Of a DNA stretch of 64,000 nt, positions 1 through 64,000 are shown one piece after another. The DNA lies in assembly GCA_000004695.1 (NCBI GenBank), contig CM000151.3, positions 6,528,001 to 6,592,000 on the forward strand. The letters are read 5' to 3'. The stretch is from Dictyostelium discoideum. Taxonomy: Eukaryota. The stretch's first letter is position 1. Each line of letters opens with the position of its first letter. Both the position numbers and the translations under genes were made by a program. Below the pieces are notes generated by a model. That model was not told the origin of the DNA and ran no database searches. It saw only the letters and a program-made list of their open reading frames with translations.

Positions 1-63
1 TATTATTATTATAATTATTTTTATTATTATTATCATTACTACTATTACTATTGATATTATTAA

Positions 64-143
<80 letters not shown>

Positions 144-492
144 TCACTATTATAATCACAAGCATTACAGCTACAAGAACTATCTAAACTGTCCATACTT
201 TCATTTGATGATGAACTTTTAATTAATCTACTATCGAAATCTGAAGCTGATAAATTATAGTACTTTCCATCTTTATTTTGTTTTTTCTTTCTCTTTGTAA
301 GTGGTGAATTGTCTCCCAAATGGTCAAATTCTTCTAAATCTTGACTTTTTTTTTCATTATTTGGTGTATCATTCATTTTTTGAAAAAAGCATTCAATTGT
401 TTTTAAATAATTATTTTTTTTTGGTGAAATTTCCCTTTCAAATGCTAAATTAATTTTCTTTGCTTCTTCATTTTCGTCATCAATTTCAATGG

Positions 493-586
<94 letters not shown>

Positions 587-715
587 TTCTTTATTATTAT
601 TTGGAATATTTTTATCATTTACATTAGATTCATTTTTTGGTGTTGGGTTTTTTACATTTTTTTTAATTTTATCATCTTTGTGAAAATAAAATTGGGAATT
701 ATTTTCTTTGTCCAT
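1..715 (-). CDS. 5' (N-terminal) portion of an Asn/Ser-rich protein-coding gene; the ATG is at 715..713 and the ORF runs off the left window edge
   Basis: Reverse-strand translation from ATG(715) reads MDKENNSQFYFHKDDKIKKNVKNPTPKNESNVNDKNIPNNNKENNN..(poly-N from the (ATT)n tract at 489-600)..NKTIEIDDENEEAKKINLAFEREISP.. with no stop down to position 1. It is missing from the ORF track because its stop lies outside the window. GC content is higher than the flanking intergenic DNA. Confidence 0.4.
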
Positions 716-1625
716 AATTTTTTATTACATTAATTTATATATTTGTTTTTATTATTTATTTTATTTTGTACAAAAGAAAATGTTTAAAAAATTAAATTTT
801 TTATTTATTTTATTTTAATTTTTTTATTTTTTTTTTATTTTTTTTTTTTTTGTTTTTTTTTTATTTTTAATATAACTTGGCACTTATAATGAAGGAGATT
901 AAAAAAAAGAAAATTAATTTTTCCTATCTAACATTCAAAATAAACCCTTGTTTTATGAAATTTTAATTAAATTTAAAACAATTGAATTACCTTTTTTAGG
1001 TTTTTTTTTTTTTTTTAAAAAATATAAATTTAATTTTTTTTTTTTTTTATTTTTAATTTTTTAATTAAATTATTATTTTTATTTTTAAATTCATTTCCTA
1101 ACATGGGAACAAATCGAAGCCAACTGAAATAAATAGCTTATATTAAAATAAAAAAAATAAAAAGTTAGGATCACACTCACCACCAATCCATATATATTTA
1201 AAATATAATAAATTTAAATGAAATTTGTTTAATTCCATTGCATCATTATGATTTTAAAAATAATTATTTCAACTGTTTATATTTAGATAAACAAAAAAAA
1301 TGAAGATATGTTTTAAAAATAAAATAAAATAAAAAAAAAAAAAAAAGTATATTCTATGGTTTTATTTTTTTATTATCATAAAGTATCTAATAAAATATTT
1401 TTTTTAAAAATAAAATAAAATATTCCTTGTTTGAAAACCATGTTTAGATAATTTAAAAATAAAAAAATTTATTTTTATTTTATTTTATTTTATTTTATTT
1501 ATTTTTTTTAATTTGGAATTTCCAAATTTATTTACTATTACTATTATTATTATTACTAGTTTTTTTTTTAAAAAAAAATTATTTTTTTATTAAGAGTATA
1601 TGTGTATATATTTATAGATCGATTT

Positions 1626-1675
<50 letters not shown>

Positions 1676-2471
1676 TTAATTATTAATTACTTCTGTTTGA
1701 TAATTTTCAGTAATATTATTATTTTCAATATTTTGATTGGAACTGATTTTATCTTTTTCTTGTTTTTTTAATTTTTTATTCTTTTTTCTATCCCTAATTA
1801 AGTAATAAACGCAAATGCAAATTAAAACTATCATTTGAATACCAGTTGCTAAATAAGGTACCCAAGTAGACCAATCTTGTTTAGCTTCAATTTGGAAATA
1901 TACAACTAAAAATGAACCCGGTGCTTGAATACAAACTGAAACTAAACTTAAACTACCAATTTCCTTTTTAAATTTTTAAAAATAAAAAAATTATTAATAA
2001 AATTGGTGAAAATAGAAAAAAAAATAAAAAAAAAAAAAAGCACTTAAAAAAAAAATAAAAAAAAAATTTTAAATATATAAAAATAATATTTAAATATTTA
2101 CATCTGTGACCCAAGTTGTATAAATTTGAGGTATCCATTGAAGGAAAACTAAAACCAAAGCGAAAATACCACAAGCAAAACAATAATGAGTGAGAACTTT
2201 TGATTCTGCACCATAGCTATATACAATGCCAACACCAATACCAAATAAAACCAAAGTAAGGAAAATACTACCCCAAAAGAAAGGTTGAGAATGCCAATCC
2301 ATTCTTAAAATAAATTCTTCTACTGGACTCTTTTTTTTAGTTGATGATGATGATAATAATGGTGATAAACCAACACTTGATTGTGAACTTGTTGTTGAAC
2401 CTGGACTTTCACTACCTACACCACCACTACCGCAAATTCCTGAACTACTACTTGGTGCACAACTACTACTA

Positions 2472-2502
<31 letters not shown>

Positions 2503-2740
2503 TATCCTTATTTTCAATATCAATAGCATCGTCAGTATTTAAACTAATTGTCATATTTTCATCAATATTATTAATACTATTTTTAATTGGATTAGGATTT
2601 GTATAATTAATTGGTGGATTCTCTGGATTAATCTTTGAAACTTCTCCACTATTTTGAATATCACCTCTATTTGTTGATGGTTTTGGTCTATATATAACAT
2701 ATAATATAAATCTAAAAATAAAAAATAATAAAAAAAAAAA

Positions 2741-2786
<46 letters not shown>

Positions 2787-2932
2787 CTAAATCTAAAAAT
2801 CGATAACATACATTACTAATGAACATAAAAATGGTGGAGCTAATTGAGTGACTGGTAATAAATTTCTAAAACATGTCCATGGATTTTGAAAAATTAAATT
2901 AAATTTTTGGATCAAAATTAACAAAAATGTTT

Positions 2933-2963
<31 letters not shown>

Positions 2964-3125
2964 ATCATTATAATTTTCTTACCATCCAAGTACAACATTC
3001 AAAAACAAACCAATTTAAAAATAAAACATTTACAAATGTTCCCATACAATTGACAAAATTCAACCAACACATAATTACTGATAAACCATCTACATTCTTT
3101 CTGAATATCATAACAAACACCTTTA

Positions 3126-3196
<71 letters not shown>

Positions 3197-3372
3197 TTAG
3201 TACTCTGAAAATAAAATAAAAATAAAATAAAATAAAAAAAATAAAAAAATTTTAGATTGCTTACCTGTGGTAAAAAGGATATAACAATACCAACTGTTAA
3301 TAAAAGACCTAATACTACATCTGATGTTTCAAAATCTGTTTTACAAACAAATTCACCACTTGATGAATCCAT
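1676..3372 (-). CDS. PQ-loop repeat (cystinosin/LCT-like) 7-TM protein, multi-exon; exons about 3372..3265, 3120..2983, (2865..2812?), 2711..2102 and 1963..1676
   Basis: Exon 1 reads MDSS..VVLGLLLTVGIVISFLPQ followed by a GTAAGC donor. Exon 2 reads VFVMIFRKNVDGLSVIMCW.. which matches the PQ-loop consensus 'PQ..n.rk...GLS'. A second PQ-loop, LQWIPQIYTTWVTD, ends at a GTAAAT donor, and the last exon reads EIGSLSLVSV..WVPYLATGIQMIVLICICVYYLIRDRKK..VINN*. The acceptors at 3121-3126, 2866-2867, 2712-2713 and 1964-1965 are all T-rich..AG. The splice phase between the 54-nt mini-exon and the central exon does not close with canonical GT/AG sites. Confidence 0.5.
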
Positions 3373-3851
3373 TTTTTTAATTGTTATAATAAAATTTTTT
3401 TTTTTTTTATAACTGTATAGATAGGAGATTTGAATTAGTTTTTTATTTCTTTTTTTTCTTATTTATTATTTTTTTTTTTATTTAAAAAAAAAATTTTATT
3501 TATTATTACTGAATTTTTTCTATTTTATTATTTTATTATTTTATTATTTTATTATTTTATTATTTTATTTTTAAAAACTTTACAAAAGTTATTATATACT
3601 GTTTTTTTCACTTAGACAGACTATGGCATGAATGAAACAAAAAAAAAAAATAATTAAAAAAAATAAAATTTTATAAAAAAACCTCCTATTTTATTTTTTA
3701 TTTTATTTTTTATAAAATATCTAATTTTTACTTTTTCGAATGAAATTTAAAATGATATAAAAAAAAAAATAATTCGATCAAATTCGTTCGTTGTATATAA
3801 TATTATTGTGTTTATAAAATAACCTAAATTAATTTAAAAAATTTAAACTAG

Positions 3852-3886
<35 letters not shown>

Positions 3887-4067
3887 TTTTTTTTAAAAAT
3901 TTTACTGTTTTAAATACATATGTATACAATTTGGATAAATCAAACAAAAAAAAAAACAATATAAAAAAAAAAAAATAAATAAAAATAAAAAAAAATAAAA
4001 AAAAATTTTTATTTTTTTTTTTTTTTAACCCCCACTTTCAATTTTATTTTTAAAATTTCCCACACCC

Positions 4068-4099
<32 letters not shown>

Positions 4100-4247
4100 A
4101 AAGTAAAAAAAGTAATTATAATTATAATTAGCAACAAATTTATTTTAATGAAAAAACTATTATTAACAATTATTTAAACTTATAATTGAAAGAAGATATA
4201 TTTAAATTTTTTTATTTTTTTTTTATTTTTTCATTTTTTTTTTTTTT

Positions 4248-4281
<34 letters not shown>

Positions 4282-4358
4282 GTTTATTATTATTATTACT
4301 TGTATTATTATTATTTACATTATTATTTACAGATTTTTTTGAATTTTTTACAATGTTG

Positions 4359-4411
<53 letters not shown>

Positions 4412-4427
4412 ATTATTTTATAATTAA

Positions 4428-5701
4428 TTATTTTTGTTGATATTTATTTGAACCTAAATCTTTACAAATTTCATAAACAGCAAAAGAAATGGCAACAGTT
4501 GGGACAACTTTAAAATAAGCAGGAATGATACCATGATAGAAAGCAACCAAACCTTCATTTGATAAGATTTTCTTTGTCGCATCCCAGCCATTTTTATAGA
4601 GTACTTTATTACCACCAATACCTTGAATCATCATTCTTCTTCTTAAAACATCCAAAGGATAGCAAACAGTCATAGTAACAGCACCACTAAGAGCACCACA
4701 AACAAAATCGCAAATCATATTTACACCTTTTTTCAATTCATTCTCATCAGAAGCAACAGAATTTATCAATAGCGATGAAGGCATTGTTGATGCCATAGTT
4801 GAACAACCGGATGTATTTGTTAAATTAATACCATTTTCACCAAGTTCATTTTCATAAATAAATGAGTTATTATTTTTATTATTATTATTATTATTATTAT
4901 TAATTGATGATGGTGTTGTAGTTGTTGTTGATAATGATGATGATGATATTTGATAATTTAAAATCATTTTTTTACAAATTATTTTAAAACCTTCATAAGT
5001 TGCAAAACTAATTGAAACCCAAGGTACAATTGAAGCAATGGAGGTACCCAAACCTTTGTAAAGACCTTTTACACCTTCATCCTTGTGAATTTTAAAGAAA
5101 CTATGAGTTATACCATTATAACGATGAGCTGCATAATCATTTGAACAAGATCCTTGAAGTGATAATCTTATTCTAACAACATCCAAAGGATATGTGAAAA
5201 AGGTTGAGGTAAGTCCAGCCATTGCACCAGAAAACATTGTTTGGGGAACTGTCATCTTCATTTCACTACCACTACCACAACCAACACCATTACCATCAAT
5301 ACCATTCTCAATCGAAGATGAAGATGGATGATTTGAAGAGTTGTCTAAAAAATGTTTTTTACAAAATTCATAAGTTAAAAATCGAATTCCAGAATTTGGG
5401 GAAACCTTTACAATGTTTGCGCCATTTCCTTTCCAAATTGATTTAAATCCTTCCCTCTTCACCATCTCTTTCATAGCAGCAATGCATCCAACATAACCTT
5501 GACTAAGATTTTGTGACATACCTTGAACTTGTTGAATAATCGTTAATCTTTCAAATCCTGCTGTTGCAGATCTCGATATTGCTCCAGCAATCGATCCTGA
5601 TACTAAATACTTTTAAAAATAAAATACAAATAATAAAAAAAAAATAAAAAATAAAAAATAAAATAAATTATTAGTATCATTATTTTAAAAATATTAAAGA
5701 G

Positions 5702-5751
<50 letters not shown>

Positions 5752-6156
5752 TACATTGACATTTTCTTTTGAAATTGATTTTTTTGAAACATCTAATTTT
5801 GAATTTGAATTGTTTTTATTATTTCCTTTTAAAATTTTATTTTGATTTTCGTTTTTAATAATATTGTTTAGAATACCATTTTTGGAAATTAAATTGTTAT
5901 TATTATTAATATTATTATTATTATTATTCTTATTATTATTGTTTAAATTTAATAATTTATTATTATTTGATTTTATTAATTTTTCTTTATTCAAATTATT
6001 GTTTACATTATTGTTCAATTGAATGATTAAGGAATTAGCAATATTGTTACCATTTTTGAGACTTTTATAAGTATTTAAGGTTTTGGATGGTCTATAGGTG
6101 TTGCTATTATTTTCTGTCGATTCTTTAAAGCTCTTTTTAAAATCAGAACTATTCAT
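4428..6156 (-). CDS. Mitochondrial substrate carrier family protein (about 527 aa) with an Asn-rich N-terminal extension; two exons 6156..5755 and 5609..4428
   Basis: Exon 1 is M..SKKSISKENVN followed by a GTAAGT donor at 5754-5753. An AG acceptor at 5611-5610 is followed by YLVSGSIAGAISRSATAGFERLTIIQQVQG.., which continues in frame into the listed ORF 4428..5519. Three mitochondrial-carrier repeats are present, with the Px[DE]xx[KR] signatures PLDVVRIRLSLQG and PLDVLRRRMMIQG. Confidence 0.7.
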
Positions 6157-6212
6157 TTATATTAAAGGAGGGGAAGAGAAAAAAAAAAAAAAAAAAAAAA
6201 ATATTTTTCCTT

Positions 6213-6254
<42 letters not shown>

Positions 6255-6271
6255 CTCTTTCAAGTTGTTGT

Positions 6272-6304
<33 letters not shown>

Positions 6305-7404
6305 CAATGAAATTAATCTTGGGTTTATAATTATTTGTTGTGTTGATATTATTGAATCTATATAAAAAAAATGATTTTTGTATTAATATATTTTTTTTTT
6401 TTTTTATTAAAAGATAATTTTTTTTTTTTATTTTTTTTTTATTTTTTTTTTTTTTAAAATAAAAAAAAAAAAAAAAAAAAAAAAAATTAAAAATAAATAA
6501 AAAATTTAAAACAATAATTTAAATATATTGTTTTAGATATTTTCCTTTTTTCTTTTTTTTTTATTATTTTTTATTTTTTTTTTTTTATTTTTTTTTTACC
6601 TTATTTTCATAATAAAATTTTTTTATTTGAACAACAAGTAATCTTAATTTTTTTTTTTTTTTTTATTTATTTATTTAATAATAGATTATGTTATGGTGGA
6701 TATTTTATTTTAACATACATAAATATTTTTAAAATTATGATAATTATATTTTTTTTTGAAAAATACTATTAAAATAAAAAAAATAATAAAAATATATATA
6801 TATTTATTTTTATATTTATGACTTGTCTGGTTATATATATGAAATTAAAAATTAAATGTTTTTTTTTTTTTTTTTTTTAATTATAATTTTTCCTGTTTAT
6901 AAACAAAAAAAATTCTTTTATGGATAAAAATTTTAAAAAAGAAAAAATAGCTAATACTGGTGAATAGAAAGTGAATATATTGAAACTGTTTATGTTTGGG
7001 AGGTCTTTTTATTTTCAAAGTGTTTACTATCAAAATATCAATTGAACTTTGAAAAGTATAATTGAAGGGTGTCCAAAAAAGGTCAAAGTTGCAAAACTAC
7101 AAAAATTTAAAAAAAAAAGCCCCACTATTCGACACTTTAATTATTTTTTGGTTATTTTTTTTTTATTTTTTTTTTAATTTAAAATTTATTTTTTATTTTT
7201 TTTTAATTTATTTATTTTTTTATTTTTTAATTTTTTTTAATTTAAACTTGATTAGGTAACATCCCTGTTGTTTTTATTATCTGAAAAAAATAATAATAAA
7301 AACAAAGATTTTTATAATTAGATTTTAAATAATTTCATTGATTTTTACAATAATAATAATAATAAATATTAAAATAATAATAAAAATAAAAATAATAATT
7401 ATAA

Positions 7405-7445
<41 letters not shown>

Positions 7446-7811
7446 TAATAAAATGATTAAATAAAAAAATTTAGATTTTGAAATATAAAATGGGTTTTTA
7501 TTTTTTATTTTTTTTTTTTTTTTTTTTTGATTTTTTGATTTTTATTTTTTTATTTTTTATTTTTTTTTTTTGTTGGTTGGGAAATTTGTTGTAAATTTTG
7601 GAGCTCACAAAGATAAAACTATTTGTTTGGTACCTATTTTTTTTTATTTTTTTATTTTTTATCTAAATTCCAAAAATATCATACCAAGAGAGAATTTTTA
7701 TTCAAATTTATATAACATACCCCCTCTCCAGATAGAATCATAAGTCACAATAGCACTCTATTGTGAGTTGTTATAAATAAAAAAAAAAAAAAAAATAATA
7801 ATAATAAAGAA

Positions 7812-7858
<47 letters not shown>

Positions 7859-8020
7859 GTTTTATGTGCAATAAATCAAATTCATAATTACCACCAATAA
7901 AAAATCCACAAAAAACTCACAATTTCACCACAATTACATATATAGATAAAATCAATTACATATATATATATATTTTTTTTTTTTTTTATTTTCAACAAAA
8001 ACAATACTCCCACATAAAGT

Positions 8021-8046
8021 AACCCCACCCCCACTCACACACACAC
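8021..8046. promoter_or_regulatory. C-rich/CA-rich element (AACCCCACCCCCACTCACACACACAC) about 190 bp upstream of the ATG at 8235; a candidate CAE/G-box-type developmental promoter element
   Basis: This is a very GC-skewed 26-mer in otherwise >85% AT intergenic DNA. Its reverse complement is GTGTGTGTGAGTGGGGGTGGGGTT, a G-box-like sequence. Confidence 0.3.
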
Positions 8047-8234
8047 TAAATTACTTTTTTTCTCATAATAACACAGATAATTTATTTTTCAACATTAAAA
8101 TATCTCCTGCTCATTCATAATAATATTCAAATAATTAAAAAAATAAAATATATAAAAATAAAAATAAAAAAATAAAAAATAAAAAAATAAAAATAGTAAA
8201 ATTAACACACAAGATATTTTTAAAAAATCCAAGA

Positions 8235-9014
8235 ATGAATCAATCAAAACTACCAATAACAAAAATTTCAGAAACTGTTTTTAACCGCTTAAACCAATCA
8301 AATGATGTTATTAACAACACCAATAATAACACCACCAACAATAACAACAACAATAACAACAATAATAATAACACCAATAATAAAAATAATATAAATTATT
8401 TATTAAAACCAATTAATGAAATTAATGAAAATAAAATTTTAAATGATCCATCAAATGAAAATGGATTAAAACAATTATTTTACGAAATTAATAAATATTA
8501 TAATAATTTTGGGAGTAAATTAATATTTTTCTCATTAATTGGAAGTGAATCATTTAATTTGAATATTGAATCAAGTGATCAAGATTTCTTTGGAGTTTAT
8601 GAATGTGATATTGATCAAATTTTGTCATTTGAAAGTTACTATTACAATAGAATTCCAATTCAAGTTTTTCAAAATAACAACTCAAATAATTCATTACAAA
8701 AAGATAGAGATCGTGATAATATAATCAACCCAAATGAAACCATTATTCATTTAAAACCAGATATTACAATTCACGAAATTAGACATTTTTCAAAACTTTT
8801 ATTATTAGGAAATCCAAAATTAATTGAACCCTTATTCATTGAAAACTTTTGTTCATCAAGTCAATCATGGTTAGATTTAATTAAAAATAGAAAACTTAAT
8901 TTTTATACAATAACTTGTTTAACTCATTATTATTCAACTGTTAAAGTTTTATATTTTGATATTAAATCAATTTTTGAAAATGATAAAAAACAAAATGAAA
9001 AACAACAAAATGAA

Positions 9015-9059
<45 letters not shown>

Positions 9060-10520
9060 AATGAAAAATCATTAAATGATAGAAAAAGTATTTTTAAAAA
9101 ATCATATCATATAATTAGATTATTAATTGAAATGAATGATATTATTAATTATAAAGATATTAGAATTTATTTACCAAATCAATCAGAAGAAAGAAAATTA
9201 TTAATGAAAATTAGAGAAGGTGAAGAAATTGATATTCAATCTTGTTTTGAATTAGTGCAATCTAAATATTTAGAATTTGAATCAAAATTTAATGAATTAA
9301 AAAAAAATTCAACAAATGATTCTTTAATTAAATTAAATTCAGCTAGAGCATTACACGTTTTAAATGATTGGGTGGTTGATATTAGAAGAAATTCAATTGA
9401 AAATTCAAATAATTTAAATTCATTTAAAAAATATAAATTTGAAAATGAAAATCATCATGATGAATCAAATAATAGTTTTAAAATTGCAATGGATTTAATG
9501 AATAAAAATAATATTAAAGGTACTTTAATTTATTTTGGTCCTTCAGGTAGTCATTTACATGGTTTACAAGATGATGATCATAATGATGAAAATAGTAATG
9601 ATAATGAAAAGATTGATTGGATTGGTATTTATGCAGCGCCAACTGATGATATTGTTTCATTATTCCCACCTGCATTAAAACATGATTCAAGTGGTTTCAT
9701 AATGCAATCAAATGAACATATTGGTATAAATCTTAATCCAGCACCTGATAGACCAAATAATCAAAATAAAAAGGATTCATTCAGTAAAGGTATCATTTTA
9801 TATGAATTAAAATATGCATTGCAATTAATTGTAAATTGTTCCTATAGAGTTTTAGAATGTGTTTTCATGTCTTCAAATCAAGTACTCAATAATCATCCAT
9901 TCAAAAATAAATTTTATATTACAGATGCATGGAAAGATTTCATTAATCAAGTTTTAATCAATGATAATAATAATAATAAAACTTTTTCAAAATTATCAAA
10001 TTCAAATTTAATTCAACAATATTGGGGACTTGCAAAAGGAATTAGTATGAAGAATTCAACAATTTTTAAAATGGTTAAATCAAATTTGTTAAGAAAAAAA
10101 GATGATGCTATTACTATTGCTGAAGAAGATTTAGTTACTGATGATAGTATTTCAAAGAATTTATTCTTTTTAAATTATTTATTAATACAATGTAATACTA
10201 TATTAAATGGTATTGTTTTTAATGAAAATAATACAATTATCAATTCTCCAAATAATGAAATTTTATTAAAAGAAAAAGAAATACCATCTATATTCATTGA
10301 TAAACAATCAAAAGATTATCAATTTTTAATGTCATTAAAACATAACAAGCTAAACAAACTATCAATCATTCAATCATTAATAATTGATTCTGATTCAATT
10401 TTAGAAGAAATTAGAATTAAATTAGATACTTTAAAGAAAATACAAAGAATTGATCTTGTAGAATTTGAAACTATAAAATTATTAAATTCATTTTATAATA
10501 AAGTCAGAAAATCATTATAA
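8235..10520 (+). CDS. Protein (761 aa) with two tandem predicted-nucleotidyltransferase (Pol-beta fold, RlaP/PF10127-like) motifs and poly-Q/poly-N tracts
   Basis: It is a single ORF from ATG to TAA. The first motif, LIGSESFNLNIESSDQDFFGVYECDIDQI, fits the hG[GS]x9-13[DE]h[DE]h pattern with GVY..P. The second, LIYFGPSGSHLHGLQDDDHNDE..IDWIGIYAAPTDDIVSLFPP, fits the same pattern with a low-complexity insert. Confidence 0.6.
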
Positions 10521-10711
10521 TAAAAAAATTTTTTTTTTTTCATTTCTTAGCAATTATTTAATTTTAATATTAATTTAGTGTAGTATATAAATAGATCAAT
10601 TTATATACTATACTAAAATACTCTTAAAAATTGATTTATTAATTAATGAATATTTTAAAAAAAAAAAAGGAAAATGACCATGATTTAAATAATTTAACAT
10701 TTTGATGAAAA

Positions 10712-10778
<67 letters not shown>

Positions 10779-10985
10779 ATAATTTTCAAATAAAAAAATC
10801 ATGAACCAATCTCAAAGTTTTTTTTTTAAAAAATTGGTGATATCAAAATTTGTTGGTTTAAAATAAAAAATTAAAATTTTAAATGTTTAGAAGGTTTGAT
10901 TACTGAGATTCGCCATGTTTTTTCATAATTTCATAATAATTATTAATAGATTTTTTCATAATTCAAATTCGATAGCATAACGTTC

Positions 10986-11038
<53 letters not shown>

Positions 11039-11159
11039 AAAACTCAAAATTTGGTAAATATAAATAGAAATGGAAAATAAAAAAATTATTATTCAATTCA
11101 TAAATATAAAAATAAATAGTAAATAGTAAATAATTAAATAAATTATTAAATAAATTAAA

Positions 11160-12179
11160 ATGTTACCAATAACAAATAAAGTTGCATTAATTACAAAAAA
11201 AGGATTTTCAGAATCATTTTCAATTGTTGATAATGAAATTCCAAAACCTAAAGGAAATGAAGTTTTAATTAAAGTTGATTATGTTGGTCTTAATAGATGT
11301 GATCTTTATTTTTCATTGGGACTTTATTTACCATTTGAAAATTATCCAAATGTATCAGGTTTTGAAGCTTCAGGTACTGTTGTAGAATTTGCAAATGATG
11401 AATTAGAGAATTCAAGTAAATTTAAAGTTGGTGATAAAGTTAGTGTAATTTATACTTGTGATCATAGAAAATATGGTACATTTGCAGAATATGCAGTTTT
11501 TCCAATTGGTTGTTTAGTTAAGAATAATGAATTATCAAGTCAAAAAGAAATTGCTGCAAATTGGATTTCATTTTTCACTGCATACTATGGTCTTGTTGAA
11601 TTTGCTCAAATTAAAAAAGGTGATTATGTAATTATCACCGCTGGTAGTGCTGGAACTTCTTTAGCTGGTATTGCAATTGCTAAATTTTTTGGTGCTCATA
11701 CAATCGTTACAAGTCGTAATGAAAAGAAGAAACAACAAATTTTAGATTATGGTGCTGATTATTTCGTTTCTCTTGACACTGAAGATATTGTTAAAAGAAC
11801 CTTTGAAATTACTAATGGTAAAGGTGCAAATATTATATATGACTCTGTTGGTGGACAAAGTGCTCAAAAATTATTTGAATCATCTTCACAATTTGGTAAA
11901 ATTGTATTCTATGGTAATATGAATCACTCAGAACCAACACCTCTCCCAATTTTAATTGGTCTTAAAAATTACTTAACAATCAAAGTTTTAAATACAAATG
12001 AATACCTTTATCAACCTGAATTTAATAAAAAAGCTATTGAATTTTTAAATTCAAATTTTCATCATTTTAAATCAATAGTTGGTAAAGAATTTATTGGTAT
12101 TGATTCATTGGTTGATGCTCTTAAATATTTAGAAACTGGTGATTTATTTGGTAAAGTTGTTGTAAAAGTTAATAATTAA
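11160..12179 (+). CDS. Zinc-type alcohol dehydrogenase / quinone oxidoreductase family (MDR superfamily) protein, 339 aa, single exon
   Basis: The ATG..TAA ORF has an N-terminal GroES-like region (KVDYVGLNRCDLYF) and a Rossmann motif ITAGSAGTSLAGIAIAKFFGAHTIV. Its layout is that of NADPH:quinone reductase / zeta-crystallin-like enzymes. Confidence 0.7.
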   Translation: MLPITNKVALITKKGFSESFSIVDNEIPKPKGNEVLIKVDYVGLNRCDLYFSLGLYLPFENYPNVSGFEASGTVVEFANDELENSSKFKVGDKVSVIYTCDHRKYGTFAEYAVFPIGCLVKNNELSSQKEIAANWISFFTAYYGLVEFAQIKKGDYVIITAGSAGTSLAGIAIAKFFGAHTIVTSRNEKKKQQILDYGADYFVSLDTEDIVKRTFEITNGKGANIIYDSVGGQSAQKLFESSSQFGKIVFYGNMNHSEPTPLPILIGLKNYLTIKVLNTNEYLYQPEFNKKAIEFLNSNFHHFKSIVGKEFIGIDSLVDALKYLETGDLFGKVVVKVNN

Positions 12180-12272
12180 TATAATAAAAAAATGGATAAT
12201 ATATTTTTATAGTAGTACTATAGTTATGCAAAAATAAATAAATAAAAGACTTTTATCATGCCCTATATCATT

Positions 12273-12324
<52 letters not shown>

Positions 12325-12410
12325 AAATTAATGAGATAAATAAAAAATATATTTTGATTAATTATTGTTTACTTTTATTAAATTAATAATAATAAATATT
12401 ATTATTTTAT

Positions 12411-12566
12411 TTAAAAGAAACCTGAAATTCCTTCAGCCATTAAAGCGGCACCTTTTATTAGTTTTGAATAACCAGACTTGGAAACAGAGTTTACATTTTG
12501 ATTTGTTTCAATCATGCTGTTTGTAGAAACAAAGGAGAATGAATTCTTTCTGTTAGAGATACCCAT
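12411..12566 (-). CDS. Small unannotated ORF (51 aa, MGISNRKNSFSFVSTNSMIETNQNVNSVSKSGYSKLIKGAALMAEGISGFF*)
   Basis: The ORF on the minus strand begins with ATG at 12566..12564 and ends with TAA at 12413..12411. Local GC is ~35% against ~15% in the flanks. An A-rich leader and a possible upstream AATAG acceptor are present. It is too short to appear in the ORF track. Confidence 0.25.
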   Translation of the reverse strand: MGISNRKNSFSFVSTNSMIETNQNVNSVSKSGYSKLIKGAALMAEGISGFF

Positions 12567-13242
12567 ACTTGAAATTGATTCTATTTTTAAAAAAAAAACA
12601 ATTAGAAAACTATATTTTAAAATATAAATTGAAAATTATTTTCATACATACTTAAAATAGTCATTCCAATATTTTTTTTTTTGTATACAAAAGAAAATAA
12701 TTTATTAAAAATGATTTTGAATTCCTTTTTTATTTATACAAAAAAAAAATTGAGCAAAATTTCAAAAATTGCTACAAAAAATATTATTAAAAAAAAAATA
12801 ATTAACACACCCACAAAAGTATATCTATATTATTAAAGATTACTTGTGAATTAAACAATCTGGTTGAATTTTACCAAAATTATATAAAGTGTAATTTAAA
12901 CAAAATTTTACACTTGTGTAAATAAATATTTGTAAAATTAAAAAAAAAAAAAAAAAAAAAACCAATGTGTTGATAGGTATATAATATTAATTATACCACC
13001 AATATTTTTAAAAATAAATTATATAAATTATTTTGGGGACCACTCAAATTTTCTCAAATGTACAAAATTATACAAAAAAACCTTGAAACACCACACCAAC
13101 TTGTTTATTAATATTAATTTTAAGTTGTGAATGAAAAAATAAAAAAAAAAATAAAGAACAGTTTTTTTTTTTTTTTTTTGTTATTATAGTTGTGTATTTT
13201 ATTTAGTTTATACAATTTATATATATATATTTTATTTTTATT

Positions 13243-16200
13243 TTAACTTTTAAAAGTTTTTAGTTTATTTTGTAATCCATTTTTGAATTTTGTATCTTTT
13301 TTCTTTTTGATTATATGGTAAGCAATGGAAATGGCAATTACTGCAGCAAATGCAATGGAGCCAATAATTATACCAATAAGTTGTGGTGTTGTTAATTTTG
13401 ATTGATTGGGAGTACAAACTGAATTTTCATCATTTTTTGAAGTTGATTTACTATCTATTAATACTGAGAAATCTGGATCAATAATTATTGATTTTTGATA
13501 GTTTGGTATTGTTATACCTATATATGATTGTGAAGATGATGCAGTTTGAATTGAGTTCATTTTTGAATCTAATAATACATTTTCAATGGTCGAAATTTTT
13601 GAATCAATTATTGCTCTTTTAATAAATCTACCATAAAGTGAATGGTCATTAATTTGAATTTTAAAATAATTTGAATTATCTCCATTACTAGTTTCACCAA
13701 AATCTTTTAATGAGCAAATTTCTTTAGTTTTCGATGACTCAAATGATGCAGACATTACAAGTTGTAAATTATTTAATTGATTTGAAAATTTATATTCTGT
13801 AATTTCAATTGTATATTTAATACTTGATGGATACATTGTAATACTAGAATTTGCAAATTCTATAGTACTTGTATCTTTAAACCATTCTAATATAACTGTA
13901 ATATTTGTATTAAATGGTGTAGTTGAATTATTTTTTATACTTGTAAAGTATTGACTTTTATTTTGATTAATTTGAGTAAATATCCATCGATCAAATGGGT
14001 ATAAATTTATTTGATTTCCATTAAAATCTAATTCTCTAATTGATACGATTGAAATTAATGATTTATATAAATAATTTATACCAGAAGGTTGTTGGTTATT
14101 ATTATTATCTATGATTGGTATTTCAGTTGATGGTTGTGAAGTGTTAGTTGAAGGTTGTGGTATAATTACAACTTGTGCATTACAATCATTACCAATCCAT
14201 GGTTGGTAACAAACACATCCTTTTGATGAGCAAAAACCTTGTTTAGGTCCTCCACATATTGGTTCACCTAAACATGTTTGAGGTTTATTAGTTGGTGTTG
14301 GTAATTGAGTCGTAGTTGTTGGTGTTGGTGTATTAAGTGGTGAAACAGAAAGAAAGGAAAATAAAGGTGTAACTATGAATTCATTTGATTGTTGACCATT
14401 TTTTGTAACTACTCTGATGGTGAATGGTTTATCAGTTGGGTCAATATCTAGTATTAATAATGCAGTTGAAAAAATTATACTTGGAAAAGAAATTTGAGAA
14501 AATACTAAATCAGTTGAATATTTAATTTGTACATATTGAATCGAGGTTTTAAATCCTCTTCCTACAATCCATAATTCACCACCTGTTGATGAAATTTGAC
14601 TTGTTCTTAAAATTTCAATCTTTCTAACCAATTGAATATTTGACATTGAATAAATTGGAAATGCGGATGAAATGTACGTACTTGGGAATCCACTATAATA
14701 ACCACCATTATTAATGAAACCATAAACACTAAATACTATATCTGAATTATATCCAAACCCTACTGGTAATTCAATTTCACATGTATAATTTGCAGTTTTT
14801 GAATTTATAGATTTAATTTTCGATTCACATTGAATAATTTGTAATTCTGTTGATTCAATATAAACAATTGGATATTGTTCATTTTTTAAACCAGTATCTA
14901 AATCGACGGCTTGAAAATCAAATGCTATAACAATTGTTTGAGAATCATTTAAAATTGTTTTCACTGCACTAAACAAAGTTAATTCTGGTGGTGAAATATC
15001 GTAACCGTCATTTTCAGTTGTACATTTTTTATATATTTTATTTATAGTTGAATCACCTAAAAAATTTATAAATGGATTTCTAATACTCTCACATTGTTCA
15101 GATACTGAAAATTTAGCGAAATTACCTCGAGTATCGAATAAATAAACATCTGTAATGATATAATTTTGAGAAGCACATAAAATTGATATTTTAATATTAA
15201 TTTGATATTCACCATTATATTTATCACCACTAGTTAAATTTAAAGGTGTTAAATGAAATTTATAAGTTGAACTATCCATTTCACCTCTAACAATAATATC
15301 ACCATAATCAAATCCATTAATTTTATCACCTATTACAAATTTCCAACCAAATTCATTTGTAGTATTTATTTTTTCAACTTTATTAAAAATTGGACCATAA
15401 CTATCGAAATCTATTATTATTTTTATTGGAATTAGTAAAACAATAATATATATATATAACACTTGTATTATAACTTACTTGATGAAATTATAAATAATTG
15501 TGCTGATAATGGTAACATTGTACTATCTATTGGGTTATAATTTGGATTTGAATTTCCATAAAGTTTAAAAGGTATATGACCAGGTTGAGTGTTAGCAGGT
15601 ACAGTGAATTCAATTTGGAACATTGATGTTGATGAATTCCATTTTGAGAATCTAAAATCTGAACTATCTAAATCACCATTTTTTAATATTGAAACTGGAT
15701 CATTTAATAATAATGCAAAAGAGCTACCTTTATCAAATTCACCTTCATAACTGAAATAAATGATATTATTAACAGATTTATTTGTAACATCAATATTATT
15801 ATATAAAAATGATATATTTGTAATTAATACTGGATTTAGTTCGCCAAATGGTATTTCAAATTTCAATAAAGGACTAATTGAATAATATTCACCTCTTAGA
15901 TAGTTTATTCTATTACTTAATAAATTTGAAATTGTAAATTTAGTAATTGAATCTTTATATAAATCTACAACTGTTTCAAATTCCAATACACTACTATTAC
16001 TTTCACTATCAACTACCGATTCATATCTTAATGTGATATCTGACCCTAGATATATTGATGCCCCATAACCATTTGTATTCACTTTAAATCTAAATAAATA
16101 ACTTTCATCAAATAATAATTTACATTCAAATTCTAAAAGAGTTGATAATATTGAACTATTTAATATTTGAGCTTAATTTTAAAATTAAAATGTGTAAAAA

Positions 16201-17404
16201 AAAAAAATTAGAAATTTATTTATATTATTAATTTTTAATTTTTAATAATGTTATTATCATTATAATTTTAAATTTTATTAAAGTAAAAAAAAAAAAAAAA
16301 ATTAAGGAATTTTATTAATAAAATACATACCATATGGTGAAGTAACTGTTACAAAACTATTACTATTTTGAATAACAAAACTATGTGTAGGAGAATATGA
16401 ATATAAATACTCCAGGTGAGATTGCACATGCACGTATTTAAAATTATTACCATTGCTAAATCCATATGGCCATGTGTAGCTATTTTTGTACTCGTTCCAA
16501 AACATTACAAGTGGATAAAATCCGTATTGTGTTTCTGTATCAAACTTAACAAAAAACAATGATGAAAAAAGTAATGACACACCATGTCCAGATGACAAAT
16601 ATGTATTATTTATATTAGCGATACTAAATTCTATGGTTTGTTTTTAAATATAAAGATTGTTAATAATTAATATAATATAATAAAAATAAAAAAAAAATAA
16701 AAAAAAAAAAAGATAATATTAAATACCTTTTAAATATATTATCGGAGTTTCATAAACTTTAACAAAATTTTTTGAAAAAAAAGAATAAATTACTTCTGGT
16801 GTATGGATATACAATTGGCCTAAATAGGTAATAAAATTTTCATCTTGATAAATTGGTGTGAAATCTGCATTCTTACTATTTCCATCATCTACGTATAAAT
16901 AAGGCTCATAATCATTACTAGTTTTATTAATAGTTACTGAATAAACGGTAGAACATCCTAATCCAAACTCTGAAACATTTGTGGTTTCGTTTGGATAATA
17001 GTTTATTTTTGAATTACTGATATCTAGATTATAATCTATTTAATGTTTCAAAAAAAAAAAAAAAAAAAAAAATTAAAATAAGCAAATTTTGGAAAATATG
17101 AAAATAGATGAAATTGAAAAAATTACCAAGATATGTAGAAGCTGGGATAGTAACGACAATTGTATGAGGGCCATAAAATAATAAAGAAATGTTATAATTT
17201 TCAACTGTTCCCCCATCCAACTCCTCAAGGGAAATTAAGAAATAATTTGGATTTAATGGGTAAGCACTACCACCAAAAATTACCAAATTATTTAATGGAT
17301 ATTTTAATCCAATTAATTGAATAATTCCATTACCATATAAATTATTTTTTTTAAAGTAATTTGGTTTTAAAATTTTTACTTTCATTAATTCGTAGTCAAT
17401 CACT

Positions 17405-17457
<53 letters not shown>

Positions 17458-17899
17458 GTTAGAATTTAAAATCAAATAATTTTAAATAAAATTATATTTT
17501 AATTAAATACAAACTTTCACATGAATAAGATATGTTTAAATCAACTTTTATTGTTGGATTATTTAAAAGATAGCAAACAATATTTGATGTATAACTTCCA
17601 AAGGACAATGCAGTATGAGTAATACCAATTATACTTCCTGTTCTATCAGATCTTATCATTTCAGAATAATCAAAATCTGTTGTAAACATCAATTGATCAC
17701 CTTCATCCATTGCTGGTTCAACGTAACAAAGAATTTCAAATGAAAAATCACAAAATTCCCTATCACTATATTGAGGATACACTTTATAATTTTTTGGATT
17801 TGATATATCTGTAATTTTCAATGTTTGACAATTACAAAAATTAATCAAAACAAAACAAAAATAATAAATAATAAAAAATTTTAATAAATTTATATTCAT
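13243..17899 (-). CDS. Large (~1376 aa) secreted type-I transmembrane glycoprotein with one EGF-like Cys-rich module, many N-glycosylation sites and a short basic cytoplasmic tail; possibly Tgr/IPT-TIG-like. Six exons: 17899..17515, 17402..17127, 17035..16727, 16630..16331, 16171..15479, 15410..13243
   Basis: The N-terminus is a signal peptide, MNINLLKFFIIYYFCFVLINFCNCQ. All introns are phase 1, with donors GTTTGT, GTAATT, GTATTT, GTATGT and GTAAGT and T-rich..AG acceptors, and every exon length closes the frame. Two internal exons are absent from the ORF track because they have no in-frame start codon. The EGF-like module is CLGEPICGGPKQGFCSSKGCVCYQPWIGNDCNA, the transmembrane segment is IGIIIGSIAFAAVIAISIAY, and the tail is KKKKDTKFKNGLQNKLKTFKS*. 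Confidence 0.6.
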
Positions 17900-18554
17900 T
17901 TTTGATTCATATATAAAAATACTGAAAATTAATTATTAAAAAAAAAATTAAATAAAAAATAATTATAATAATTGTTTTTTTTTAAAAAAAAAAAAAAATA
18001 ATAAGAAAAAAAAAAAAAAGAAAAGAAATTTCTAAAAAAAAAAAAAATAAAAGAATTTTACAATTTCTGTAATTATTTTATGTTTATAAAAAATAATTTC
18101 AAAGGTGATATTTTTTTTTTTTAAAATATCAAGATTTTTTTTTATTAATTGGTAAAAAAAAAAAAAAAAATAAGATATTTTGAATTTTCAAATTTTTTTC
18201 TTTTTTTTTTTTTTTGGTATTTTTGAATATCAAAATCAAATAATAAAAAAAATATCGACTGTAAAGCTCTCCATGGGTTATTTAAAAATTATTTTTAGTT
18301 TTATTTATTTTCTTTTTTTTTTTTAATTTTTTTTTTTTTTTTTTTTTTTAAAAAAATAATGATTTTAATTATTACATTGTTGTTATATATATAAATTATA
18401 AATATGTGGCTTTTTTATTATTCATTTAAAATTAAAGACAAAAACCCAGGAGATAATTTAAAAACAAGTTAAAAAATTTGTAGTATTTAATTATAAAATT
18501 ATTTATCTATTTTTATTATTTATTTTGGTTATTTACTTGGTTTCCACTTAATTT

Positions 18555-18590
<36 letters not shown>

Positions 18591-19082
18591 ATTACCCAAA
18601 AATAAATATCTTAAAAAAAAAAAAATTTCAAAAACGATTTAAAATTTTAAAATGTATTCAAAAAATAAAATACCACAATCTCAGTCTCCTCCCTCTAAAC
18701 ATCAATCTCATAATTCAAGATGGAAAAAAATTTTAATTTTATCTCAATTATTATAATTACAATTTTCACATTAGTATTTTTAGTTGGTAATTTATACCCA
18801 ACACATGATGAATATGTTTTAATTGATGTTAAATATATTTTGGAAATTAAAGAAGAATGGGAAATAAATTGAAGCCAATTTGCATCTATGTTAATAGATC
18901 AACACTCAATACTCAAAAATAAAAGTGGTTTTAAAAGGTGATTACAACAGTGGTAAAACTTAGTTGATGAATATGCTAGATAACAAGAATTTCTAGTTTA
19001 TCTAACTTTTGATAAAGGTATTTTTTGTATGTCCTTCACCATTATTTTTTTCACAAATATCAGTATTGTATAAAATAAATCT

Positions 19083-19120
<38 letters not shown>

Positions 19121-19895
19121 GAATAACCATATAGAATATAAAAATAGATTTTGGAAAAAAAAATAAAAAAAAAATAAAAAAATAAACTAAATTTGGACTA
19201 TTTTGTTTGTTTTTTTTAATTTTATTTTTCAAAAATTCAAATTTGAGATTAAAAAAAAATATTAAAACCAAATCAATTTTTAAAAATTAAAAAAATTAAT
19301 AAAAAATTAAACAAAAAATAAAAAAAAAAAGGTAATAACAATTAAATTTAAATTTTTTTATTCTGTCCACCCTTTTATTTATTATTTTTTTTTTTTTTTT
19401 AATTCAAGAACAATTTAAATATATCCAAGTTTTTATTTTGGTGACTCACAAACAAAATTAATTTTCTAATATTAAATATGTGAGGTTTTTTTTTATAAAA
19501 GTTAGTTAATTTTTTAATTTTGGTGAGTCATTGAAAGAATCCACTAATCAACCATATAAAGATTAGAATTTACCAGAATAAATAACTGAAAAATATAAAA
19601 ATAGAAAAATTTAAAAAAAAAAATAAAAAAATAATAAAAAAATTAAAAAAAAAAAAAATAAAAAAAAAACAATTGAATAAAAAAAAAATAATAAAAATAA
19701 TAAAAATAATAAAAATAATTAAAAAAAACAATAACCCCATTTTAAGTTTTTTTATATTTTTTTTTTTTATTTTTTTTTTGTTTTTTTTTTTTTTTGCACC
19801 CAGAACTTCAACAAATTGATGACAAGACATTTTTAAAAAAAAAAAATTTCAAATTAAAAAAAAATAAAAAAAATTAATTTTTAAAAAAAAAATTT

Positions 19896-19926
<31 letters not shown>

Positions 19927-20121
19927 TTATTTCATTTATTAATAATACATCCACAAAGGTATGATATTATTATTTTATAACTATTTAATCCTTTTTTATT
20001 ATTATTATTATTTTTTTTTTTTTTTTTTTTTATCTTTTTTTCATACAATTATATTTTTATAGAAATTTTTTATTTATTTAATTTTTTTTAAAAAAAAAAA
20101 AAAAAAATTTACTAATCCTTA

Positions 20122-20154
<33 letters not shown>

Positions 20155-20167
20155 TAATTAATTTAGA

Positions 20168-21349
20168 ATGAAAATATTATTATTTGTTACATTAATTGCA
20201 TTGGCATTTGTTGCCTTATGCTCAGCAGAAGGAAATGTTGTTGTTTTATCACCAGACAACTTTGATACAGTTGTTGATGGTTCAAAAACTGTATTTGTAA
20301 AATTCTATGCACCATGGTGTGGCCATTGTAAAAAACTTGCACCAGATTTTGAAATCCTTGCTGACACATTCGCACCAGTTTCCAACAAAGTTGTAATTGC
20401 CAAAGTTGATTGTGACCAAGCTGACAACAAAGCTCTCTGTAGTAAATATGATGTTTCTGGTTATCCAACCCTCAAAATCTTTGACAAATCAACCACTGCC
20501 AAAGAGTAAGTAAAAAAATAAAAAAACATATAATATTACTTTGATACTAATATATATATAATATATATATTTTTTTTTTAAAAAAAAAAAAAAAGTTACA
20601 ACGGTGCTAGATCAGTTGATGAATTATTAACTTATATCAATAATCACGCCAAAACCAACGTTAAAGTAAAGAAAGCACCATCAAATGTTGTTGATTTATC
20701 ACCATCAAATTTTGATTCAGTTGTTTTAGATAAATCAAAGAATGTTTTAGTTGAATTCTATGCACCATGGTGTGGTCATTGCAAAAAGTTAATGCCAGAT
20801 TATGAAATCCTTGGTAACACCTACGCCAATGAAAAAGATGTTGTCATCGCCAAAATTGATTGCGATGCTGCTGATAACAAAGCCATCTGCTCCAAATATG
20901 GTGTCACTGGTTTCCCAACACTCAAATGGTTCGGTAAACAAAGCAAAGACGGTGAAAAATATGAACAAGGTCGTGATCTTGATACTTTCATCAACTACAT
21001 CAACAAACAAGCTGGTGTTAACCGTGTCAAAGGTGGTAAACTCGCTGTTGGTGCTGGTCGTGTTGAACAACTCGATACTATTGCCACTGAATTCATCGCT
21101 GCCGCTGCTGAAGTCCGTAAGGAACTCGTCAAGAAAGCTCAAACCGTCGTTGATTCTCTCCCAGAAGAATTAAGAACTGAAGGTTCATACTACGTCAAAG
21201 TCATGAAAACCATTGCTGAAAAATCAATCGATTTTGTAACCACTGAAATCGCTCGTATCACCAAATTAGTCTCTGGTTCAATGTCTGGAAAGAAAGCTGA
21301 TGAATTTGCCAAGAAACTCAATATTTTAGAATCTTTCAAATCAAAATAA
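20168..21349 (+). CDS. pdi1: Protein disulfide isomerase of the P5/ERp38 type: signal peptide, two thioredoxin domains (each with WCGHCKK) and a C-terminal domain, no KDEL; 363 aa. Two exons 20168..20505 and 20596..21349
   Basis: The signal peptide is MKILLFVTLIALAFVALCSA. The CGHC active sites sit at FYAPWCGHCKKLAP and FYAPWCGHCKKLMP. The donor GA|GTAAGT is at 20506 and the acceptor AAAAG| at 20594-95 (phase 2), and the exons sum to 1092 nt. The C-terminus ..KKLNILESFKSK* has no K/HDEL. Third codon positions are GC-rich, as in highly expressed genes. The 363-aa KDEL-less architecture matches the described Dictyostelium Dd-PDI, to my recollection. Confidence 0.75.
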
Positions 21350-21484
21350 ATTAAATTTAATTTAGAAAATAAAAAATAAAATAAAAGAAAAAAAATAAAA
21401 TATAAAATAAAATTTTAAAAAAAATAAAAAAAAAAATAAATGTTATTCTTATTAAATCAATTCTTTTTTTTTTTTTTATCCTTT

Positions 21485-21515
<31 letters not shown>

Positions 21516-22266
21516 CTTAAAAGCGATCAGACATGCACATGAATTTTCATTCCAAAATGTGATTTTTTTATTTTTATTTTTATTTTTTTATTTTTATTTA
21601 TTTTTATTTTTTTATTTTTTTTTTTTTTCACTTTTGTTTTTTTTTTTTTATTTTTTTTTTTCAATTTTTTTTTTTCTTTTTTTTTCATCATCAACAAATA
21701 AGGTATGAATCAATTGTGTTTATTCTTTTATATTTTTTCTTTTTTTATTTTCCTCATTTATTTTTGTTTTTAACAAAAAAAAAAAAAAAACATAATAATG
21801 TTTAAATTTTTTAGATTAATTAATTTAAACCCGAAACATATATAAGTGTGAAAAAAAAAAAAAAAAAAAAAAACCTACCTACCCACTCTTTTTTTTATTT
21901 TTAAAAATACAAACAACAGTTTTTTTTTTTTTTTCTTTTTTTTTTTCACTTTTTACAATTAAAAATACATAACAATAGTAATAATAATAATAATATTTTT
22001 AAAAAAAAAATATTAAAAATAATAATAATATATCGGCTGGTATTGGTTTGTTTTTATTGAATTATTTTTTATTTATTTATTTTTATTATAAAATTAATTT
22101 TTTATTTAATTATTTATTTATTTATTTTTATTATAAAATTTTTTATCATTATTTTTTTTTTTTTTTAAAAAACATAAAATTTAAAAATATTGGTTTCAAT
22201 ATTAATTTAAGACACTCAATCTTTTTTTTTTTTTTTTTAAAGTTAAATTACTCTTTTTAATAAAAA

Positions 22267-22782
22267 ATGTCAGAAAAAACTTTCACTCGTCAAGAAGTTG
22301 CTAAACACTGTTCATTAAACAGTTTATGGATCATTTACAATGATGATGTTTTTGATGTTACAAATTTTGTCGTTGAACATCCAGGTGGTGAAGAAGTTTT
22401 AAAAGGAAATGGTGGTAAATATTATTTAAATTATTTTATTTCATTTTAAATTTGAAAATATTTTTTATTTTAAGGGGATTTTATTTTATAAATATTAAAA
22501 ATTTAAAAAATATTTTAAAATATTATAGGTAAAGATGCAACTCAAGAGTTTGATGATGTAGGTCACAGCGCAAGTGCTATCGCAAAAATGCAATCACTCA
22601 GAATTGGTCGTATCGAAGGCGCTAAACCAAGAGAAGAGAAAAAGAAGGAAATTAAAAAAACAACCACAACTACTAGCGCACCAAAACAACAAGAAAGTGC
22701 TGGTTTAGGTCTTTTAAAAATCCCATTAATTATCATTGTTTTAGCAATCGCTGCTTACTTTTTCATGGGTGACCAACAATAA
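22267..22782 (+). CDS. Cytochrome b5 (133 aa) with a C-terminal membrane anchor; two exons 22267..22414 and 22529..22782
   Basis: The heme-binding motifs HPGGEEVL and ..GGKDATQEFDDVGHS span the phase-1 intron (donor G|GTAAAT at 22415, acceptor TATTATAG| at 22527-28). The C-terminal anchor is LLKIPLIIIVLAIAAYFFM. The exons total 402 nt. Confidence 0.75.
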
Positions 22783-23116
22783 ACAAAAAGATAAAGAAAT
22801 AAAATAAAATAAAATAAAATAAATTTATATATCAACGTCACAACATCACCAATAATAATAATAATAATAACCTCATCTACAAAAACAAATAAACAAACAA
22901 ACAAACCAACAAACAACAAACCAATATAACCCTACAATAGTAATGTCAACAATAATATGGTAACACAAATAAACTCACTTTTATAAATAAAATCAGTAAC
23001 AATAAATTGAAGTGTGAAATGTAAAATTTTAAAAAATTGACTAGTTGTCAGTTTATTTCATATATTATGGATACATTATTTACCCCCAGTTATATATTAT
23101 ATATATATTTATAAAT

Positions 23117-23148
<32 letters not shown>

Positions 23149-23230
23149 ATATATTATATATATATGATATATATTTATAAAATATATATATTTAATGTAT
23201 ATTTATAAATATATTATATGTATAATAAAT

Positions 23231-23256
23231 GTGTGTGTGTGTGTGTGTGTGTGTGT
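23231..23256. repeat. (GT)13 dinucleotide microsatellite flanked by (AT)n/(TATA)n tracts
   Basis: A direct GTGTGT.. run is visible in the sequence. It lies inside a 5.5-kb interval that has no ORF. Confidence 0.8.
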
Positions 23257-23524
23257 TGGTGTGTTGTTGTATTATTTTATTTTGAATTGCAATCTAATAC
23301 TAAAAATATCAAAGTTTTTTTTTTTTGTTTTATTATTAGAAAATCCAATTTAACTTTTTTACTATTACATTAATGGGGTAAATTGAGGTTTATATAGTTC
23401 GATTTGTAAAAAAAAAAAAAATTCAAGTATTGTTGGTCTCATACTTTTTATATTAAAAAGTCGATTATTGGAATCAAACCCAATGACATTTTTACCACTT
23501 CAATTTTGTAAACTAAATTAGGTT

Positions 23525-23563
<39 letters not shown>

Positions 23564-23890
23564 AAATTTTTTTTTTTTTTGGTAAAGCAAAATTTTATTT
23601 TTAAATTTCTATTTTTAGAACATAAAAAAAAAAAAAAATTGCTATATTTAACTTTTTTTGGTATATTTTTTAATAAAAAAATAAATAAATAAATATTAAA
23701 AAAGGTAATTATTTTTAGGTTTAAAAAAGTTTATTGTCAAGTCAAACATTACCAAACAAAGTAAAAAGAAAGACATATTTATAAATTTTGAAATATGGAT
23801 TTTAATGGTATTTTTAATTAATAATTAATTAATTTAATTAATAAAATATTTTTAAAAAAGGTCCTCACACAACACTAAAATTAAATTTTT

Positions 23891-23925
<35 letters not shown>

Positions 23926-24179
23926 GTGTAAAAATTTAATTTTGTTTTTTTTTTGCCTTTTGGAAAATTAAAGTATAAACTAGTAAAATAAATAAATAAT
24001 TATTTTTTACTATCAACAATAATTATTATCAAAAAAAAAAAAAAAAAAATAAAAAAAAAAAAAAAAAAAAAAAAAAATTACAATAAAAAAAGAATAAAAG
24101 CAATGATAAATTTGGGTGATGTTTCCAAATTACCACACTCCTTTTATTAGAATACCATTTTTATTTTTTTTCTTTTTTT

Positions 24180-24221
<42 letters not shown>

Positions 24222-24751
24222 CTAATTTGTATATTGATTTTAATAATTGAAATATAATTAAACTTTTTTGATTTTGCTGTTGTTAATTTAGTCAATAAAA
24301 TTTAAATTATTATAGGTTAATAATAATTTTATTATCATTAAAATTACTGTTGTTTTAATTATTGGTAAATATTAATGATGATAGGAGAAGTGTATTTTAA
24401 TTAATTTTTTATTTGTATTATGGTTGGATAATTAATAATACTTTATCATTATCTTCATCTTCTTTATCGCCACCATCTTTTTCATCATTACATCATCATC
24501 ATCATCATCATCTTCATCTTCATCTTCATCATAATCATGATCTTTACTCAAAATTAATTAAAAAAAGAAACAAAAAAAAAAAAAAATAAATAAAAAAAAA
24601 TATAAATATAAAAAATTCAATTATAAAAATAAATAAAAATATTATCATTATTATTCTTTGGTTTATTTTATTTTTTTTTTTATTTTTTTTTTTAAATCCA
24701 GAAATATAAAAAAAAGGTAATCAATAATTATAATAATAATAATAATATGAT

Positions 24752-24782
<31 letters not shown>

Positions 24783-24939
24783 TGGTAATAAATCGGATAT
24801 ATTGATTATAAATCTATTCATTGAATCATAAATTCAACTTCAAAAAATAATCTATTTAGTGTTAAATTTGTAAAAAAAAAAAAAAAAGAATGTAATTTTT
24901 TTTTTTGTAAAATTATACACAACGCAGCAGATCACTCAC

Positions 24940-24974
<35 letters not shown>

Positions 24975-25114
24975 AAAAACTCATTCAAATAACTGTTTTT
25001 TTATTATTATATTTTCCCAAAAAATTAAACATCACAAATCTCAAAAAATTATAAATAAAAAAAAAATACACATTTTTCACTGCCACGAATCTACTACTTT
25101 TCATTCATTGAATT

Positions 25115-25192
<78 letters not shown>

Positions 25193-25445
25193 TGCGTGGG
25201 AATATAATTGTAAAAAAAAATAATTATTTTTTTTATACATAAATAGTTTAAATCTACTAGTTTGAATAGCGTTACCACCACCACTACCACCACTACTACT
25301 ACTACAGTTTCTATTTTTAAATTGTATATCATTTGGTACAATATAATAACCAATGAATTTATTACTATTATTTTTTTTAATTTTTTTTTTTTTTAATTTT
25401 TTTTTTTTTTTTATTAAAATAATTTATTCGTTCCAAGATACATAT

Positions 25446-25476
25446 GGGGGGGTGTGGGTTTGTGTGTTTTAGTGGG
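25446..25476. promoter_or_regulatory. G/GT-rich element GGGGGGGTGTGGGTTTGTGTGTTTTAGTGGG; a candidate G-box (GBF-type) regulatory site
   Basis: It contains G7 followed by GTGTGGG half-sites inside AT-rich DNA. CA-rich mirror elements lie at 26931-27010 (CACACACACACAA..CACACACACAACACACG..CGCCCCACC). Confidence 0.25.
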
Positions 25477-26003
25477 TAAAAGTGCTATATCTGTGTTTGT
25501 GTGTTTTAACTCATTGAAATAAATAGAGAGTATAGGTGTTTGTTATTTATTTTACTTTATGAACTTAAATAAAAAGATCAAAATTATTATTATTATTTTT
25601 ATTAATGGATTCAATAAAAATACCACATAAATATATTATATTAAAAAAAAAAAAAGAGAAAATTAAAAAAAAAAAAAAAAAATGCAATGATAGTGCTAGT
25701 AGACCCTATACATTATTAAAAAATTAATTAATTACATTCACACTCACAAAAAAAGGAAGAAATTTAAATTTAATTATTTTAATTATTTAATTTTTTTTTT
25801 TTTTTTTAAATATTTATAATATATACACACATATTTTTTCTTTTTTTTTTTTTTTTTTTTTCTTTCTCTTCCAAAAAAAAAAAAAAAAAAAAAAAATCAT
25901 TTAAATCATGTTGAGTATTTATACAATAACAAAGCCCAACTATAATAAATTTAAAATAAACAGAATAATCATAATCACATAAACATAAAAAAAAAAAAAA
26001 CAA

Positions 26004-26040
<37 letters not shown>

Positions 26041-27095
26041 TAAAATAACAATAATTAAAAAAAATTAATTTTTACTTAAATTAATAAACCATTATATAAT
26101 CAAATTCGTAAAAAATAAATTTGTTTTTATATTTCTTTATTTTTTTATTTACAATTAAACACTTTTTTTTTTTTTTTTTTTCAATATTTTTTAAACTTTT
26201 TTTTCTTTTTTTTTTTTTATTTTCTTAAAAAAAACATATTGATTTATTATTTAAATATTAATAGTATTTATATATATATTATTTTTATTAATTATTATAA
26301 TATAAAGAATCCCAACCAATTTTTTTTTTTTTTTTTTTTTGTAAGTATGAGCATTTTAATAATCAAATCCATTATTATAATCAATTCAATTCATTGTTAA
26401 ATTTTATTATATAAATTAAGAAATACTTTTTTTTTTTTTTAAGATAATGGTTTTATTATTTAAAAAATTTATCTGTTTTTATTTATATATTTTTTTTTTT
26501 TGAAAATACTATTATTGGATTTTTTTTTTTTTTTTATTTATTTATTTAAAATAAATTAAATTATTTTATTATTTTTTTTAAACAATAATTAATAACAATA
26601 TATAAATTTGTTTGTTGGTATTTTTTAATATTTTTTTTTTTTATTAATCTACACTTTTTAGTTCAAACCAAATCATTAAAATTTTCCATTGTTATTTTGG
26701 TTTTTTTTTTTTTTAAAATTATATTGTGATTGTCGGGTAAATTTCTAAACTTTGAAATCATTTTTTACATAATTTTTTTTTTATTTTTTGGTATTTTAAA
26801 GTTATAATTAGATTTTTTAGATAGTTGGATTAATCCAACTATATAAAAATATAAAAAATTATATTTATATATTTATTTATTCATTCATTTAATTTTAAAT
26901 ATATAAATAGACGCATTAATATTTGTTCAACCACACACACACACAAAAAAAAAAAAAAAAGAAAAAAAAAAAATAATAATATTCACACACACACAACACA
27001 CGATATGCATTACACGCCCCACCATTTTTTTCACATCCTCTGTAATTGAGTATACATAAAATAATAATGAATAAAAAATAAAAAATTAAAAAATA

Positions 27096-27131
<36 letters not shown>

Positions 27132-27352
27132 TATAAAAATAAATTTATTTAATCTATATACCGCCTTTATATATATTGGAAATTAAAGAATATCATATCC
27201 TTTTAATTATATTAAATTTTTTTTTTTTTGTTGTTGTTGTTTGTTGTTGTTGTAGTTGTTGTTGTTGTTACATATTCAAAAAATTAATAATAATTTAAAA
27301 AATAAATATAAATAATATAATTTATTTATTTTTTTTTTAAAAGTTAATAAAT

Positions 27353-27383
<31 letters not shown>

Positions 27384-27829
27384 AATAAAAATTTAATAAT
27401 TAAAAAAAAAAAAAGAATAAAAAGTATTATTCGAACATGATAAAAAAACATCTTTAAATTGATTATATGGTAACTATTTAATCAATCCACTCAATCTTTA
27501 TCATCATTTTATTATCTGCTTCTAAATAAAGGATTTTACTCAAAATTTTTACTATAAAAATAAATTATAATTTAATTTATTTATACCAAACACTCTTGTT
27601 TTTTTAATTTATTTTAATTTTTTTTTTCTTTTTTTATTTATTTTTATAAAAAAAAAAAAAAAGAAAAAATTATAATTTAAATAATTAATGTCACTACTGT
27701 ACAATACAATTTCCAAAACTCAAACAACAAAAAAAACAACCACCACCACAACCACAACAAGAATTGTTATAACAACAATTTTTTTTTTTTTTTTTTTTTT
27801 TTTAAACATATTTATTTATTAATTAATAT

Positions 27830-27863
<34 letters not shown>

Positions 27864-28024
27864 TGGGGAATAAATATGAAAGTGAATATTTGGGTTTTGT
27901 GTTTAAATGCGCTTATTTTTTATCCAAATATAGTTTTTTAAAAATAACAAAAACAACCTATCCTTTAACTAAAAAAAGAAACAATTATTTTTATTATTTA
28001 TAATATTAATAAAATAACTAATTC

Positions 28025-28076
<52 letters not shown>

Positions 28077-28292
28077 AAATTATTAATATTAATTTTTAAA
28101 TTCAATAAAATTTTTAAACCCAAAAATAGATATAAAATTGTTAAATCAAATAAAAATAATTCTCAATAACAATAACATTGTTTTTTTTAAATATTTTAAT
28201 TATTTTTTTTTTTTTTATAAATAAAAAAAATAAAATAAAACAATAAAAACAATTTATTTTCTTAAAAATAAAATAAAATAAAAAATAAAAAA

Positions 28293-29348
28293 ATGATTTA
28301 TAATAATAAAATAATAATAATAATAATAATAATAAATATAATTTTATTAAATAATGTAAATGGTCAAATAGTAAATGCACAATCACAATATAAAAATATT
28401 TATCCATTTCCAAATTTATTGGGGCCAACTGATCCAGGGTTTAGTCATTTTCCATTATTTGAAGATTTAATTTTACATATTCGTTGTTATTATAATAGGG
28501 ATGGTGAAATTGGTGATATAATGCTATTTGATTCTGGGCTACCAATGTTTTCAACATCATTTGGAAACGTCATACAAATGTTAATTGCCAATAATACAAT
28601 GAGCAAGTTGGGTTTATCAACAGCCTGTTTCTTTGATAGATACGGATACGGTTGGTCAGAGATTAGTCCAAAGCCTGTGTTGGCACAGGATTTCGCAAGA
28701 AAGTTAAGAGGTTCCATCCAAATGATACCAGAGTTGGCCAATAGAAAATTCTTTTATTGCGGTTGGAGTTATGGAGGATTGAATGCTCAAACCTATGCAA
28801 TGTTATATCCAAACGATGTTAAAGGTATTCTAACAATCGATGGTACCGATATTGGTGTTATAAATGATCAAAAATGGTTAATGATTCCACGTTTTCTTGA
28901 TATGATCAACTATTTCAAAAGATTACCAAATGAAGAGTTTAAACAATTTTGTAGAAATGGTTCTCTAAGTATTGACTATGGTTGGATTTCCAATGCTATA
29001 AGTTTACCACAAAGTTGTATAGATAAATCACAAGCAGTATACTATAACCCAAATCAAAATTATCTAAATACAATATATCAAGAATTGTCGAATATGATTC
29101 CAAATGCAAATGCTTTGAATAAATTGTACAAAAAAGCCCCAAATCCTTCAAAGCCATTAGGAAACTTACCAATGGTAGTTATGTCCTCTGATCCAGATGA
29201 TGAACCATCTTGGTTTGAAAGACAAATTAAATTATCTGAATTATCTTCAAACTCTATTCAATTAAATTGTCAAAATCATTTCGTACCATTTTATCAACCA
29301 AAATTAGTTATAAATGCAATTGAAGTTTTAAGTGCTAAATCAAAATAA
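28293..29348 (+). CDS. Secreted alpha/beta-hydrolase-fold protein (lipase/esterase-like), 351 aa, single exon
   Basis: The signal peptide is Ile-rich: MIYNNKIIIIIIIINIILLNNVNG. A GxSxG nucleophile elbow is present in FFYCGWSYGGLNAQ, and a C-terminal His candidate lies in NCQNHFVPFY. Confidence 0.6.
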   Translation: MIYNNKIIIIIIIINIILLNNVNGQIVNAQSQYKNIYPFPNLLGPTDPGFSHFPLFEDLILHIRCYYNRDGEIGDIMLFDSGLPMFSTSFGNVIQMLIANNTMSKLGLSTACFFDRYGYGWSEISPKPVLAQDFARKLRGSIQMIPELANRKFFYCGWSYGGLNAQTYAMLYPNDVKGILTIDGTDIGVINDQKWLMIPRFLDMINYFKRLPNEEFKQFCRNGSLSIDYGWISNAISLPQSCIDKSQAVYYNPNQNYLNTIYQELSNMIPNANALNKLYKKAPNPSKPLGNLPMVVMSSDPDDEPSWFERQIKLSELSSNSIQLNCQNHFVPFYQPKLVINAIEVLSAKSK

Positions 29349-29532
29349 ATTTAATTTTTTCCCAACTTTTTTAAAATTATTATAATAATAAAATAATAAC
29401 TATAAAAATAATAATAATAATAATTATAATAATAATAAAAAAAATAATAATAATAATAACAATAATAATAATAATAATAATAATAATTAACTTTTTTTTT
29501 TTTTTATTTCGAATTTTAAAAAAAAAAAAAAG

Positions 29533-29587
<55 letters not shown>

Positions 29588-29759
29588 AAAATATTGTTTA
29601 TCTATTCAATTGTTTAAAACTACTTTCTATTATTTATTAATATAAAATAATATTTCAAAATAAAAAATAAAAAAATAATAATGAAAATTTTTAATAAAAT
29701 ATAAAAAAAAAAAAAAATTATAAAATCTAAATAATTTCCATTTTTAAATATTTTATTAA

Positions 29760-29990
29760 AAAAAGTATCAAACATTGCTCATTTGAGATCGAATTAATAA
29801 TTGATCTCTTTCCAAATCTATTTAAACTTTTGCTCTGAGCCAAATTCTAATTGTTATTCAGACCAAATTATTTTCTTTTAAACTGTGATCTGATGAATTT
29901 TCTTAAAAATAATTTAAAAAAAGATTTTTCTTTTTTTTTTTTTTACATATCATTTAATTCGATCTTAAATGAGAAATATTTAATACTTTT
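29760..29990. mobile_element. MITE-like or foldback element of about 230 bp bounded by ~38-bp imperfect terminal inverted repeats
   Basis: The left arm at 29761-29798 is AAAGTATCAAACATTGCTCATTTGAGATCGAATTAA. The right arm at 29951-29990 is TTAATTCGATCTTAAATGAGAAATATTTAATACTTTT. About 34 of 38 bases are reverse-complementary. An internal GAGATC..GATCTC palindrome is also present. It lies in intergenic DNA between the hydrolase and Rab-like genes and has no coding capacity. Confidence 0.45.
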
Positions 29991-30112
29991 TTTAATAAAT
30001 ATTTTGTCTTTGATTTTTTAATTTTTTTTAAAAAACCTATATTTAATTTCAAATTTTTTTTTTTTTCCCACACTTTTTTCATTTTTCGCCTATCTAAATT
30101 AATTATTTAAAA

Positions 30113-30661
30113 ATGAAAACAGCAAAAACAGACCATTATTTATTCAAAATTCTTTTAGTTGGTGATGGTAATGTTGGAAAGAGTTCAATGATTGAAAGAT
30201 TTATTGATGATACATGGAATGATACATATATAGTAACTAGAGATCAAACTTTTAAAGAGAAATATATTTATTTAAATGAAAATACAATTAAACTTCAAAT
30301 TTGGGATATGGAAAGGTTAAAAATGGTATACCGTAGTGCACATGGTATTATAATTGTTTTCGATTTCACTAATCAAGATTCATTTAATAACATTAGAAGA
30401 TGGTTATCTGAAATTGAAAGATATGCACATGAAGAGGTAAATTTATTATTGGTTGGAAATAAAATTGATTTATATGATCAAAGAGTAATATCAACTGACC
30501 AAGTCAACTTATTAATAGAACAGTTAAATGGCATTTTTAATTTTAATTTGAATTTTATTGAAGTCAGTGCAAAAAAAAATATAAACCTTGAACAATCTTT
30601 CATCACAATTACAAATGATATGTTAAATCGTTATTTGGAGGGTTCTAAAAATACAACCCAA

Positions 30662-30714
<53 letters not shown>

Positions 30715-30769
30715 TAATAATAGTAATAATAAACCAAGAAAGAAATCATCATTTTGTATAAATCAATGA
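30113..30769 (+). CDS. Rab1-like small GTPase paralog (218 aa) with a deleted or degenerate switch II and a C-terminal CaaX box (CINQ); a likely pseudo-GTPase
   Basis: It carries G1 (LLVGDGNVGKS), G4 (LVGNKIDL) and G5 (SAK) motifs and a Rab-family signature YLFKILLVGD..FIDDTW. Where [22 protein letters not shown] is expected, it reads IWDMERLKMVYRSAHG, so about 7 aa including the DTAGQ motif are missing. It ends poly-N..KPRKKSSFCINQ*. Confidence 0.65.
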
Positions 30770-31014
30770 GTCCAAATATGTTAATTTTTTTTTTTTAGAG
30801 AAAATTATAAATATCCAAACATGTACATAAAATTATTGTAATATAAAAAAAAAAAACAATTTAATAAAAATATAAAACCTTTTTTGTTAATTTAATTTAT
30901 GTTTAATATAATTTAATTATTTAATATTTTATTTTTACTAATTAATATAATTAAAAATGTTAAAATTTGAAATAATTATTATATTATTTTCTTTTTCTTA
31001 ATTCTTTTTCCTTT

Positions 31015-31047
<33 letters not shown>

Positions 31048-31101
31048 TTCTACTTATATGTGATAATTATTATTATTATTATTATATTTTTCTTTTTTTT
31101 T

Positions 31102-32255
31102 TTAAAGATTTGAAATTAATTTTTCAGATTCTTCATCTTCTCTATCTTTAAAAGATACTTCAGTTTCATCATCAGATTCACTTTCACTTGAATCTTGATT
31201 ATTAATCATATTTGATTTTGCCAATTCTTCACTATTGTCAACGATTACACGTGGAGGACGTAAGAAAAGGTTAATACCACAAAATACCATAAATGCTTCT
31301 GCGACTAATAGTGGAATTAAAAGGAAGAGACTATTGATATTATGTTGTTGATCAGTGGCAAGAATTAAGAGTACTTTGAAAACTATTGAACAAATTGTGA
31401 TGAAAATGATTGAAAGCAGTTGACCGATTGAGAAAGTTGCAGTATCTTTTGAACCCAATGAAAAAATCAATAAAAAGAAAGAGAAGCAAGAAGCGATAAT
31501 ATCACCAATGAAAAGGGACACAAAACAAACGGCCAACTTTGCATCGTAAAGACCATCCAATTTAAGTGCTATCATAATTGCTGCAGGCGTTAGTATTGCG
31601 CCAGTAAACAATAGTGGTAGCCCGTTGACGATGTATTTGGTTTTACGTTGTGGTGTCGATTTACCATCGACAAATATAATACCAAACAGTAGTGAGAAGA
31701 TACCCATTACAAATACTGAGCCAAATGTAAAGAGTAACGGTATCATCATAACACTGAATCCAAAGGTATTGTATTTGAAATGTATAATTGTGAATACCAC
31801 AAACACTGTCAACCCAAAAACACTAAGACGCCAAACCAATCTGATAATCCACGATACTAAATTCGAGAGTACCCTTGATCCTGTCGCCAAATAACTTGCT
31901 GCCAATATAACATAAACCGGTATAAATAATATCCAATAACTCCAATCAATATATCCATCAATATATAGGCCAATGAATATCGTAAATACAATTGATGATA
32001 AACCAATGATTTGTAATATCGAGCCTACAATTCTCCAAAACTTTTGATTATTTGTTCTATTCATTTTCTTTTGTTTCTTTATTTCTATCTTTTCTTCAAC
32101 ATCTTTATTATTAATTCCTATCTTATATTTACTACTACCATTACCATTACCATTACCATTACCACCACCACCACCTTGTAAATCATTATTACTACCTCCA
32201 ATACTATTAAGTTTATTATTTGATTTATTATACACTATACTATTATGTTTATTTA

Positions 32256-32312
<57 letters not shown>

Positions 32313-32574
32313 TACTACTATCTCCTCTATATCCTGACCTACTATTGGGCCTACTTGAATTTCTACTTGAATTGTTACTAATGTCTATACCATTATATTT
32401 TGTGATTTGTGCTGATGGTGAATTATTCCCACTTGTATTATCTTTTCTTGGTGTACCATTTTCACTATTACTGATACCAATATTTAATGAAGATGGTGAA
32501 TTGGCATTATTTGGTGATGAAGAGGTTGAGGATGATGATGTTGATAGTAATGATGTATTTTCATTTTCTATCAT
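31102..32574 (-). CDS. Multi-pass membrane protein (490 aa) with an Asn/Ser-rich N-terminal region and an acidic C-terminal tail; function unknown
   Basis: The ATG..TAA ORF on the minus strand encodes at least 8 hydrophobic helices in its C-terminal two-thirds (FWRIVGSILQIIGLSSIVFTIFIGLYIDGY.. through ..LLIPLLVAEAFMVFCGINLFL). The plus-strand ORFs at 31625..31894 and 32345..32593 are antisense artefacts. Confidence 0.55.
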
Positions 32575-32877
32575 TGTAATTATTATTATTTAATAATTTT
32601 TTTTGTTTTTTATTTATTTATTTATTTATTTAATTTGTTTTCTTTCCTTTTCTTTGTGTTTTTTTTTTTTATTTTATTTTATTTTTTTTTTTTATGTGTT
32701 TTTTTTTTTTTTTTTTTTACTTTTTTTTTTTTTTTTTTTAATTTTTTTTTTCCAAATAAAATTAAAATGAATGGTATGAATTATGAATTTAATTAAAAAT
32801 ATAAATAAATAAACATTATTTTAACAAAAAAAATTAAACAAAAAAAAAAAAAAAATAATAAAATAAAGAAAAAAAAA

Positions 32878-32911
<34 letters not shown>

Positions 32912-33149
32912 CAATAATCGACCAAATGAATAGCAGAATTTATGGATGTAACTCTCAAAAAAAAGAGTTCAAAAATATTTTTTTTTTTTTTTTTTTTTTT
33001 CAATTTTGGTTTTTTTTATAAAACCATTTAAACAAAATATCTTAAAAAGTCGGAAAAACAATAATCAAAAAGGCTTTGGTTAAAGAAATAGTTTGATTGT
33101 TCTTAAGAATAGTCATATTTAGTTAAAAAACATATCAAAAAAAGAAAAC

Positions 33150-33186
<37 letters not shown>

Positions 33187-33862
33187 AAAAAAAAAAAAAA
33201 AAAAATACAATTGACATGAGGGGTCATATCTTGATTTGGATATTTTTAAAATAAAAAAAAAAAAATAAAAATAAAAAAGAATAGAATAAAAAAATAAAAA
33301 AGAATAAAATAAAAAAGAAAATAAAAAATAACAATAATAATTATTATAAAATAAAATAATAAATTATGATTAATAATTTTACTTTGAAGTAAATTCAAAA
33401 CAATTCGCCTAAATTTGACCCACTCAAAAAATCAAAAAAAAAAAAAAAACCTTTTTTTTTAAGCAATTCCTTAAAATTAATTGATTTATCAAATAAATTG
33501 TTAAATTATAAATAAATAATTTTAATAAATAATAAAAAATGTAAATATTAATTTTATTAAAATATCATTATTTTTTTTTATTTTTTTTATTTATTTTTTT
33601 TTATTTTTTTTATTTTTTTTAATGTTTTTTTTTATTATTTTTTTTATTATTTTTATTAATTTTATTTTTTTTAATTTTTATTTTTTTTTAATTTCTCAAA
33701 TATTTAATTTTTTTTTTTTAAAATTTTAAAATAAAATTTTTTTTTTATTTTTTTTTAAAAAAAAAATCATACACACACAATAAGAACAAGAAAAAATAAA
33801 AAAAAAAAAGAATAGGTATATAAAAAAAAAAAGAATAGGTATATAAAAAAAAACAAAAAAAA

Positions 33863-35973
33863 ATGTCATTGTATCCAAATTTACAACCACAACCAATAAA
33901 ATTAAATAGCGAGGTATGCCTTTTCAAAATTAAAAAAATAAAAAATAAAAATTTTTTTTTTTTTTTTCCCTCATATTAACCTATGCGAATATTATTATTA
34001 CAATTATCAAAAAAAAAAAATAAAAAAAAAAAACTATATATAGGTCAAAGGTGAAGCATTATATTCAGGATGGTTACAAAAGAAAGGTGATAAAGGAGTA
34101 GTACTATTATGGAAAAAAAGATATTTCTCTGTAGATAGAAACTCAATTAATTATTATACAGACCAAACATTACAAGAACAAAAAGGCTCAATACAATGGG
34201 AATCAGTTTCAGGTATAGAGTTTACAAATGCATCAATGCTTTGGAATGATTGTAGATATTTTGAAATTCAAACTGTAAGTTTTTTTTAAATTAATATTAA
34301 TTTATTATTTTTATTATTTTTATTATTAACAATATATAAAAATAACTTTTAATAAAAAAAAAAAGACATCAAAAAGAACATATTATTTATTTTCTGAAGA
34401 TCAAGTAGTTTCTTTAGATTGGGTTACAAATCTTCAAAAGTTATGGAGTCATTATAAACAATCATTACTTTTAATAAATCATGATAATAGTAGTAATGGA
34501 AGTAATAATATCGATAATTCATATAGTAATAATGTAAATAATTTTGATAGTGCAGCAGCAGCAGCAACAGCAACATCACCGACATCTGATATAGGAGTAA
34601 CAACCACCACCACAGAAACAACAAATGAATATACAAATTGTAATGATAGTTTTAATAATAATAATAATAATAACAATGGATTTGAAGAGAATAATAATCA
34701 ATATAGGTCATCACAATATAAAGACTTTTTAAATTATTCACAACCATATTATAATCATTTCTATGATAATATTGGTAAACCAATTCAACCACAAAATGAT
34801 TCATTATTGAATATACCACCACGTCCAGCTGGTCCATTACGTGAATTAAATCAAGAATTGGTAAAAGATATATTACCATCAGAAGGAATGGATTTAGATT
34901 TCTATTATCAATCTACTGTTCATTTTAGTAATCTTTTATTAACATCTGGCTCCGATTATGCCTTGTTATCAAGTTATTTAATTTTATCAATTTTAGATTG
35001 GGATAATAAAAAAACTCAACCATTACCATATGCATGTACACCACCCTATGAAAGTGATATAGTATTTCCTTATTTTACTTATTCATTACAATTAATTAGA
35101 AATGTAAATATAATTATTAGTTATTTTTTTTAAAAAAAAAAAAAAAATTGTCATTATTAACTTTTTTTTTTTTTTTTATTTTTTTTATTTTTATTTTAGG
35201 AAATTTTAAATAAATGGCAACAAAAAGGACCAAATTATTGTACACAAATTGATTTATTTTCAAAAAAGAAAAGAAAGAATTTCCCATTATTATTAGAGAA
35301 TGAAGATAGAGAAACTTTTTTACAAAGAAATTTATTATTATTAAATTATACATTGAAATCATTGATTAGTGGTAATAAATTAGCAGCTATTGAAGATAGT
35401 ATTTGTGTATTAATAGATAGATTCTTGGAGAATTATGAATCATTACCATCATTTAAATATGGTGGATTCCTTTGGAAAGAGATTGAGGCTGCAACTACAA
35501 CTCAAGAAATCTCATCAAAAGATAAAACCACATTTAAGAATGTTTTAATGTCATATCTTTTCTATCAAAAATTAAATTTAGAGAAAAAGAATAACACAAG
35601 ATTACAATTCGATTCGACAATCTCTCAACGTTATGAAAGTGTAGGTCATAGTTTTAGTCAATTGTTACATCAACATCCATTGTTTACACCTTATCAAGGT
35701 CATATTCAAAGAACCATCGTTAGAATCTTTTTCTTATGGCAAAAGGATCTACCATTGTGTGAATCAACCTCTACCTTTGAAGTCTCTGTCTATAGAAATT
35801 ATAAGGTATTCTCTAGAATGCTCAACCGAATTAACTCTTTTATTTTCCCACAACTTTATACATCAATCAAAGATATTAGAGATTTATTATTTAAAATTGT
35901 TGAACCTCAAATGGGTGGTTTTGATATAAATAACATTGATTCAACAAGTCTTGATTCAATAATTAATAGTTAA
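33863..35973 (+). CDS. PH-domain-containing protein (~597 aa), four exons 33863..33913, 34044..34274, 34366..35103 and 35200..35973
   Basis: Exon 1 is MSLYPNLQPQPIKLNSE followed by a GTATGC donor. Exon 2 is VKGEALYSGWLQKKGDKGVVLLWKKRYFSVDRNSINYYTD..WESVSGIEF..RYFEIQT followed by a GTAAGT donor, which is a PH-domain signature. Exon 3 ends ..LQLIRN followed by GTAAAT at 35104. A 96-nt intron then ends in TTTTATTTTAG|, and exon 4 (EILNKWQQKGPNYC..) is in frame with the listed ORF 35353..35973. All introns are phase 0. Confidence 0.6.
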
Positions 35974-36891
35974 AAAAAAAAAAAAATTTTGTTTTATTTT
36001 AGTAATATTTTTAATTTAAATCAAATAACAAATAATAAATAACATATTTTAAAATTGGTATATATATAATTTTTTTTTTTTTTTTGTTGTTGTTAAATTG
36101 GATAATGGTTTTTTTTTTTTTTTTCTTTAAATTAATTCTAAAAATCAATTTTTTTGACCTTGGAGATCGTGAAGATCTGTATGGTGATTTTTTTTTTTTT
36201 TTTTTAAATTCTAAAAATAGATTTTTATTTTTATTCCAATGTAATTTTTAATTTGACGAAAGTCATTATATAGTCTCAAGAGTATAACACTAGTCTTCAA
36301 TTGGATTGAACTATATTTTAATTTGATCGCTTTTGGTCACCCAATCATGTTTCCAGTGGTTACTATTGATTGGTTGTTTGTCAAGCGCTTCTGGGTATAA
36401 TAAAGAATATATTCTATTGAATATACAATTAATCGTCCCGACTATAGTACAGAGGTTGCTGAAACCTTTAAAGTGTATTATTTTTCTTCTTTTATATTTT
36501 AATATTTGTTTAAAAAAAAAAAAAATAAAGTGTTTCATACCTGCATTTGATAGATTAATTCTTTCAATTTTTTATTTTTTTTTTTGAAATTTTTGTTAAA
36601 TTTACGCATTTTTAAAAAAAAAATGGCAAAGATTGATTTTCTGTTTAAAATGCCATTATGGCGTTGGCATCTTATGAAATATTTTGCTTCCACGTAATTC
36701 TTTTAAAAAAAAATTACAAAAAAAAATTAAAAAAAAATAAAAAAAAATAAAATAAAAAATCGAAAATAAAAAAAAAAATTAAATTGTTCAATTCATTTTT
36801 TTTTTCATAAATTAAATTAAACACAATATAAATAAATAAATATAAATAATTAAATAAAAATAAAAAATAAAAAAAAAAATAAATAAATAAA

Positions 36892-37379
36892 ATGGAATCA
36901 AAACAAGTTGAAAATAAAAAAGTTGAAGTTATTGAACCATTTGAAGATTTAACAGGTGTAGGTGCACCATATAAAAAAGAATCAAGATCTCAATATTTAG
37001 AAAGAAGACATAAAGAAGAAGATGAAACTAGAAGTATTTTTTATAAAGAAGGTCTTAAAGGTGGTTTAATTTTTTCTGGTGTTGCCACTACTGGTATTGC
37101 TGCTGCTTGTTTCAAATGTATGTTTTTTTTTTAAATATAAATATAAATAAATAAATAAAAAATACTCATACCTTCTTCTCTTTTTTTTTTTTTTTTAATA
37201 TAACAGCCCATACTTTTAAAAAATCAGTAACATGGAATATAAGAGCATTTTTAGTATCATCAGCATTCATTGCAGGTTTTTGGATTTATGGTGAAACTGC
37301 TTCAATGAAATTAATGAAACAAAGAGTATACGATGAAATGGATCAATATTATAATCACCCAGATGAAAAAAAGAATTAA
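36892..37379 (+). CDS. Small two-TM membrane protein (132 aa, HIG1/respiratory-supercomplex-factor-like topology); two exons 36892..37117 and 37207..37379
   Basis: Exon 1 is MESKQVENKK..GGLIFSGVATTGIAAACFK. A phase-1 intron follows, with donor T|GTATGT at 37118 and acceptor AATATAACAG| at 37205-06. Exon 2 is SHTFKKSVTWNIRAFLVSSAFIAGFWIYGETASMKLMKQRVYDEMDQYYNHPDEKKN*. Confidence 0.55.
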
Positions 37380-37456
37380 AAATAATTAAATAGTAATATA
37401 TAAAATAAAATAAAAAAATAAAAAAATTATTCCTCTTCTTAATAAAAAATATAACG

Positions 37457-37492
<36 letters not shown>

Positions 37493-37731
37493 GATGTACA
37501 AATAGTTAAATTTCCCCTCTTCTCTTCCTCTCCTTTCTTTCTCTTCCTCTCCCTTTTTTTATTTTGTTTTTTTCTTTTTGAGTAATTTTAGTAAGAAAAA
37601 AAAAAAAAAATAACAAAAGAAATAAAGACAAATAATATTATTTATTTTCATTGCGCGTTGCTTAAAACAAAATTTTTTTTTTTATAAATATGTTTTTAAT
37701 TTATTTTATTTTATTTTATTTAATATTTAAT

Positions 37732-38716
<985 letters not shown>

Positions 38717-39292
38717 TTTTTATATATTTATCTGTATATTTGTTTATTTGTATTTATTTTAATTAATTTTATATTTTTTAAAGTTTATAATGTATGATTG
38801 TGTTTTATATTGAATTGTTTATATTTTTTTTTATTCTTTTAAAAAAAAGTAATGTACTATTAAATATTTCAAAAAGAAAGAAAAAAAAAAAAACGATTTT
38901 AATAAACTATAGTTTATTTATTTATATTTGATTAAAATTTATTGCTTAAAAGTTATTCTTCTATATATATATATATACTTTATATATACATATATTTTAA
39001 TTTAAAAAATTAAAAAAAAAAAAAAAAGTGAAAAATTAAATTTTATTTTTTTTTATTTTTTTTTTTTTTATTTTTACCAGCGCTGTGTGTAGAAAAAAAA
39101 AAAAATAAAAAAAAAATAAAAAAAAAATATATTATTTTTAATTTTTATTTGATTGGAATTATCATTGTAATTAGGAGTAATTTAAAACGAGTTTAATTTG
39201 AAATAAAAGTTATAAATTATTACCTTTTTTTTTTTTATTATTCTATATTTTATTTTTTTTTAATTAAAAAATTTTTATTTTTTAGTCCGATT

Positions 39293-39324
<32 letters not shown>

Positions 39325-39347
39325 CCAAAAATTTTATTATTCATCCA

Positions 39348-39378
<31 letters not shown>

Positions 39379-39408
39379 ATATTTAATAATTAATTTTTTA
39401 AATTATTA

Positions 39409-40559
39409 TTATTTTTTATTATGTAATGATCTTAAATCTTTACGAATTATTTTACCAGTTGTAGTAGTTGGTAATTCATTAATGAATTCAATTTCTCTTG
39501 GATATTCATGAGCAGATAATATTGTTTTTACATAATTTTGAATATCTTTTTTTAATTGATCAGATTTAGAATAGGAAGGATTTAAAACAATGAAAGCTTT
39601 TACTATTTCACCACGAATTTCATCAGGTACACCTACCACACCAACATTTGAAACTGAAGGATGTTTTAATAAACAATTTTCAATTTCTGAAGGACCAATA
39701 CGATAACCACTTGAATTGATTATATCATCATCTCTACCAACATACCAAATATAACCATCACTATCTTTTCTACCCAAATCACCAGTTACTAACCAATCAC
39801 CATTCATTTTCTTTTTAGCAGCTTTATCATTATTCCAATAAGTTAAAAATGCAACTGGATCTGGTGTTTTCAAAGCAATATCACCAACTTGATCAATTGG
39901 TAAAATCATACCATTCGAATCAATAATTTCAACGATATGTCCAGGTATTGGCTTACCAATTGAACCATTCTTGATTGGAAAAACTGATGGACAATTACCA
40001 ACCAATAGATTTGCTTCGGTTTGACCATAGAATTCTGCAATTTCAACATTGAATTGTTCTTTACCCCATTGTAATAGTTTTTCACCTAAACTTTCACCGC
40101 CACTTCCAATCGATGTCATATTAACAGGTGTTAATTTTAATTGCTCCTCTTGTTGTTTCATAATTTTCAACGCTGATGGTGGTAAAAATGCTGTATCTAC
40201 TTTATTATCAATCAATAGCTTACAAATCTTTTTTGGTTCAAATTTAGTCATACGATGAGCTAATACAGTTACACCATAATAAAGACTTGGAATTAATACA
40301 TCAAATAATCCACCAATCCATGCCCAATCTGCTGGTGTATAAAAAATATAATCATTTGTTGATTTTCTATTTGGAAAATTATTTTGTGGAAATTGTACAC
40401 CTGGTAAATGTCCTAATAAAACTCTATGTGCATGTAAACATCCTTTTGGATTACCTGTTGTACCTGATGTAAATATAATTACTGCTTCATCGTCTGATTT
40501 ACTTTTAATTGCTTCAAATTCTTTTGAATAATTTTCACTAATTTTATCATTCCATCTTT

Positions 40560-40601
<42 letters not shown>

Positions 40602-41092
40602 AAATTAATTAATTTTTAGAAATAAAAATAAATAAATAAATAAATAATTAATTAATTTAATTACTCTTCAATTAAATTACCATAATGTGAATTATTTTTA
40701 AAATTTTCAGATAATGTACCAAATACTATAATTTTTTTTAAATTTGGTAAACAAGGTAAAATTCCTAATAATTTTTCAAGATTTTCTAAATCTGTTAATA
40801 CACAACTTGTAGAAGAATTTGATAATCTAAATTCTAATGCTTCTGGACCAAATAATGTGAATAATGGCATTGTAATCATACCAGATCTTAATGTTGTTGT
40901 ATGTGATAATGCACATTCAAATCCTTGTGATAATAAAACTCCAACTCTATCTCTTTTCTTTAATCCAATCTCTTTATATTTATTTGCTAATTGATTTGAT
41001 TTAGTTTGTAAATCTTTAAATGTATATCTATTTTATAAAATAAAATAAAATAAAATAAAATAAATAAATTAAATTAAATTAATAAATAAATA

Positions 41093-41133
<41 letters not shown>

Positions 41134-41592
41134 CCAGAAAATTGTGTTCTAAAATAATAAAAAAATATATAAAATAATTTTAAAATACTCTTTAGATATA
41201 TTTTTATCTTCATCAATTATATGTTTAATTGCTATATGATTCATTTTATTTGGATCATTTGCATGTTTATCACAAATTTCTTGGCCAATATTAAAATATT
41301 CTGGTATATCCCATTTGAATGATTTATAGGCCTCTTCATAATTTTTTAAATTTTGAACTTTATTTAAATTTCTATCTAAAAATTCATAAGGTGTTGTTGA
41401 TGAATAAAATCTTTTATTATAAATATTATTATTATTATTATTTTTATTATTATTGATTAATAATGTTTTAGATGAACATGATGAATTTGTTTTTAATTTT
41501 ATAGAATTTAGTATTAGTTGTTTTTGTTTTGGTGTTTGTATAATAACTCCACTATTAAAGAATAATCTGTTTAGTTTTTGAGGAAATGACAT
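39409..41592 (-). CDS. AMP-dependent acyl-CoA synthetase/ligase (medium-chain ACS-like) with an N-terminal mitochondrial-type presequence, ~637 aa; three exons 41592..41189, 41027..40665 and 40555..39409
   Basis: The AMP-binding motif is IIFTSGTTGNPKG. The N-terminal block YTFKDLQTKSNQLANKYKEIGLKKRDRVGVLL and the C-terminal block ..GDLGRKDSDGYIWYVGRDDDIINSSGYRIGPSEIE..TTTGKIIRKDLR match the family. The introns are phase 2 (GA|GTATTT at 41188; GA|GTAATT at 40664; acceptors ..AATAG| and ..AAAG|), and the exons total 1914 nt. Confidence 0.7.
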
Positions 41593-41633
41593 TCCTTTAT
41601 TTTGTTTTTATTAATTTTTTGAAATTGAATGTG

Positions 41634-41666
<33 letters not shown>

Positions 41667-41778
41667 ATGATGTTGAAGTGATTTTTTTTTTTAAAAAAAA
41701 GTGGATATTATTTTTAAAAAATAAAAAAAAAATAAAAAATATAAAAAATAAAAATTATTACACACCAATGGATATTAT

Positions 41779-41814
<36 letters not shown>

Positions 41815-42029
41815 AAAATTGATTTTTTCCAATCGTTTTTTTAAGATAAGATAAATAAAAAAAAAAAATAAAAAAAAAAATAAAAAAAAAAATAAAAAAA
41901 TAAAAATTATATAAATTAAAGAATTATTATATTATTATTTTTATTTAATTTTTTTTTTTTTTTTTTTTTTTTGTTTTTTTTTTTTTTTTTTTTTTTTTGA
42001 AATTTACATTATTTATTTTATTTTTATTT

Positions 42030-42521
42030 CTAAACTAATAATAAATAAGAATCTTCTTTTATTTTTTTCTTTATATTTTCATCATCTTCAATAAGTGAGT
42101 AGTAATATTTTATAGTTGGAAATGAAGTTATACTATTGAAACGAAAACTTTTGTCAAATAAACTTTCTATATTATATGCTTTTTTAAGATATTTCCTAAA
42201 TTCTGACCTCTTTGTATATTTTAAAAATGAAAAATCTGCGTTACCATACACATCTATATATTCAAAAGGCACTTGACATTCTAATCTTTCTTCATGGCAA
42301 TTATTATTATTATTATTATTTTGATTAAATAATATTAAATTACTATTATTTGTGGAAATATTGTTATTTCCAATTATTTTTTCGTTGTCATCATTACTAT
42401 TATAATTATTATTATTAATATTATTAATATTATTATTTTGATTTAAAACATTATCATTTTTGGAAATATTTTCATTTAAAATATTACATGCTGCAACTAA
42501 AACTACTTTTTGATATCCCAT
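42030..42521 (-). CDS. Hypothetical protein (163 aa) with an Asn-rich N-terminal half and a C-terminal Cys/aromatic-containing segment; no recognised domain
   Basis: The ATG..TAA ORF is on the minus strand. Its C-terminal 80 aa (CHEERLECQVPFEYIDVYGNADFSFLKYTKRSEFRKYLKKAYNIESLFDKSF..) is not low-complexity. It is flanked by A/T homopolymers. Confidence 0.35.
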   Translation of the reverse strand: MGYQKVVLVAACNILNENISKNDNVLNQNNNINNINNNNYNSNDDNEKIIGNNNISTNNSNLILFNQNNNNNNNCHEERLECQVPFEYIDVYGNADFSFLKYTKRSEFRKYLKKAYNIESLFDKSFRFNSITSFPTIKYYYSLIEDDENIKKKIKEDSYLLLV

Positions 42522-42783
42522 TTTAAGTTTAAATTTTTAATAAAATAATAATGATAAAAAAAAAAAAAAGAGAATAAAAAAAAAAGAAAAAAAAAGTTTG
42601 AAAAAAAAAAATTTTTTAAAAAAAAGGTCAAATTTCCAAGAAAAACTAATTTTTTGTTGTTCCGTTATTTTTATTTATTTTTTATTATTTTTAATTTGTT
42701 TTTTTTCTTTACTTATTTCAAACTTTTGATGCTTTTTTAGTGTATCACTACCAATTATTTTTAAATAATTTAAATAAAAAAAC

Positions 42784-42825
<42 letters not shown>

Positions 42826-42978
42826 AAAAAACCCGAACGGCCCTTGTTCGGTTGGTCGCCTCTTTTATACTTTTATTTTATATTTTCTATGTACCGAATT
42901 CTTTACTTTTTTTATTAGGGGTTTAAATTTTCAAATGAAAAAAAAGGAAGATATTTATTGAAGAGTATTATTTTTTTT

Positions 42979-43105
42979 TAACCCCAATAATTCATTCTTA
43001 GAATGATTAATAAATTATTAATATAACTATTTCTTCTTTTTTTTTTTAAAAAAGGATAGTTATATTAATAATTTTAATCATATAACAATAAATTAATGGG
43101 GTTAA
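42979..43105. repeat. Foldback / long imperfect inverted repeat (~50-bp arms around a T10/A6 loop) about 245 bp upstream of the tRNA gene
   Basis: The arms are TTAACCCCAATAATTCATTCTTAGAATGATTAATAAATTATTAATATAACTAT and ATAGTTATATTAATAATTTTAATCATATAACAATAAATTAATGGGGTTAA. Their termini TTAACCCC/GGGGTTAA are perfectly complementary, and the 17 bp next to the loop are also perfectly paired. Confidence 0.45.
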
Positions 43106-43350
43106 AAAAAAAAAAAAAACAAATTATATTCTAATAAAATATCATATTAATTAAAAATTTATTAGGTTAATTAATTGAAAAAAATAAATAATTAAAAAGT
43201 TTATTTTTAATAAAGTTATATTTCCCTGTTTGCTTTATAACTTTTTTTAATTTTATTTAATTTATTAAAATAACAAATTTTAAATTTTTATTTTGGTATT
43301 TTTAATAAAAAAAATCAAATAGGTTCTATTGTTTGAAATTCAACATTAAA

Positions 43351-43432
43351 GACATCGTAGCAAAGTGGTCTAATGCGTCTGACTAGAAATCAGATCCCTT
43401 CGGGGGCGCAGGTTCGAACCCTGCCGATGTCG
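43351..43432 (+). tRNA. tRNA-Ser (anticodon AGA) with a long variable arm
   Basis: The acceptor stem GACATCG pairs with CGATGTC, followed by discriminator G. The anticodon stem-loop is TCTGA-CTAGAAA-TCAGA, giving anticodon AGA. The variable arm is the 13-nt stem-loop CCCTTCGGGGGCG. The T-arm is GCAGG-TTCGAAC-CCTGC, a B-box GGTTCGAACC. There is no intron. Confidence 0.85.
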
Positions 43433-43461
43433 ATACGTTATAAAAGATTTTTAATTTCCGA

Positions 43462-43472
43462 AGTTCGGGTCC
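43462..43472 (+). promoter_or_regulatory. External B-box-like element (AGTTCGGGTCC) 30 nt downstream of the tRNA
   Basis: It matches the B-box consensus GGTTCGANTCC at 8 of 10 positions. It sits between the tRNA 3' end and the retrotransposon 5' end, the arrangement typical of dictyostelid tRNA loci targeted by TRE3-type elements. Confidence 0.4.
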
Positions 43473-43699
43473 AGTTTTTAAGCCTATTAATAAATATTAA
43501 ATAAAACTCGTATTAAAAAAAAAAAACGAAAAAAACCGTACCGCGATCAAGAGGATACAAGATACACGTGAAAAGTAATTCATCCTTTTCTATCCTTAAT
43601 CTCGGTCAATTTTAACCAATCTTTCAAAAAAAATCACCAATCCACCACGATCTACAGATCTAACTTACCAAATCGCCGATTCAAAGGAATCCCATCGAG

Positions 43700-44953
43700 A
43701 TGAATTCCTACGCAGACGCGGCTAAAATGGCCAACCCCTCCACCCATATGGACGAGGCATCAGAGAACTTCATTAAGGAATTCTCCACAAAAACAGCAGA
43801 GATAAAGGAGACCTACCCCAAATTATCAATAGGCCTCAAAGACATCTCCAAATACTGCGAGACCATATTGAACATGACTGCGCTCTCAACCTACGAGAAA
43901 AACAACGGATTCTACCCAATTACACTCGAATTCCCCAAAATGGATCTCATGGGGTTAGAAGAAATGAGAAAAACACTCTCAAACTACGATATCCCAATCG
44001 ACAAGATATACATAGGCAAAGGAACTAGAAAAATGATCCACCTGATGATTAAAAACGAACAATCTCTCCTAAATATCATTAGAGATAGAAGCAAATTGGG
44101 AACCTTCATCACCTCCAGTAGAGACTACCACGTCCTCACAGGAAGAGTAAGAATTCCAAGAGAAAAGGCAGGAATAGTGGACGCCCTCATCAAAACTGCC
44201 TTTGCAGAAGAAATGCCCTATGCAATATACCATACTATATACTCCACCGACCACCTCCTAGTATTCGGTCTAATAGAATGCGAAATAGGCGATCAAATGA
44301 AATCTGGCCAACACAATACAGAAATCGCCAACTTTACCATCAGAACGGCCACCAAAACCTACTCCTCACAAAAGAAAAATAAGAAAGTAGAGTCAAACAA
44401 CACGGAAGAACCATTAGAAGATGAGATGACAGATGATCCTCCCAACATCCAAAACAGGATAGCAATCAAATCCTCTCAACCAAAACCACAACAACAAACA
44501 AACAACCCAGCAAACAATAAGTCTGATAAACAATCAACCCAAGAGAAAAAAGCCCAATCAAAAAAGTCCTCTCAACCTCTTCCCCCCAAAAACCAAGCAG
44601 AATCTCAATCTGTCAAACCCACCACAACCACTACCACAACATCCAACGCCATCCAAAAAGACAATGCCAACAAAACGAGCACTAACATCCATTCATCCTC
44701 GGAAAACAGAGAGAAGACACCAAACATCCCTCCATCACATAAACGCAAGAACGAGGAAATCCACTCAAACAACGAGGTCACCCAACTCTCACCAACAATA
44801 AACAGAAGCAACCCTTACATCCCATCCACCCCTAAGACACCTGTCAAAAATGAAAGGAAAGGAATCATTGAGAGCTTCATAGAGAGTATCTACCCTTCAC
44901 CATCCAAACCGCAGCTATACGACTCCCAAGAGGAGATCGATATCATCTCATAA
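43700..44953 (+). CDS. Retrotransposon ORF1 protein (417 aa) with a basic Ser/Thr/Pro/Gln-rich C-terminal half
   Basis: This is the first ORF of the TRE3-type element and ends one nt into ORF2's ATG. Its N-terminal half is non-repetitive (MNSYADAAKMANPSTHMDEASENFIKEF..). Confidence 0.7.
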   Translation: MNSYADAAKMANPSTHMDEASENFIKEFSTKTAEIKETYPKLSIGLKDISKYCETILNMTALSTYEKNNGFYPITLEFPKMDLMGLEEMRKTLSNYDIPIDKIYIGKGTRKMIHLMIKNEQSLLNIIRDRSKLGTFITSSRDYHVLTGRVRIPREKAGIVDALIKTAFAEEMPYAIYHTIYSTDHLLVFGLIECEIGDQMKSGQHNTEIANFTIRTATKTYSSQKKNKKVESNNTEEPLEDEMTDDPPNIQNRIAIKSSQPKPQQQTNNPANNKSDKQSTQEKKAQSKKSSQPLPPKNQAESQSVKPTTTTTTTSNAIQKDNANKTSTNIHSSSENREKTPNIPPSHKRKNEEIHSNNEVTQLSPTINRSNPYIPSTPKTPVKNERKGIIESFIESIYPSPSKPQLYDSQEEIDIIS

Positions 44954-47900
44954 TGGTAGTAATCAAAATCAACCAATGGAATGTCAGAGGTTGGGGCACT
45001 GACACCTCCTTCAAAAACAAAACAGACTTTATCAAATCCCAATCCCCCCCAAACTCATTGGCAATAACCATAGTCAATGAACTCAACGCCGACGCAACAC
45101 AAGCACACCAGCTATTTCCTGGCTCCATCATTAGCGCAACCAACAGAGGCAACGGAATAGGAATACTAAACCACAACAACCAAAACATAAAACTCTCACC
45201 AATATTCATAATAGAAGGTAGACTAATAATATCAGACATTCTAATAAAAGATACCACAACGAGAATCTTGGCCATATACGCCCCGGCCCAACCTGATAAA
45301 AGAAAAACACTAGCTTCAACACTAAACAAACACTTCAACAACCAATACCACAACCTAACGTCTAACCCTAAAAAAAACATCGACATCATAGCAGGCGACT
45401 TCAATTGTTTAGACTTCAATGACAATCACACATCAAATGATGACCAAGGCAACTTGACAACACAATCCCCAGATGAGATGGCCACAGTAATCGAAGCCAT
45501 CAGAATTTCAAATAACCTAATGGATATGGACCAACTAAATAAAAGACCCACCTTCTCAAGAACGATACACAACACAAACAATAACCTCACAAGAATCTTG
45601 GAAAGGAGACTAGACAGAATATACCTTAACAATAGCATAATCAACTACAGCCAATTATACTTAAGGAACCTAATCCCCCCAAAAATTAATGACATACCTC
45701 TATCAGATCACAACTTCCTATCAACCACCTTCACTCTACCCAACATACAGATGAACAAGCGCAGATGGAGATTAAAAAAATCCTCAATCCTCTCAAGCAT
45801 AATGCTTAAGAAAATAGACTTCCTACTTAACGATTATTCAAGGGAGCTGTCATCCAACCATAACTCTATTTCCTTCTCTCAACTCAACAGCTTACTAAAC
45901 AAAATAAAACAACTATACACAGAATTTCAAAAACAAAATGACTACAACAATAAGGCAAACATCAAAAATCTAATCTCCCTACTAGAGACAGAATTTAAAG
46001 ACCAAGCCTTCGCAACCCTTTCAGCAATAAATGAATCTAAAAAAAGAGAAGAACAACTTAAACAAGAATTGAACAACTATTGCGAAGAAACCTCACTCAA
46101 GTACATCTCCGCGAGAATCAAGAAAAGACACAATGATTTCACCATCAACGCAGTAAAAGATGCACAAGGTAGAACAATCAACAAACAGGAATTGATCGAA
46201 GAAGAATACGTAAAATATTACTCAAATCTTTATGACTACAAAGAAGATGACCCACCATCTCATTATGAAATGTTGGAAAATTGGACAGTGACCAGGGACT
46301 CAACATGGGACAACCTTGAAAATGAATTCACATCACAAGAGATCCTAGAAGTAATAAAACAATTGAACCCACACAAATCTCCAGGCCCAGATGGAATTCC
46401 AAACTTATTCTACATAACACACAAAGAAAAACTAGCTCCAATACTGGCCTCAGCATTCAACGACACTCTAAGAAATCCTCATCTAATTAGCAAAAATTAC
46501 AAAGAAGGCCTCATTATCACGATACCTAAAAAGGGAGACCCCGAACTAATCAAAAACAGAAGACCAATTACACTGGCTAACTGTATATATAAAATCCACT
46601 CAAAACTAATAAACAATAGAATAATCCCAATACTAACGAAAGTGATCAACCACAATCAAAAAGGTTTCGTACCAGGCAGATTCATTATAGATAATATCAT
46701 ATCAATGAACGAATTAATCAACTATTGTAATGATAAAAGAATTAACGGAATAATTACACTATATGATTTCGAAAAAGCTTTTGACTCGATCTCACACGGT
46801 TCAATACTCAGATCACTACAACACATCAACATTCCAACCAATATAATCAACCTGATAATGAATCTACTCACCAAATCTGAAGCAAGAATTGAAATTAATG
46901 GTAGAACTACTATACCCTTTGAGATCAAAAGAGGAGTTAAACAAGGAGATCCACTATCACCCACCCTGTTCGTCCTTGTAATAGAGGCTTTAGCTAGAAA
47001 AATTTTACAAGATGACCGAATTACTGGCCTTCCTCTAAACAACAGCAACCACAGAGAGAAATTCCAAAGCTTTGCAGACGACTCGGCTTCAATGGTCCCA
47101 GACTCTCAACAACTTGAATTAGTACTACAACACTTCAATTCATTTTGCAAAGCCACTTCCTCAAAACTAAACATCGACAAATCTTCATCAATTCTTATAG
47201 GCAACCCAGACAATACCAACCAAAGAATTCCAATATCTACAAATCCAGAAAGATACTTGGGATACTTCTTCACAGGCAAAGGGATAACAAGAAAAATGCC
47301 AGAAATATTAAACACAATAAGATCATCCTTAGTACTATGGAAAACCACTGACTCAACAATCAAAACCAAAACCAACATCCTCAAAGCATTCGCACTCTCT
47401 AAATTAACCTACTATTCATATGTAGAGAACTTTAAGGAAGAGGAATTAAACCAAATCAATAAATTAGTCGAATGGTTTTTATCGGCACCAAACAACAAAA
47501 ATGCTAGTGGATTTCAAGTTATTAATTTAATGAGAGCCAAAAGAGCAAGATACCCACTAAAAGTAGGAGGCTGGAACATTTGGAATATAGAATTGAGACA
47601 ACTGGCGCAGAAACTTTGGATTATAAACCAGTTCATCCTAGCACTAGAAACCAAACAAACAAACTCATCTCATCACAAAAGCTGGGAATATCAGATCCAA
47701 AAAAACAAATTCACATCCAGATACCTAAAAGAAAACTTAGACGAATGGAACAAAATAAGAATAAAAAAAGCAATCTTCAACAATAATCTCACATCCATAA
47801 AAAACGAAAATGGACAACCACTTTCACTGGCAGAATGGTATACCACAATTCAAGACCAAAATCCAACCATCCCTAAAACGGAATTCCAATCATCTCTAAA

Positions 47901-48657
47901 CTTAAGAGGCTACAGCTATAATCAACTCTTCAACAATATACTGAAGATAAAAGACCCTAAAACAAGAGACACAATGTTTAGATTCCATGCCAGATGCCTT
48001 CCAATAAACTACCTTCACAACAAACAATGCCCACTCTGCAAAGAAGATATGAGCAAAGACCCATACGGTCACCTGTTCTTCTCATGCAAGAAAACAAAAC
48101 AATTCATAAAAATAAATAAACTCAAAAATTTCATCTTTATTACCACAGGCAAAGGTAAAAACTGGCACCATACAAGAATTAGGCAAAATAACAATTTCAT
48201 TAATAGAATAACTCCAAAATTATCACCGACAGCCAAAAAAGATCAAGAAGTGAATGCAGATTACGCCAACCACAGATTCCACAAAGAATACTTTGAATGG
48301 AACTATAAAGCAATAGACTATGATCTAACCAGATCATTCGCATATAGAAACCTAATGGCCCTTATCCTCCACAACATTTGGATTTGGATTTGCAATCAAA
48401 TATACAGTGAAGATCCTTTAACAGATGAATCACTATCATACAGCTCCCTTCTAAAGAAATGGCACAAATTGGCCACTCTAGAATACATCAAAAAAGCAAA
48501 AGATCTGAAAAACTTATCAGCAAAAGACCATAATAACTTCAAAGATCCTAAGATCCTTCTCACTTCAACGATCAAGCTAAGAAAAACAACAGCTAATTAC
48601 TATTGTATTCCAGAATCATCTCTCCCAAATATTATATCTTTTGATCAATTCATATGA
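44953..48657 (+). CDS. Retrotransposon ORF2 polyprotein (1234 aa): apurinic-endonuclease-like domain, reverse transcriptase and C-terminal zinc-knuckle-like region
   Basis: The N-terminus MVVIKINQWNVRGWG.. is an EEP/APE endonuclease start. The RT blocks are ..FYITHKEKLAPILASAFN.., GFVPGRFIIDNI, ITLYDFEKAFDSISHGSI and QSFADDSASMV (the F/YxDD box). The whole ORF is intact with no internal stops. Confidence 0.8.
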   Translation: MVVIKINQWNVRGWGTDTSFKNKTDFIKSQSPPNSLAITIVNELNADATQAHQLFPGSIISATNRGNGIGILNHNNQNIKLSPIFIIEGRLIISDILIKDTTTRILAIYAPAQPDKRKTLASTLNKHFNNQYHNLTSNPKKNIDIIAGDFNCLDFNDNHTSNDDQGNLTTQSPDEMATVIEAIRISNNLMDMDQLNKRPTFSRTIHNTNNNLTRILERRLDRIYLNNSIINYSQLYLRNLIPPKINDIPLSDHNFLSTTFTLPNIQMNKRRWRLKKSSILSSIMLKKIDFLLNDYSRELSSNHNSISFSQLNSLLNKIKQLYTEFQKQNDYNNKANIKNLISLLETEFKDQAFATLSAINESKKREEQLKQELNNYCEETSLKYISARIKKRHNDFTINAVKDAQGRTINKQELIEEEYVKYYSNLYDYKEDDPPSHYEMLENWTVTRDSTWDNLENEFTSQEILEVIKQLNPHKSPGPDGIPNLFYITHKEKLAPILASAFNDTLRNPHLISKNYKEGLIITIPKKGDPELIKNRRPITLANCIYKIHSKLINNRIIPILTKVINHNQKGFVPGRFIIDNIISMNELINYCNDKRINGIITLYDFEKAFDSISHGSILRSLQHINIPTNIINLIMNLLTKSEARIEINGRTTIPFEIKRGVKQGDPLSPTLFVLVIEALARKILQDDRITGLPLNNSNHREKFQSFADDSASMVPDSQQLELVLQHFNSFCKATSSKLNIDKSSSILIGNPDNTNQRIPISTNPERYLGYFFTGKGITRKMPEILNTIRSSLVLWKTTDSTIKTKTNILKAFALSKLTYYSYVENFKEEELNQINKLVEWFLSAPNNKNASGFQVINLMRAKRARYPLKVGGWNIWNIELRQLAQKLWIINQFILALETKQTNSSHHKSWEYQIQKNKFTSRYLKENLDEWNKIRIKKAIFNNNLTSIKNENGQPLSLAEWYTTIQDQNPTIPKTEFQSSLNLRGYSYNQLFNNILKIKDPKTRDTMFRFHARCLPINYLHNKQCPLCKEDMSKDPYGHLFFSCKKTKQFIKINKLKNFIFITTGKGKNWHHTRIRQNNNFINRITPKLSPTAKKDQEVNADYANHRFHKEYFEWNYKAIDYDLTRSFAYRNLMALILHNIWIWICNQIYSEDPLTDESLSYSSLLKKWHKLATLEYIKKAKDLKNLSAKDHNNFKDPKILLTSTIKLRKTTANYYCIPESSLPNIISFDQFI

Positions 48658-48754
48658 TTAAAATAACCCTTCAGCTTAAATGATAAGCCTTTAAATAAAT
48701 ATTAAATAAAACTCGTATTAACACAGATGGACATATATCAATCTTGTTAATCCA

Positions 48755-48824
<70 letters not shown>

Positions 48825-49115
48825 AAATACTCAAAAAAAAACACCAACTAAGGTATTAGTCTAAAAAAGATAGGTGCCCAGCCCAGTTACAACCATGAAC
48901 CATTTTATCTAAGCAAAAAAAAAAAATAATGTAAAAAAAGTATTTTAAAAAAAGAAGAAAACACGTTAATTAAAAATAAAATGTTATTTAAAAACAAAGG
49001 GTTTTTTAATTAAAATTTATTTAAATATTATTACAGGTTTTTATTTTAACTAAAAAATTATATTTTACAAATAAATAATTAATATTAATATCACTAAAAA
49101 TTTTGAAATTACATT

Positions 49116-50232
49116 TTAAAAATTAATATTTAATAATATTATTAATATTAATAACAAGAAATTTGGTAAAAGTTTTAAAGAATTTGATTCAATATTTTCA
49201 TTTTCATTTAGTACCAACATTTCTTTTGACTCTTTTGCAAAGATATAATTTGGTTTTTGGATATATTGTTGGCAATATGATGGAATAAAGTTTTGAGAGT
49301 TTGGAGATGGTTGTTTTGTTGGAGTTTGAGTATTTGAATTTTGATTGTTTGAAGTTTGTTGAGAATTAAATGTTTGAGGTTTATAATTAATTGGATTATT
49401 TTCATTTAAATTGGAACAAGATGTTGAAAATTGGCCTGAAGTTTCATAAACTTTTCTGCTTTCTACTTTTGGAATAGTTACATAAATAAATTCTCCACCA
49501 ATTGATTCGATTCTAACATGAAATTGTCCACCAGTAATACTTGTTGGCCAGTAGTTATATGTGGTTTGGGATAGTGGAACAAATTGATTACTATTTGATA
49601 ATTTAATTGAAACTTGTTTAATTATAACTTTACTATTGAATACAAAGAAAGATGTCCAAAAATCATTACTACCATCTTTCATCATAATTTTAACATTTCC
49701 TGAAACTTCACATGGTACTTTTACATATGATAATCCATCTAATACACCTTGAGATTGTGGCCCCAAAATTGAAAATGCAGCTGGTGATAAATCAAAATGG
49801 TTATCTCTTTGACAATAACCTGCATCATGACATGAATCAGTTGCCATTACTGTAACTGAAGCATTTTTAGAATTTGAAATTTTAAAACATTGACCACATT
49901 GAGCACCTTAAAATAATATTAATAATAATTTATTAAAAAGGTAATAAAAAAAAGAAATGTTAAAATTTTCTTATTATTATTATTTTTTTATTTCTTAAAA
50001 AATAATAATAAATACCATTTTGATAAAGTTTTGATCCAAGAGCTGCAATCATATAGTTACCAGGACCCAATGGACCATTTAATTTTTCAAATCCACAATT
50101 ACCTGCATCGATAGCAGTATAAAAAGTTGCAGATGCCCCATTAATTATACTTTGGCTAAATGGACATGATTGTGCACTGATTAAAATAAATTTTACAATC
50201 GAAAGAACCAAAAAGATAGTATTGAATTTCAT
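49116..50232 (-). CDS. Expansin-like protein (DPBB domain with GxCGxC and HFD motifs) with a signal peptide and a C-terminal hydrophobic tail (GPI signal or TM), ~335 aa; two exons 50232..50016 and 49906..49116
   Basis: Exon 1 is MKFNTIFLVLSIVKFILISAQSCPFSQS..TFYTAIDAGNCGFEKLNGPLGPGNYMIAALGSKLYQNG. A phase-1 intron follows, with donor G|GTATTT at 50015 and acceptor TTTTAAG| at 49907-08. Exon 2 is (G)AQCGQCFKISNSKNASVTVMATDSCHDAGYCQRDNHFDLSPAAFSILG.. and ends ..SNSLKLLPNFLLLILIILLNINF*. Confidence 0.7.
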
Positions 50233-51133
50233 TTTTATTAATTTTTTTTTTTATAAAATACAATTTTAATAATTTACAATTTTTTTTTTTTTTTATTTAA
50301 ATGATTAGATTATAATTTTTTAAATGATATTTTAAAAAAAAAAATTTGTTTAAATAATTTTTTTTTTTTAATTTTTTAAAAAAAAAATAAAATAAATTAA
50401 AAATAAATAAATAATATAAAATAATAATAATAATTTTATAATAAAACATTTGATTATTTTGTCAAAGGAGACAATTATTTACTTGCATATCAATTGTACA
50501 AATAGTGATAATTTAAGAAATTGAATACCGATTTATTTTGAAGGATCAGATAATAAAACAAATATATATTATCAATATTAGTTTTTTTTTTTTTTTTTTT
50601 TTTTAATTTGTTTTTAAAAAAAAAATTTTCATTTTACAAAACCACAAATTATTATTATCTATCTGTCATTACCACACCCCACATAAATTCAATCAGTTAT
50701 TTTTTTTTTTATAACATTCCCAATTTCAATATTTAAAATTATAATAAAGAAATAATAATTTTAAAATTAAAAAAACCATGTTCAAATTTGATCAAATAAA
50801 AAATCAAATAATTTATAATAAAATATTATAATTTTAATTCATTTTTTTTATTTTTTTTATTTTATGTTTCAAGTAAGTTTTTTTATACTATTTTATAATA
50901 AAAAAAATAAAATAATAATAGATAAAACCAATATCTAATTTTTAAACCATTTTAAAAAAAAAAAAAAAAAATAAAAAATAATAATATTAATAGTTTTTTA
51001 TCTTTTAAATAAAAAAAAAAAAAAAAAAAAAGAAAAATGTTATCGCAATTAAATAAAATTATCTTTTTATTTTATTTTTTTAATTCTTTTAACTTTTTTT
51101 TTTTTTTTTTTTTTTTTTTATCAATTGACATTT

Positions 51134-52494
51134 TTAAAGGAAATATAATTTATCAGATAAATCTTTATCAACATTACGACCAACAGTTCTACCAATTAAA
51201 AATGCCATTTTATGAGCAAATTGACAACTTGCTGGTACACGAACAGATTTTTCAAAATTGAAATAAAGATGACACATTTGGAAAGTAAAGAATTGGAATA
51301 AATCAGCAGCCATTTGATGTTCATCCAATAAGACATGGTAATGAGTTGGATTGATTGAACCTTTGAAAGCAACTTGAGAGACCAAAAAGAAATCGTACCA
51401 ATTTTGATGGGTAATCTTTGAATCGATTAAAGTACCTGGTGGAGGATTTGCTTTTTGATTATCGTTTGTAAAGAAACGAGCGTTTGTATTCTTTTTAACG
51501 ATAGTGTAAACCAATTTTGGTTTAGTACCCCAAGAAGAAGGAGTTTCGGCAAAACCTTTTTTCATTGCGGCAATTTCAGTCTTATTGACGAGATCCAACA
51601 TACCATCACCAACACCATCACGATAAACAATCACCAATTCTGGTAAACAATTGTTATGGTTAAAGTAGCTTTTCATAGCTTCTTTGGTGGCGTCCTCAAG
51701 GGAATGAATAATTTCTTTACCAGGACGTTCTTGAGCGTAAGCACGAGAGAAAAACTTTTGGAATTTATCATCGATGGTTGCAACGAAACCAACCACTGAA
51801 TGACCTTTCATATCTGAATTGTGACCAACATCGACACCAATGACCATGGTTTTCTTTGGTACACCCTTGTAGATATCTTGACCGAGACCCCATGGTGCTA
51901 AACCTAACTTGGCAACCACTTGTTGTTTCAATTTGACAGAGACTGGTCTACCTTTATCAAAGGTTCTAGAAAAGATACATTGAGTTAAAACTCTGAATTG
52001 GATCAATGACTTCATTTTGATACCTTTGTAAACTTCTGCATTATTTTGAGGAATAATAATCAAAAAGAAGCTAACACCTTTTTTGACATATTGTTCCATA
52101 ATATCAGTGTAAATGGTTGATTTAATATCACGGGAACTCTTTGGAAGTACTGGATGATGAATAGTTGGTGGTTGTAATTGACTTTCTCTAAGGAAAAGAT
52201 CAAGATTCTTTTGACACTCACCTCTTTGGAAATCAAGTTGTTCAACAATGAATACCCATTTAACATTTCTCAATGCATTGGCGTTATTAATTGGAACATT
52301 CTTTGGTGCTTGTAATACACAACCTTCAACTTTTAAAGCTGGTTGATAAGAAATACCCCATGATTCCAACTCTTTTGAAATTGTTGGATTTGTATTAAAT
52401 CCATTAACAAAATTATTTAAATTATCAATTCTTTTATATGGTTCAACATTTGATTCTTCTGCTAAATCTTTCATAATATGAAAATCTTTACGCA

Positions 52495-52538
<44 letters not shown>

Positions 52539-54276
52539 TAATATTAATATATTTTTTTTTTAAAAATATGTATTTAAAATATATATTTTAATAAAATTTT
52601 TAAAACTTACTTCATCATTTAAACCAGTTAAATAAGTTAATTCTGGAACTAAATAAATTGTTTGTTTCATACCTCTCATTTTAACTTCAGATTTTAATAA
52701 TGGTTGATTTAAATCGGTGATTTTATATTTTGGATAATTCTTTTGATAATATTGTAAAAAGGTAGTTGAACCTTCCATAATATCGGTAACCTTTGAATTT
52801 TTACCTTGCCATGAAATACCAGAGATACGATAAGTTTTATTATTATAACGAGTTAAAACAATTGAATTTACAATTTCAGCGGTGCATCTATTGGTATTAT
52901 TATTTAAATATCTAATTCTTTCCAATACAGTCTGAGATCTAACAACTTTGGTAGTTGAATCACATAATAACATTGTACCAGCTTCAGTTGGAATAACTGA
53001 TGTACTAAAACCTTTCCAAACTTCTAAAAAGTGTTTTGGTACATCTCTTTTACCAACTGATGTATAATAATTTCTACCCATTAATGAATATCCCATTGAT
53101 CTCATAAACTAATAAAAAAAAATAAATAAAAAAATTTAATAATTAATTATTTATATATTAATATATATTTATAAATTTATATTTATAAAAACCTACAGAT
53201 TTGGTTAAAACATTAAAGAATTGAGTAATTGATTTATCAGTATGATCAAATTCTTTTGCTAATTTAATTAAAATTTGAACTCCATCAACATTTTGAGAAT
53301 TAATTTGAATCTTTTTAGCAGAGAATAATAAAGAATCACCATCATATTTAGTAAAGATTAAAGAATTTGCAGCTAGGAATTCTTTCATAACCTTGAATCT
53401 TCTATCTCTTGCAACTTGTGGTGGATCGTAATCAATACGATAGAGGAATAAACTTCTATTTTGTCTTACTTGAACTGGGAAGAAATTTGTAATAACAGAA
53501 ATTGGTTGACTTTGAATTGATCTTGGTTTTGCTGGGACAATTGCAATATTTTCAATATCATCATCTTTGACTAAATCTTTTCTTGAAATTGTTGGAACCT
53601 GTGCTGCTGCTGGTGAACTTGATGAAGTGGTAGTAGTAGTGGTAGTGGTTGTTTGTTGTTGTTGTTGTTGTTGCTGTTGTTGTTGTGGTTGTTGTTGTGG
53701 TTGAAGATTTTGTGGTGGCTGCTTACCCCAAGAACCACTTGGTTGTTTTGGTTGACCTTGTTGTGGACCTTGTTGTGGGCCCCTTTGTTGTTGTTGACCT
53801 TGTTGTTGACCTTGTTGTGGACCTCTTTGTTGTTGTTGACCTTGTTGTGGGTGACCTTGTTGTGGGTGACCTTGTTGTGGACCTCTTTGTTGTTGTTGTG
53901 GGTGACCTTGTTGTGGACCTCTTTGTTGTTGTTGTGGGTTACCTTGTTGTTGACCTTGTTGTTGTGGACCTCTTTGTTGTTGACCTTGTTGTGGGTGACC
54001 TTGTTGTTGGCCTTGTGGGTGACCTTGTGGGTGACCTTGTTGATGGAAACCTGGTGGTGGACCTCTTGGTTGTTGTTGTTGTTGTTGTTGTTGTGGTTGT
54101 TGTTGTTGTTGTTGTTGTGGTTGTTGTTGTTGTTGGAAACCTGGTGGTGGACCTCTTGGTTGTTGTTGTTGTTGTTGATGTTGTGGTTGTTGTTGGAAAC
54201 CTGGTGGTGGTTTTACGCCTCCTGCTGGATTTGGTTGGTTTGGTTCATCTTGTATGTTTGGTTTTTTAGGACCCAT
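51134..54276 (-). CDS. Argonaute/Piwi-family protein (~979 aa): Gln/Gly-Pro-rich repeat N-terminus, PAZ and Piwi domains; three exons 54276..53197, 53108..52611 and 52495..51134
   Basis: Exon 1 is MGPKKPNIQDEP.. with (QGHPQQG)n repeats and ends ..NVLTKS|GTAGGT. Exon 2 (FMRSMGYSLMG..EVWKGFSTSVIPTEAGTMLLCDSTTKV..PAZ..TYLTGLNDE|GTAAGT) is phase 0. Exon 3 begins after AAAAAG| and reads MRKDFHIMKDL... The Piwi catalytic-triad context is present: GVDVGH, IVYRDGVGDG and NPTHYHVLLDE. The C-terminus is ..QFAHKMAFLIGRTVGR..KLYFL*. Confidence 0.75.
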
Positions 54277-54740
54277 GTTAATTGGATTAAGAAAAATATA
54301 TATATATATATAAATAAAACAATTATTTTATTTAAATATGTATCTTTTAATTAAATAATGTTTAGTGGAAAAAAAAAAAAGTTAAAAAAAAAAAATTAAA
54401 ACGTCAGAATCTTGAAAAAAAAAAAAAAAAAAATGAAAAAAAATAAAATATTTTGAAAAAAATTCGCGCTGACTTTTCAAAGATTTTTTTTTTTTTGGAT
54501 TATGTTTTAGAAAAAAAGATCTGAAAAATTGTTTTTATTAATGGTAAGGTATACTATTTTCATATTTTTGTCTTTGAATTCAATTATTTTAAAAAAAAAA
54601 ATATATATAAGTGATTTGTTTTGATTTTTTAATTTTTTTTAAATAAATGAATAAAATTAGGGATTTAATTATTATATTTTTTTTTTTTTAATAGCATAAA
54701 AAATTATTTTAGTGATTAAAAGTTTCAATCTGGCAAAATT

Positions 54741-54755
54741 TGGGTGGGAGGGGGA
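54741..54755. promoter_or_regulatory. G-box-like element TGGGTGGGAGGGGGA in the ~670-bp spacer upstream of the Argonaute gene and downstream of the guanylyl-cyclase gene
   Basis: It is an isolated 15-mer of G/purine in AT-rich DNA, about 465 bp 5' of the Argonaute ATG. The gene is on the minus strand, so upstream means higher coordinates. Confidence 0.25.
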
Positions 54756-54942
54756 GAAATCTAAATAAATTAAAATAATTTAAAATCAAAAAAATTGATT
54801 AAATAAAGTAGATTTTTAAGTTTAATTTTTAAAAAATACATAAATACTATTTTACAATTGTTTATTATTTTTTTTTTTGGTTTCTTTTTTTTTTCTTTTT
54901 TTGAAATTTTTCTATTTAGTTTTTTTTTTTTTTTTCTTCTAA

Positions 54943-57727
54943 TTATTCTTTCCAAAATTTAATACCAATCTTTTTTAGAATATCTTTTTTTGCGCCATTA
55001 TTTGATGGTTGATTTGGAGGTGAAAATTGTTGAGATGTTATTGAATTTGGTGATTGTGGTGATTGAGGTGATTGTGGTGATTGTGGTGATTGTGGTGATT
55101 GAGGTGATTGTTGATCACTACTACCATTATAGGAATTATTTGAACCAGAAGATGAACTAGATAAATCTTGAGATGATACTGTTCTGAGTGGTTGAGATGA
55201 ATTTACATTTTCATGAACACTAACAGGTCTAGATCTACTACTTCCGATTTGAACTGAAGGTTGTGTTGTTCCAGTATCAGCAGCAGTATAATGGAAATCA
55301 CTAATTGAATGTTGTGGTGATAATACAGGAGATTTTATATCTTGACCACCATTGGCTTGTTGATAATTACCAATACCACCAACACTATAACGCTTATTTA
55401 TTGGACTATTATTACCACTTGGTGAACCACTACCACCACTATTATTATTATTTGAATTATTATTATTATTATTTGGATTATGAATACAAACAAAATCAAA
55501 AGACATACCAAGTTTTTGACATTTTTCTTTTGCTTCTTTTAATGCAGATAAATTATTTTGATCATCAGATTCACGATAACCTAAAGCAAACATTAAAGTT
55601 TTAACCAAAAGTAATCTTGGTTGACCAATTGGGAAAGTTTCAGCAAATCTTTCCAAAATGGTTATGGAATCATTAATTTCGGTGACTAATCTTGATTTGG
55701 GGACAGTGACAGCAGTAGCAGAGATATGTTGATGATTTTGTAAGATTTTAATGAGTACCAAAGGTAAACCAGTGTAAGCTTCATACATTGAAAAGTTATT
55801 GGCATCACATTTACTAATGATAATTGAAACACGTCTACAACAATCATAAGCCAATTGCCAATCTTTTTCATTGATTGCAATTTGAGCTTTTAGAATGGTA
55901 TAGTTTGCATGAGCAGAATTCGATAGCTCTTTAATTGACAATAGGTCAACCAAACGTTCAATATCTTGTAGAATGGTATGACAACGTTGGAATTGTCTCT
56001 CGTAAAATAATGCACAACCTTCCACTGTTAGAGCCAATATTTGATTATGATTATCACCACGATTTCTTGCACTCTCCAAAGCTTTAGTGGTTTGTTGATA
56101 GATTAATGATAACTTTCCACCATTGCTACCCAATAAAAGGTAACAAACCGATAAGAATATATTGGATTCTTCCATCAACTTTTTATCACCCGTTTTATGT
56201 GATGCCTCGATCGATTTCTTATAACCACTTTCTGCCTCTTCCCATCTACCTAAACCAGACATATAAATACCCCAACTTTGATGACTATTACCATAAACAA
56301 ATCCATTTGTTTGATCCATTTTAGATAATACTTCTGCATAATATTTTAAAGGTGTTGATGAATCACCATTATTACCTAAAACACGTATACCAATTGAATA
56401 TGCTTCAGCTTGTAAATTCCAATCTGTTAATGATGTTTGTACTGTTGTTGTCGTTGTTGTTGTTGAACTTGATGATAGTTCATTATTATTTGAACTATTA
56501 TTATTATTATTATTATTATTATTGTTATTATTATTATTATTATTATTACTATTATTATTACCTAAACTATTAAATAATCTATTTTTAATACTACTATGAC
56601 TATTATCAAATGAAAGTTGTAATGAAACATAAGAACACCAAGAATCTAAAGTTTTTGAACAATCATGTAATGAAATTTTACTTTGAACGAATAAACATAA
56701 AATTGCTTCTCTCTTTTCTAACATATCTAAATTACAAGAAAAGAATTTTGTAGCTGAATCTTGTCTTACAGCTGCTTTTGCCAAAGTTCTTAATTTTGGT
56801 TTACTTGCACCACTTGAATAATCTTTTGGTGTTGGTGGTTCAAGACCTAAATATTTCAATGCATTCAATAAATGATAAGATGCTTGTCTAAATCTACCAA
56901 CATTAAATAATGCTAAACCTAATTTTCTAGTTATTGATATAATTTCAATTGGTACTTTTTTAAATCCTAAACTAACTAAATCTGCTAATGTTGGTGGATT
57001 TAATATTGTATTATTATTGTTATTGTTATTGTTATTATTATTATTATTTTTATCCTTTTCTTTATCTTTTTCTTTCTCTTTCTCTTTCTCTTTTTCTTTT
57101 TCTTTTTCTTTATCCTTATCTTTTTCTTTTTCTTTATCTTTATCTTTTATATCTTCACCTAAATTACTAAGTGAATTATTATTACTATTATTATTACTAT
57201 TATTATTACTATTATTATTATTTGAATTACTATTTACTAAATTTGAATTATTTGAATCCATTAAATCTTGAAATGAAATATTATTTGGATTATTTGAATT
57301 TGAAGAGATACTAACAGCATCTTTTAAATTTTGAGAGGAAGAACGACGATGTAATTTTTTATGAATTTTAACTTCTTCCTCTGCAATGAATTCTTGTTCC
57401 ATACATTTTAGAGCAAGTTGAAAGAATTTAATTGCCTCTTTATTATTATTTTCAGCTTGGGCCAAAACACCAGCTTTCGTTGCGTATTCAATGGTTTTTG
57501 AATTATTTTGAGCTGAATGATAATGATGAACCAATGAAATGAATAAAGAATGTTGTGGTGTACAAGTATCCTCTAAAACTTTAGCAATCTTTTGATGAAG
57601 CTCCCTTCTTTGTGAGAATAACATTAAATCGTAAATTACTTCTTGTGTACGAGTATGATGAAATGAGTATAATAAATTATTATTAATAATTGAAGTTGGA
57701 GTTGATGGTTGTTCATTAGCATTATTA

Positions 57728-57759
<32 letters not shown>

Positions 57760-60398
57760 GTTATTGTTATTATTAATATTTGGTTGTGATGCTAATAATA
57801 AAACATTATTAGTTTTATATGAACTATGATCAGCTTGATTATTTAATAATTGTTTTTGAAGTTGTTGTTGTTGTTGTAATTGTTGAAGTAATTGTTGTTG
57901 AGTATTAATAGTTGTTGATTTAATGAAATCCAATCTTTCCAATACAGCTAAATCTTTTGCTAAATCTTGTTTACTAATTGCATCCAATGGTAGAATACGA
58001 TGAAGTGAATCAACAGTAAAAGGCATACCAATTACAGAGGCAATTTTCAACTCCAATTGTTGAATGGGTGATAATCTATCGACTCTACTAGTGATCAATG
58101 ATGTTACAGTACGTGGTAATGATAGTCTAACATGGTCAATTGCCTCTTTAGGATTAATGAATCTTGAAGATGCTTCATCGATTAGTCCATTTGAAATTAG
58201 ACCATTCACCATCTCCTCAATTACAAAATGATTACCTTGTGAACGATTATAGATCTCTTCAATGATTTCATCTGGTATACCACTTTCATCACTTGGAAAA
58301 TCTAACATTCTCTCTACCAATAGTGTGGTTTCAACCTTACCATTCAATGGTTCCAATTGAATTTTCGTTACCAACTCTGTTGGTAATTGACTGAATCCAT
58401 AGGGTATACCATCTTTTGAGGGACGTAATGAAATGATTATTAAACAATTTGCTAAATTTTTAACAGCATTCAATGTTAATGTCCAACTTGCACTGTCCAT
58501 AAATTGTGCATCATCAATTACAATAATACTACCAGTTGGTATTGCTTTTGTTAAAATTTTCATCATTGTCAATTGTAATGATTCTGCTCTTTGTTGTGCT
58601 GAATATCTACGATTCTCTTTTAATTCTTCTGATGTTAATTTAATAACTGATGTTTGTAATTGATTTTGTTCAACTATTGGTAATTTTTCATTATTTTCAT
58701 TGCCATTATTATTATTATTATTGATTATATTTATATCTAAAACTTGATTTAATAATTGAATTTGAGTAAAATTAAAATCAGAAAATGATTGATAACCATT
58801 AATTGATTCATCTTTTAAAAATTGTAATAAAATTTGTTTCCAAATATAAAATGAGATTGATTCAGACATTTGAATACCACTTGCTTTAAACATTTTTAAA
58901 TCCATACAAAATGAATATTTAATTTCAGAGATTAATCTAGATTTACCTAAACCAGCTTCAGCTTCAATGATTGCGACATGAGTTGGACCAGAATTACTTG
59001 TGATTTGATCGATTATATTTGCCATTTGACGTAATTGAGTGTGTCTTCCAATGATACCTTTATTCTTTATCATATGACGTGGTGATGAATTTTTCATTGA
59101 TTGTAATTTTTTAATTGGTTTATAAACATTGATTGGGGCAACTTTACCCTTGACTTTGATTGGATTTGCCAATTTAACAAATTCAATCATTTTTGCAGTT
59201 TTCGAGGTTTCTTCATCACAAAGTACACCACCTTGTGAATGTGACATTAAACGTGCTGCCAAGTTTACAATATCACCAACCACGGCATATTCCCTACGTT
59301 CATCACTACCAACATCACCACAAAAACATTTACCAGTGGTGATACCAACCGATGAAATCACTGCCAATTTGAAAACATTTACCACAATCTCCATTGCAGC
59401 TTCAACTGCACGTGATGGATCGTCCTCATGTGAATAAGGTGGTACACCCCATGCTGCTATCAGGACACAACCCTTATCATCCACTATAAATTGACGAACT
59501 GTACCTTCATGTTTATAAACTATCGCTTGACTTTCAAATACAATATTTTGAAGTTTATCTAAATCTGTGTCTGGATTTGGAGTACCATAGGATAAATTCA
59601 TAAATAACACAGTGATATAACGTAACTCTGCCAAATAATCATTTTTGAATTGATTGTGAACTGCATTTGGTACGAATCTTTTCAAAGAATCCTCCATATC
59701 CATTAGTAGTGGTAACTCTTGTAAGAATTTATGATTGATTTGAGAGCCAACCATGGTTGAGAGGAAATCGAAATCATTGATTAAATCTTTCTCCAAAAGG
59801 GTTGTTATCGATTCCAATTTGTAGTTATGTTTTTGTTTCTTTTGTGAAAAGGTTGCATATGGTTTCATCTTTTCTTGAGTGGCTGGTGATACATAGATCT
59901 CCCCAGACTCTGCCTCCTTTTCACATAGAGTAGCTTGAATTAATGCTTCACCACAAATTAAAAACTCTACTTTCTCTTTACAACCACCAACGTAAACCCC
60001 ACTAATATCACCACATCCAATACCAATATGCAATGTTAAGAATCCACCTGGCACTGGGAAATTATGTAACTTCTTTTGTAATGCCAATGAACATTCACAT
60101 GCAATTCTAACCCTATTTATCAACTCTCCATTGGTTGGCCAATGTGCTAATACTGCATCACCTGCAAACTTTACAATATCACCTCCAAATCCTTTCACTA
60201 TCTTTATCAGTATTGTAAAATATGAATTTAAATTCTTTGTTAATAATTCAACACCTTCTTTACCATGATTACCTAATCTTTCTGTTAGTGATGTAAATCC
60301 TGAAATATCTGCAAATAATACACATGATGAATATCTATTTTTTAAAAAAAAAAAAAAAAAAAAAAAAGTTAAAATTTTTGTTTTCTCTTATTATTAAC

Positions 60399-60497
<99 letters not shown>

Positions 60498-61163
60498 TAC
60501 TTTTCTAAATGTGGTGGTACAATTGGAGTTGCAGAAGCTAATAAACCTTTAATAACTAAATTTGAAACATAACTACCTAAAGAAGTGATTTGATGTCTTT
60601 GTTTTTCATCTAATGGTACTTGATCTTGACGTTCTCTATGAGTTGAACCTTCTAACCAAAATTGATTAAAACTATTTCTTTGTTGGTGTTCATCATTTTG
60701 TTTCATTGAACGTAAATGTTTTGAAAATATTGACAAACCAATTTTATTTTGTTTTGATAAATCTTTTGGTTTTAATAATTGTTTTTTTGATAATACATCT
60801 TCTGATGCTCCTAAAATTTGATTTAATTTCTTATTATTACTATTATTAATACTTGTACCTAAATTACCGCTATTATTATTTGTTGATGTTGATGTTGTTG
60901 TTGTTGAATCATTTAATTTTGATATATTTAATTCTGGTACTTTAAATCCATATGTTACAGTTTGTTGATCATTATTTGATACCACCACCGACATTGGTGA
61001 TGTATTTCCATTATTATTATTATTTACATTATTATATCTATCCATTTCCTCGTTATTATCAATTGTATTTAAAAGGTCATAAATTAAATTTTGATTTTGT
61101 ACAGTGTCGGTTGTGTTTGTTATTGCTGTTGTTGTTGTGGTGGTGGTGGTGGTTGTGGTTGTT

Positions 61164-61219
<56 letters not shown>

Positions 61220-62455
61220 TGGTGATGAAATTGGTATAAGATCACTAATTCTTTCAAGTGAAGTTGATGGTGATATCTTTGAGTGTGATGATGATGATGG
61301 TGAAGTTACAGGTGATGATACAGGTGATATAATTGGAGAGGATATAGGTGATAATATAGGTGTCGTTGGACGACTTTTACTACTACTACTACTATTGCTA
61401 TTGTTATTATTTATACTATCTAATTTATCTGATTTATCTTTTACTTTTGAATTTAATTTAAATATTGATTTTATTGGACTTGAAGATGTTTTATCATGAT
61501 TTTTTGACTCTAATGATTTTGGATGATGTGGTGGTTTGGATTTAGTTGTTTTACTATTACTTAAACTATTAATATTTAAACCTGTCGTTGAAGTTGGATT
61601 TGAAGTCGTTGGATTTTCGATTACTATTTTTGAATTAAATTAATTTTAAAATAATTAAATTTTAAAAAAAAAAATTAAAAAAAAAAAAAAAAAAGAAGAA
61701 ATAAAAATAAATAAAAATAAAATTAATTGATATTAATATTAAATTTTAATATTGTAATTTAAAATTTTATATTGATTGGATTGGATTGGATTTGATTTGG
61801 AACTGAATAAAAAAAATAAAAAAAAAAAATAAAAAAAAAAAACAAAATAAAATAAAAAAAAAAATAAAATAAAAAAAAAAAAAATGGCGAGTTTATTTGA
61901 ATGTCTATTTTTGATTATAATATGGATGTTGTTGGGTTTGTTTTGTTTTTTTTTTTTTTTTTATAAAAATTTAATTTTGATTTTTTGATTTTGATTTTTT
62001 TTTTTTTTTTTTGTAGTTTTTTTTTTTTTTAATGTATTTAAATAAAATTATTACTTTAAAAAAAAAAATTGTAGGTGTTGGTATTTTTGGTTTGTTTGTG
62101 GTGATGTTGTATTTTGTTTGGTTATAAAATAATAATTTAAAATTATAATAAATAATTATAATAATAATAAATAATAATAATTATAAAATAAAAATAAATG
62201 ATTATTTGTGTAATAATTTTTTTTTAAGTAGGTTACCTATATTATATGTATTTTTGATTATAAATTATTTTTTTTGATTTTTGATGTGATTTTGGGGTAG
62301 AGGTGGTTTTTTTTTTTTTATAAAAAAAATAAAATAAAATTGAAAAAAAAAAAAAAAATTTTGAAAATGAGATTTGATGTGTGAATCAAAAAAAAAAAAA
62401 AAAACTTTTTGGTGTGTAAAAATATCTTTTACAAGATTATATGAAAAAAAAAAAA

Positions 62456-62486
<31 letters not shown>

Positions 62487-63371
62487 TTGGGGGGGCATTA
62501 ATGTATAATGATTATAGTAATTTGATAGTTATTGTAATGAAGTGCAACAAAAAATATTTTTTTTTTAATTAAAAAAAAAAAAATAATAATAATAAAAATA
62601 ATAATAAAAATAATAATAAAAATAATAATAAAAATAATAAAAATAATAATAAAAATAATAAAAGCTTTTGCTGGGGGAGGTTGGGAGTGGTGTGGGGGTA
62701 GTGTATGAATAACAATAAATAAACAACAAAAGAAAAATAAAAAAAAAAATAATGAAAAAAAAAAAAAAAAAAAAAAAAAAATAATGAAGTGATACATACC
62801 AATAGTTGGTTGTGAGAAAGTGAATTTTTGGAACATCTCCAATACAATTTCCAATGGTTCAATTAAATCCTAATAAAATAAGAATAAAAATAATTTTTCA
62901 ATTAGAAAAAAAAAAAAAAAGGGGTTGACAGTTAGTATGATTTTTTTTTTTTTTTTTTTTGTGTTTTTTTTATATTATTATCATAAAAATTATTATAAAA
63001 TTTTAAATTTTAAAACTATAGTTTACATTTGAGTTTATAGTGGATAAATTAAATAGATGATCAATGAGAGATTCATCAGTGATTTTAATTTTTAAGTGAT
63101 TACAAATATCCAATAATTTTGATAATAAACTTGGAATTATAACATTCTTTGCTTGCTCTATATATAAAGTTCCAATTTTTGGTGTTGATGATGATGATGA
63201 TGGTGATGTTGGTGAAGATTGATTATTATTATTATTTGAAATTGGTGATAGTGGTGGTGATTGAGTAAGTGGAGTTGTTGATCCACTATTTGTTGGTGAC
63301 GCTGTTGTTTTATTTACTGATGAAGGATTACCACGTGGTGTTGATACTCCTCTTGGTGTTATTGGACCACC

Positions 63372-63404
<33 letters not shown>

Positions 63405-63724
63405 TTTTAATTTAATTTTTTGAATATTTTTAAGATGATACATTAAAGTCATTAAAGTATCACTCAATTGAAAGATTTGATCGAAAAGATCAGGTTTTAT
63501 TACAGAGGTAGTGGAATTATTACTACTACTATTACTATTACTATTTACTGATACATTGCTACTATTAACATTTAAAGCTGATTTATGTTGTTTTTTACTA
63601 CTTTGTGTTGGTGAATTACTATTACTATTATTTACATTTGATGATACATTAGTTTTTGTCAAAGTGATAATATTATTACCTTTGGCACGTGATACAATTG
63701 GTGAATTCTCTGGTGATGATGATA

Positions 63725-63778
<54 letters not shown>

Positions 63779-64000
63779 GATTATTATTGCTATTATTATT
63801 AATAGTACCATTACTAGCACCATCAAAAAATGAATTAAAACTCATTGATAATCTTTTATTACTTGCTGCGCTACCTAAAATTGGTGGAATCAATGGTTTT
63901 TGTGGTTGTAATATTGGTGAAGTTAGGATTGGTGGTGTTGAAATTGATGATGATGGTGAACCAGATAAAATTGGTGATGATGGTATTGAATTGTTATTAC
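54943..64000 (-). CDS. sgcA: Soluble guanylyl cyclase of the soluble-adenylyl-cyclase (sAC) type: two class-III cyclase catalytic domains followed by a P-loop NTPase (STAND) and TPR-like region. At least 4 exons lie in the window: >64000..63027, 62869..62800, 61623..60501 and 60334..54943. The 5' end lies beyond the right edge
   Basis: The last exon (1796 aa) contains cyclase 1 (YSSCVLFADISGFTSLTERLGNHGKEGVELL..GGDIVKFAGDAVLAHW), cyclase 2 (..VDDKGCVLIAAWGVPPYSHEDDP..CFCGDVGSDERREYAVVGDIVNLAARLM), Walker A EAEAGLGKSRL, and a long helical-repeat and low-complexity C-terminus. It joins to the previous exon through a phase-2 intron (AA|GTAATT at 60500 .. AAAATAG| at 60335-36) that contains an (AAT)~33 tract. 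Exon 61623..60501 is Ser/Thr/Asn-rich. A 70-nt exon (DLIEPLEIVLEMFQKFTFSQPTI) lies between a canonical TTTTATTAG| acceptor and a G|GTATGT donor. The phase-1 junction G|TA to 61623 closes the frame. The listed ORF 63003..63893 would be the next exon upstream through a phase-0 GTAAAC donor at 63026. The tallied length (~2.5k aa in the window) fits a ~2.8k-aa sAC-like cyclase. Confidence 0.6.
60398..60497. repeat. (AAT)n trinucleotide microsatellite of ~33 units inside an sgcA intron
   Basis: A perfect AATAAT.. run is visible on the plus strand. It lies between the donor at 60500 and the acceptor at 60335. Confidence 0.85.

Follow-up and report, generated by a model that had tools for sequence, protein, structure and literature searches.

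What does an amoeba do with a bacterial-type nucleotidyltransferase (NTase), and why would one chain carry it twice, the second time in an apparently broken form? The question is raised by a gene in a 64,000-nucleotide (64 kb) stretch of the Dictyostelium discoideum genome (contig CM000151.3, positions 6,528,001 to 6,592,000 of the forward strand; hereafter the window), in whose product an initial sequence-only reading recognised two tandem motifs of the RlaP (PF10127) type. RlaPs make up a large, mostly bacterial and phage family of NTases, whose activity was first measured in a preprint of December 2025; the name, reportedly given by Burroughs and Aravind in 2016, and the role in RNA repair both derive from the genomic association of RlaP genes with those for RtcB and further RNA ligases. 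The enzymes of Pseudomonas fluorescens (PfRlaP) and P. aeruginosa (PaRlaP) attach one or two NMPs to the 3'-OH of RNA, and PfRlaP has three strictly conserved Asp residues that are required for catalysis and a cleft between its NTase and helical domains (PMC12776372). Bacterial sequences overwhelmingly dominate PF10127, which also has many members from viruses (PMC12776372), and the initial description of a largely bacterial family with ties to conflict systems is in line with published work (PMC12776372; PMC7824862). No report of a eukaryotic RlaP, and none on amoebae, was found in the searchable literature that mentions PF10127.

The joining of an intact and a degenerate RlaP module in one chain is an undescribed layout within an enzyme family that is itself known. 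With moderate confidence, we read the protein as a two-module RlaP in which module 1 would act on RNA 3' ends while module 2, a dead duplicate, would serve as its partner. The tandem overturns nothing known. An ancient, conserved dead copy fused to an active module would offer a concrete handle on how RlaPs recognise their substrates, in a genetically tractable organism where the cellular role of RlaP can be asked, and presents a clean case of pseudo-enzyme evolution through internal duplication.

One gene, two homologous halves

The open reading frame first proposed at 8235..10520 was confirmed exactly: it runs uninterrupted from ATG to stop on the forward strand and encodes 761 residues (Table 1). 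The counterpart in a second D. discoideum strain has 747 residues, is 94-97% identical and is predicted as one gene, and an alignment of full-length orthologues comprises 28 amoebozoan or eukaryote-like sequences. That two separate genes were joined by artefact was rejected because the single reading frame is conserved in all tandem orthologues. A second gene copy within the window is likewise ruled out, a tblastn search with the paralogue P0010 having matched the same gene only. The flanking genes encode a mitochondrial carrier and a zinc-type alcohol dehydrogenase (ADH); no RNA ligase or RNA repair gene neighbours the locus, an operon-based indicator of RlaP identity that says little in a eukaryote.

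Compared as single sequences, the two halves of the protein align no better than chance (BLASTP E 0.62, 20% identity); compared as family alignments, they match with an hhalign probability of 99.5% (E 3.5e-22) over 258 columns that cover the NTase and helical parts alike. Homology thus extends along the full length of the halves, which reflect the duplication of an entire module, not two chance motifs. Taken with the score of the whole protein against Pfam RlaP/PF10127 (51.1 bits, E 1.9e-13, cut-off 23), this bears out the core of the sequence-only reading, a duplicated RlaP-like NTase of the Pol-beta fold. An AlphaFold model built from the 28-sequence alignment (pLDDT 82.5, pTM 0.84) has the secondary-structure elements of the two modules in the same order and, as a single chain, is compatible with a compact two-module pseudo-dimer; it supersedes a six-sequence run that was unusable (pLDDT 54.6). 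The Asn-rich leader, with a pLDDT of ~25 in that first model, occurs in only three of six aligned homologues (the window protein, P0001 and P0002 of D. purpureum).

Table 1. Features of the tandem RlaP locus; positions are those of the window, N and C modules are the first and second modules of tandem proteins
Feature	Position	Strand	Basis or remark
C-rich box GTAACCCCACCCCCACTCACACACAC	8019..8045	+	~190-215 bp upstream of ATG
Tandem RlaP / pseudo-RlaP gene	8235..10520	+	Single-exon, complete; 761 aa plus stop; ORF list
Asn-rich low-complexity N-terminal leader, residues 1-65	8235..8429	+	Not conserved
Module 1, residues 66-393: NTase domain of RlaP type, intact, with predicted helical domain	8430..9413	+	Pfam PF10127, PHROG 388
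G103-S104, hG[GS] motif of presumed active module	8541..8546	+	Invariant in N modules; 93-95% of single-module RlaPs
S114-D115-Q-D117, predicted metal-binding DxD of presumed active module	8574..8585	+	Invariant in N modules; 93% of single-module RlaPs
Asn/Asp-rich insert, residues 142-164, module 1 NTase domain	8658..8726	+	Species-specific
D176-ITIH-E181, predicted third catalytic carboxylate and conserved Glu	8760..8777	+	D176 invariant in N modules; 98% of single-module RlaPs
Poly-Gln / NEKQ low-complexity insert, residues 249-279, module 1 helical domain	8979..9071	+	Length varies between strains
Helical-domain residues K288, Y291, H292, R295, R320, R327 of module 1	9096..9215	+	Conserved
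Module 2, residues 396-761: full-length but degenerate duplicate of module 1, probable pseudo-NTase	9420..10517	+	hhalign, Pfam, model
G438-S439, retained GS motif of probably dead module	9546..9551	+	G in 96%, S in 83% of C modules
D/N/E-rich 13-residue low-complexity insert, residues 446-458, loop of probably dead module	9570..9608	+	Alignment
K459-I-D461-WIGIY: first Asp replaced, second Asp kept	9609..9632	+	Alignment of C modules
KKDSFSKG519-IILY-E524: Gly in place of third carboxylate	9768..9806	+	Dead-module-specific motif [KR]D[TS][FY]xxG
Degenerate presumed cleft residues F644, F645, Y648, Y695 (replace Y291, H292, R295, R320)	10155..10340	+	Alignment

An intact first module

Module 1 belongs to the RlaP family by its profile score, the N half alone reaching 45.5 bits against the Pfam gathering score of 23, and it matches the nucleotidyltransferases of PHROG 388 at E 2e-21; profile searching, to which the sequence-only reading had looked for a decision, does return an NTase-fold family. 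NCBIfam gave no match to the protein, and PDB sequence searches with the whole protein and both half-profiles, in a copy that evidently lacks PfRlaP, found no related solved structure. The first of the two peptides on which the duplication had been proposed, SLIGSESFNLNIESSDQDFFGVYE, lies at residues 100-123 and fits the proposed signature (GS, a spacer, then [DE]x[DE]) exactly, with G103-S104, nine residues and S114-D115-Q-D117-FFGVY; with the third carboxylate, the Pol-beta NTase catalytic signature (hG[GS], [DE]x[DE], third carboxylate) is present in full. In a residue-pattern sample of 24 tandem proteins and 44 single-module RlaPs, module 1 retains every residue that is conserved in the single-module enzymes, namely G103-S104, D115xD117, D176 and the basic and aromatic residues of the helical domain listed in Table 1. 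The latter are conserved in at least 82% of single-module RlaPs and at least 92% of N modules, and N modules keep G, S, DxD, D, K288, H292, R295, R320 and R327 at 92-100%. Judged by these residues, module 1 is presumably a complete, active enzyme, and by analogy with the characterised RlaPs its conserved helical-domain residues presumably line a cleft for NTP and RNA. Its inserts are less constant: the Asn/Asp-rich one (pLDDT <50 in the 28-sequence model, model residues 77-99) occurs only in the window protein, P0001 and P0002, with a shorter Asn-rich stretch in P0003 and gaps in P0004 and P0005, and the poly-Gln / NEKQ insert is 14 residues shorter in the other strain.

The GS motif and the three Asp are shared with PfRlaP, PaRlaP and T4 NrdC.11; a helical domain whose terminal helix ends in a conserved W...R motif is predicted to follow the NTase domain, which would give module 1 the two-domain arrangement of these enzymes as well. 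Known RlaPs are single-module proteins of ~230-290 residues encoded beside RNA ligase genes in bacteria and phages (PMC12776372), whereas the window protein is eukaryotic, 761 residues long, fused to a degenerate second copy, interrupted by low-complexity inserts and without a ligase neighbour. The characterised RlaPs belong to a bacterial subcluster, and the identity of the window protein to its Pfam-level relatives is low.

An active module 1 might still work on something other than RNA, a small molecule or a protein, in the manner of the kanamycin and lincosamide nucleotidyltransferases or DrrA. The best matches among solved structures are the kanamycin nucleotidyltransferase ANT(4'), the lincosamide NTase LinB and 3c18-type NTases, in which a Pol-beta NTase domain is followed by a helical, HEPN-like bundle. 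These matches, however, are weak and reflect the shared fold; Pfam gives only PF10127 above threshold, not the aminoglycoside NTase families; and in the one biochemical study RNA alone was labelled among the macromolecules of E. coli (PMC12776372). A non-RNA substrate is the best placed of the alternatives to RNA 3' ends, and we consider it unlikely.

A degenerate second module

Scored alone, the C half reaches 14.9 bits (E 0.022) against Pfam RlaP, below the cut-off of 23. The second peptide, FGPSGSHLHGLQDDD...IDWIGIYAAP, is present at residues 435-469, and the signature claimed for it stands in part: G438-S439 and D461-WIGIY are there, but [DE]x[DE] is absent because K459 occupies the position aligned with the first Asp. 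C modules carry K, Q, I, H, N or E where N modules have D115; they retain D461 in 92% of cases and, likewise in 92%, have a Gly (G519 in the window protein) at the D176-equivalent position. That the second active-site loop carries low complexity and that its site is probably dead was correctly anticipated; the universal lesion, though, is the loss of the first and third carboxylates and not the insert, which characterises D. discoideum with its close relatives and is short or absent in most other species. H292, R295 and R320 are eroded, their equivalents surviving in 38-71% of C modules; in the window protein each of the three has been replaced. Module 2, which is homologous to module 1 but scores below threshold and has K459 and G519 in place of carboxylates, is thus probably a diverged pseudo-enzyme rather than a working RlaP, its catalytic site dead yet the module strongly conserved: C modules keep G438, D461, E524, E541 and R758 at 92% or more, and K513, D514 and G519 are invariant across the dictyostelid alignment. 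The predicted conserved surface of module 2 comprises D461, W462, P478-P479, K513-D514, R538, E541, W566 and W597-G598. Because GS, one Asp and two Glu are retained, residual binding of nucleotide or metal is conceivable and may persist.

Could module 2 instead be alive, with a site rebuilt around D461, D514 and E524, or with an allosteric or sensor site, giving the protein two functional nucleotide sites? GS, D461, E524 and E541 occur in at least 83% of C modules, the motif [KR]D[TS][FY]xxG sets the invariant D514 just before the strand that normally bears the third Asp, and both modules are intact in P0052, a related metagenomic tandem. Two of the three canonical carboxylates are nevertheless replaced in essentially all C modules, H292, R295 and R320 of the presumed cleft have given way to aromatics in the window protein, and the Pfam score is under threshold, all of which makes a living second module improbable.

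Distribution and origin

The tandem is found in every dictyostelid recovered, including Heterostelium, Polysphondylium, Tieghemostelium, Cavenderia, Acytostelium, D. firmibasis and D. purpureum, and also in Balamuthia, Stenamoeba and Pelomyxa; Tieghemostelium, Cavenderia and Acytostelium have two paralogues each. The Heterostelium orthologue, P0006, is free of low-complexity sequence. It was an exhaustive HMMER search that uncovered this family, a word-indexed homologue search with the full protein having returned only five relatives, probably through Asn/Gln-rich words swamping the candidates, and one with a 12-sequence alignment only three. We define an amoebozoan tandem RlaP / pseudo-RlaP family by an active N module, a C module with Gly at the third-Asp position and the first Asp lost, and full-length collinearity; the window protein belongs to it, sharing the residue pattern and aligning along its entire length with 27 further tandem proteins. 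In a neighbour-joining (NJ) tree the degenerate C modules split from all other modules (bootstrap 80/100), with that of the window protein on the C-module side, and they appear to derive from a single old event.

Among the structural matches to the AlphaFold model are giant-virus and phage proteins that have the length of a tandem; candidate viral tandems include Terrestrivirus A0A3G4ZQ79 and Yasminevirus A0A5K0U9N0. The best structural match over both modules, found by structure search, is gp218 of Bacillus phage G (AEO93477.1, annotated 'NrdC'; Foldseek E 3.7e-14, 692 columns, TM 0.60 on the target), a protein of 519 residues in which an intact RlaP module precedes a degenerate copy, as in the amoebozoan tandem. 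The second module of gp218 differs in having lost the GS as well as both Asp of DxD. It is similar to the first module of gp218 (BLASTP E 1e-18) but unlike the dead module of Amoebozoa (hhalign probability 0.3%), and the phage tandem is therefore an independent duplication.

This bears on the horizontal acquisition that the sequence-only reading had raised. A scenario in which Dictyostelium recently took up the NTase from a bacterium or virus, and the fusion arose in its own lineage, would sit well with the bacterial and viral make-up of PF10127 and with the tandem-length viral matches, but it is unsupported because the tandem spans Dictyostelia, Archamoebae (Pelomyxa) and Discosea (Balamuthia, Stenamoeba), each with the active and dead pairing and distinct C modules. 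The paralogues in three dictyostelid species, the independent origin of the phage G tandem and the eukaryotic identity of two among the top-scoring single-module relatives (one from Pharyngomonas, one on a contig with an ARID-domain gene) also speak against it, and we hold it to be very unlikely. Scans for dead-module patterns in bacterial and archaeal genomes and IMG/VR yielded no confirmed relative, nor did a scan of IMG/VR for an active-module pattern, weak negatives given how narrow the peptide patterns are; the 28-sequence alignment was too divergent for deriving search patterns. A tblastn search of phage genomes with the protein gave no match.

Other tandem nucleotidyltransferases

Tandem NTases in which one copy is catalytic and the other, degenerate, is used for binding RNA or partners are familiar from TUT4/TUT7 and OAS2/OAS3. 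Their likeness to the window protein, a duplicated NTase unit in one chain, is by analogy only: they belong to unrelated NTase subfamilies with another module order (the dead copy of TUT4/7 is N-terminal), and show neither a Pfam sequence match to the window protein nor a match among the listed folds. A resemblance to OAS/cGAS-like enzymes, suggested at the outset, gave way to a different class, a kanamycin/lincosamide-type NTase plus helical domain. The Mab-21, OAS and SMODS Pfam models had no match down to E 10, a PADLOC search had none, no cGAS or OAS appears among the fold matches listed, and neither by these models (Mab-21, SMODS, OAS1_C, CD-NTase) nor by fold does the protein group with the cGAS / DncV-like CD-NTases or with OAS. 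A second-messenger enzyme of the cGAS/OAS/CD-NTase kind, whose dead domain would sense a ligand in the manner of OAS2 and OAS3, draws on that general analogy of tandem units with inactive copies and on the frequent discussion of the family beside conflict systems, and is the least probable reading of all.

Proposed mechanism

In the two-module RlaP that we favour, a whole module would have been duplicated in an early amoebozoan ancestor to give module 2, which would then have lost two of its three metal-binding carboxylates and most of its cleft residues, and because these are gone it could not catalyse canonical nucleotidyl transfer. Conserved with motifs of its own, module 2 is predicted to pack on module 1 as a covalently linked pseudo-dimer, where the dead module would act as a structural partner, an RNA-recognition surface, or both. 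Module 1, by analogy with the only characterised RlaPs, those of Pseudomonas, would most likely add one or a few NMPs, untemplated, to the 3'-OH of RNA, for example at damaged or trimmed tRNA ends.

A bolder proposal, possible and on the whole doubtful, is that RlaPs are asymmetric dimers which Amoebozoa have fixed in one chain, the dead module having become a dedicated RNA-recognition or regulatory subunit and the protein serving in RNA-end repair. If this were true, bacteria-eating amoebae would gain a specialised RNA-end repair enzyme, for instance against the ribotoxins of prey or endosymbionts; jumbo phage G, and possibly giant viruses of amoebae, would have reached the same solution independently; and the RlaP family would acquire its first eukaryotic role, together with a new pseudo-enzyme partnership.

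The upstream region

The C-rich element noticed ahead of the gene is present and unusual for the surrounding DNA, being one of 16 comparable C- or G-rich 16-mers across the 64 kb of the window. It is a possible promoter element with a putative developmental role; the box is retained in another D. discoideum strain, and the upstream region in D. purpureum has a similar one, ACACCCCATCCCCCC.

A duplicated RlaP module

The protein matches the Pfam RlaP family (PF10127), a group of Pol-beta-fold nucleotidyltransferases (NTases), in two stretches (E 1.9e-13; 51.1 bits, gathering score 23). Its N half scanned alone scores 45.5 bits, whereas the C half falls below threshold (14.9 bits, E 0.022). BLASTP of the two halves within this protein alone found no significant similarity (E 0.62), but hhalign comparison of N-half and C-half profiles, built from dictyostelid orthologue alignments, gave a probability of 99.5% (E 3.5e-22, 258 columns), extending from the helix preceding the first strand through the last helix. 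Because the match covers this full span, it is the entire RlaP module, NTase and helical domain together, that has been duplicated, rather than a motif alone. The sequence-only reading had proposed such a duplicated RlaP-type NTase from two tandem peptides; both peptides are present in the ORF, and the profile searches bear the proposal out.

A degenerate second active site

Twenty-four tandem proteins were cut into halves and aligned with 44 single-module RlaPs.

Conservation of active-site positions (residues of the window protein)
Module 1 position	Single-module RlaPs and N modules	C modules
G103, S104	93-100%	G 96%, S 83% (G438, S439)
D115, first Asp	93-100%	K, Q, I, H, N or E (K459)
D117, second Asp	93-100%	92% retained (D461)
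D176, third Asp	98-100%	Gly 92% (G519)
E181	92-95%	100% retained (E524)
E198	80-100%	92% retained (E541)
H292, R295, R320	82-100%	eroded (F645, Y648, Y695)

N modules and single-module RlaPs likewise conserve N108, S114, G192, P194, K288, Y291 and R327. In the crystal structure of the Pseudomonas fluorescens enzyme, PfRlaP, the three Asp are strictly conserved and needed for catalysis, and the NTase and helical domains flank the substrate cleft (PMC12776372). With the first and third Asp lost and the equivalents of H292, R295 and R320 eroded, module 2 (residues 396-761) is, by the usual criteria, a predicted pseudo-enzyme. Despite this status it is not decaying: G438, D461, G519, E524, E541, G598 and R758 vary little or not at all in a 28-sequence alignment, and dictyostelid sequences share module-2-specific motifs (DWxGxYxxPT...SLxPP, KDxFxKG, RxxEC and WG). 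The second active-site loop had been thought broken by low complexity and probably inactive; a 13-residue D/N/E-rich insert (446-458) and the loss of carboxylates are indeed seen, but the insert is confined to D. discoideum and its close relatives, the loop being short in other species. We consider a two-module architecture with a dead second site very probable.

Predicted structure and likely function

AlphaFold2 reached a pLDDT of 54.6 with six sequences only; with 28 tandem sequences, residues 66-761 were modelled at pLDDT 82.5 and pTM 0.84, low confidence being limited to species-specific inserts. The two modelled modules share one order of elements (helix, strand, GS loop, strand, strands, long helical bundle), and the high pTM suggests that the 696-residue chain holds its modules in a defined mutual arrangement. 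Sequence searches of the PDB found no related solved structure, that of PfRlaP evidently lying outside the set searched. An earlier suggestion of OAS/cGAS-like resemblance found no echo among the listed structure matches, in Pfam or in PADLOC.

Only the RlaPs of P. fluorescens and P. aeruginosa have been characterised: they extend RNA at its 3'-OH by one or two NMPs, favouring the broken end in a mimic of cleaved tRNA (PMC12776372), and are proposed to replace nucleotides lost to ribotoxins, ahead of ligation (PMC12776372; PMC7824862). Since module 1 (residues 66-393) retains all residues conserved across the family, the best-supported activity would be template-independent extension of RNA 3' ends, for which module 2 may provide a fixed partner in the structure, an RNA-binding surface, or both. 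The case for RNA as substrate is weakened by the structural neighbours of the model, which act on small molecules or proteins, and by the fact that the operon-context argument for RNA repair is inapplicable in a eukaryote; by analogy with the bacterial enzymes, we give RNA slightly better than even chances of being the substrate of module 1.

Distribution and history

When a profile lacking the Asn-rich leader was run exhaustively with HMMER against 1.84 billion representative proteins, it found 2634 relatives at E < 1e-3 and 39 at < 1e-30. Full-length collinear matches occur in Heterostelium, Polysphondylium, D. firmibasis, D. purpureum and, as two genes each, Tieghemostelium, Cavenderia and Acytostelium; beyond Dictyostelia, the tandem is found in Balamuthia mandrillaris and Stenamoeba stenopodia (Discosea) and Pelomyxa schiedti (Archamoebae). 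Further tandem relatives lie on eukaryote-like contigs, where their neighbours are either an RWD protein of 1935 aa or V-SNARE and RADX genes. The best-scoring single-module relatives include one from Pharyngomonas (Heterolobosea) and one whose contig also carries ARID, enolase and UbiA genes.

Neighbour-joining sets all degenerate C modules apart from all N modules and single-module RlaPs (bootstrap 80/100), and both dictyostelid paralogue groups are recovered on the N-module and C-module sides alike. The second group, present in several dictyostelids (P0010, P0005, P0007, P0011-P0014, P0018), shows the same active-plus-dead pattern; Tieghemostelium, Cavenderia and Acytostelium have both groups, and no D. 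discoideum copy of the second lies within the 64-kb window. Most simply, the module would have been duplicated, and one copy would have decayed, a single time in an early amoebozoan, with the whole gene later duplicating in the ancestor of the dictyostelids. The horizontal acquisition raised earlier fares poorly, at least as a recent event from bacteria, since the spread across Dictyostelia, Discosea and Archamoebae and the C-module split argue against it. Narrow dead-module patterns had no match in IMG/VR or among 185,579 genomes of bacteria and archaea. A 554-aa tandem RlaP on a TARA ocean metagenome scaffold (P0052) keeps GS, DxD and the third Asp in both modules and is, from these residues, a putative two-active-site version of the architecture.

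Viral tandem RlaPs

The best match among predicted viral structures was the 519-aa gp218 of the jumbo Bacillus phage G, with both modules aligned (E 3.7e-14). The N part scores well as an RlaP (76 bits); the C part, which has no Pfam match, is recognisably a copy of that N part (BLASTP E 1e-18) and does not specifically resemble the dead module of Amoebozoa (hhalign probability 0.3%). Like the amoebozoan tandem, gp218 thus joins an intact RlaP module to a degenerate self-copy; unlike amoebozoan C modules, which mostly keep GS, its second module lacks both GS and DxD. Because the C part resembles its own N part instead of the amoebozoan module, gp218 is an independent duplication converging on the amoebozoan layout, the active-plus-dead tandem having arisen at least twice, which suggests a functional advantage in pairing RlaP modules. 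In BFVD, two proteins of tandem length from giant viruses, annotated 'nucleotidyltransferases' (Terrestrivirus A0A3G4ZQ79, 515 aa; Yasminevirus A0A5K0U9N0, 596 aa), align with the model over >700 columns (Foldseek E ~2e-5, low TM) and may represent additional tandem RlaPs, from viruses that infect amoebae. An RNA ligase of phage G (gp240) lies ~18 kb downstream of gp218.

The RlaP family and fold are already known. Public databases label the tandem proteins as hypothetical or plain 'nucleotidyltransferase' with a PF10127 tag, and the literature on eukaryotic RlaPs yielded nothing beyond mention that a few exist; the Amoebozoa-wide active-plus-pseudo tandem and its phage convergence appear undescribed so far. 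The arrangement, while not very surprising, should be useful to researchers of RNA repair, NTases and pseudo-enzymes.

The gene and its locus

Features of the locus and of related sequences
Feature	Position	Strand	Remarks
Tandem RlaP gene	window 8235-10520	+	single uninterrupted ORF, 761 aa
Poly-Gln/NEKQ insert of module 1	window 8979-9071		14 residues longer than in P0001
C-rich box GTAACCCCACCCCCACTCACACACAC	window 8019-8045 (also L001 2752-2800)		~200 bp upstream of ATG; surrounding DNA 14-20% G+C
Similar box ACACCCCATCCCCCC	L002 about 1386-1400		upstream of D. purpureum orthologue
Zinc-type alcohol dehydrogenase/quinone-oxidoreductase-like protein	window 11160-12179	+	339 aa; ADH_N and ADH_zinc_N in orthologous locus L001
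Retrotransposon-like ORFs	window 43700-48657	+	417 aa, then 1234 aa; 35-40% G+C, strong strand skew
Phage G gp218	L003 10216-11775 (JN638751 150215-151774)		annotated only 'NrdC'
P0052	L009 290-1954		TARA scaffold

G+C is just 13-25% across most of the window, making it very AT-rich. In another D. discoideum assembly the orthologue (P0001, 747 aa, 94-97% identity, differing mainly in Asn/Gln repeat length) is annotated as a single gene flanked by a mitochondrial-carrier gene and the alcohol dehydrogenase, the window's gene order being identical; no functional link of the latter to the NTase gene is evident. Asn runs, like the poly-Gln/NEKQ insert, vary between the two proteins, a strain-level repeat-length polymorphism within a folded domain, and the exact window sequence is consequently absent from a 15-billion-protein collection.

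The C-rich element previously noticed before the gene is present, one of only 16 such C-/G-rich 16-mers in 64 kb, and is retained in another D. discoideum strain; it resembles the C/G-rich boxes of Dictyostelium developmental promoters that G-box factor binds. Elsewhere in the window, two successive ORFs, the longer including an ..SFADD.. reverse-transcriptase-like motif, look, on a reading of their translation only, like a TRE-type non-LTR retrotransposon of Dictyostelium.

Follow-up and report, generated by a model that had tools for sequence, protein, structure and literature searches.

A probable MITE-like insertion with decaying terminal inverted repeats upstream of a Ras-family GTPase gene in Dictyostelium discoideum

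The genome of Dictyostelium discoideum is compact and very AT-rich, and DNA transposons form a small and sparsely described part of it. The thug elements of this species were reportedly defined by Glockner et al. in 2001. Apart from these, the literature that we examined describes only TDD-4/TDD-5 and, in other dictyostelids, Sola2 elements. TDD-4 and TDD-5 (Ginger2) are ~3.8 kb long, with terminal inverted repeats (TIRs) of 260–297 bp and 5-bp duplications (PMC2836005), and the Sola2 elements have 12–21-bp TIRs and 4-bp duplications (PMC3627910). A duplication of 9 bp characterizes elements of the MuDR superfamily (PMC3627910). The element thug-S is regarded as a DNA transposon or repetitive element with several genomic occurrences and is a source of miRNAs (PMC4894637, PMC6161686); DrnB-dependent miRNAs of D. 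discoideum arise both from intergenic hairpins and from thug-S (PMC6161686, PMC4894637). A keyword search of the literature for reports of MITEs or MuDR elements in Dictyostelium returned nothing specific.

We analyzed an inverted repeat that lies on chromosome 2 of D. discoideum AX4, in the 764-bp intergenic spacer from a hydrolase gene to a Ras-family GTPase open reading frame (ORF). The spacer is part of a 64-kb stretch of DNA, hereafter the window, whose positions are used below. A preliminary description of the window had proposed a MITE-like element at this site, with TIRs of ~38 bp that are complementary at 34 of 38 positions, ~150 bp of AT-rich non-coding DNA between them and a second short palindrome (GAGATC..GATCTC); a structured ncRNA gene had been named as the alternative. 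We consider it probable that positions 29755–29996 are what remains of one old insertion, in which a short TIR element of the MITE type, devoid of coding capacity, entered the site and has since been decaying. The features of the locus are given below, where L004 and L005 are the orthologous loci of two other D. discoideum isolates.

28293..29348, + strand: DDB_G0276297 (XP_643207.1), alpha/beta-hydrolase fold (weak match); the ORF is identical to the AX4 protein
29745..29754: left copy of TAAATATTTT, candidate target-site duplication, 10/10 identical to the right copy
29755..29797: left TIR (ATTAAAAAAAGTATCAAACATTGCTCATTTGAGATCGAATTAA), 43 nt; in a six-arm alignment of AX4, L004 and L005 it has apparently kept the ancestral sequence at every position
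29798..29953: core, or hairpin loop, 156 nt, AT-rich, non-coding, ~84–91% identical to L004/L005
29932–29945: T14 run within the core
29954..29996: right TIR, 43 nt; four of its positions have changed from G/C to A/T since the reconstructed ancestral arm
29996..30005: right copy of TAAATATTTT; its first base, an ambiguous T, may also be assigned to the end of the right TIR
30113..30769, + strand: Ras-family small GTPase ORF (PF00071 Ras, E = 1.7e-39)

The element begins 407 bp past the stop codon of DDB_G0276297, and the ATG of the GTPase ORF lies 117 bp downstream of its end; it is presumed to be placed within the promoter region of the GTPase gene. An inverted-repeat search returned arms at 29752–29797 and 29954–29999, which are 46 nt long, 91% (42/46) complementary and 156 nt apart. 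Direct reading gave the arms proper as 29755–29797 and 29954–29996, 43 nt each and complementary at 39/43 positions. The arms first described were thus confirmed and are slightly longer than reported, and on realignment their identity stayed at 39/43 and did not drop to background. The core, at 156 nt, is close to the length first given, and it contains no ORF of note: the element has only stop-free stretches of up to 56 codons with a low-complexity, AT-rich translation, and its short ORFs were absent from a collection of 15 billion proteins. Its termini are ATTAAAAAAAGTATCAAAC, and its length is 241 or 242 bp, depending on the assignment of the T at 29996. The inner palindrome exists as well (GAGATC at 29785–29790 and GATCTC at 29803–29808, at the left edge of the core); however, alignment showed that the orthologous copies do not share it, and it is probably incidental.

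Long "inverted repeats" formed by runs of A and runs of T abound in the window, and one reading of the locus is an artefact of AT-rich DNA, due to chance or low complexity, or else a palindrome that regulates the GTPase promoter in cis. Because the window is crowded with such poly-A versus poly-T pseudo-palindromes, a composition-aware log-odds scan was applied to all inverted repeats with a span of <= 700 nt in the whole window. The inverted repeat of the element scored 49 bits and ranked fourth. Among the top 20 it was the sole one with complex arms, containing 10 G/C per arm versus 0–3 in the other 19, all of which were poly-A versus poly-T. An arm 24-mer occurred at two sites only in the 64-kb window (expected 0.00 from 100 shuffles), and an arm 21-mer at the same two sites only (shuffle expectation 0.00–0.01). 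Folding of 29745–30005 as RNA gave -57.7 kcal/mol (z = -7.1) for the + strand and -69.8 kcal/mol (z = -9.1) for the - strand, with 0/200 shuffles as good for either strand, and folding of the same segment as DNA gave z = -5.5. The k-mer shuffles, the z-scores of the RNA and DNA folds that the preliminary description had proposed, and the log-odds scan all bear out its statement that such arms are very unlikely by chance. A chance origin of the inverted repeat is largely refuted by the shuffle statistics, none of the shuffles matching the arm pairing or the fold, and we regard an artefact or a promoter palindrome as highly improbable.

The preliminary description had also suggested a search for further copies flanked by target-site duplications of 2–10 bp. 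At the ends of the element itself, a direct repeat identical at 10/10 positions was found. The duplication is 9 bp long (AAATATTTT) if the T at 29996 is counted in the right TIR and 10 bp long otherwise. Its chance frequency was estimated from random site pairs, 150–400 nt apart, in the AT-rich parts of the window: such pairs were flanked by a direct repeat of 10 bp or more in 0.2% of cases at exact positions and in 1.7% with a slack of +-4 nt. TAAATATTTT is AT-only and nearly palindromic, and it matches at 6/9 positions when read as an extension of the inverted repeat versus 10/10 when read as a direct repeat. At the position of the right copy, L004 and L005 have kept TAAATATTT.

Arms and duplication together allow a comparison with the described systems. 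TDD-4/TDD-5 and the Sola2 elements are alike in being TIR-bearing cut-and-paste elements documented in dictyostelids, but neither fits the 43-bp TIRs and the 9–10-bp duplication found here. The direct repeat falls within the 8–11-bp range of the duplications made by Mutator-type (MULE) elements. Mutator-type MITEs are also similar in being small and non-coding, in having TIRs and a flanking duplication, in AT-rich insertion near genes and in presence or absence between close relatives. On the other hand, no documented match exists for a perfect TIR of 43 bp that ends in an A-rich terminus, and the element is likened to Mutator-type MITEs by the length of its duplication and not by its termini. 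A single character, the duplication length, thus suggests that the superfamily may be Mutator. With thug-S and thug-T the element shares the organism and the idea of a transposon-derived hairpin, a comparison made here by description and not by sequence; unlike the element, thug-S is described with an intron and hence as a larger gene-bearing unit.

To compare the site between genomes, six further assemblies were reached through the protein cluster of the hydrolase (GCA_054859145.1, GCA_054859205.1, GCA_054859235.1, GCA_054859325.1, GCA_054859355.1 and GCA_054859385.1), of which GCA_054859355.1 corresponds to L005. The orthologous loci, L001–L006, comprise 13–16 kb each.

L004, D. discoideum: element present at the orthologous site, 7480–7722
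L005, D. discoideum: element present at the orthologous site, ~10278–10520
L002 and L006, D. cf. discoideum: element absent
L001 and L003, D. citrinum: element absent

The copies of L004 and L005 are ~82% identical overall to the element of AX4. In the four loci without the element, neither the arms nor the core had a significant match at the orthologous site. The spacer from the hydrolase to the GTPase gene measures 764–863 bp with the element versus 422–599 bp without it. In the final 700 nt of the hydrolase coding sequence (CDS), AX4, L004/L005, L002 and L006 are mutually 96–97% identical, whereas D. citrinum is ~92% identical to all others, indicating that D. citrinum is the outgroup. Furthermore, an upstream indel (CAATTGTTTAAAACTACTTTCTATT versus CAA------AACTACTTTCTCTATT, alignment columns ~460–470) groups AX4 with L004/L005. 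Considering the distribution of the element, the outgroup given by the CDS and the common indel, a single gain on the AX4/L004/L005 branch is the most parsimonious history. Identity of the hydrolase CDS to AX4 was 96.9% for L004 and L005, both labeled D. discoideum, and 97.3% and 96.4% for the two D. cf. discoideum loci. Species labels do not track divergence at this CDS, and presence or absence of the element separates the lineages better. A candidate arm remnant in D. citrinum (AATTTGATCTTTAATTA vs AATTCGATCTTAAATGA) was rejected, as ~1 such chance match is expected by a rough estimate (242 versus ~300 nt). In L005, a hydrolase gene model of 3.8 kb (6001–9795) was considered as an insertion and likewise rejected, the DNA being colinear with L004 at 96.7% identity over 1.6 kb; the model is an annotation artefact with a long AT-rich "intron", and its translation differs from the recorded product.

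The same distribution bears on the promoter reading. The ATG 117 bp downstream of the element is in its favor, but the sister lineages retain the GTPase gene and lack the element, where a promoter element would be expected to be found, and the stem is not conserved.

The homology of AX4 with L002/L006 reaches ~29747, the left edge of the repeat, and free alignments to these two loci break up into chance fragments to the right of that position. When the element and one copy of the repeat are deleted, AX4, L004 and L005 become colinear with L002 and L006 across CCATTTTTAAA...TTTGAT. The best single deletion relative to L006 is 246–252 bp long and spans ~29753–30009, which fits the element. Relative to L002 it is 283–297 bp long, with the same left end and a right end at 30029–30049; it scores 50 versus 22 for deletion of the exact element, and the right junction is therefore not clean in this comparison. 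The intergenic region of D. citrinum is too divergent for an empty site to be defined at base level.

As the main rival explanation, an insertion at this site could also have come about by other means than transposition. Some 250 bp of palindromic filler may have been captured or synthesised during double-strand-break repair, through fold-back priming or template switching, and the 10-bp repeat may derive from staggered-end fill-in or microhomology; neither a family nor a transposase would then be involved. The fuzzy right junction against L002 is compatible with such an event. The empty sites of L002 and L006, however, hold no counterpart of either arm or of the core, so that the insert did not arise by inverted duplication of the local DNA, and a clean 10/10 duplication with a colinear empty site is the classic signature of integration by a transposase. 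We therefore consider an orphan insertion of this kind conceivable but rather doubtful, and prefer the insertion of a MITE-type element, in which TIRs at the very ends, a flanking duplication and an empty orthologous site go together with 241–242 bp of non-coding DNA, a length below the ~800-bp limit of MITEs.

To trace the history of the arms, the left arms of AX4, L004 and L005 were aligned with the reverse complements of their right arms. At the four positions where the two AX4 arms differ, the right arm of L004/L005 agrees with the left arm of AX4, and at two positions where the right arm of L004/L005 differs from the left arm of AX4, the right arm of AX4 sides with the left. By parsimony, this pattern of agreement indicates that the ancestral arms were identical at 43/43 positions, as the arms of a TIR element should be soon after insertion. 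An in-situ fold-back copy would likewise yield arms that are identical over 43 nt, a degree of identity that many MITE TIRs do not reach. Since the ancestor, the right arm of AX4 has acquired four substitutions, all G/C to A/T, and the left arm of L004/L005 a 10-nt deletion (in the ATTTGAGA.. region) and about three substitutions. Identity between AX4 and L004/L005 is 84–91% in the element, depending on the alignment used, and 92–95% in adjacent intergenic DNA. The element thus shows no more conservation than its flanks, and its decay looks neutral. Its somewhat higher divergence might come from constrained flanks, from mutation promoted by the palindrome or from gene conversion by other copies, the numbers being too small for a choice. 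Within AX4 the arms have diverged by ~9%, which is of the same order as the AX4–L004 divergence of this DNA; the matching levels fit an insertion shortly before the split of the AX4 and L004 lineages, followed by neutral drift.

This decay also bears on the proposal of a functional hairpin-RNA or miRNA-like gene, the stem of which would be diced by DrnB/RbdB into ~21-nt regulatory small RNAs, as in the case of the thug-S miRNAs. For either strand, a highly stable stem is predicted. Over the 261 nt folded, the energy amounts to -0.22 (+) and -0.27 (-) kcal/mol/nt, only just past the threshold of -0.2 (PMC6161686), and such a gene would be compatible with a transposon origin. In this respect the element resembles the intergenic miRNA hairpins of D. 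discoideum (mir-1176, mir-1177 and mir-1178 to mir-1185), which are similar in location and in energy per nucleotide; it differs from them in its very long loop, its unconserved stem and a locus outside the published lists. At 156 nt, the loop by far exceeds the complete hairpin loci of Liao et al. (~110–150 nt). There are no compensatory changes in the terminal stem: the RNAalifold covariation term is +0.9, only the outer stem is retained, and the mismatches are uncompensated. With the loss of 10 nt from one arm, the fold of L004 weakens to -39.5 kcal/mol (z = -3.3, against -7.1 for the AX4 + strand). The arm strings were absent from the supplement of PMC6161686, which holds the miRNA tables, and a full-text literature search for the arm sequences found none. 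Rfam returned nothing at or near threshold for the element; a search of the window at the gathering threshold and of 29600–30150 at E <= 10 gave a tRNA at 43351 and two chance-level matches. The uncompensated decay of the stem, together with the arm deletion in two isolates, speaks against the structured ncRNA gene that had been offered as an alternative, and we regard a functional hairpin gene as very unlikely.

MITEs are defined by their occurrence in many copies. We searched the window with the arm 24-mer and 21-mer (<=3 mismatches), the loci with a 15-mer, and both by dust-filtered blastn of the element; blastn without the low-complexity filter was dominated by A/T-run matches. Beyond the element and its orthologues, no further copies were found in the 64-kb window and the six orthologous loci (13–16 kb each), which is what an orphan insertion would predict. 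No transposase ORF was found in the 64-kb window either, the only mobile-element ORFs being those of a reverse-transcriptase retroelement. Exact arm and core patterns gave no hits in metagenome, GTDB-genome and viral collections, as expected of collections that contain no dictyostelid genomes. A scan for bacterial promoters and terminators showed no enrichment and is irrelevant for a eukaryote. The MITE-like transposon first proposed is therefore upheld in its TIRs, target-site duplication and empty site, but not in the presence of a second copy within the window or the six loci.

If the element did arrive by transposition, its history may be pictured as follows. A transposase supplied in trans would have recognized the 43-bp TIRs. 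A staggered cut of 9–10 bp would have been made in intergenic DNA upstream of the Ras-family GTPase gene, at ...CCATTTT/TAAATATTTT/GTCTTTGA... (insertion site CCATTTTTAAATATTTTGTCTTTGA), and gap repair would have duplicated TAAATATTTT to either side of the element. The insertion would have taken place in the common ancestor of AX4 and the two divergent D. discoideum isolates, L004 and L005, once the lineages of D. cf. discoideum and D. citrinum analyzed here had branched off. Since then, both arms would have drifted with no upkeep by selection. If either strand is transcribed, the RNA may form a stem of ~46–52 bp and thereby a possible substrate of a Dicer-like enzyme, whose cutting would be a by-product rather than a conserved function. 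A more far-reaching version, which we consider quite unlikely, is that the element is the first member to be recognized of an uncatalogued Mutator-like MITE family with a 9–10-bp duplication, whose activity in the D. discoideum species complex was recent enough for cryptic lineages to differ in it, and whose copies are substrates of Dicer (DrnB) and also alter nearby promoters, here that of the Ras-family GTPase gene.

A decaying MITE-like insertion is an ordinary sort of event, although such elements are poorly catalogued in D. discoideum. If the reading is correct, a TIR element with a 9–10-bp duplication would be a sign that another transposase, probably of the Mutator type, was active in the recent history of the D. 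discoideum species complex, and the element could serve as a presence/absence marker of AX4-like lineages versus D. cf. discoideum. It would also illustrate the speed at which a perfect palindrome of 43 bp decays in this genome, with ~9% divergence between the arms and all AX4 changes from G/C to A/T. The practical consequence is modest: a single insertion, neutral in appearance, that ends 117 bp ahead of the ATG of a GTPase gene.

Several other features were observed in the same spacer. An (AAT)n microsatellite lies at ~29410–29487, and downstream of it a poly(A) tract of ~78 nt with few G (29513–29591); the lengths of both vary strongly across the seven aligned genomes. Between the element and the GTPase gene, L004/L005 carry an extra 17–18 nt (TTTCCTAAGGGCTAAAA) that AX4 does not have.

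~30044/30045 (window); ~7776–7793 (L004): insert point of TTTCCTAAGGGCTAAAA

Close by, at 30054–30074 of the window and ~40 nt upstream of the GTPase ATG, a T13 run is followed by CCCACAC, which is probably a core promoter element. The motif is kept in L004/L005 as CCCACAT and is recognisable in D. citrinum (CCCTACA / CCACTACA); in L002/L006 it is not clearly present. The CCCACAC stretch resembles, without matching, the DUSE motif ([A/T]CCCA[C/T]AA) of Dictyostelium ncRNA genes.

Elsewhere in the window, a tRNA-Ser(AGA) gene was found at 43351–43432 (+), with a non-LTR retroelement ~270 bp downstream on the same strand. ORF1 of the retroelement (43700–44953) encodes 417 aa without a Pfam match, and ORF2 (44953–48657) encodes 1234 aa with a reverse transcriptase domain (PF00078, E = 1e-33). 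TRE3-type retroelements insert downstream of tRNA genes, and the layout presumably matches that of the tRNA-gene-targeted retroelements of D. discoideum (TRE3 type). The GC content of the segment 43351–48657 is 35–42%, versus 13–25% in its surroundings.

Follow-up and report, generated by a model that had tools for sequence, protein, structure and literature searches.

The locus described here lies on chromosome 2 of Dictyostelium discoideum AX4, within a 64,000-nt stretch of DNA referred to below as the window; two ORFs of the window exactly match proteins encoded on AX4 chromosome 2. A retrotransposon copy occupies the same + strand as a gene for tRNA-Ser(AGA), and the coordinates of both, together with those of the smaller features, are collected in Table 1. 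The tRNA-Ser gene named by the first-pass annotation was recovered by ARAGORN and Rfam at 43351–43432, and the ex-B-like motif that it had placed 30 nt farther on is present at 43463–43471 as an 8/9 match to GTTCRANYC, the published B-box consensus (PMC3159450); ex B has been described elsewhere (PMC5911963). With one mismatch allowed, this pattern is no more frequent in the window than expected by chance (99 matches versus 111 expected). The pattern alone is insufficient, and support for the candidate box is positional and comparative, the latter because perfect ex-B boxes occupy the equivalent place in loci L004, L007, and L008.

The ends of the element were fixed by comparison with six other full-length copies, to which the window copy has 98.7% and 94.7% nucleotide identity over 5224 bp. 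All six are bounded by clean target-site duplications (TSDs) and begin with A(5-12)CCGTACCG, extending to A(5-12)+CCGTACCGCGATC in 6/6 copies; clear TSDs of 9 to 17 bp in L001, L004, L005, and L007 define the ends of these relatives. For this reason the start of the window copy is placed at 43529 (A7) or 43536 (CCG), which is 96 to 103 bp past the tRNA end (43432) and 58 nt past the ex-B-like box, and not at 43478, about 15 nt after the box, as first annotated. Because the 5′ boundary has moved, the relation originally drawn between box and element is left unsupported, and the length implied by that start, about 5.28 kb without the tail, is replaced by a measured core of 5224 bp (CCG to ATT; 5231 bp once the 5′ A7 is counted), compared with 5219 to 5223 bp in the six other copies. 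The first description of the 3′ end, a UTR of about 100 nt and an A60 tail, was accurate: the UTR has 102 nt, and the tail (48760–48819) is exactly 60 A long, versus 16 to 30 A in other copies. No TSD is recognizable around the window copy, where one may be hidden in the A-runs, and its 5′ junction is unusual in that A12-CG and a 3′-UTR scrap precede it. GC content is 35 to 43% inside the element, which is strongly biased toward A over T and C over G, and 11 to 25% in the flanks, in line with the earlier remark that codon usage in the element is less AT-rich than in its host. The 5′ UTR presumably houses an internal promoter. Beyond the tail, 48820–48937 is possibly older mobile-element scrap; A-runs aside, it had no match within the window or at the 13 other loci compared.

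Table 1. Coordinates of features at the tRNA-Ser(AGA) locus, counted from the first letter of the window
Feature	Coordinates	Strand	Evidence or remarks
tRNA-Ser(AGA) gene, integration landmark	43351..43432	+	ARAGORN; Rfam RF00005, 61.5 bits
Internal B box GTTCGAACC, TFIIIC site	43412..43420	+	Exact GTTCRANYC match
T5 run, probably ends Pol III transcription of the tRNA gene (role inferred)	43448..43452	+	
Candidate ex-B-like box GTTCGGGTC, imperfect	43463..43471	+	8/9 positions of GTTCRANYC; 30 nt past tRNA end
Separate 50-bp piece outside the full-length element	43479..43528	+	38-nt TRE3-A 3′ UTR fragment, A12 (43515-43526), CG
Non-LTR retrotransposon, very probably full-length TRE3-A (Tdd-3), including A60 tail	43529..48819	+	Ends common to six other copies
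5′ UTR beginning A7-CCGTACCGCGATCAAGAGG	43529..43699	+	5′ terminus conserved in all copies
ORF1, 417 aa, uninterrupted	43700..44953	+	
TAATG stop/start overlap, 1 nt	44951..44955	+	ORF2 in -1 frame relative to ORF1
ORF2, 1234 aa (APE endonuclease, reverse transcriptase, CCHC zinc knuckle)	44953..48657	+	
APE endonuclease domain, aa 8-253	44974..45711	+	Pfam Exo_endo_phos; N10, E43, GDFN148, SDH251
Reverse transcriptase domain, aa 524-771	46522..47265	+	Pfam RVT_1, E=1e-33; FADD at aa 707
CCHC zinc-knuckle motif CPLCKEDMSKDPYGHLFFSC, aa 1026-1045	48028..48087	+	Also kept in TRE3-B
3′ UTR, 102 nt, ending CCAATATT	48658..48759	+	AATAAA at 48694, ATTAAA at 48701; same end in all copies
A60 tail, uninterrupted	48760..48819	+	
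Stretch with 34% GC core ending A12	48820..48937	+	Beside 11% GC intergenic DNA

Both reading frames reported earlier, ORF1 and ORF2, are open throughout and overlap by 1 nt at TAATG, again as first annotated. The domains that had been read from ORF2 (APE endonuclease, reverse transcriptase with FADD, and a Cys-rich tail) correspond to Exo_endo_phos, RVT_1 with FADD at residue 707, and the CCHC motif; the Exo_endo_phos match is weak (E=2e-3, below the gathering score), yet it covers profile positions 2 to 225 of 225. No RNase H domain was found in ORF2 by Pfam. The protein shares ~100% identity with D. discoideum members of a cluster of 79, and its dN/dS is 0.08 to 0.10, compared with 0.16 for ORF1 (0.08 to 0.16 across the two ORFs). 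The ORF1 protein consists of a conserved N-terminal domain of ~200 aa followed by a low-complexity basic, Ser/Thr/Pro-rich tail; it had no match in Pfam or PDB by sequence, and a comparison with 1.84 billion representatives yielded just 9 relatives. A low-confidence AF2 model of ORF1 (pLDDT 44) places elements in the order beta-alpha-beta-beta-alpha-beta in aa 72 to 151, and with this model L1 ORF1p, a protein built from coiled-coil, RRM, and CTD, appeared at Foldseek rank 36 only (probability 0.54).

The element had been called a TRE3-type LINE, and its affinities agree with that call and narrow it. By phmmer, the closest PDB match of ORF2 is human L1 ORF2p (8sxt, 8c8j, and 8uw3; E=3e-50), with aa 312 to 820 collinear with L1 ORF2p 311 to 823, whereas R2 is weaker (1e-31); the best structural relative is thus an L1-clade protein and not one from a different LINE clade. 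Homology and collinearity with L1 ORF2p, the presence of APE, RT, and C-terminal Cys/His motifs, and the lack of a Pfam RNase H match place the element in the L1 clade of non-LTR retrotransposons, and two ORFs, the APE-RT-zinc-finger order, short UTRs, and a poly(A) tail place it in TRE3. Human LINE-1 would also share a bicistronic RNA and unconventional translation of ORF2, but it differs in that the window element is tRNA-gene-targeted, its ORFs overlap whereas those of L1 have a spacer, and its ORF1 is without detectable sequence similarity to L1 ORF1p. TRE3 elements insert ~100 bp (range, 40 to 150 bp) downstream of tRNA genes, with matching orientation (PMC5911963, PMC5006619), and the position of the window copy relative to tRNA-Ser falls within this range. 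At five other loci of the same element, a tRNA gene likewise lies upstream in the same orientation, at 83 to 145 bp, or 315 bp for a tandem copy, in keeping with the tRNA-downstream location noted originally. TRE5-A (DRE) of D. discoideum, a sister subfamily and the only one for which detailed experimental retrotransposition work is described in the literature, arranges its ORF2 domains identically and likewise uses the Pol III machinery to target tRNA genes. Unlike the window element, TRE5-A lies head-to-head with the tRNA gene after inserting ~50 bp upstream of it; its UTRs are modular (A/B/C), with the B module duplicated, and its ORF2 has ~30% identity to that of the window element.

Collectively, we consider it very likely that 43529–48819 is a full-length, structurally intact TRE3-A (ex-Tdd-3) element downstream of tRNA-Ser, competent-looking, one of ~13 such copies, and not demonstrably a master. 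Like TRE3-A, it resides in AX4, points the same way as a tRNA gene ~100 bp upstream of it, has two ORFs of which the second is in the -1 frame, encodes APE, RT, and zinc finger in that order, and carries an oligo(A) tail. It does not differ from TRE3-A in kind; the window copy is set apart by the 50-bp scrap at its 5′ junction and the lack of a recognizable TSD. A plausible life cycle would begin at the promoter in the 5′ UTR with transcription of a bicistronic poly(A)+ RNA, from which ORF1 would be translated; some terminating ribosomes may then reinitiate at the AUG within UAAUG, yielding little ORF2 protein. As established for the L1 clade, the APE endonuclease of ORF2 would nick the target, and reverse transcription would be primed there from the poly(A) tail, leaving the A-tail distal to and the 5′ end proximal to the tRNA gene, usually with a 9-to-17-bp TSD. 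Work on TRE5-A and the insertion positions suggest that the element picks its site by recognizing the Pol III complex, i.e., TFIIIC on the B or ex-B box and/or TFIIIB, and by analogy ORF1 protein probably mediates this recognition.

The element could instead belong to TRE3-B (formerly RED), and a start at 43478 to 43480 would give a tail-less length of ~5280 bp, like the TRE3-B consensus; we regard this as very improbable. Consensus lengths are 5229 bp for TRE3-A, 5279 bp for TRE3-B, and 4734 bp for TRE3-C (PMC5006619), and the 5′ terminus shared by the six TSD-bounded copies yields the TRE3-A-like core. Furthermore, a distinct sister family in AX4/ACTFIT, with an ORF2 only 42% identical to that of the window family and a length of 5287 to 5294 bp, suits TRE3-B better. 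At 90% identity, the window family forms a cluster of 79 members and the sister family one of at most 21. Such counts, drawn from several assemblies, gauge abundance only roughly, but they agree with the literature, in which TRE3-A is the commonest TRE3 family of D. discoideum. TRE3-B, of which the first copy in L008 is an example, resembles the window element in its tRNA-downstream targeting, domain order, A(n)CCG 5′ terminus, and ORFs joined by a stop/start overlap with ORF2 in the -1 frame, but it is ~5290 bp long, has another 3′ UTR and an unrelated ORF1 (E=0.31), and overlaps its ORFs at ATGA (4 nt). The preference for TRE3-A over TRE3-B is grounded in length, abundance, and frame arrangement. 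How ORF2 is translated was weighed in the same way. TAATG is kept in all intact copies at 5% nucleotide divergence, and termination-reinitiation, proposed in the first-pass annotation, is plausible and the favored mode. It is unlikely that ORF2 is made as an ORF1-ORF2 fusion by programmed -1 ribosomal frameshifting, although a review states that a -1 frameshift is required for TRE3-A ORF2 (PMC5911963), the ORF2 frame is -1 and has no stop in the 27 codons before its ATG, and the natural copy in L001 has ATG changed to ATA in an otherwise open frame of 1234 codons. Those 81 nt, the sole stretch upstream of the AUG with the ORF2 frame open, contain no X XXY YYZ heptamer, and the only slippery heptamer in ORF1 (AAAAAAG at 44560) falls where the ORF2 frame is closed. 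Neither is there excess RNA structure around the junction (folding z-scores, -1.9 to +0.9), and start-on-stop arrangements occur independently in TRE3-A and TRE3-B despite unrelated ORF1 proteins. Bombyx mori SART1, an APE-type non-LTR element, provides a precedent in which UAAUG links the two ORFs and ORF2 translation depends on that of ORF1 (Kojima et al. 2005, as related in PMC2881922). SART1 belongs to a different clade (R1) and is telomere specific; its resemblance to TRE3-A would be mechanistic only, and the window junction has no RNA structure signal nearby.

The 50 bp at 43479–43528 are best read as a separate 3′-UTR-plus-oligo(A) scrap and not as element sequence: the 38-nt fragment is identical at 36/38 positions to the window copy's own 3′ UTR (48684–48721), and the piece is absent from the 5′ ends of the six other full-length copies. 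Possibly, though with less than even likelihood, the piece arose in the same insertion as a 5′ chimera, when the reverse transcriptase reached the 5′ end of the TRE3-A RNA and jumped to another TRE3-A transcript. It directly adjoins the element with no TSD between, the 2-nt CG filler is like the untemplated or microhomology nucleotides at LINE 5′ junctions, and it ends 21 to 28 nt past the AATAAA/ATTAAA signals, as expected of a proximally polyadenylated transcript. However, the piece could equally well be a tiny 5′-truncated insertion of earlier date, the A-tail of which was then targeted by the full-length copy; single tRNA genes are often hit more than once (tandems in L001, L006, and L008; PMC5006619 supplement), and no other copy examined has such an extension. 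The foreign piece and the undetectable TSD also bear on whether the copy, although its frames are open, is a dead relic through missense changes (in ORF1 especially), promoter loss, or the abnormal 5′ junction. On its private branch, ORF1 carries 9 nonsynonymous versus 6 synonymous changes (e.g., K84M, K195E, I206N, and P299Q), one of which may be inactivating, and L001 and L007, to which this copy is most closely related, each have a lesion, which points to decay being common within this sublineage. We nevertheless judge a relic to be rather unlikely. Private changes in ORF2 comprise 11 synonymous and 3 nonsynonymous substitutions (among the latter N140K, T862A, and Y1062F, none of the 3 in a catalytic motif), against a neutral expectation of ~3.8 nonsynonymous per synonymous change, and even ORF1 is under the neutral ratio. 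The UTRs have zero private changes, the APE, RT, and CCHC motifs are all intact, and the A60 tail, being both long and pure, is suggestive of a young insertion.

The window copy is full length, its two ORFs are open and close to the consensus of the family, and its catalytic residues are intact; it therefore looks retrotransposition competent to the extent that its sequence can tell, in agreement with the first-pass view of an apparently intact, possibly competent element. No frameshift or stop was found relative to an actively transposing lineage: the same architecture (417 + 1234 aa, TAATG) is present in GCA_054859145.1, another strain, in four recently transposed copies that are 100% identical and lie each at a different tRNA locus. 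The further suggestion that this copy is a candidate active master element did not hold up, because a published count for AX4 gives 13 (among 67) TRE3-A copies that are full length and have intact ORFs, along with 9 intact TRE3-B copies (Spaller et al. 2016, PMC5006619 Table 1), and nothing distinguishes the window copy, presumably one of the 13, as a source. In sum, the element type is already known, and this copy is an ordinary one for the AX4 genome.

The element at 43529-48819 is a full-length, apparently competent TRE3-A (Tdd-3) non-LTR retrotransposon of the reference genome, correctly recognised by the first-pass annotation and already well known. As had been described, its two reading frames are uninterrupted and overlap by a single nucleotide, within TAATG, and the proposed 3' UTR of about 100 nt and A60 tail agree with the measured lengths. 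GC content is 35 to 43% inside the element, with a strong bias of A over T and of C over G, compared with 11 to 25% outside. All of the motifs expected from the APE endonuclease, FADD reverse transcriptase and Cys-rich tail ascribed to ORF2 were found (N10, E43, GDFN148, SDH251, FADD707, and a CCHC knuckle at 1026-1045). Pfam returned RVT_1 at aa 524-771 (E=1e-33) and Exo_endo_phos at aa 8-253 (E=2e-3), the latter a weak match under the gathering score, yet full-length. Among proteins of solved structure, ORF2 comes closest to human LINE-1 ORF2p (E=3e-50), with which it is collinear over aa 312-820 (311-823 in the human protein); R2 proteins score below it, and the architecture of the element matches that published for TREs (PMC5006619). 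ORF2 is ~100% identical to D. discoideum reverse transcriptase proteins of a 79-member cluster (90% identity), the members of which are named only "hypothetical protein."

Features of the element, its tRNA gene, comparison copies and neighbouring genes (window positions)
Feature	Position	Strand	Detail
280-aa ORF	39409-40251	-	C-terminal part of AMP-binding enzyme
tRNA-Ser(AGA)	43351-43432	+	ARAGORN; Rfam 61.5 bits
Internal B box of tRNA-Ser	43412-43420		GTTCGAACC
T5 run downstream of tRNA-Ser	43448-43452
ex-B-like box	43463-43471		GTTCGGGTC; 8/9 positions of B-box consensus GTTCRANYC
Second T5 run downstream of tRNA-Ser	43475-43479
ORF1	43700-44953	+	417 aa
ORF2	44953-48657	+	1234 aa; -1 frame
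3' UTR			102 nt
A60 tail	48760-48819		exactly 60 A
Argonaute gene	51134-54276	-	complete, three exons (ArgoN, ArgoL1, PAZ, Piwi); 2.3 kb downstream of element
Guanylate-cyclase/AAA-type gene	54943-60198		after Argonaute gene
Target-site duplication, L001 copy			ATAATGCAT
Target-site duplication, L004 copy			ATATTTAAAAAAAAAAT
Target-site duplication, L005 copy			AGATCTTATA
Target-site duplication, L007 copy			ATAAAGGAA

For ORF1, HMMER run exhaustively against 1.84 billion representatives yielded only nine relatives (31 to 79% identity). They share an N-terminal domain of ~200 aa, in which H114, S140, D142, H144, P173, Y177, Y181, F189, L191-E193, and D198 are near-invariant, and behind it comes a low-complexity basic tail. 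No match to ORF1 was found in Pfam, or in PDB by sequence or profile. AlphaFold (AF2) models were poor, with a pLDDT of 39 when one sequence was used as input and 44 when 10 aligned sequences were, and exceeded 70 in residues 70-130 only; in this low-pLDDT model, residues 72-151 are predicted to follow the order beta-alpha-beta-beta-alpha-beta. A Foldseek match to tandem ACT domains (TM 0.14/0.33, rmsd 13 Å) was judged meaningless, and L1 ORF1p appeared only at rank 36 in the list for the same model. The ORF1p of TRE5-A binds TFIIIB subunits in vitro (PMC5006619), and by analogy ORF1p would be the likeliest TRE3 protein to recognise the Pol III complex.

TRE3-A is a classic case of an element that targets safe havens within a gene-dense genome. 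Here, the element follows the only tRNA gene detected by ARAGORN in the 64-kb window, and an Rfam scan of 42-50 kb returned nothing except that tRNA. The ex-B-box-like motif that had been noted 30 nt past the tRNA end is indeed present; however, with one mismatch allowed, its 9-mer occurs 99 times in the window versus 111 ± 11 expected and is not rarer than chance. The "ex-B-like" label thus rests on position, locus comparison, and the literature: perfect ex-B boxes occupy the equivalent place behind the tRNA genes of three other fetched loci (L004, L007, and L008), and according to PMC5911963 some 80% of the tRNA genes in D. discoideum have an external B box.

The boundaries of the element were compared with those of six other full-length copies, namely L007 and the second copy of a tandem at L001, both from a D. 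discoideum assembly, and L003-L006 from GCA_054859145.1, labelled D. citrinum. All six begin with A(5-12)CCGTACCGCGATCAAGAGG and end with CCAATATT(T)-A(16-30), and four of them carry unambiguous target-site duplications; no recognisable duplication was found for the window copy. Since the six share an A(n)-initial 5' terminus, comparison places the start of the window element at 43529 (A7) or 43536 (CCG), and not at 43478, ~15 nt after the ex-B-like box, a boundary that was off by 50 bp. The element thus begins 96-103 bp past tRNA-Ser and 58 bp past the ex-B-like box. At five other loci, a tRNA gene of the same orientation lies 83, 106, 122, 145, or 315 bp upstream, the last value coming from a copy preceded by another TRE tail. 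Given these distances and the published range for TRE3 insertion (~100 bp from the tRNA gene, range 40-150 bp, same orientation; PMC5006619, PMC5911963), 103 bp is canonical. The oligo(A) preceding CCGTACCG at TRE3-A 5' ends is variable in length (5-12 A), and TRE3-B starts with A7CCG; this shared A(n)CCG terminus may stem from slippage at the start site or from nucleotides added without a template.

The 50 bp abutting the 5' end (43479-43528) form a separate scrap composed of a 38-nt stretch, A12, and CG. The stretch is identical at 36 of 38 positions to the 3' UTR of the element itself (48684-48721) and stops 21-28 nt past AATAAA/ATTAAA hexamers, at the place expected of a proximal poly(A) site; this site in the TRE3-A 3' UTR reads ...CTCGTATTA-A(n). 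The scrap may be a tiny earlier insertion truncated at its 5' end, or else a chimera produced by template switching. Directly past the A60 tail, 48820-48937 contains a 34% GC core ending in A12 beside intergenic DNA of 11% GC. No match to it was found within the window or the 13 fetched loci, and it may be what is left of an older mobile element at this tRNA gene.

For the AX4 genome, Table 1 of PMC5006619 lists a consensus of 5229 bp and 67 copies for TRE3-A (13 full-length with intact ORFs), 5279 bp and 43 copies for TRE3-B (9), 4734 bp and 29 copies for TRE3-C (2), and a partial consensus and 11 copies for TRE3-D (0). The core of the window element measures 5224 bp from CCG to ATT (5231 bp counting A7), and its six relatives 5219-5223 bp. 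A second D. discoideum family, with 42% ORF2 identity to the window element, is less abundant; its intact first copy at L008, in tandem behind tRNA-Lys, runs from 471-478 (A7CCG) to 5764, or 5287-5294 bp. Core lengths, with which abundance agrees, make it very probable that the window family is TRE3-A and the second family TRE3-B. No mention of DDB_G identifiers was found in papers or supplements.

L008 (326-10165) carries two copies of this sister family in tandem behind tRNA-Lys, the first with intact ORFs of 402 aa (ORF1) and 1275 aa (ORF2) that overlap as ATGA; nested repeats of TATTACCAAAAG and TTTTAGTATTACCAAAA at the junctions suggest a complex insertion history. A degenerate TRE3-like element at L002 (1685-6729; GCA_054859355.1, labelled D. 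discoideum) was rejected as a TRE3-B reference: its ORF2 is 58% identical to that of TRE3-A, closest to a D. purpureum protein (63%), and without a close AX4 counterpart. It may belong to a further TRE3 lineage; alternatively, the strain itself may be divergent.

Copies L003-L006 (element at ~1054-6281 in each) share 100% identity across 5223 bp. Each follows a different tRNA gene (Ser-TGA, Leu-AAG, Arg-TCG, and Lys-TTT), and all have intact ORFs of 417 and 1234 aa, the same architecture as the window copy. Such identity at four tRNA genes amounts to direct sequence evidence for very recent TRE3-A retrotransposition in the GCA_054859145.1 strain. The window copy is 94.7% identical to these four and 98.7% identical to L001 and L007, which carry lesions: in L001 the ORF2 ATG has become ATA, and in L007 a 2-nt deletion truncates ORF1. 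At L001 (1-6310), two TRE3-A copies lie in a head-to-tail tandem, the downstream one with a clean target-site duplication. dN/dS between the window copy and L003 is 0.16 for ORF1 and 0.10 for ORF2, and 0.08-0.09 for ORF2 against L001 and L007. With L003 as the outgroup, 29 changes (0.55%) polarise to the private branch of the window copy: 11 synonymous and 3 non-synonymous in ORF2 (N140K, T862A, and Y1062F), with 0 in catalytic motifs; 6 synonymous and 9 non-synonymous in ORF1, including K84M and K195E; and none in the UTRs. Set against the ~3.8 non-synonymous per synonymous change expected under neutral decay, these ratios indicate that most private changes were fixed in a replicating lineage, with little change after insertion. 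The A60 tail, which is pure and exceeds those of all other copies examined, points in the same direction.

Open ORFs, intact motifs, and low dN/dS are thus consistent with the earlier description of an apparently intact, possibly retrotransposition-competent LINE, and the window copy is a credible competent element, with nine private ORF1 replacements that might affect its activity. Its proposed status as a candidate active master element, however, found no support. With 13 TRE3-A and 9 TRE3-B intact copies already tallied in AX4, an intact copy is unexceptional; the window copy is presumably among the 13 tallied in 2016, and nothing in this analysis ties it to daughter insertions. Detailed experimental work on retrotransposition has been confined to TRE5-A (PMC5006619). 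A tagged TRE3 retrotransposition assay could sensibly be built on the window copy, or better on the four identical GCA_054859145.1 copies; its sole precedent so far is the one for TRE5-A, TRE5-A(bsr), with a resistance marker interrupted by an intron.

Two other ORFs in the window exactly match AX4 chromosome 2 proteins (DDB_G0276297 and the zinc-containing alcohol dehydrogenase EAL69318), and the closest such exact match lies 14 kb from the element. No homologue of at least 90% identity was found for the Argonaute gene (best 60-61%), despite the window being AX4 chromosome 2, and the exact sequence of the AMP-binding ORF was found only in short read-assembly contigs (SRR26869256, SRR26869257, and SRR26869268). 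Empty-site searches via ORFs flanking the element returned no record or only 1.2-kb read contigs, and two Argonaute homologues (P0201 and P0202) considered as orthologous empty sites turned out to be paralogues at non-syntenic loci. At a paralogous Argonaute locus of D. citrinum (L013, 12934-14533), tRNA Asp-GTC lies right behind the gene and is followed by a 5'-truncated TRE3-A fragment 90% identical to window 47605-48791.

The translation of ORF2 is the only mildly novel thread of this analysis. Termination-reinitiation at TAATGG had been proposed from the overlap, and we lean modestly towards it: the conserved overlap and the lack of a slippery site favour the mechanism, which we infer from them. 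The AUG falls exactly on the ORF1 stop (UAAUG) and is kept at 5% nucleotide divergence; TRE3-B, with an ORF1 unrelated in sequence (E=0.31), independently carries AUGA; and coupling through UAAUG has been documented in another non-LTR element, SART1 (Kojima et al. 2005, as cited in PMC2881922). A review states instead that TRE3-A needs a -1 frameshift (PMC5911963). However, ORF2 has just 27 codons of open frame upstream of its AUG, these 81 nt contain no X XXY YYZ heptamer, and the sole such heptamer of ORF1, at 44560, falls where the ORF2 frame is closed; ribosomal frameshifting is therefore considered improbable. Further against frameshifting, no RNA structure was found at the ORF1/ORF2 junction (folding z-scores of -1.9 to +0.9 in 120-nt windows across it). 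The downstream L001 copy, its 1234-codon ORF2 frame otherwise open behind ATA, offers a natural test case for reinitiation versus frameshifting. For TRE3 as a group, the chances appear roughly even that reinitiation operates (at UAAUG in TRE3-A and AUGA in TRE3-B) and that the scrap reflects either polyadenylation at a proximal site or template switching by the TRE3-A reverse transcriptase.

In sum, the window element matters little beyond correct annotation, for which two features, the precise A(n)CCGTACCG start of the element and its distance of 96-103 bp from the tRNA gene, should aid in telling true ends from adjacent scraps in tRNA-linked arrays. The conserved stop/start overlaps of TRE3-A and TRE3-B, without a slippery site, provide a testable alternative to the published frameshift statement and, if reinitiation holds true, TRE3 would be a second independent non-LTR lineage, after SART1, to use eukaryotic translational coupling.

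What the first reader, a model, noticed from the sequence alone, without database searches (positions are those of the whole stretch)
61624..62799. Unusually long (~1.2-kb) intron in the guanylyl-cyclase gene carrying plus-strand G-rich islands
Joining the 70-nt exon (62869..62800) to the exon starting at 61623 keeps the frame (G|TA). It requires an intron several-fold longer than the ~80-170-nt introns seen elsewhere in the window. That intron contains G7 (62489-62495), GGGGTAGAGGTGG (62295-62307), GT-rich runs (62080-62130) and GCTGGGGGAGGTTGGGAGTGGTGTGGGGGTAG (62672-62704), which could form a G-quadruplex. All of these are on the non-template strand in an otherwise >85% AT context. The candidates are an intronic enhancer or G-box cluster, a hidden small gene, or additional unrecognised micro-exons.
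Basis: partly seen in the sequence, partly recalled or inferred. Interest (0 to 1): 0.5.

Follow-up and report, generated by a model that had tools for sequence, protein, structure and literature searches.

The report
Conserved long intron in Dictyostelium sgcA
The 1.2-kb gap is a genuine, unusually long intron of the Dictyostelium soluble guanylyl cyclase gene sgcA. Its "G-rich islands" are the complement of conserved C/CA-rich patches in the pre-mRNA, a published pattern for this genome, so the finding is real but mostly ordinary.

Summary
The window is Dictyostelium discoideum and the gene is sgcA (minus strand).

**What is there**
- The interval 61624-62799 is a single 1176-nt GT-AG intron, about 8 times the species mean of 146 nt.
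- It follows a 70-nt exon that is needed to keep the reading frame.
- One-gene status and the junctions are supported by the published ~1010-1019-residue N-terminal segment, by one-gene annotations in D. cf. discoideum and D. citrinum, and by one colinear BLASTP match to Polysphondylium violaceum sGC that crosses both junctions.

- The G-rich islands are real, and 62670-62701 is the best G4Hunter hit in the window (2.2).
- They lie on the template strand, not the non-template strand. The pre-mRNA is C-rich (C:G = 136:22).
- Hidden exons, a plus-strand ORF, known ncRNAs, a recursive splice site and RNA bridging were tested and rejected.

**Conservation**
- The intron stays long in sister species (1094 and 1003 nt; 481 nt in P. 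violaceum).
- About half of it lies in conserved blocks, including a ~105-nt CA-rich element.
- G4 potential is not conserved.

**Function and novelty**
- Function is inferred: most likely pre-mRNA pyrimidine/CA-rich splicing elements, with an intronic enhancer as the rival.
- This matches the published enrichment of non-coding-strand G4 motifs in Dictyostelium introns.

The parts
63027..64000 (-). Upstream sgcA coding exon. It is open to the window edge and ends ...STINSN, phase 0, before the donor GTAAAC.
   Evidence: Open frame. It aligns colinearly with P. violaceum sGC residues 318-450. It is 91-95% identical in D. citrinum and D. cf. discoideum.
62870..63026 (-). Ordinary 157-nt intron (GTAAAC...TTATTAG) with a perfect UACUAAC branch site at 62937-62931, followed by CAACCCC and T15.
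   Evidence: Direct reading. CATACTAAC and the 3' end are conserved in three species, and the rest is poorly conserved.
62800..62869 (-). 70-nt coding micro-exon (DLIEPLEIVLEMFQKFTFSQPTI plus 1 nt). It shifts the phase from 0 to 1 and is required to keep the frame.
   Evidence: It is 70/70 identical in D. cf. discoideum. D. citrinum has two changes, both synonymous. The homologous P. violaceum exon is 76 nt with the same phases.
61624..62799 (-). The 1176-nt GT-AG intron (GTATGT...AAAAATAG). Sense-strand composition is T578 A440 C136 G22.
   Evidence: It is present at the same site in D. cf. discoideum (1094 nt), D. citrinum (1003 nt) and P. violaceum (481 nt).
62670..62701 (+). The strongest G island on the template strand. 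On the sense strand it is a 30-nt C/CA-rich tract ending in CAG (62673-62671), the first AG after the donor.
   Evidence: G4Hunter 2.2. There are only three G tracts of 3 or more (direct reading). The CAG and CA-rich character are conserved, but the C runs are broken in D. citrinum.
62489..62495 (+). G7 run (C7 in the pre-mRNA).
   Evidence: It is C6 in D. cf. discoideum and GCACCCC in D. citrinum.
62276..62306 (+). GGGGTAGAGGTGG island plus its flank. On the sense strand it reads CCACCTCTACCCCAAAATCACATCAAAAATC.
   Evidence: It is nearly invariant in three species.
62032..62137 (-). A ~105-nt conserved element. It holds a CA-rich island (62121-62071) flanked by A/U-rich arms. Across three species there is one substitution, plus length variation in one T-run.
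   Evidence: Blocks of 69 and 35 nt in alignment A1. The sense RNA can form a weak 14-bp A-U stem that presents the CA-rich loop (z = -3.2).
61885..61939 (-). A 55-nt conserved block, AAACCCAACAACATCCATATTATAATCAAAAATAGACATTCAAATAAACTCGCCA.
   Evidence: It overlaps plus-strand ORF 61884-61988, whose ATG is ATA in D. citrinum.
61624..61674 (-). The 3' end of the intron: a T-run, then AAAATTTAATTATTTTAAAATTAATTTAATTCAAAAATAG with the acceptor AG at 61625-61624.
   Evidence: A 37-nt block and the acceptor are conserved in three species.
60501..61623 (-). Next sgcA coding exon (VIENPTTS...PPHLEK). It is followed by a 166-nt (AAT)n-rich intron (60335-60500) and then the exon carrying the catalytic domain (60334-54943).

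Best explanation
Shown:
- The interval is one genuine spliceosomal intron inside the N-terminal coding region of D. discoideum sgcA (soluble guanylyl cyclase, DDB_G0276269). It lies between a conserved 70-nt micro-exon and the next exon.
- It is about 8 times longer than the species average.
- It is kept long in sister species.
- Its sense strand is almost free of G (1.9%), while C reaches 11.6%. The plus-strand 'G-rich islands' are therefore the template-strand complement of C-rich and CA-rich islands in the pre-mRNA.
- About half of the intron, including most islands, lies in blocks conserved between D. discoideum, D. cf. discoideum and D. citrinum.

Inferred (about 0.4 on its own):
- The islands act in the pre-mRNA as pyrimidine-tract-like or CA-rich intronic splicing elements.
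- The scarcity of G leaves only 12 GT and 9 AG decoys.
- Together these would let a spliceosome tuned to ~100-150-nt introns pair the true sites across 1.2 kb.
- The first island, with its conserved CAG 129 nt after the donor, looks like a complete 3' splice-site module. It may act as a decoy or as an unproductive alternative acceptor.

Separate confidences: single real intron 0.93; template-strand assignment about 1.0; purifying selection on at least the ~105-nt element 0.8.
For: Gene identity:
- An ADH-like protein encoded in the window is identical to D. discoideum AX4 XP_643354.1.
- The Pumilio element ATTGTAAAATA lies about 85 nt after the stop. It is listed at 86 for sgcA in the supplement of PMC5678099.
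- sgcA is DDB_G0276269 (PMC7725310).

One gene across the gap:
- Published constructs use the sGC N-terminal residues 1-1010 (PMC8684759) and 1-1019 (PMC5678099). I read this segment as ending near the catalytic domain.
- Only about 397 residues lie between the micro-exon and the catalytic motif.
- The orthologues are annotated as one gene of 2901 and 2838 aa running past the interval.
- One BLASTP HSP (E = 4e-15) to P. violaceum sGC runs through both junctions with no extra residues.

Splice logic:
- Joining the upstream exon directly to 61623 or 61581 gives a stop codon. The 70-nt exon restores the frame.
- Only the single-intron path is sensible.
- Donor, acceptor and exon phases are conserved.

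Strand asymmetry:
- C:G is 6.2, 6.3 and 4.3 in the three close species and 1.9 in P. violaceum.
- The rarer base is at its lowest among the 28 long AT-rich blocks of the window.

Genome-wide context:
- G4-prone motifs are enriched 2-3.4 fold in D. discoideum introns, and only on the non-coding strand, so they are C-rich in the RNA (PMC6511855).

Conservation:
- 48% of the intron lies in three-way blocks of at least 20 nt. The figures are 0-22% for two short introns and the sgcA-Argonaute spacer.
- G/C positions are conserved at 68%, against 15% in the spacer (p = 1e-17) and 57% at four-fold degenerate G/C sites.
- Blocks of 69 and 35 nt carry a single substitution between them.
Against: - No transcript evidence could be reached with these tools. 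The junction is inferred from frame, conservation and annotation.
- The RNA-level role is untested.
- The conserved blocks also include long A/T-rich stretches, which would fit DNA-level elements as well.
- Overall intron identity to D. citrinum (84.6%) is about that of third codon positions (82-88%). Selection is therefore clear only for the long near-perfect blocks and the G/C positions.
- In the P. violaceum homologous intron G is not strongly avoided (50 G in 481 nt).
- Saad et al. state that the strand bias of G4 motifs is not explained by a simple G-content bias in introns genome-wide, so G avoidance may be special to this intron.
- An alternative in-frame acceptor (CAG|G, exon start 61581) cannot be excluded. 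It would make the intron 1218 nt.
Confidence: 0.45

Rival explanations
1. The conserved G/C-rich islands are DNA-level cis-regulatory elements inside the intron. They could be G-box/CAE-type sites for GBF-like factors, acting as an intronic enhancer or internal promoter for sgcA. Their uniform orientation would then arise only because G is disfavoured on the spliced sense strand.
For: - GBF response-element heptamers (T/G)G(T/G)G(T/G)G(T/G) (PMC2257962) occur at three places in the interval (62411, 62488-62495, 62689-62699).
- A CACACC/CCCACAC core persists in D. cf. discoideum and D. citrinum even where the G4 potential is lost.
- The intron has the size and composition of a Dictyostelium promoter-bearing spacer.
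- The conserved blocks extend well beyond simple C tracts.
- P. violaceum also keeps about 1.3 kb of intron around the micro-exon, with both G-rich and C-rich boxes.
Against: - All islands have the same polarity (C on the sense strand). In spacers of the same window the boxes occur in either orientation.
- The heptamers are common throughout the window (86 found against 33 expected) and so are not specific.
- A sense-strand internal promoter would give a leader of about 600 nt with out-of-frame ATGs before the first in-frame Met at 61045. Typical 5' UTRs are 58-83 nt (supplement of PMC6511855).
- The papers read here give no indication that sgcA depends on GBF.
Confidence: 0.3
2. The islands have no function. 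A strand-biased mutational or compositional process, plus the short divergence time among the three close species, produces the skew and the apparent conservation.
For: - Overall identity to D. citrinum (84.6%) is close to that of third codon positions (82-88%).
- No nucleotide similarity to the P. violaceum introns beyond homopolymers.
- The strongest island is the least conserved one.
Against: - At about 79% three-way conservation per neutral four-fold site, a ~105-nt stretch with one substitution is very unlikely. My estimate is p of order 1e-9 per site of origin.
- G/C positions are 4.5 times better conserved than in the adjacent spacer.
- The two short introns of the same gene are far less conserved.
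- The usual transcription-associated asymmetry would enrich G, not C, on the coding strand (my own knowledge).
Confidence: 0.15
3. A DNA G-quadruplex on the template strand at 62670-62701 regulates Pol II passage or replication through sgcA.
For: - The G4Hunter window score is 2.2. Saad et al. state that scores above 2.0 are extremely likely to fold, and all 14 motifs they tested in vitro folded, including 11 that escaped the canonical consensus.
- The motif sits about 100-130 nt into the intron.
Against: - Only three G tracts of 3 or more are present, so a bulge is needed (direct reading).
- The score falls to 1.64 in D. cf. discoideum. In D. citrinum the best window in the whole intron is 1.44 and lies in a different island.
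- The other islands do not reach 1.2.
Confidence: 0.06
4. The interval is not a plain intron. It hides extra coding micro-exons, a small gene or ncRNA, or it is an intergenic spacer between two separate genes.
For: - The size is typical of a spacer.
- Small hydrophobic plus-strand ORFs exist (61884-61988 and 62032-62127).
- One AG|GT junction exists at 62237/62236.
Against: - Exhaustive enumeration of GT-AG paths finds only poly-Phe/Ile nonsense 'exons' with weak donors.
- No Rfam, tRNA or DUSE hit.
- The plus-strand ORFs lose their start codon or are frame-shifted in sister species.
- The AG|GT site is lost in D. citrinum.
- The orthologous protein is colinear across the junctions.
- One-gene annotations of 2901 and 2838 aa.
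- The published N-terminal length.
Confidence: 0.04

Closest known systems
sgcA / sGC of Dictyostelium discoideum (DDB_G0276269), the soluble-adenylyl-cyclase-like guanylyl cyclase
   Same: It is this gene. The 3'-UTR Pumilio element is in the expected place, the catalytic region is sAC-like, and there is a long N-terminal segment of about 1010-1019 residues.
   Different: Nothing differs at the gene level. The papers I could read do not discuss the intron, and the original cloning paper (Roelofs et al. 2001, EMBO J) is not in the library.
Intronic G4-prone motifs on the non-coding strand in D. discoideum (Saad et al. 2019, NAR, PMC6511855)
   Same: The motif is in an intron and on the non-coding strand, so it is C-rich in the pre-mRNA. 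Its G4Hunter score is at least 2.0. The paper reports that 62 of 18,192 introns have such a motif.
   Different: - This locus is not named in the paper or in its held supplements.
- Here the whole 1.2-kb intron is skewed, not just one motif.
- The G4 potential is not conserved in sister species, whereas the CA-rich character is.
GBF-binding G-boxes / CA-rich elements (CAEs) of Dictyostelium developmental promoters
   Same: Short G/T-rich (or C/A-rich) boxes in extremely AT-rich DNA that match (T/G)G(T/G)G(T/G)G(T/G).
   Different: - They are intronic, not upstream of the gene.
- All have one polarity.
- No evidence of GBF dependence.
- Such heptamers are frequent in all spacers of the window.
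CA-rich and C-rich intronic splicing enhancers of metazoans (bound by hnRNP L or poly(C)-binding proteins); my own knowledge
   Same: Conserved sense-strand CA-rich and C-rich tracts inside a long intron. A working analogy for the proposed mechanism.
   Different: No such factor or element has been described for Dictyostelium in the papers I read. This is a resemblance only, and membership is not testable here.
Recursive (ratchet-point) splice sites of long Drosophila and vertebrate introns; my own knowledge
   Same: One juxtaposed AG|GTAACC sits mid-intron (62237/62236) and matches both local splice-site consensus sequences.
   Different: It is not conserved in D. citrinum (TAATTAGGTTAC). Given the single GG on the sense strand, the chance of such a site is about 8% (my estimate). 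Rejected.

Membership tests
U2-type GT-AG spliceosomal intron of sgcA | Consensus donor (GTA...) and acceptor (AT-rich tract plus AG) at the stated ends | tested here: met
   GTATGT at 62799-62794 and AAAAATAG at 61631-61624. Both are identical in D. cf. discoideum and D. citrinum.
U2-type GT-AG spliceosomal intron of sgcA | Removal joins the exons in frame without a stop codon | tested here: met
   G|TA gives Val, followed by 2194 open codons to the stop. It is the only sensible path among all GT-AG combinations.
U2-type GT-AG spliceosomal intron of sgcA | The flanking exons encode one protein in orthologues, with intron position and phase conserved | tested here: met
   A single BLASTP HSP crosses both junctions to P. 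violaceum sGC. The homologous 76-nt exon has phases 0 and 1. One-gene annotations of 2901 and 2838 aa.
U2-type GT-AG spliceosomal intron of sgcA | A spliced junction observed in cDNA or RNA-seq | not testable with these tools
   No transcript data were reachable. The cloning papers are not held.
G4-prone motif (G4Hunter class of Saad et al. 2019) | G4Hunter score of at least 1.5-2.0 in a 25-nt window | tested here: met
   Maximum 2.2 at 62670-62703, the best in the window.
G4-prone motif (G4Hunter class of Saad et al. 2019) | Canonical four G tracts of 3 or more with short loops | tested here: not met
   Direct reading: the tracts are G5, G2, G3, G2, G5, so only three have 3 or more. A bulged tract would be needed.
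G4-prone motif (G4Hunter class of Saad et al. 2019) | Folding into a quadruplex in vitro | not testable with these tools
   Needs CD, TDS or NMR on the oligonucleotide.
G4-prone motif (G4Hunter class of Saad et al. 2019) | G tracts retained in related species, as expected if the G4 is the functional unit. This is my added criterion, not part of the definition. | tested here: not met
   Scores are 2.2, 1.64 and 1.44, and the last is in a different island.
GBF G-box / CAE element | Match to (T/G)G(T/G)G(T/G)G(T/G) | tested here: met
   Six overlapping matches at three places in the interval. A CACACC-type core is kept in three species.
GBF G-box / CAE element | Occurrence above the local background | tested here: inconclusive
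   There are 86 in the window against 33 expected, clustered in most spacers. The interval is not exceptional.
GBF G-box / CAE element | GBF binding and GBF-dependent expression of the gene | not testable with these tools
   No binding or expression data were reachable.
Intron-hosted ncRNA gene (snoRNA, class I RNA, tRNA and similar) | Match to a known RNA family, or the DUSE upstream element WCCCAYAA | tested here: not met
   Rfam at the gathering threshold and at E up to 10, ARAGORN, and a DUSE scan found nothing in 61400-63100.

The most novel reading that the evidence does not exclude
The conserved C-rich and CA-rich islands, together with the near-absence of G on the sense strand, are a dedicated RNA-level device. 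It would let an organism whose spliceosome works by intron definition on ~140-nt introns remove a rare 1.2-kb intron. The 5'-proximal pseudo-intron module (GTATGT ... C/CA tract ... CAG at +129) would serve as a decoy or as a regulated unproductive acceptor that tunes sGC levels. This would also give a function to the unexplained genome-wide excess of C-rich motifs in Dictyostelium introns.
Probability: 0.2. Interest if true: 0.55.

Novelty: new member of a known kind. Interest (0 to 1): 0.3.

Why it matters
sGC is a central enzyme of Dictyostelium chemotaxis, and its N-terminal segment, interrupted by this intron, localises the protein to the leading edge.

- **Practical point.** The intron exceeds 1 kb. 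A read mapper run with a 1000-nt intron limit, as in the supplement of PMC6511855, would miss the junction and could make the gene look split.
- **Biological point.** The intron is a well-defined, conserved example of the published but unexplained class of Dictyostelium introns with C-rich pre-mRNA tracts. It contains a ~105-nt element under clear purifying selection.
- **What it enables.** It would make a convenient test case for deciding whether such tracts act in splicing or in transcription.

None of this overturns current knowledge.

Tried and rejected
1. **Reading the annotation from the protein database.** Two searches, with the N-terminal region and with the cyclase region, returned no dictyostelid sGC (best hit 43% identity). 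I reached the orthologous loci through the neighbouring Argonaute gene instead, and reached P. violaceum sGC through the representatives search.
2. **Exact look-ups.** The 182-aa ORF at 60497-61045 is not on record.
3. **Cloning papers.** Roelofs 2001 and Veltman 2005 and 2006 are not held.
4. **Metagenome scan** for relatives of the upstream exon found nothing.
5. **Pfam** on the N-terminal region found no family.
6. **Hidden ncRNA.** No Rfam, tRNA or DUSE hit.
7. **Hidden exons.** Excluded by enumeration.
8. **Plus-strand small ORFs.** Not conserved as coding sequence.
9. **Repeats or a transposon remnant.** Only low-complexity A/T repeats were found.
10. **RNA structure bridging the splice sites.** The whole-intron MFE has z = -2.5, but the graph distance from the 5' splice site to the branch region (73) is not shorter than in shuffles (38 +/- 24).
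11. **Recursive splice site AG|GTAACC.** Lost in D. citrinum.
12. **Plus-strand hairpin 62495-62550** (z = -2.75). Two of the three D. citrinum changes break it.
13. **Regular spacing of the islands.** Not regular.
14. **Synteny in D. dimigraforme and D. purpureum via Argonaute.** sgcA is not adjacent there.
15. **Nucleotide similarity to the P. violaceum introns.** Only homopolymers match.
Full report
**Source and gene**

The window is Dictyostelium discoideum. A 339-aa alcohol-dehydrogenase-like protein encoded at 11160-12179 is identical to XP_643354.1 of strain AX4. A second D. discoideum assembly matches the first 20.6 kb at 99.3% identity.

The minus-strand gene that ends at 54943 has a soluble-adenylyl-cyclase-like catalytic region. 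It carries the Pumilio element ATTGTAAAATA about 85 nt after its stop codon. That element is listed at position 86 for sgcA in the supplement of PMC5678099. sgcA is DDB_G0276269 and encodes sGC (PMC7725310).

**The observation**

Read on the minus strand, the structure is as follows.
- An open frame runs from the window edge to 63027 (...STINSN), followed by GTAAAC.
- A 157-nt intron ends in TTATTAG.
- A 70-nt exon (62869-62800) encodes DLIEPLEIVLEMFQKFTFSQPTI plus one base, followed by GTATGT.
- 1176 nt follow, of which 86.6% are A+T.
- After AAAAATAG, an exon starts at 61623 (VIENPTTS...).

The join G|TA keeps the frame, which then stays open for 2194 codons to the stop.

The G islands exist, with coordinate slips of 1-3 nt. 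They are far beyond chance.
- The plus strand has 136 G against 22 C (p = 2e-22).
- The rarer base is at its lowest among all 28 long AT-rich blocks in the window.
- The 32-mer at 62670-62701 gives the best G4Hunter window in the 64 kb (2.2).

The gene is on the minus strand, so the plus-strand G islands are on the template strand, and the pre-mRNA is C-rich.

**Is it one intron of one gene?**

Four lines of evidence agree.

1. Published work uses N-terminal residues 1-1010 and 1-1019 of sGC as the segment sufficient for localisation (PMC8684759 and PMC5678099). I read this segment as ending near the catalytic domain. In the window only about 397 residues lie between the start of the 70-nt exon and the catalytic motif YSSCVLFADISGF. 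A gene starting downstream of the gap would have about 180. The gene must therefore cross the gap.

2. I fetched syntenic loci through the neighbouring Argonaute gene. In D. cf. discoideum and D. citrinum the orthologue is annotated as a single gene of 2901 and 2838 residues, running from beyond the locus start to its stop. The coding sequence downstream of the interval can supply only about 2170 residues.

3. The representatives search returned Polysphondylium violaceum sGC (KAF2073845.1). One BLASTP HSP (E = 4e-15) runs colinearly from the upstream exon through the micro-exon peptide (…LE..L.MF..F.F..QP) into the downstream exon (SSPIK.IF.NSK). No residues are inserted at the junction.

4. 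Splice logic.
   - Joining the upstream exon directly to 61623 or 61581 gives a stop codon. The 70-nt exon, which shifts the phase from 0 to 1, is required.
   - On the sense strand of the interval there are only 12 GT and 9 AG. Exhaustive enumeration gives only the single intron, the same intron via one AG|GT site, or contrived chains of poly-Phe/Ile 'exons' with weak donors.
   - An alternative in-frame acceptor (CAG|G, with the exon starting at 61581) cannot be excluded.

In the three-species alignment the micro-exon is invariant except for two synonymous changes in D. citrinum, and the donor and acceptor are identical. In P. violaceum the homologous exon is 76 nt with the same phases. It is flanked by introns of 867 and 481 nt. 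Direct transcript evidence could not be reached.

**What else could be hidden there**

- No Rfam family matches at the gathering threshold or at E up to 10. There is no tRNA and no DUSE element.
- Repeats are only low-complexity A/T arrays.
- Plus-strand ORF 61884-61988 has ATA in place of ATG in D. citrinum.
- Plus-strand ORF 62032-62127 is interrupted by an A-run of 11, 10 or 9 bases in the three species, which shifts the frame.
- The AG|GTAACC site at 62237/62236 is lost in D. citrinum.
- A plus-strand hairpin at 62495-62550 (z = -2.75) is broken by two of its three substitutions.
- Whole-intron folding is slightly more stable than shuffles (z = -2.5) but does not bring the splice sites closer.

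**Composition**

| Sequence class | Sense-strand G | Sense-strand C | Source |
|---|---|---|---|
| Long intron (sgcA) | 1.9% | 11.6% | |
| Ten short introns in the window | 2.3% | 4.0% | |
| AT-rich spacers | about 3-7% each, in either polarity | about 3-7% each, in either polarity | |

The interval therefore shares the G scarcity of introns and differs by added C. The polarity is conserved: C:G is 6.2, 6.3 and 4.3 in the three close species and 1.9 in the homologous P. violaceum intron.

This matches a published genome-wide pattern. G4-prone motifs are 2-3.4 fold enriched in D. discoideum introns, and only on the non-coding strand, so they are C-rich in the RNA. Only 62 of 18,192 introns reach a score of 2.0 (PMC6511855). 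This locus is not named there.

**Conservation**

The intron is 1176, 1094 and 1003 nt in D. discoideum, D. cf. discoideum and D. citrinum.

| Region | Identity to D. citrinum | Gap columns | In three-way blocks of at least 20 nt |
|---|---|---|---|
| Long intron | 84.6% | 21% | 48% |
| 157-nt intron | 79% | 31% | 13% |
| 166-nt intron | 59% | 48% | 0% |
| sgcA-Argonaute spacer | 68% | 51% | 22% |
| Exons | 91-97% | 0-12% | 75-94% (four larger exon segments; the 70-nt exon was not scored) |

G/C positions cannot align by chance in A/T-rich sequence. They are conserved at 68% in the long intron, against 15% in the spacer (p = 1e-17) and 57% at four-fold degenerate G/C sites of sgcA itself.

The most striking element is 62137-62032. 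It carries one substitution in about 105 nt across three species, plus a T-run length change. At about 79% three-way conservation per neutral site, this is very unlikely by chance.

By contrast the strongest G4 island is the least conserved. Its CAG and its CA-rich character persist, but the C runs are broken. G4Hunter falls from 2.2 to 1.64 in D. cf. discoideum. In D. citrinum the best window is 1.44 and lies in another island. No nucleotide similarity to the P. violaceum introns remains.

**Mechanism**

Shown:
- A real, long, position-conserved intron.
- G islands on the template strand.
- A uniform C over G polarity on the sense strand.
- Purifying selection on several blocks.
- No conservation of the G4.

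Inferred: the uniform polarity of all islands points to a constraint or function at the level of the transcript. G/C boxes in spacers of the same window occur in both orientations, and C-rich motifs are in excess genome-wide in introns on one strand only.

I therefore favour pyrimidine-tract-like or CA-rich splicing elements, combined with a sense strand poor in GT and AG decoys. These would aid removal of an intron 8 times the usual size.

The first 129 nt mimic a complete normal intron: GTATGT, a T-rich stretch, CATACACTAC, a 30-nt C/CA tract, then CAG. That CAG is the first AG after the donor and is conserved in three species. Using it would give a stop after 57 codons, so it may be a decoy or an unproductive acceptor.

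The main rival is a DNA-level enhancer of the G-box/CAE type. GBF-type heptamers are present and their CACACC core is conserved. However, such heptamers are common in all spacers of the window. A sense-strand internal promoter would also give an implausibly long leader with upstream ATGs, against typical 5' UTRs of 58-83 nt. A neutral reading is weakened by the long near-perfect blocks. A template-strand G4 role is weakened by the lack of conservation.

**Comparison and verdict**

The gene and, evidently, its gene model are known. The island pattern belongs to a published class.
- the corrected strand assignment;
- the exclusion of hidden exons and genes;
- the conserved micro-exon and long-intron architecture out to P. 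violaceum;
- conserved intronic blocks, including a ~105-nt CA-rich element.

I rate it as a new member of a known kind, of modest interest.

Noticed in passing
window 43351-48657: A tRNA-Ser(AGA) gene (43351-43432, plus strand) is followed about 270 nt downstream by a two-ORF non-LTR retroelement. ORF1 is 43700-44953. ORF2 is 44953-48657 and has a reverse-transcriptase domain. It looks like a tRNA-gene-targeted TRE3-type element (the family name is from my own knowledge).
   Followed up: partly
window 51134-54276 (minus strand): A three-exon Argonaute/Piwi gene with a long Q/P/G-rich N-terminal repeat lies directly downstream of sgcA. The adjacency is kept in D. cf. discoideum and D. citrinum (L002, L003) but not in D. 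dimigraforme or D. purpureum (L004, L005).
   Followed up: partly
window 8007-8046, 25437-25466, 54732-54756: Other G/C-rich boxes sit in AT-rich spacers, with G4Hunter scores of 1.6-1.8 and in either polarity. GBF-type heptamers occur 86 times in the window against 33 expected from shuffles, clustered in spacers.
   Followed up: partly
window 62671-62799 (minus strand): The first 129 nt of the long intron look like a complete normal-size intron: GTATGT, a T-rich stretch, CATACACTAC, a 30-nt C/CA tract, then CAG. The CAG is the first AG after the donor and is conserved in three species. Using it would give a stop after 57 codons.
   Followed up: partly
window 62870-63026 (minus strand): The 157-nt intron has a perfect yeast-type UACUAAC branch site (62937-62931) followed by CAACCCC and T15. 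CATACTAAC is conserved in three species, while the rest of the intron is not.
   Followed up: yes
window 60335-60500 (minus strand): The 166-nt sgcA intron is almost pure (AAT)n/(ATT)n. It is the least conserved segment of the locus (59% identity and 48% gap columns against D. citrinum).
   Followed up: yes
L006 4342-5765 (Polysphondylium violaceum sGC): The homologous micro-exon (76 nt, 5209-5284) is flanked by an 867-nt intron and a 481-nt intron. The 867-nt intron holds both C-rich and G-rich boxes. The 481-nt intron is C-rich on the sense strand (C:G = 97:50). The total intron length around the micro-exon (1348 nt) is close to that in D. discoideum (1333 nt).
   Followed up: partly
window 62030-62140 (minus strand): In the sense RNA, the conserved ~105-nt element can form a weak 14-bp A-U stem (-6.2 kcal/mol, z = -3.2) that would present the CA-rich island as an 82-nt loop. 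Both arms are invariant in three species, so covariation cannot be tested.
   Followed up: partly
supplement of PMC6511855 (methods): RNA-seq mapping there used a maximum intron length of 1000 nt. Such settings would miss the 1176-nt sgcA junction.
   Followed up: no
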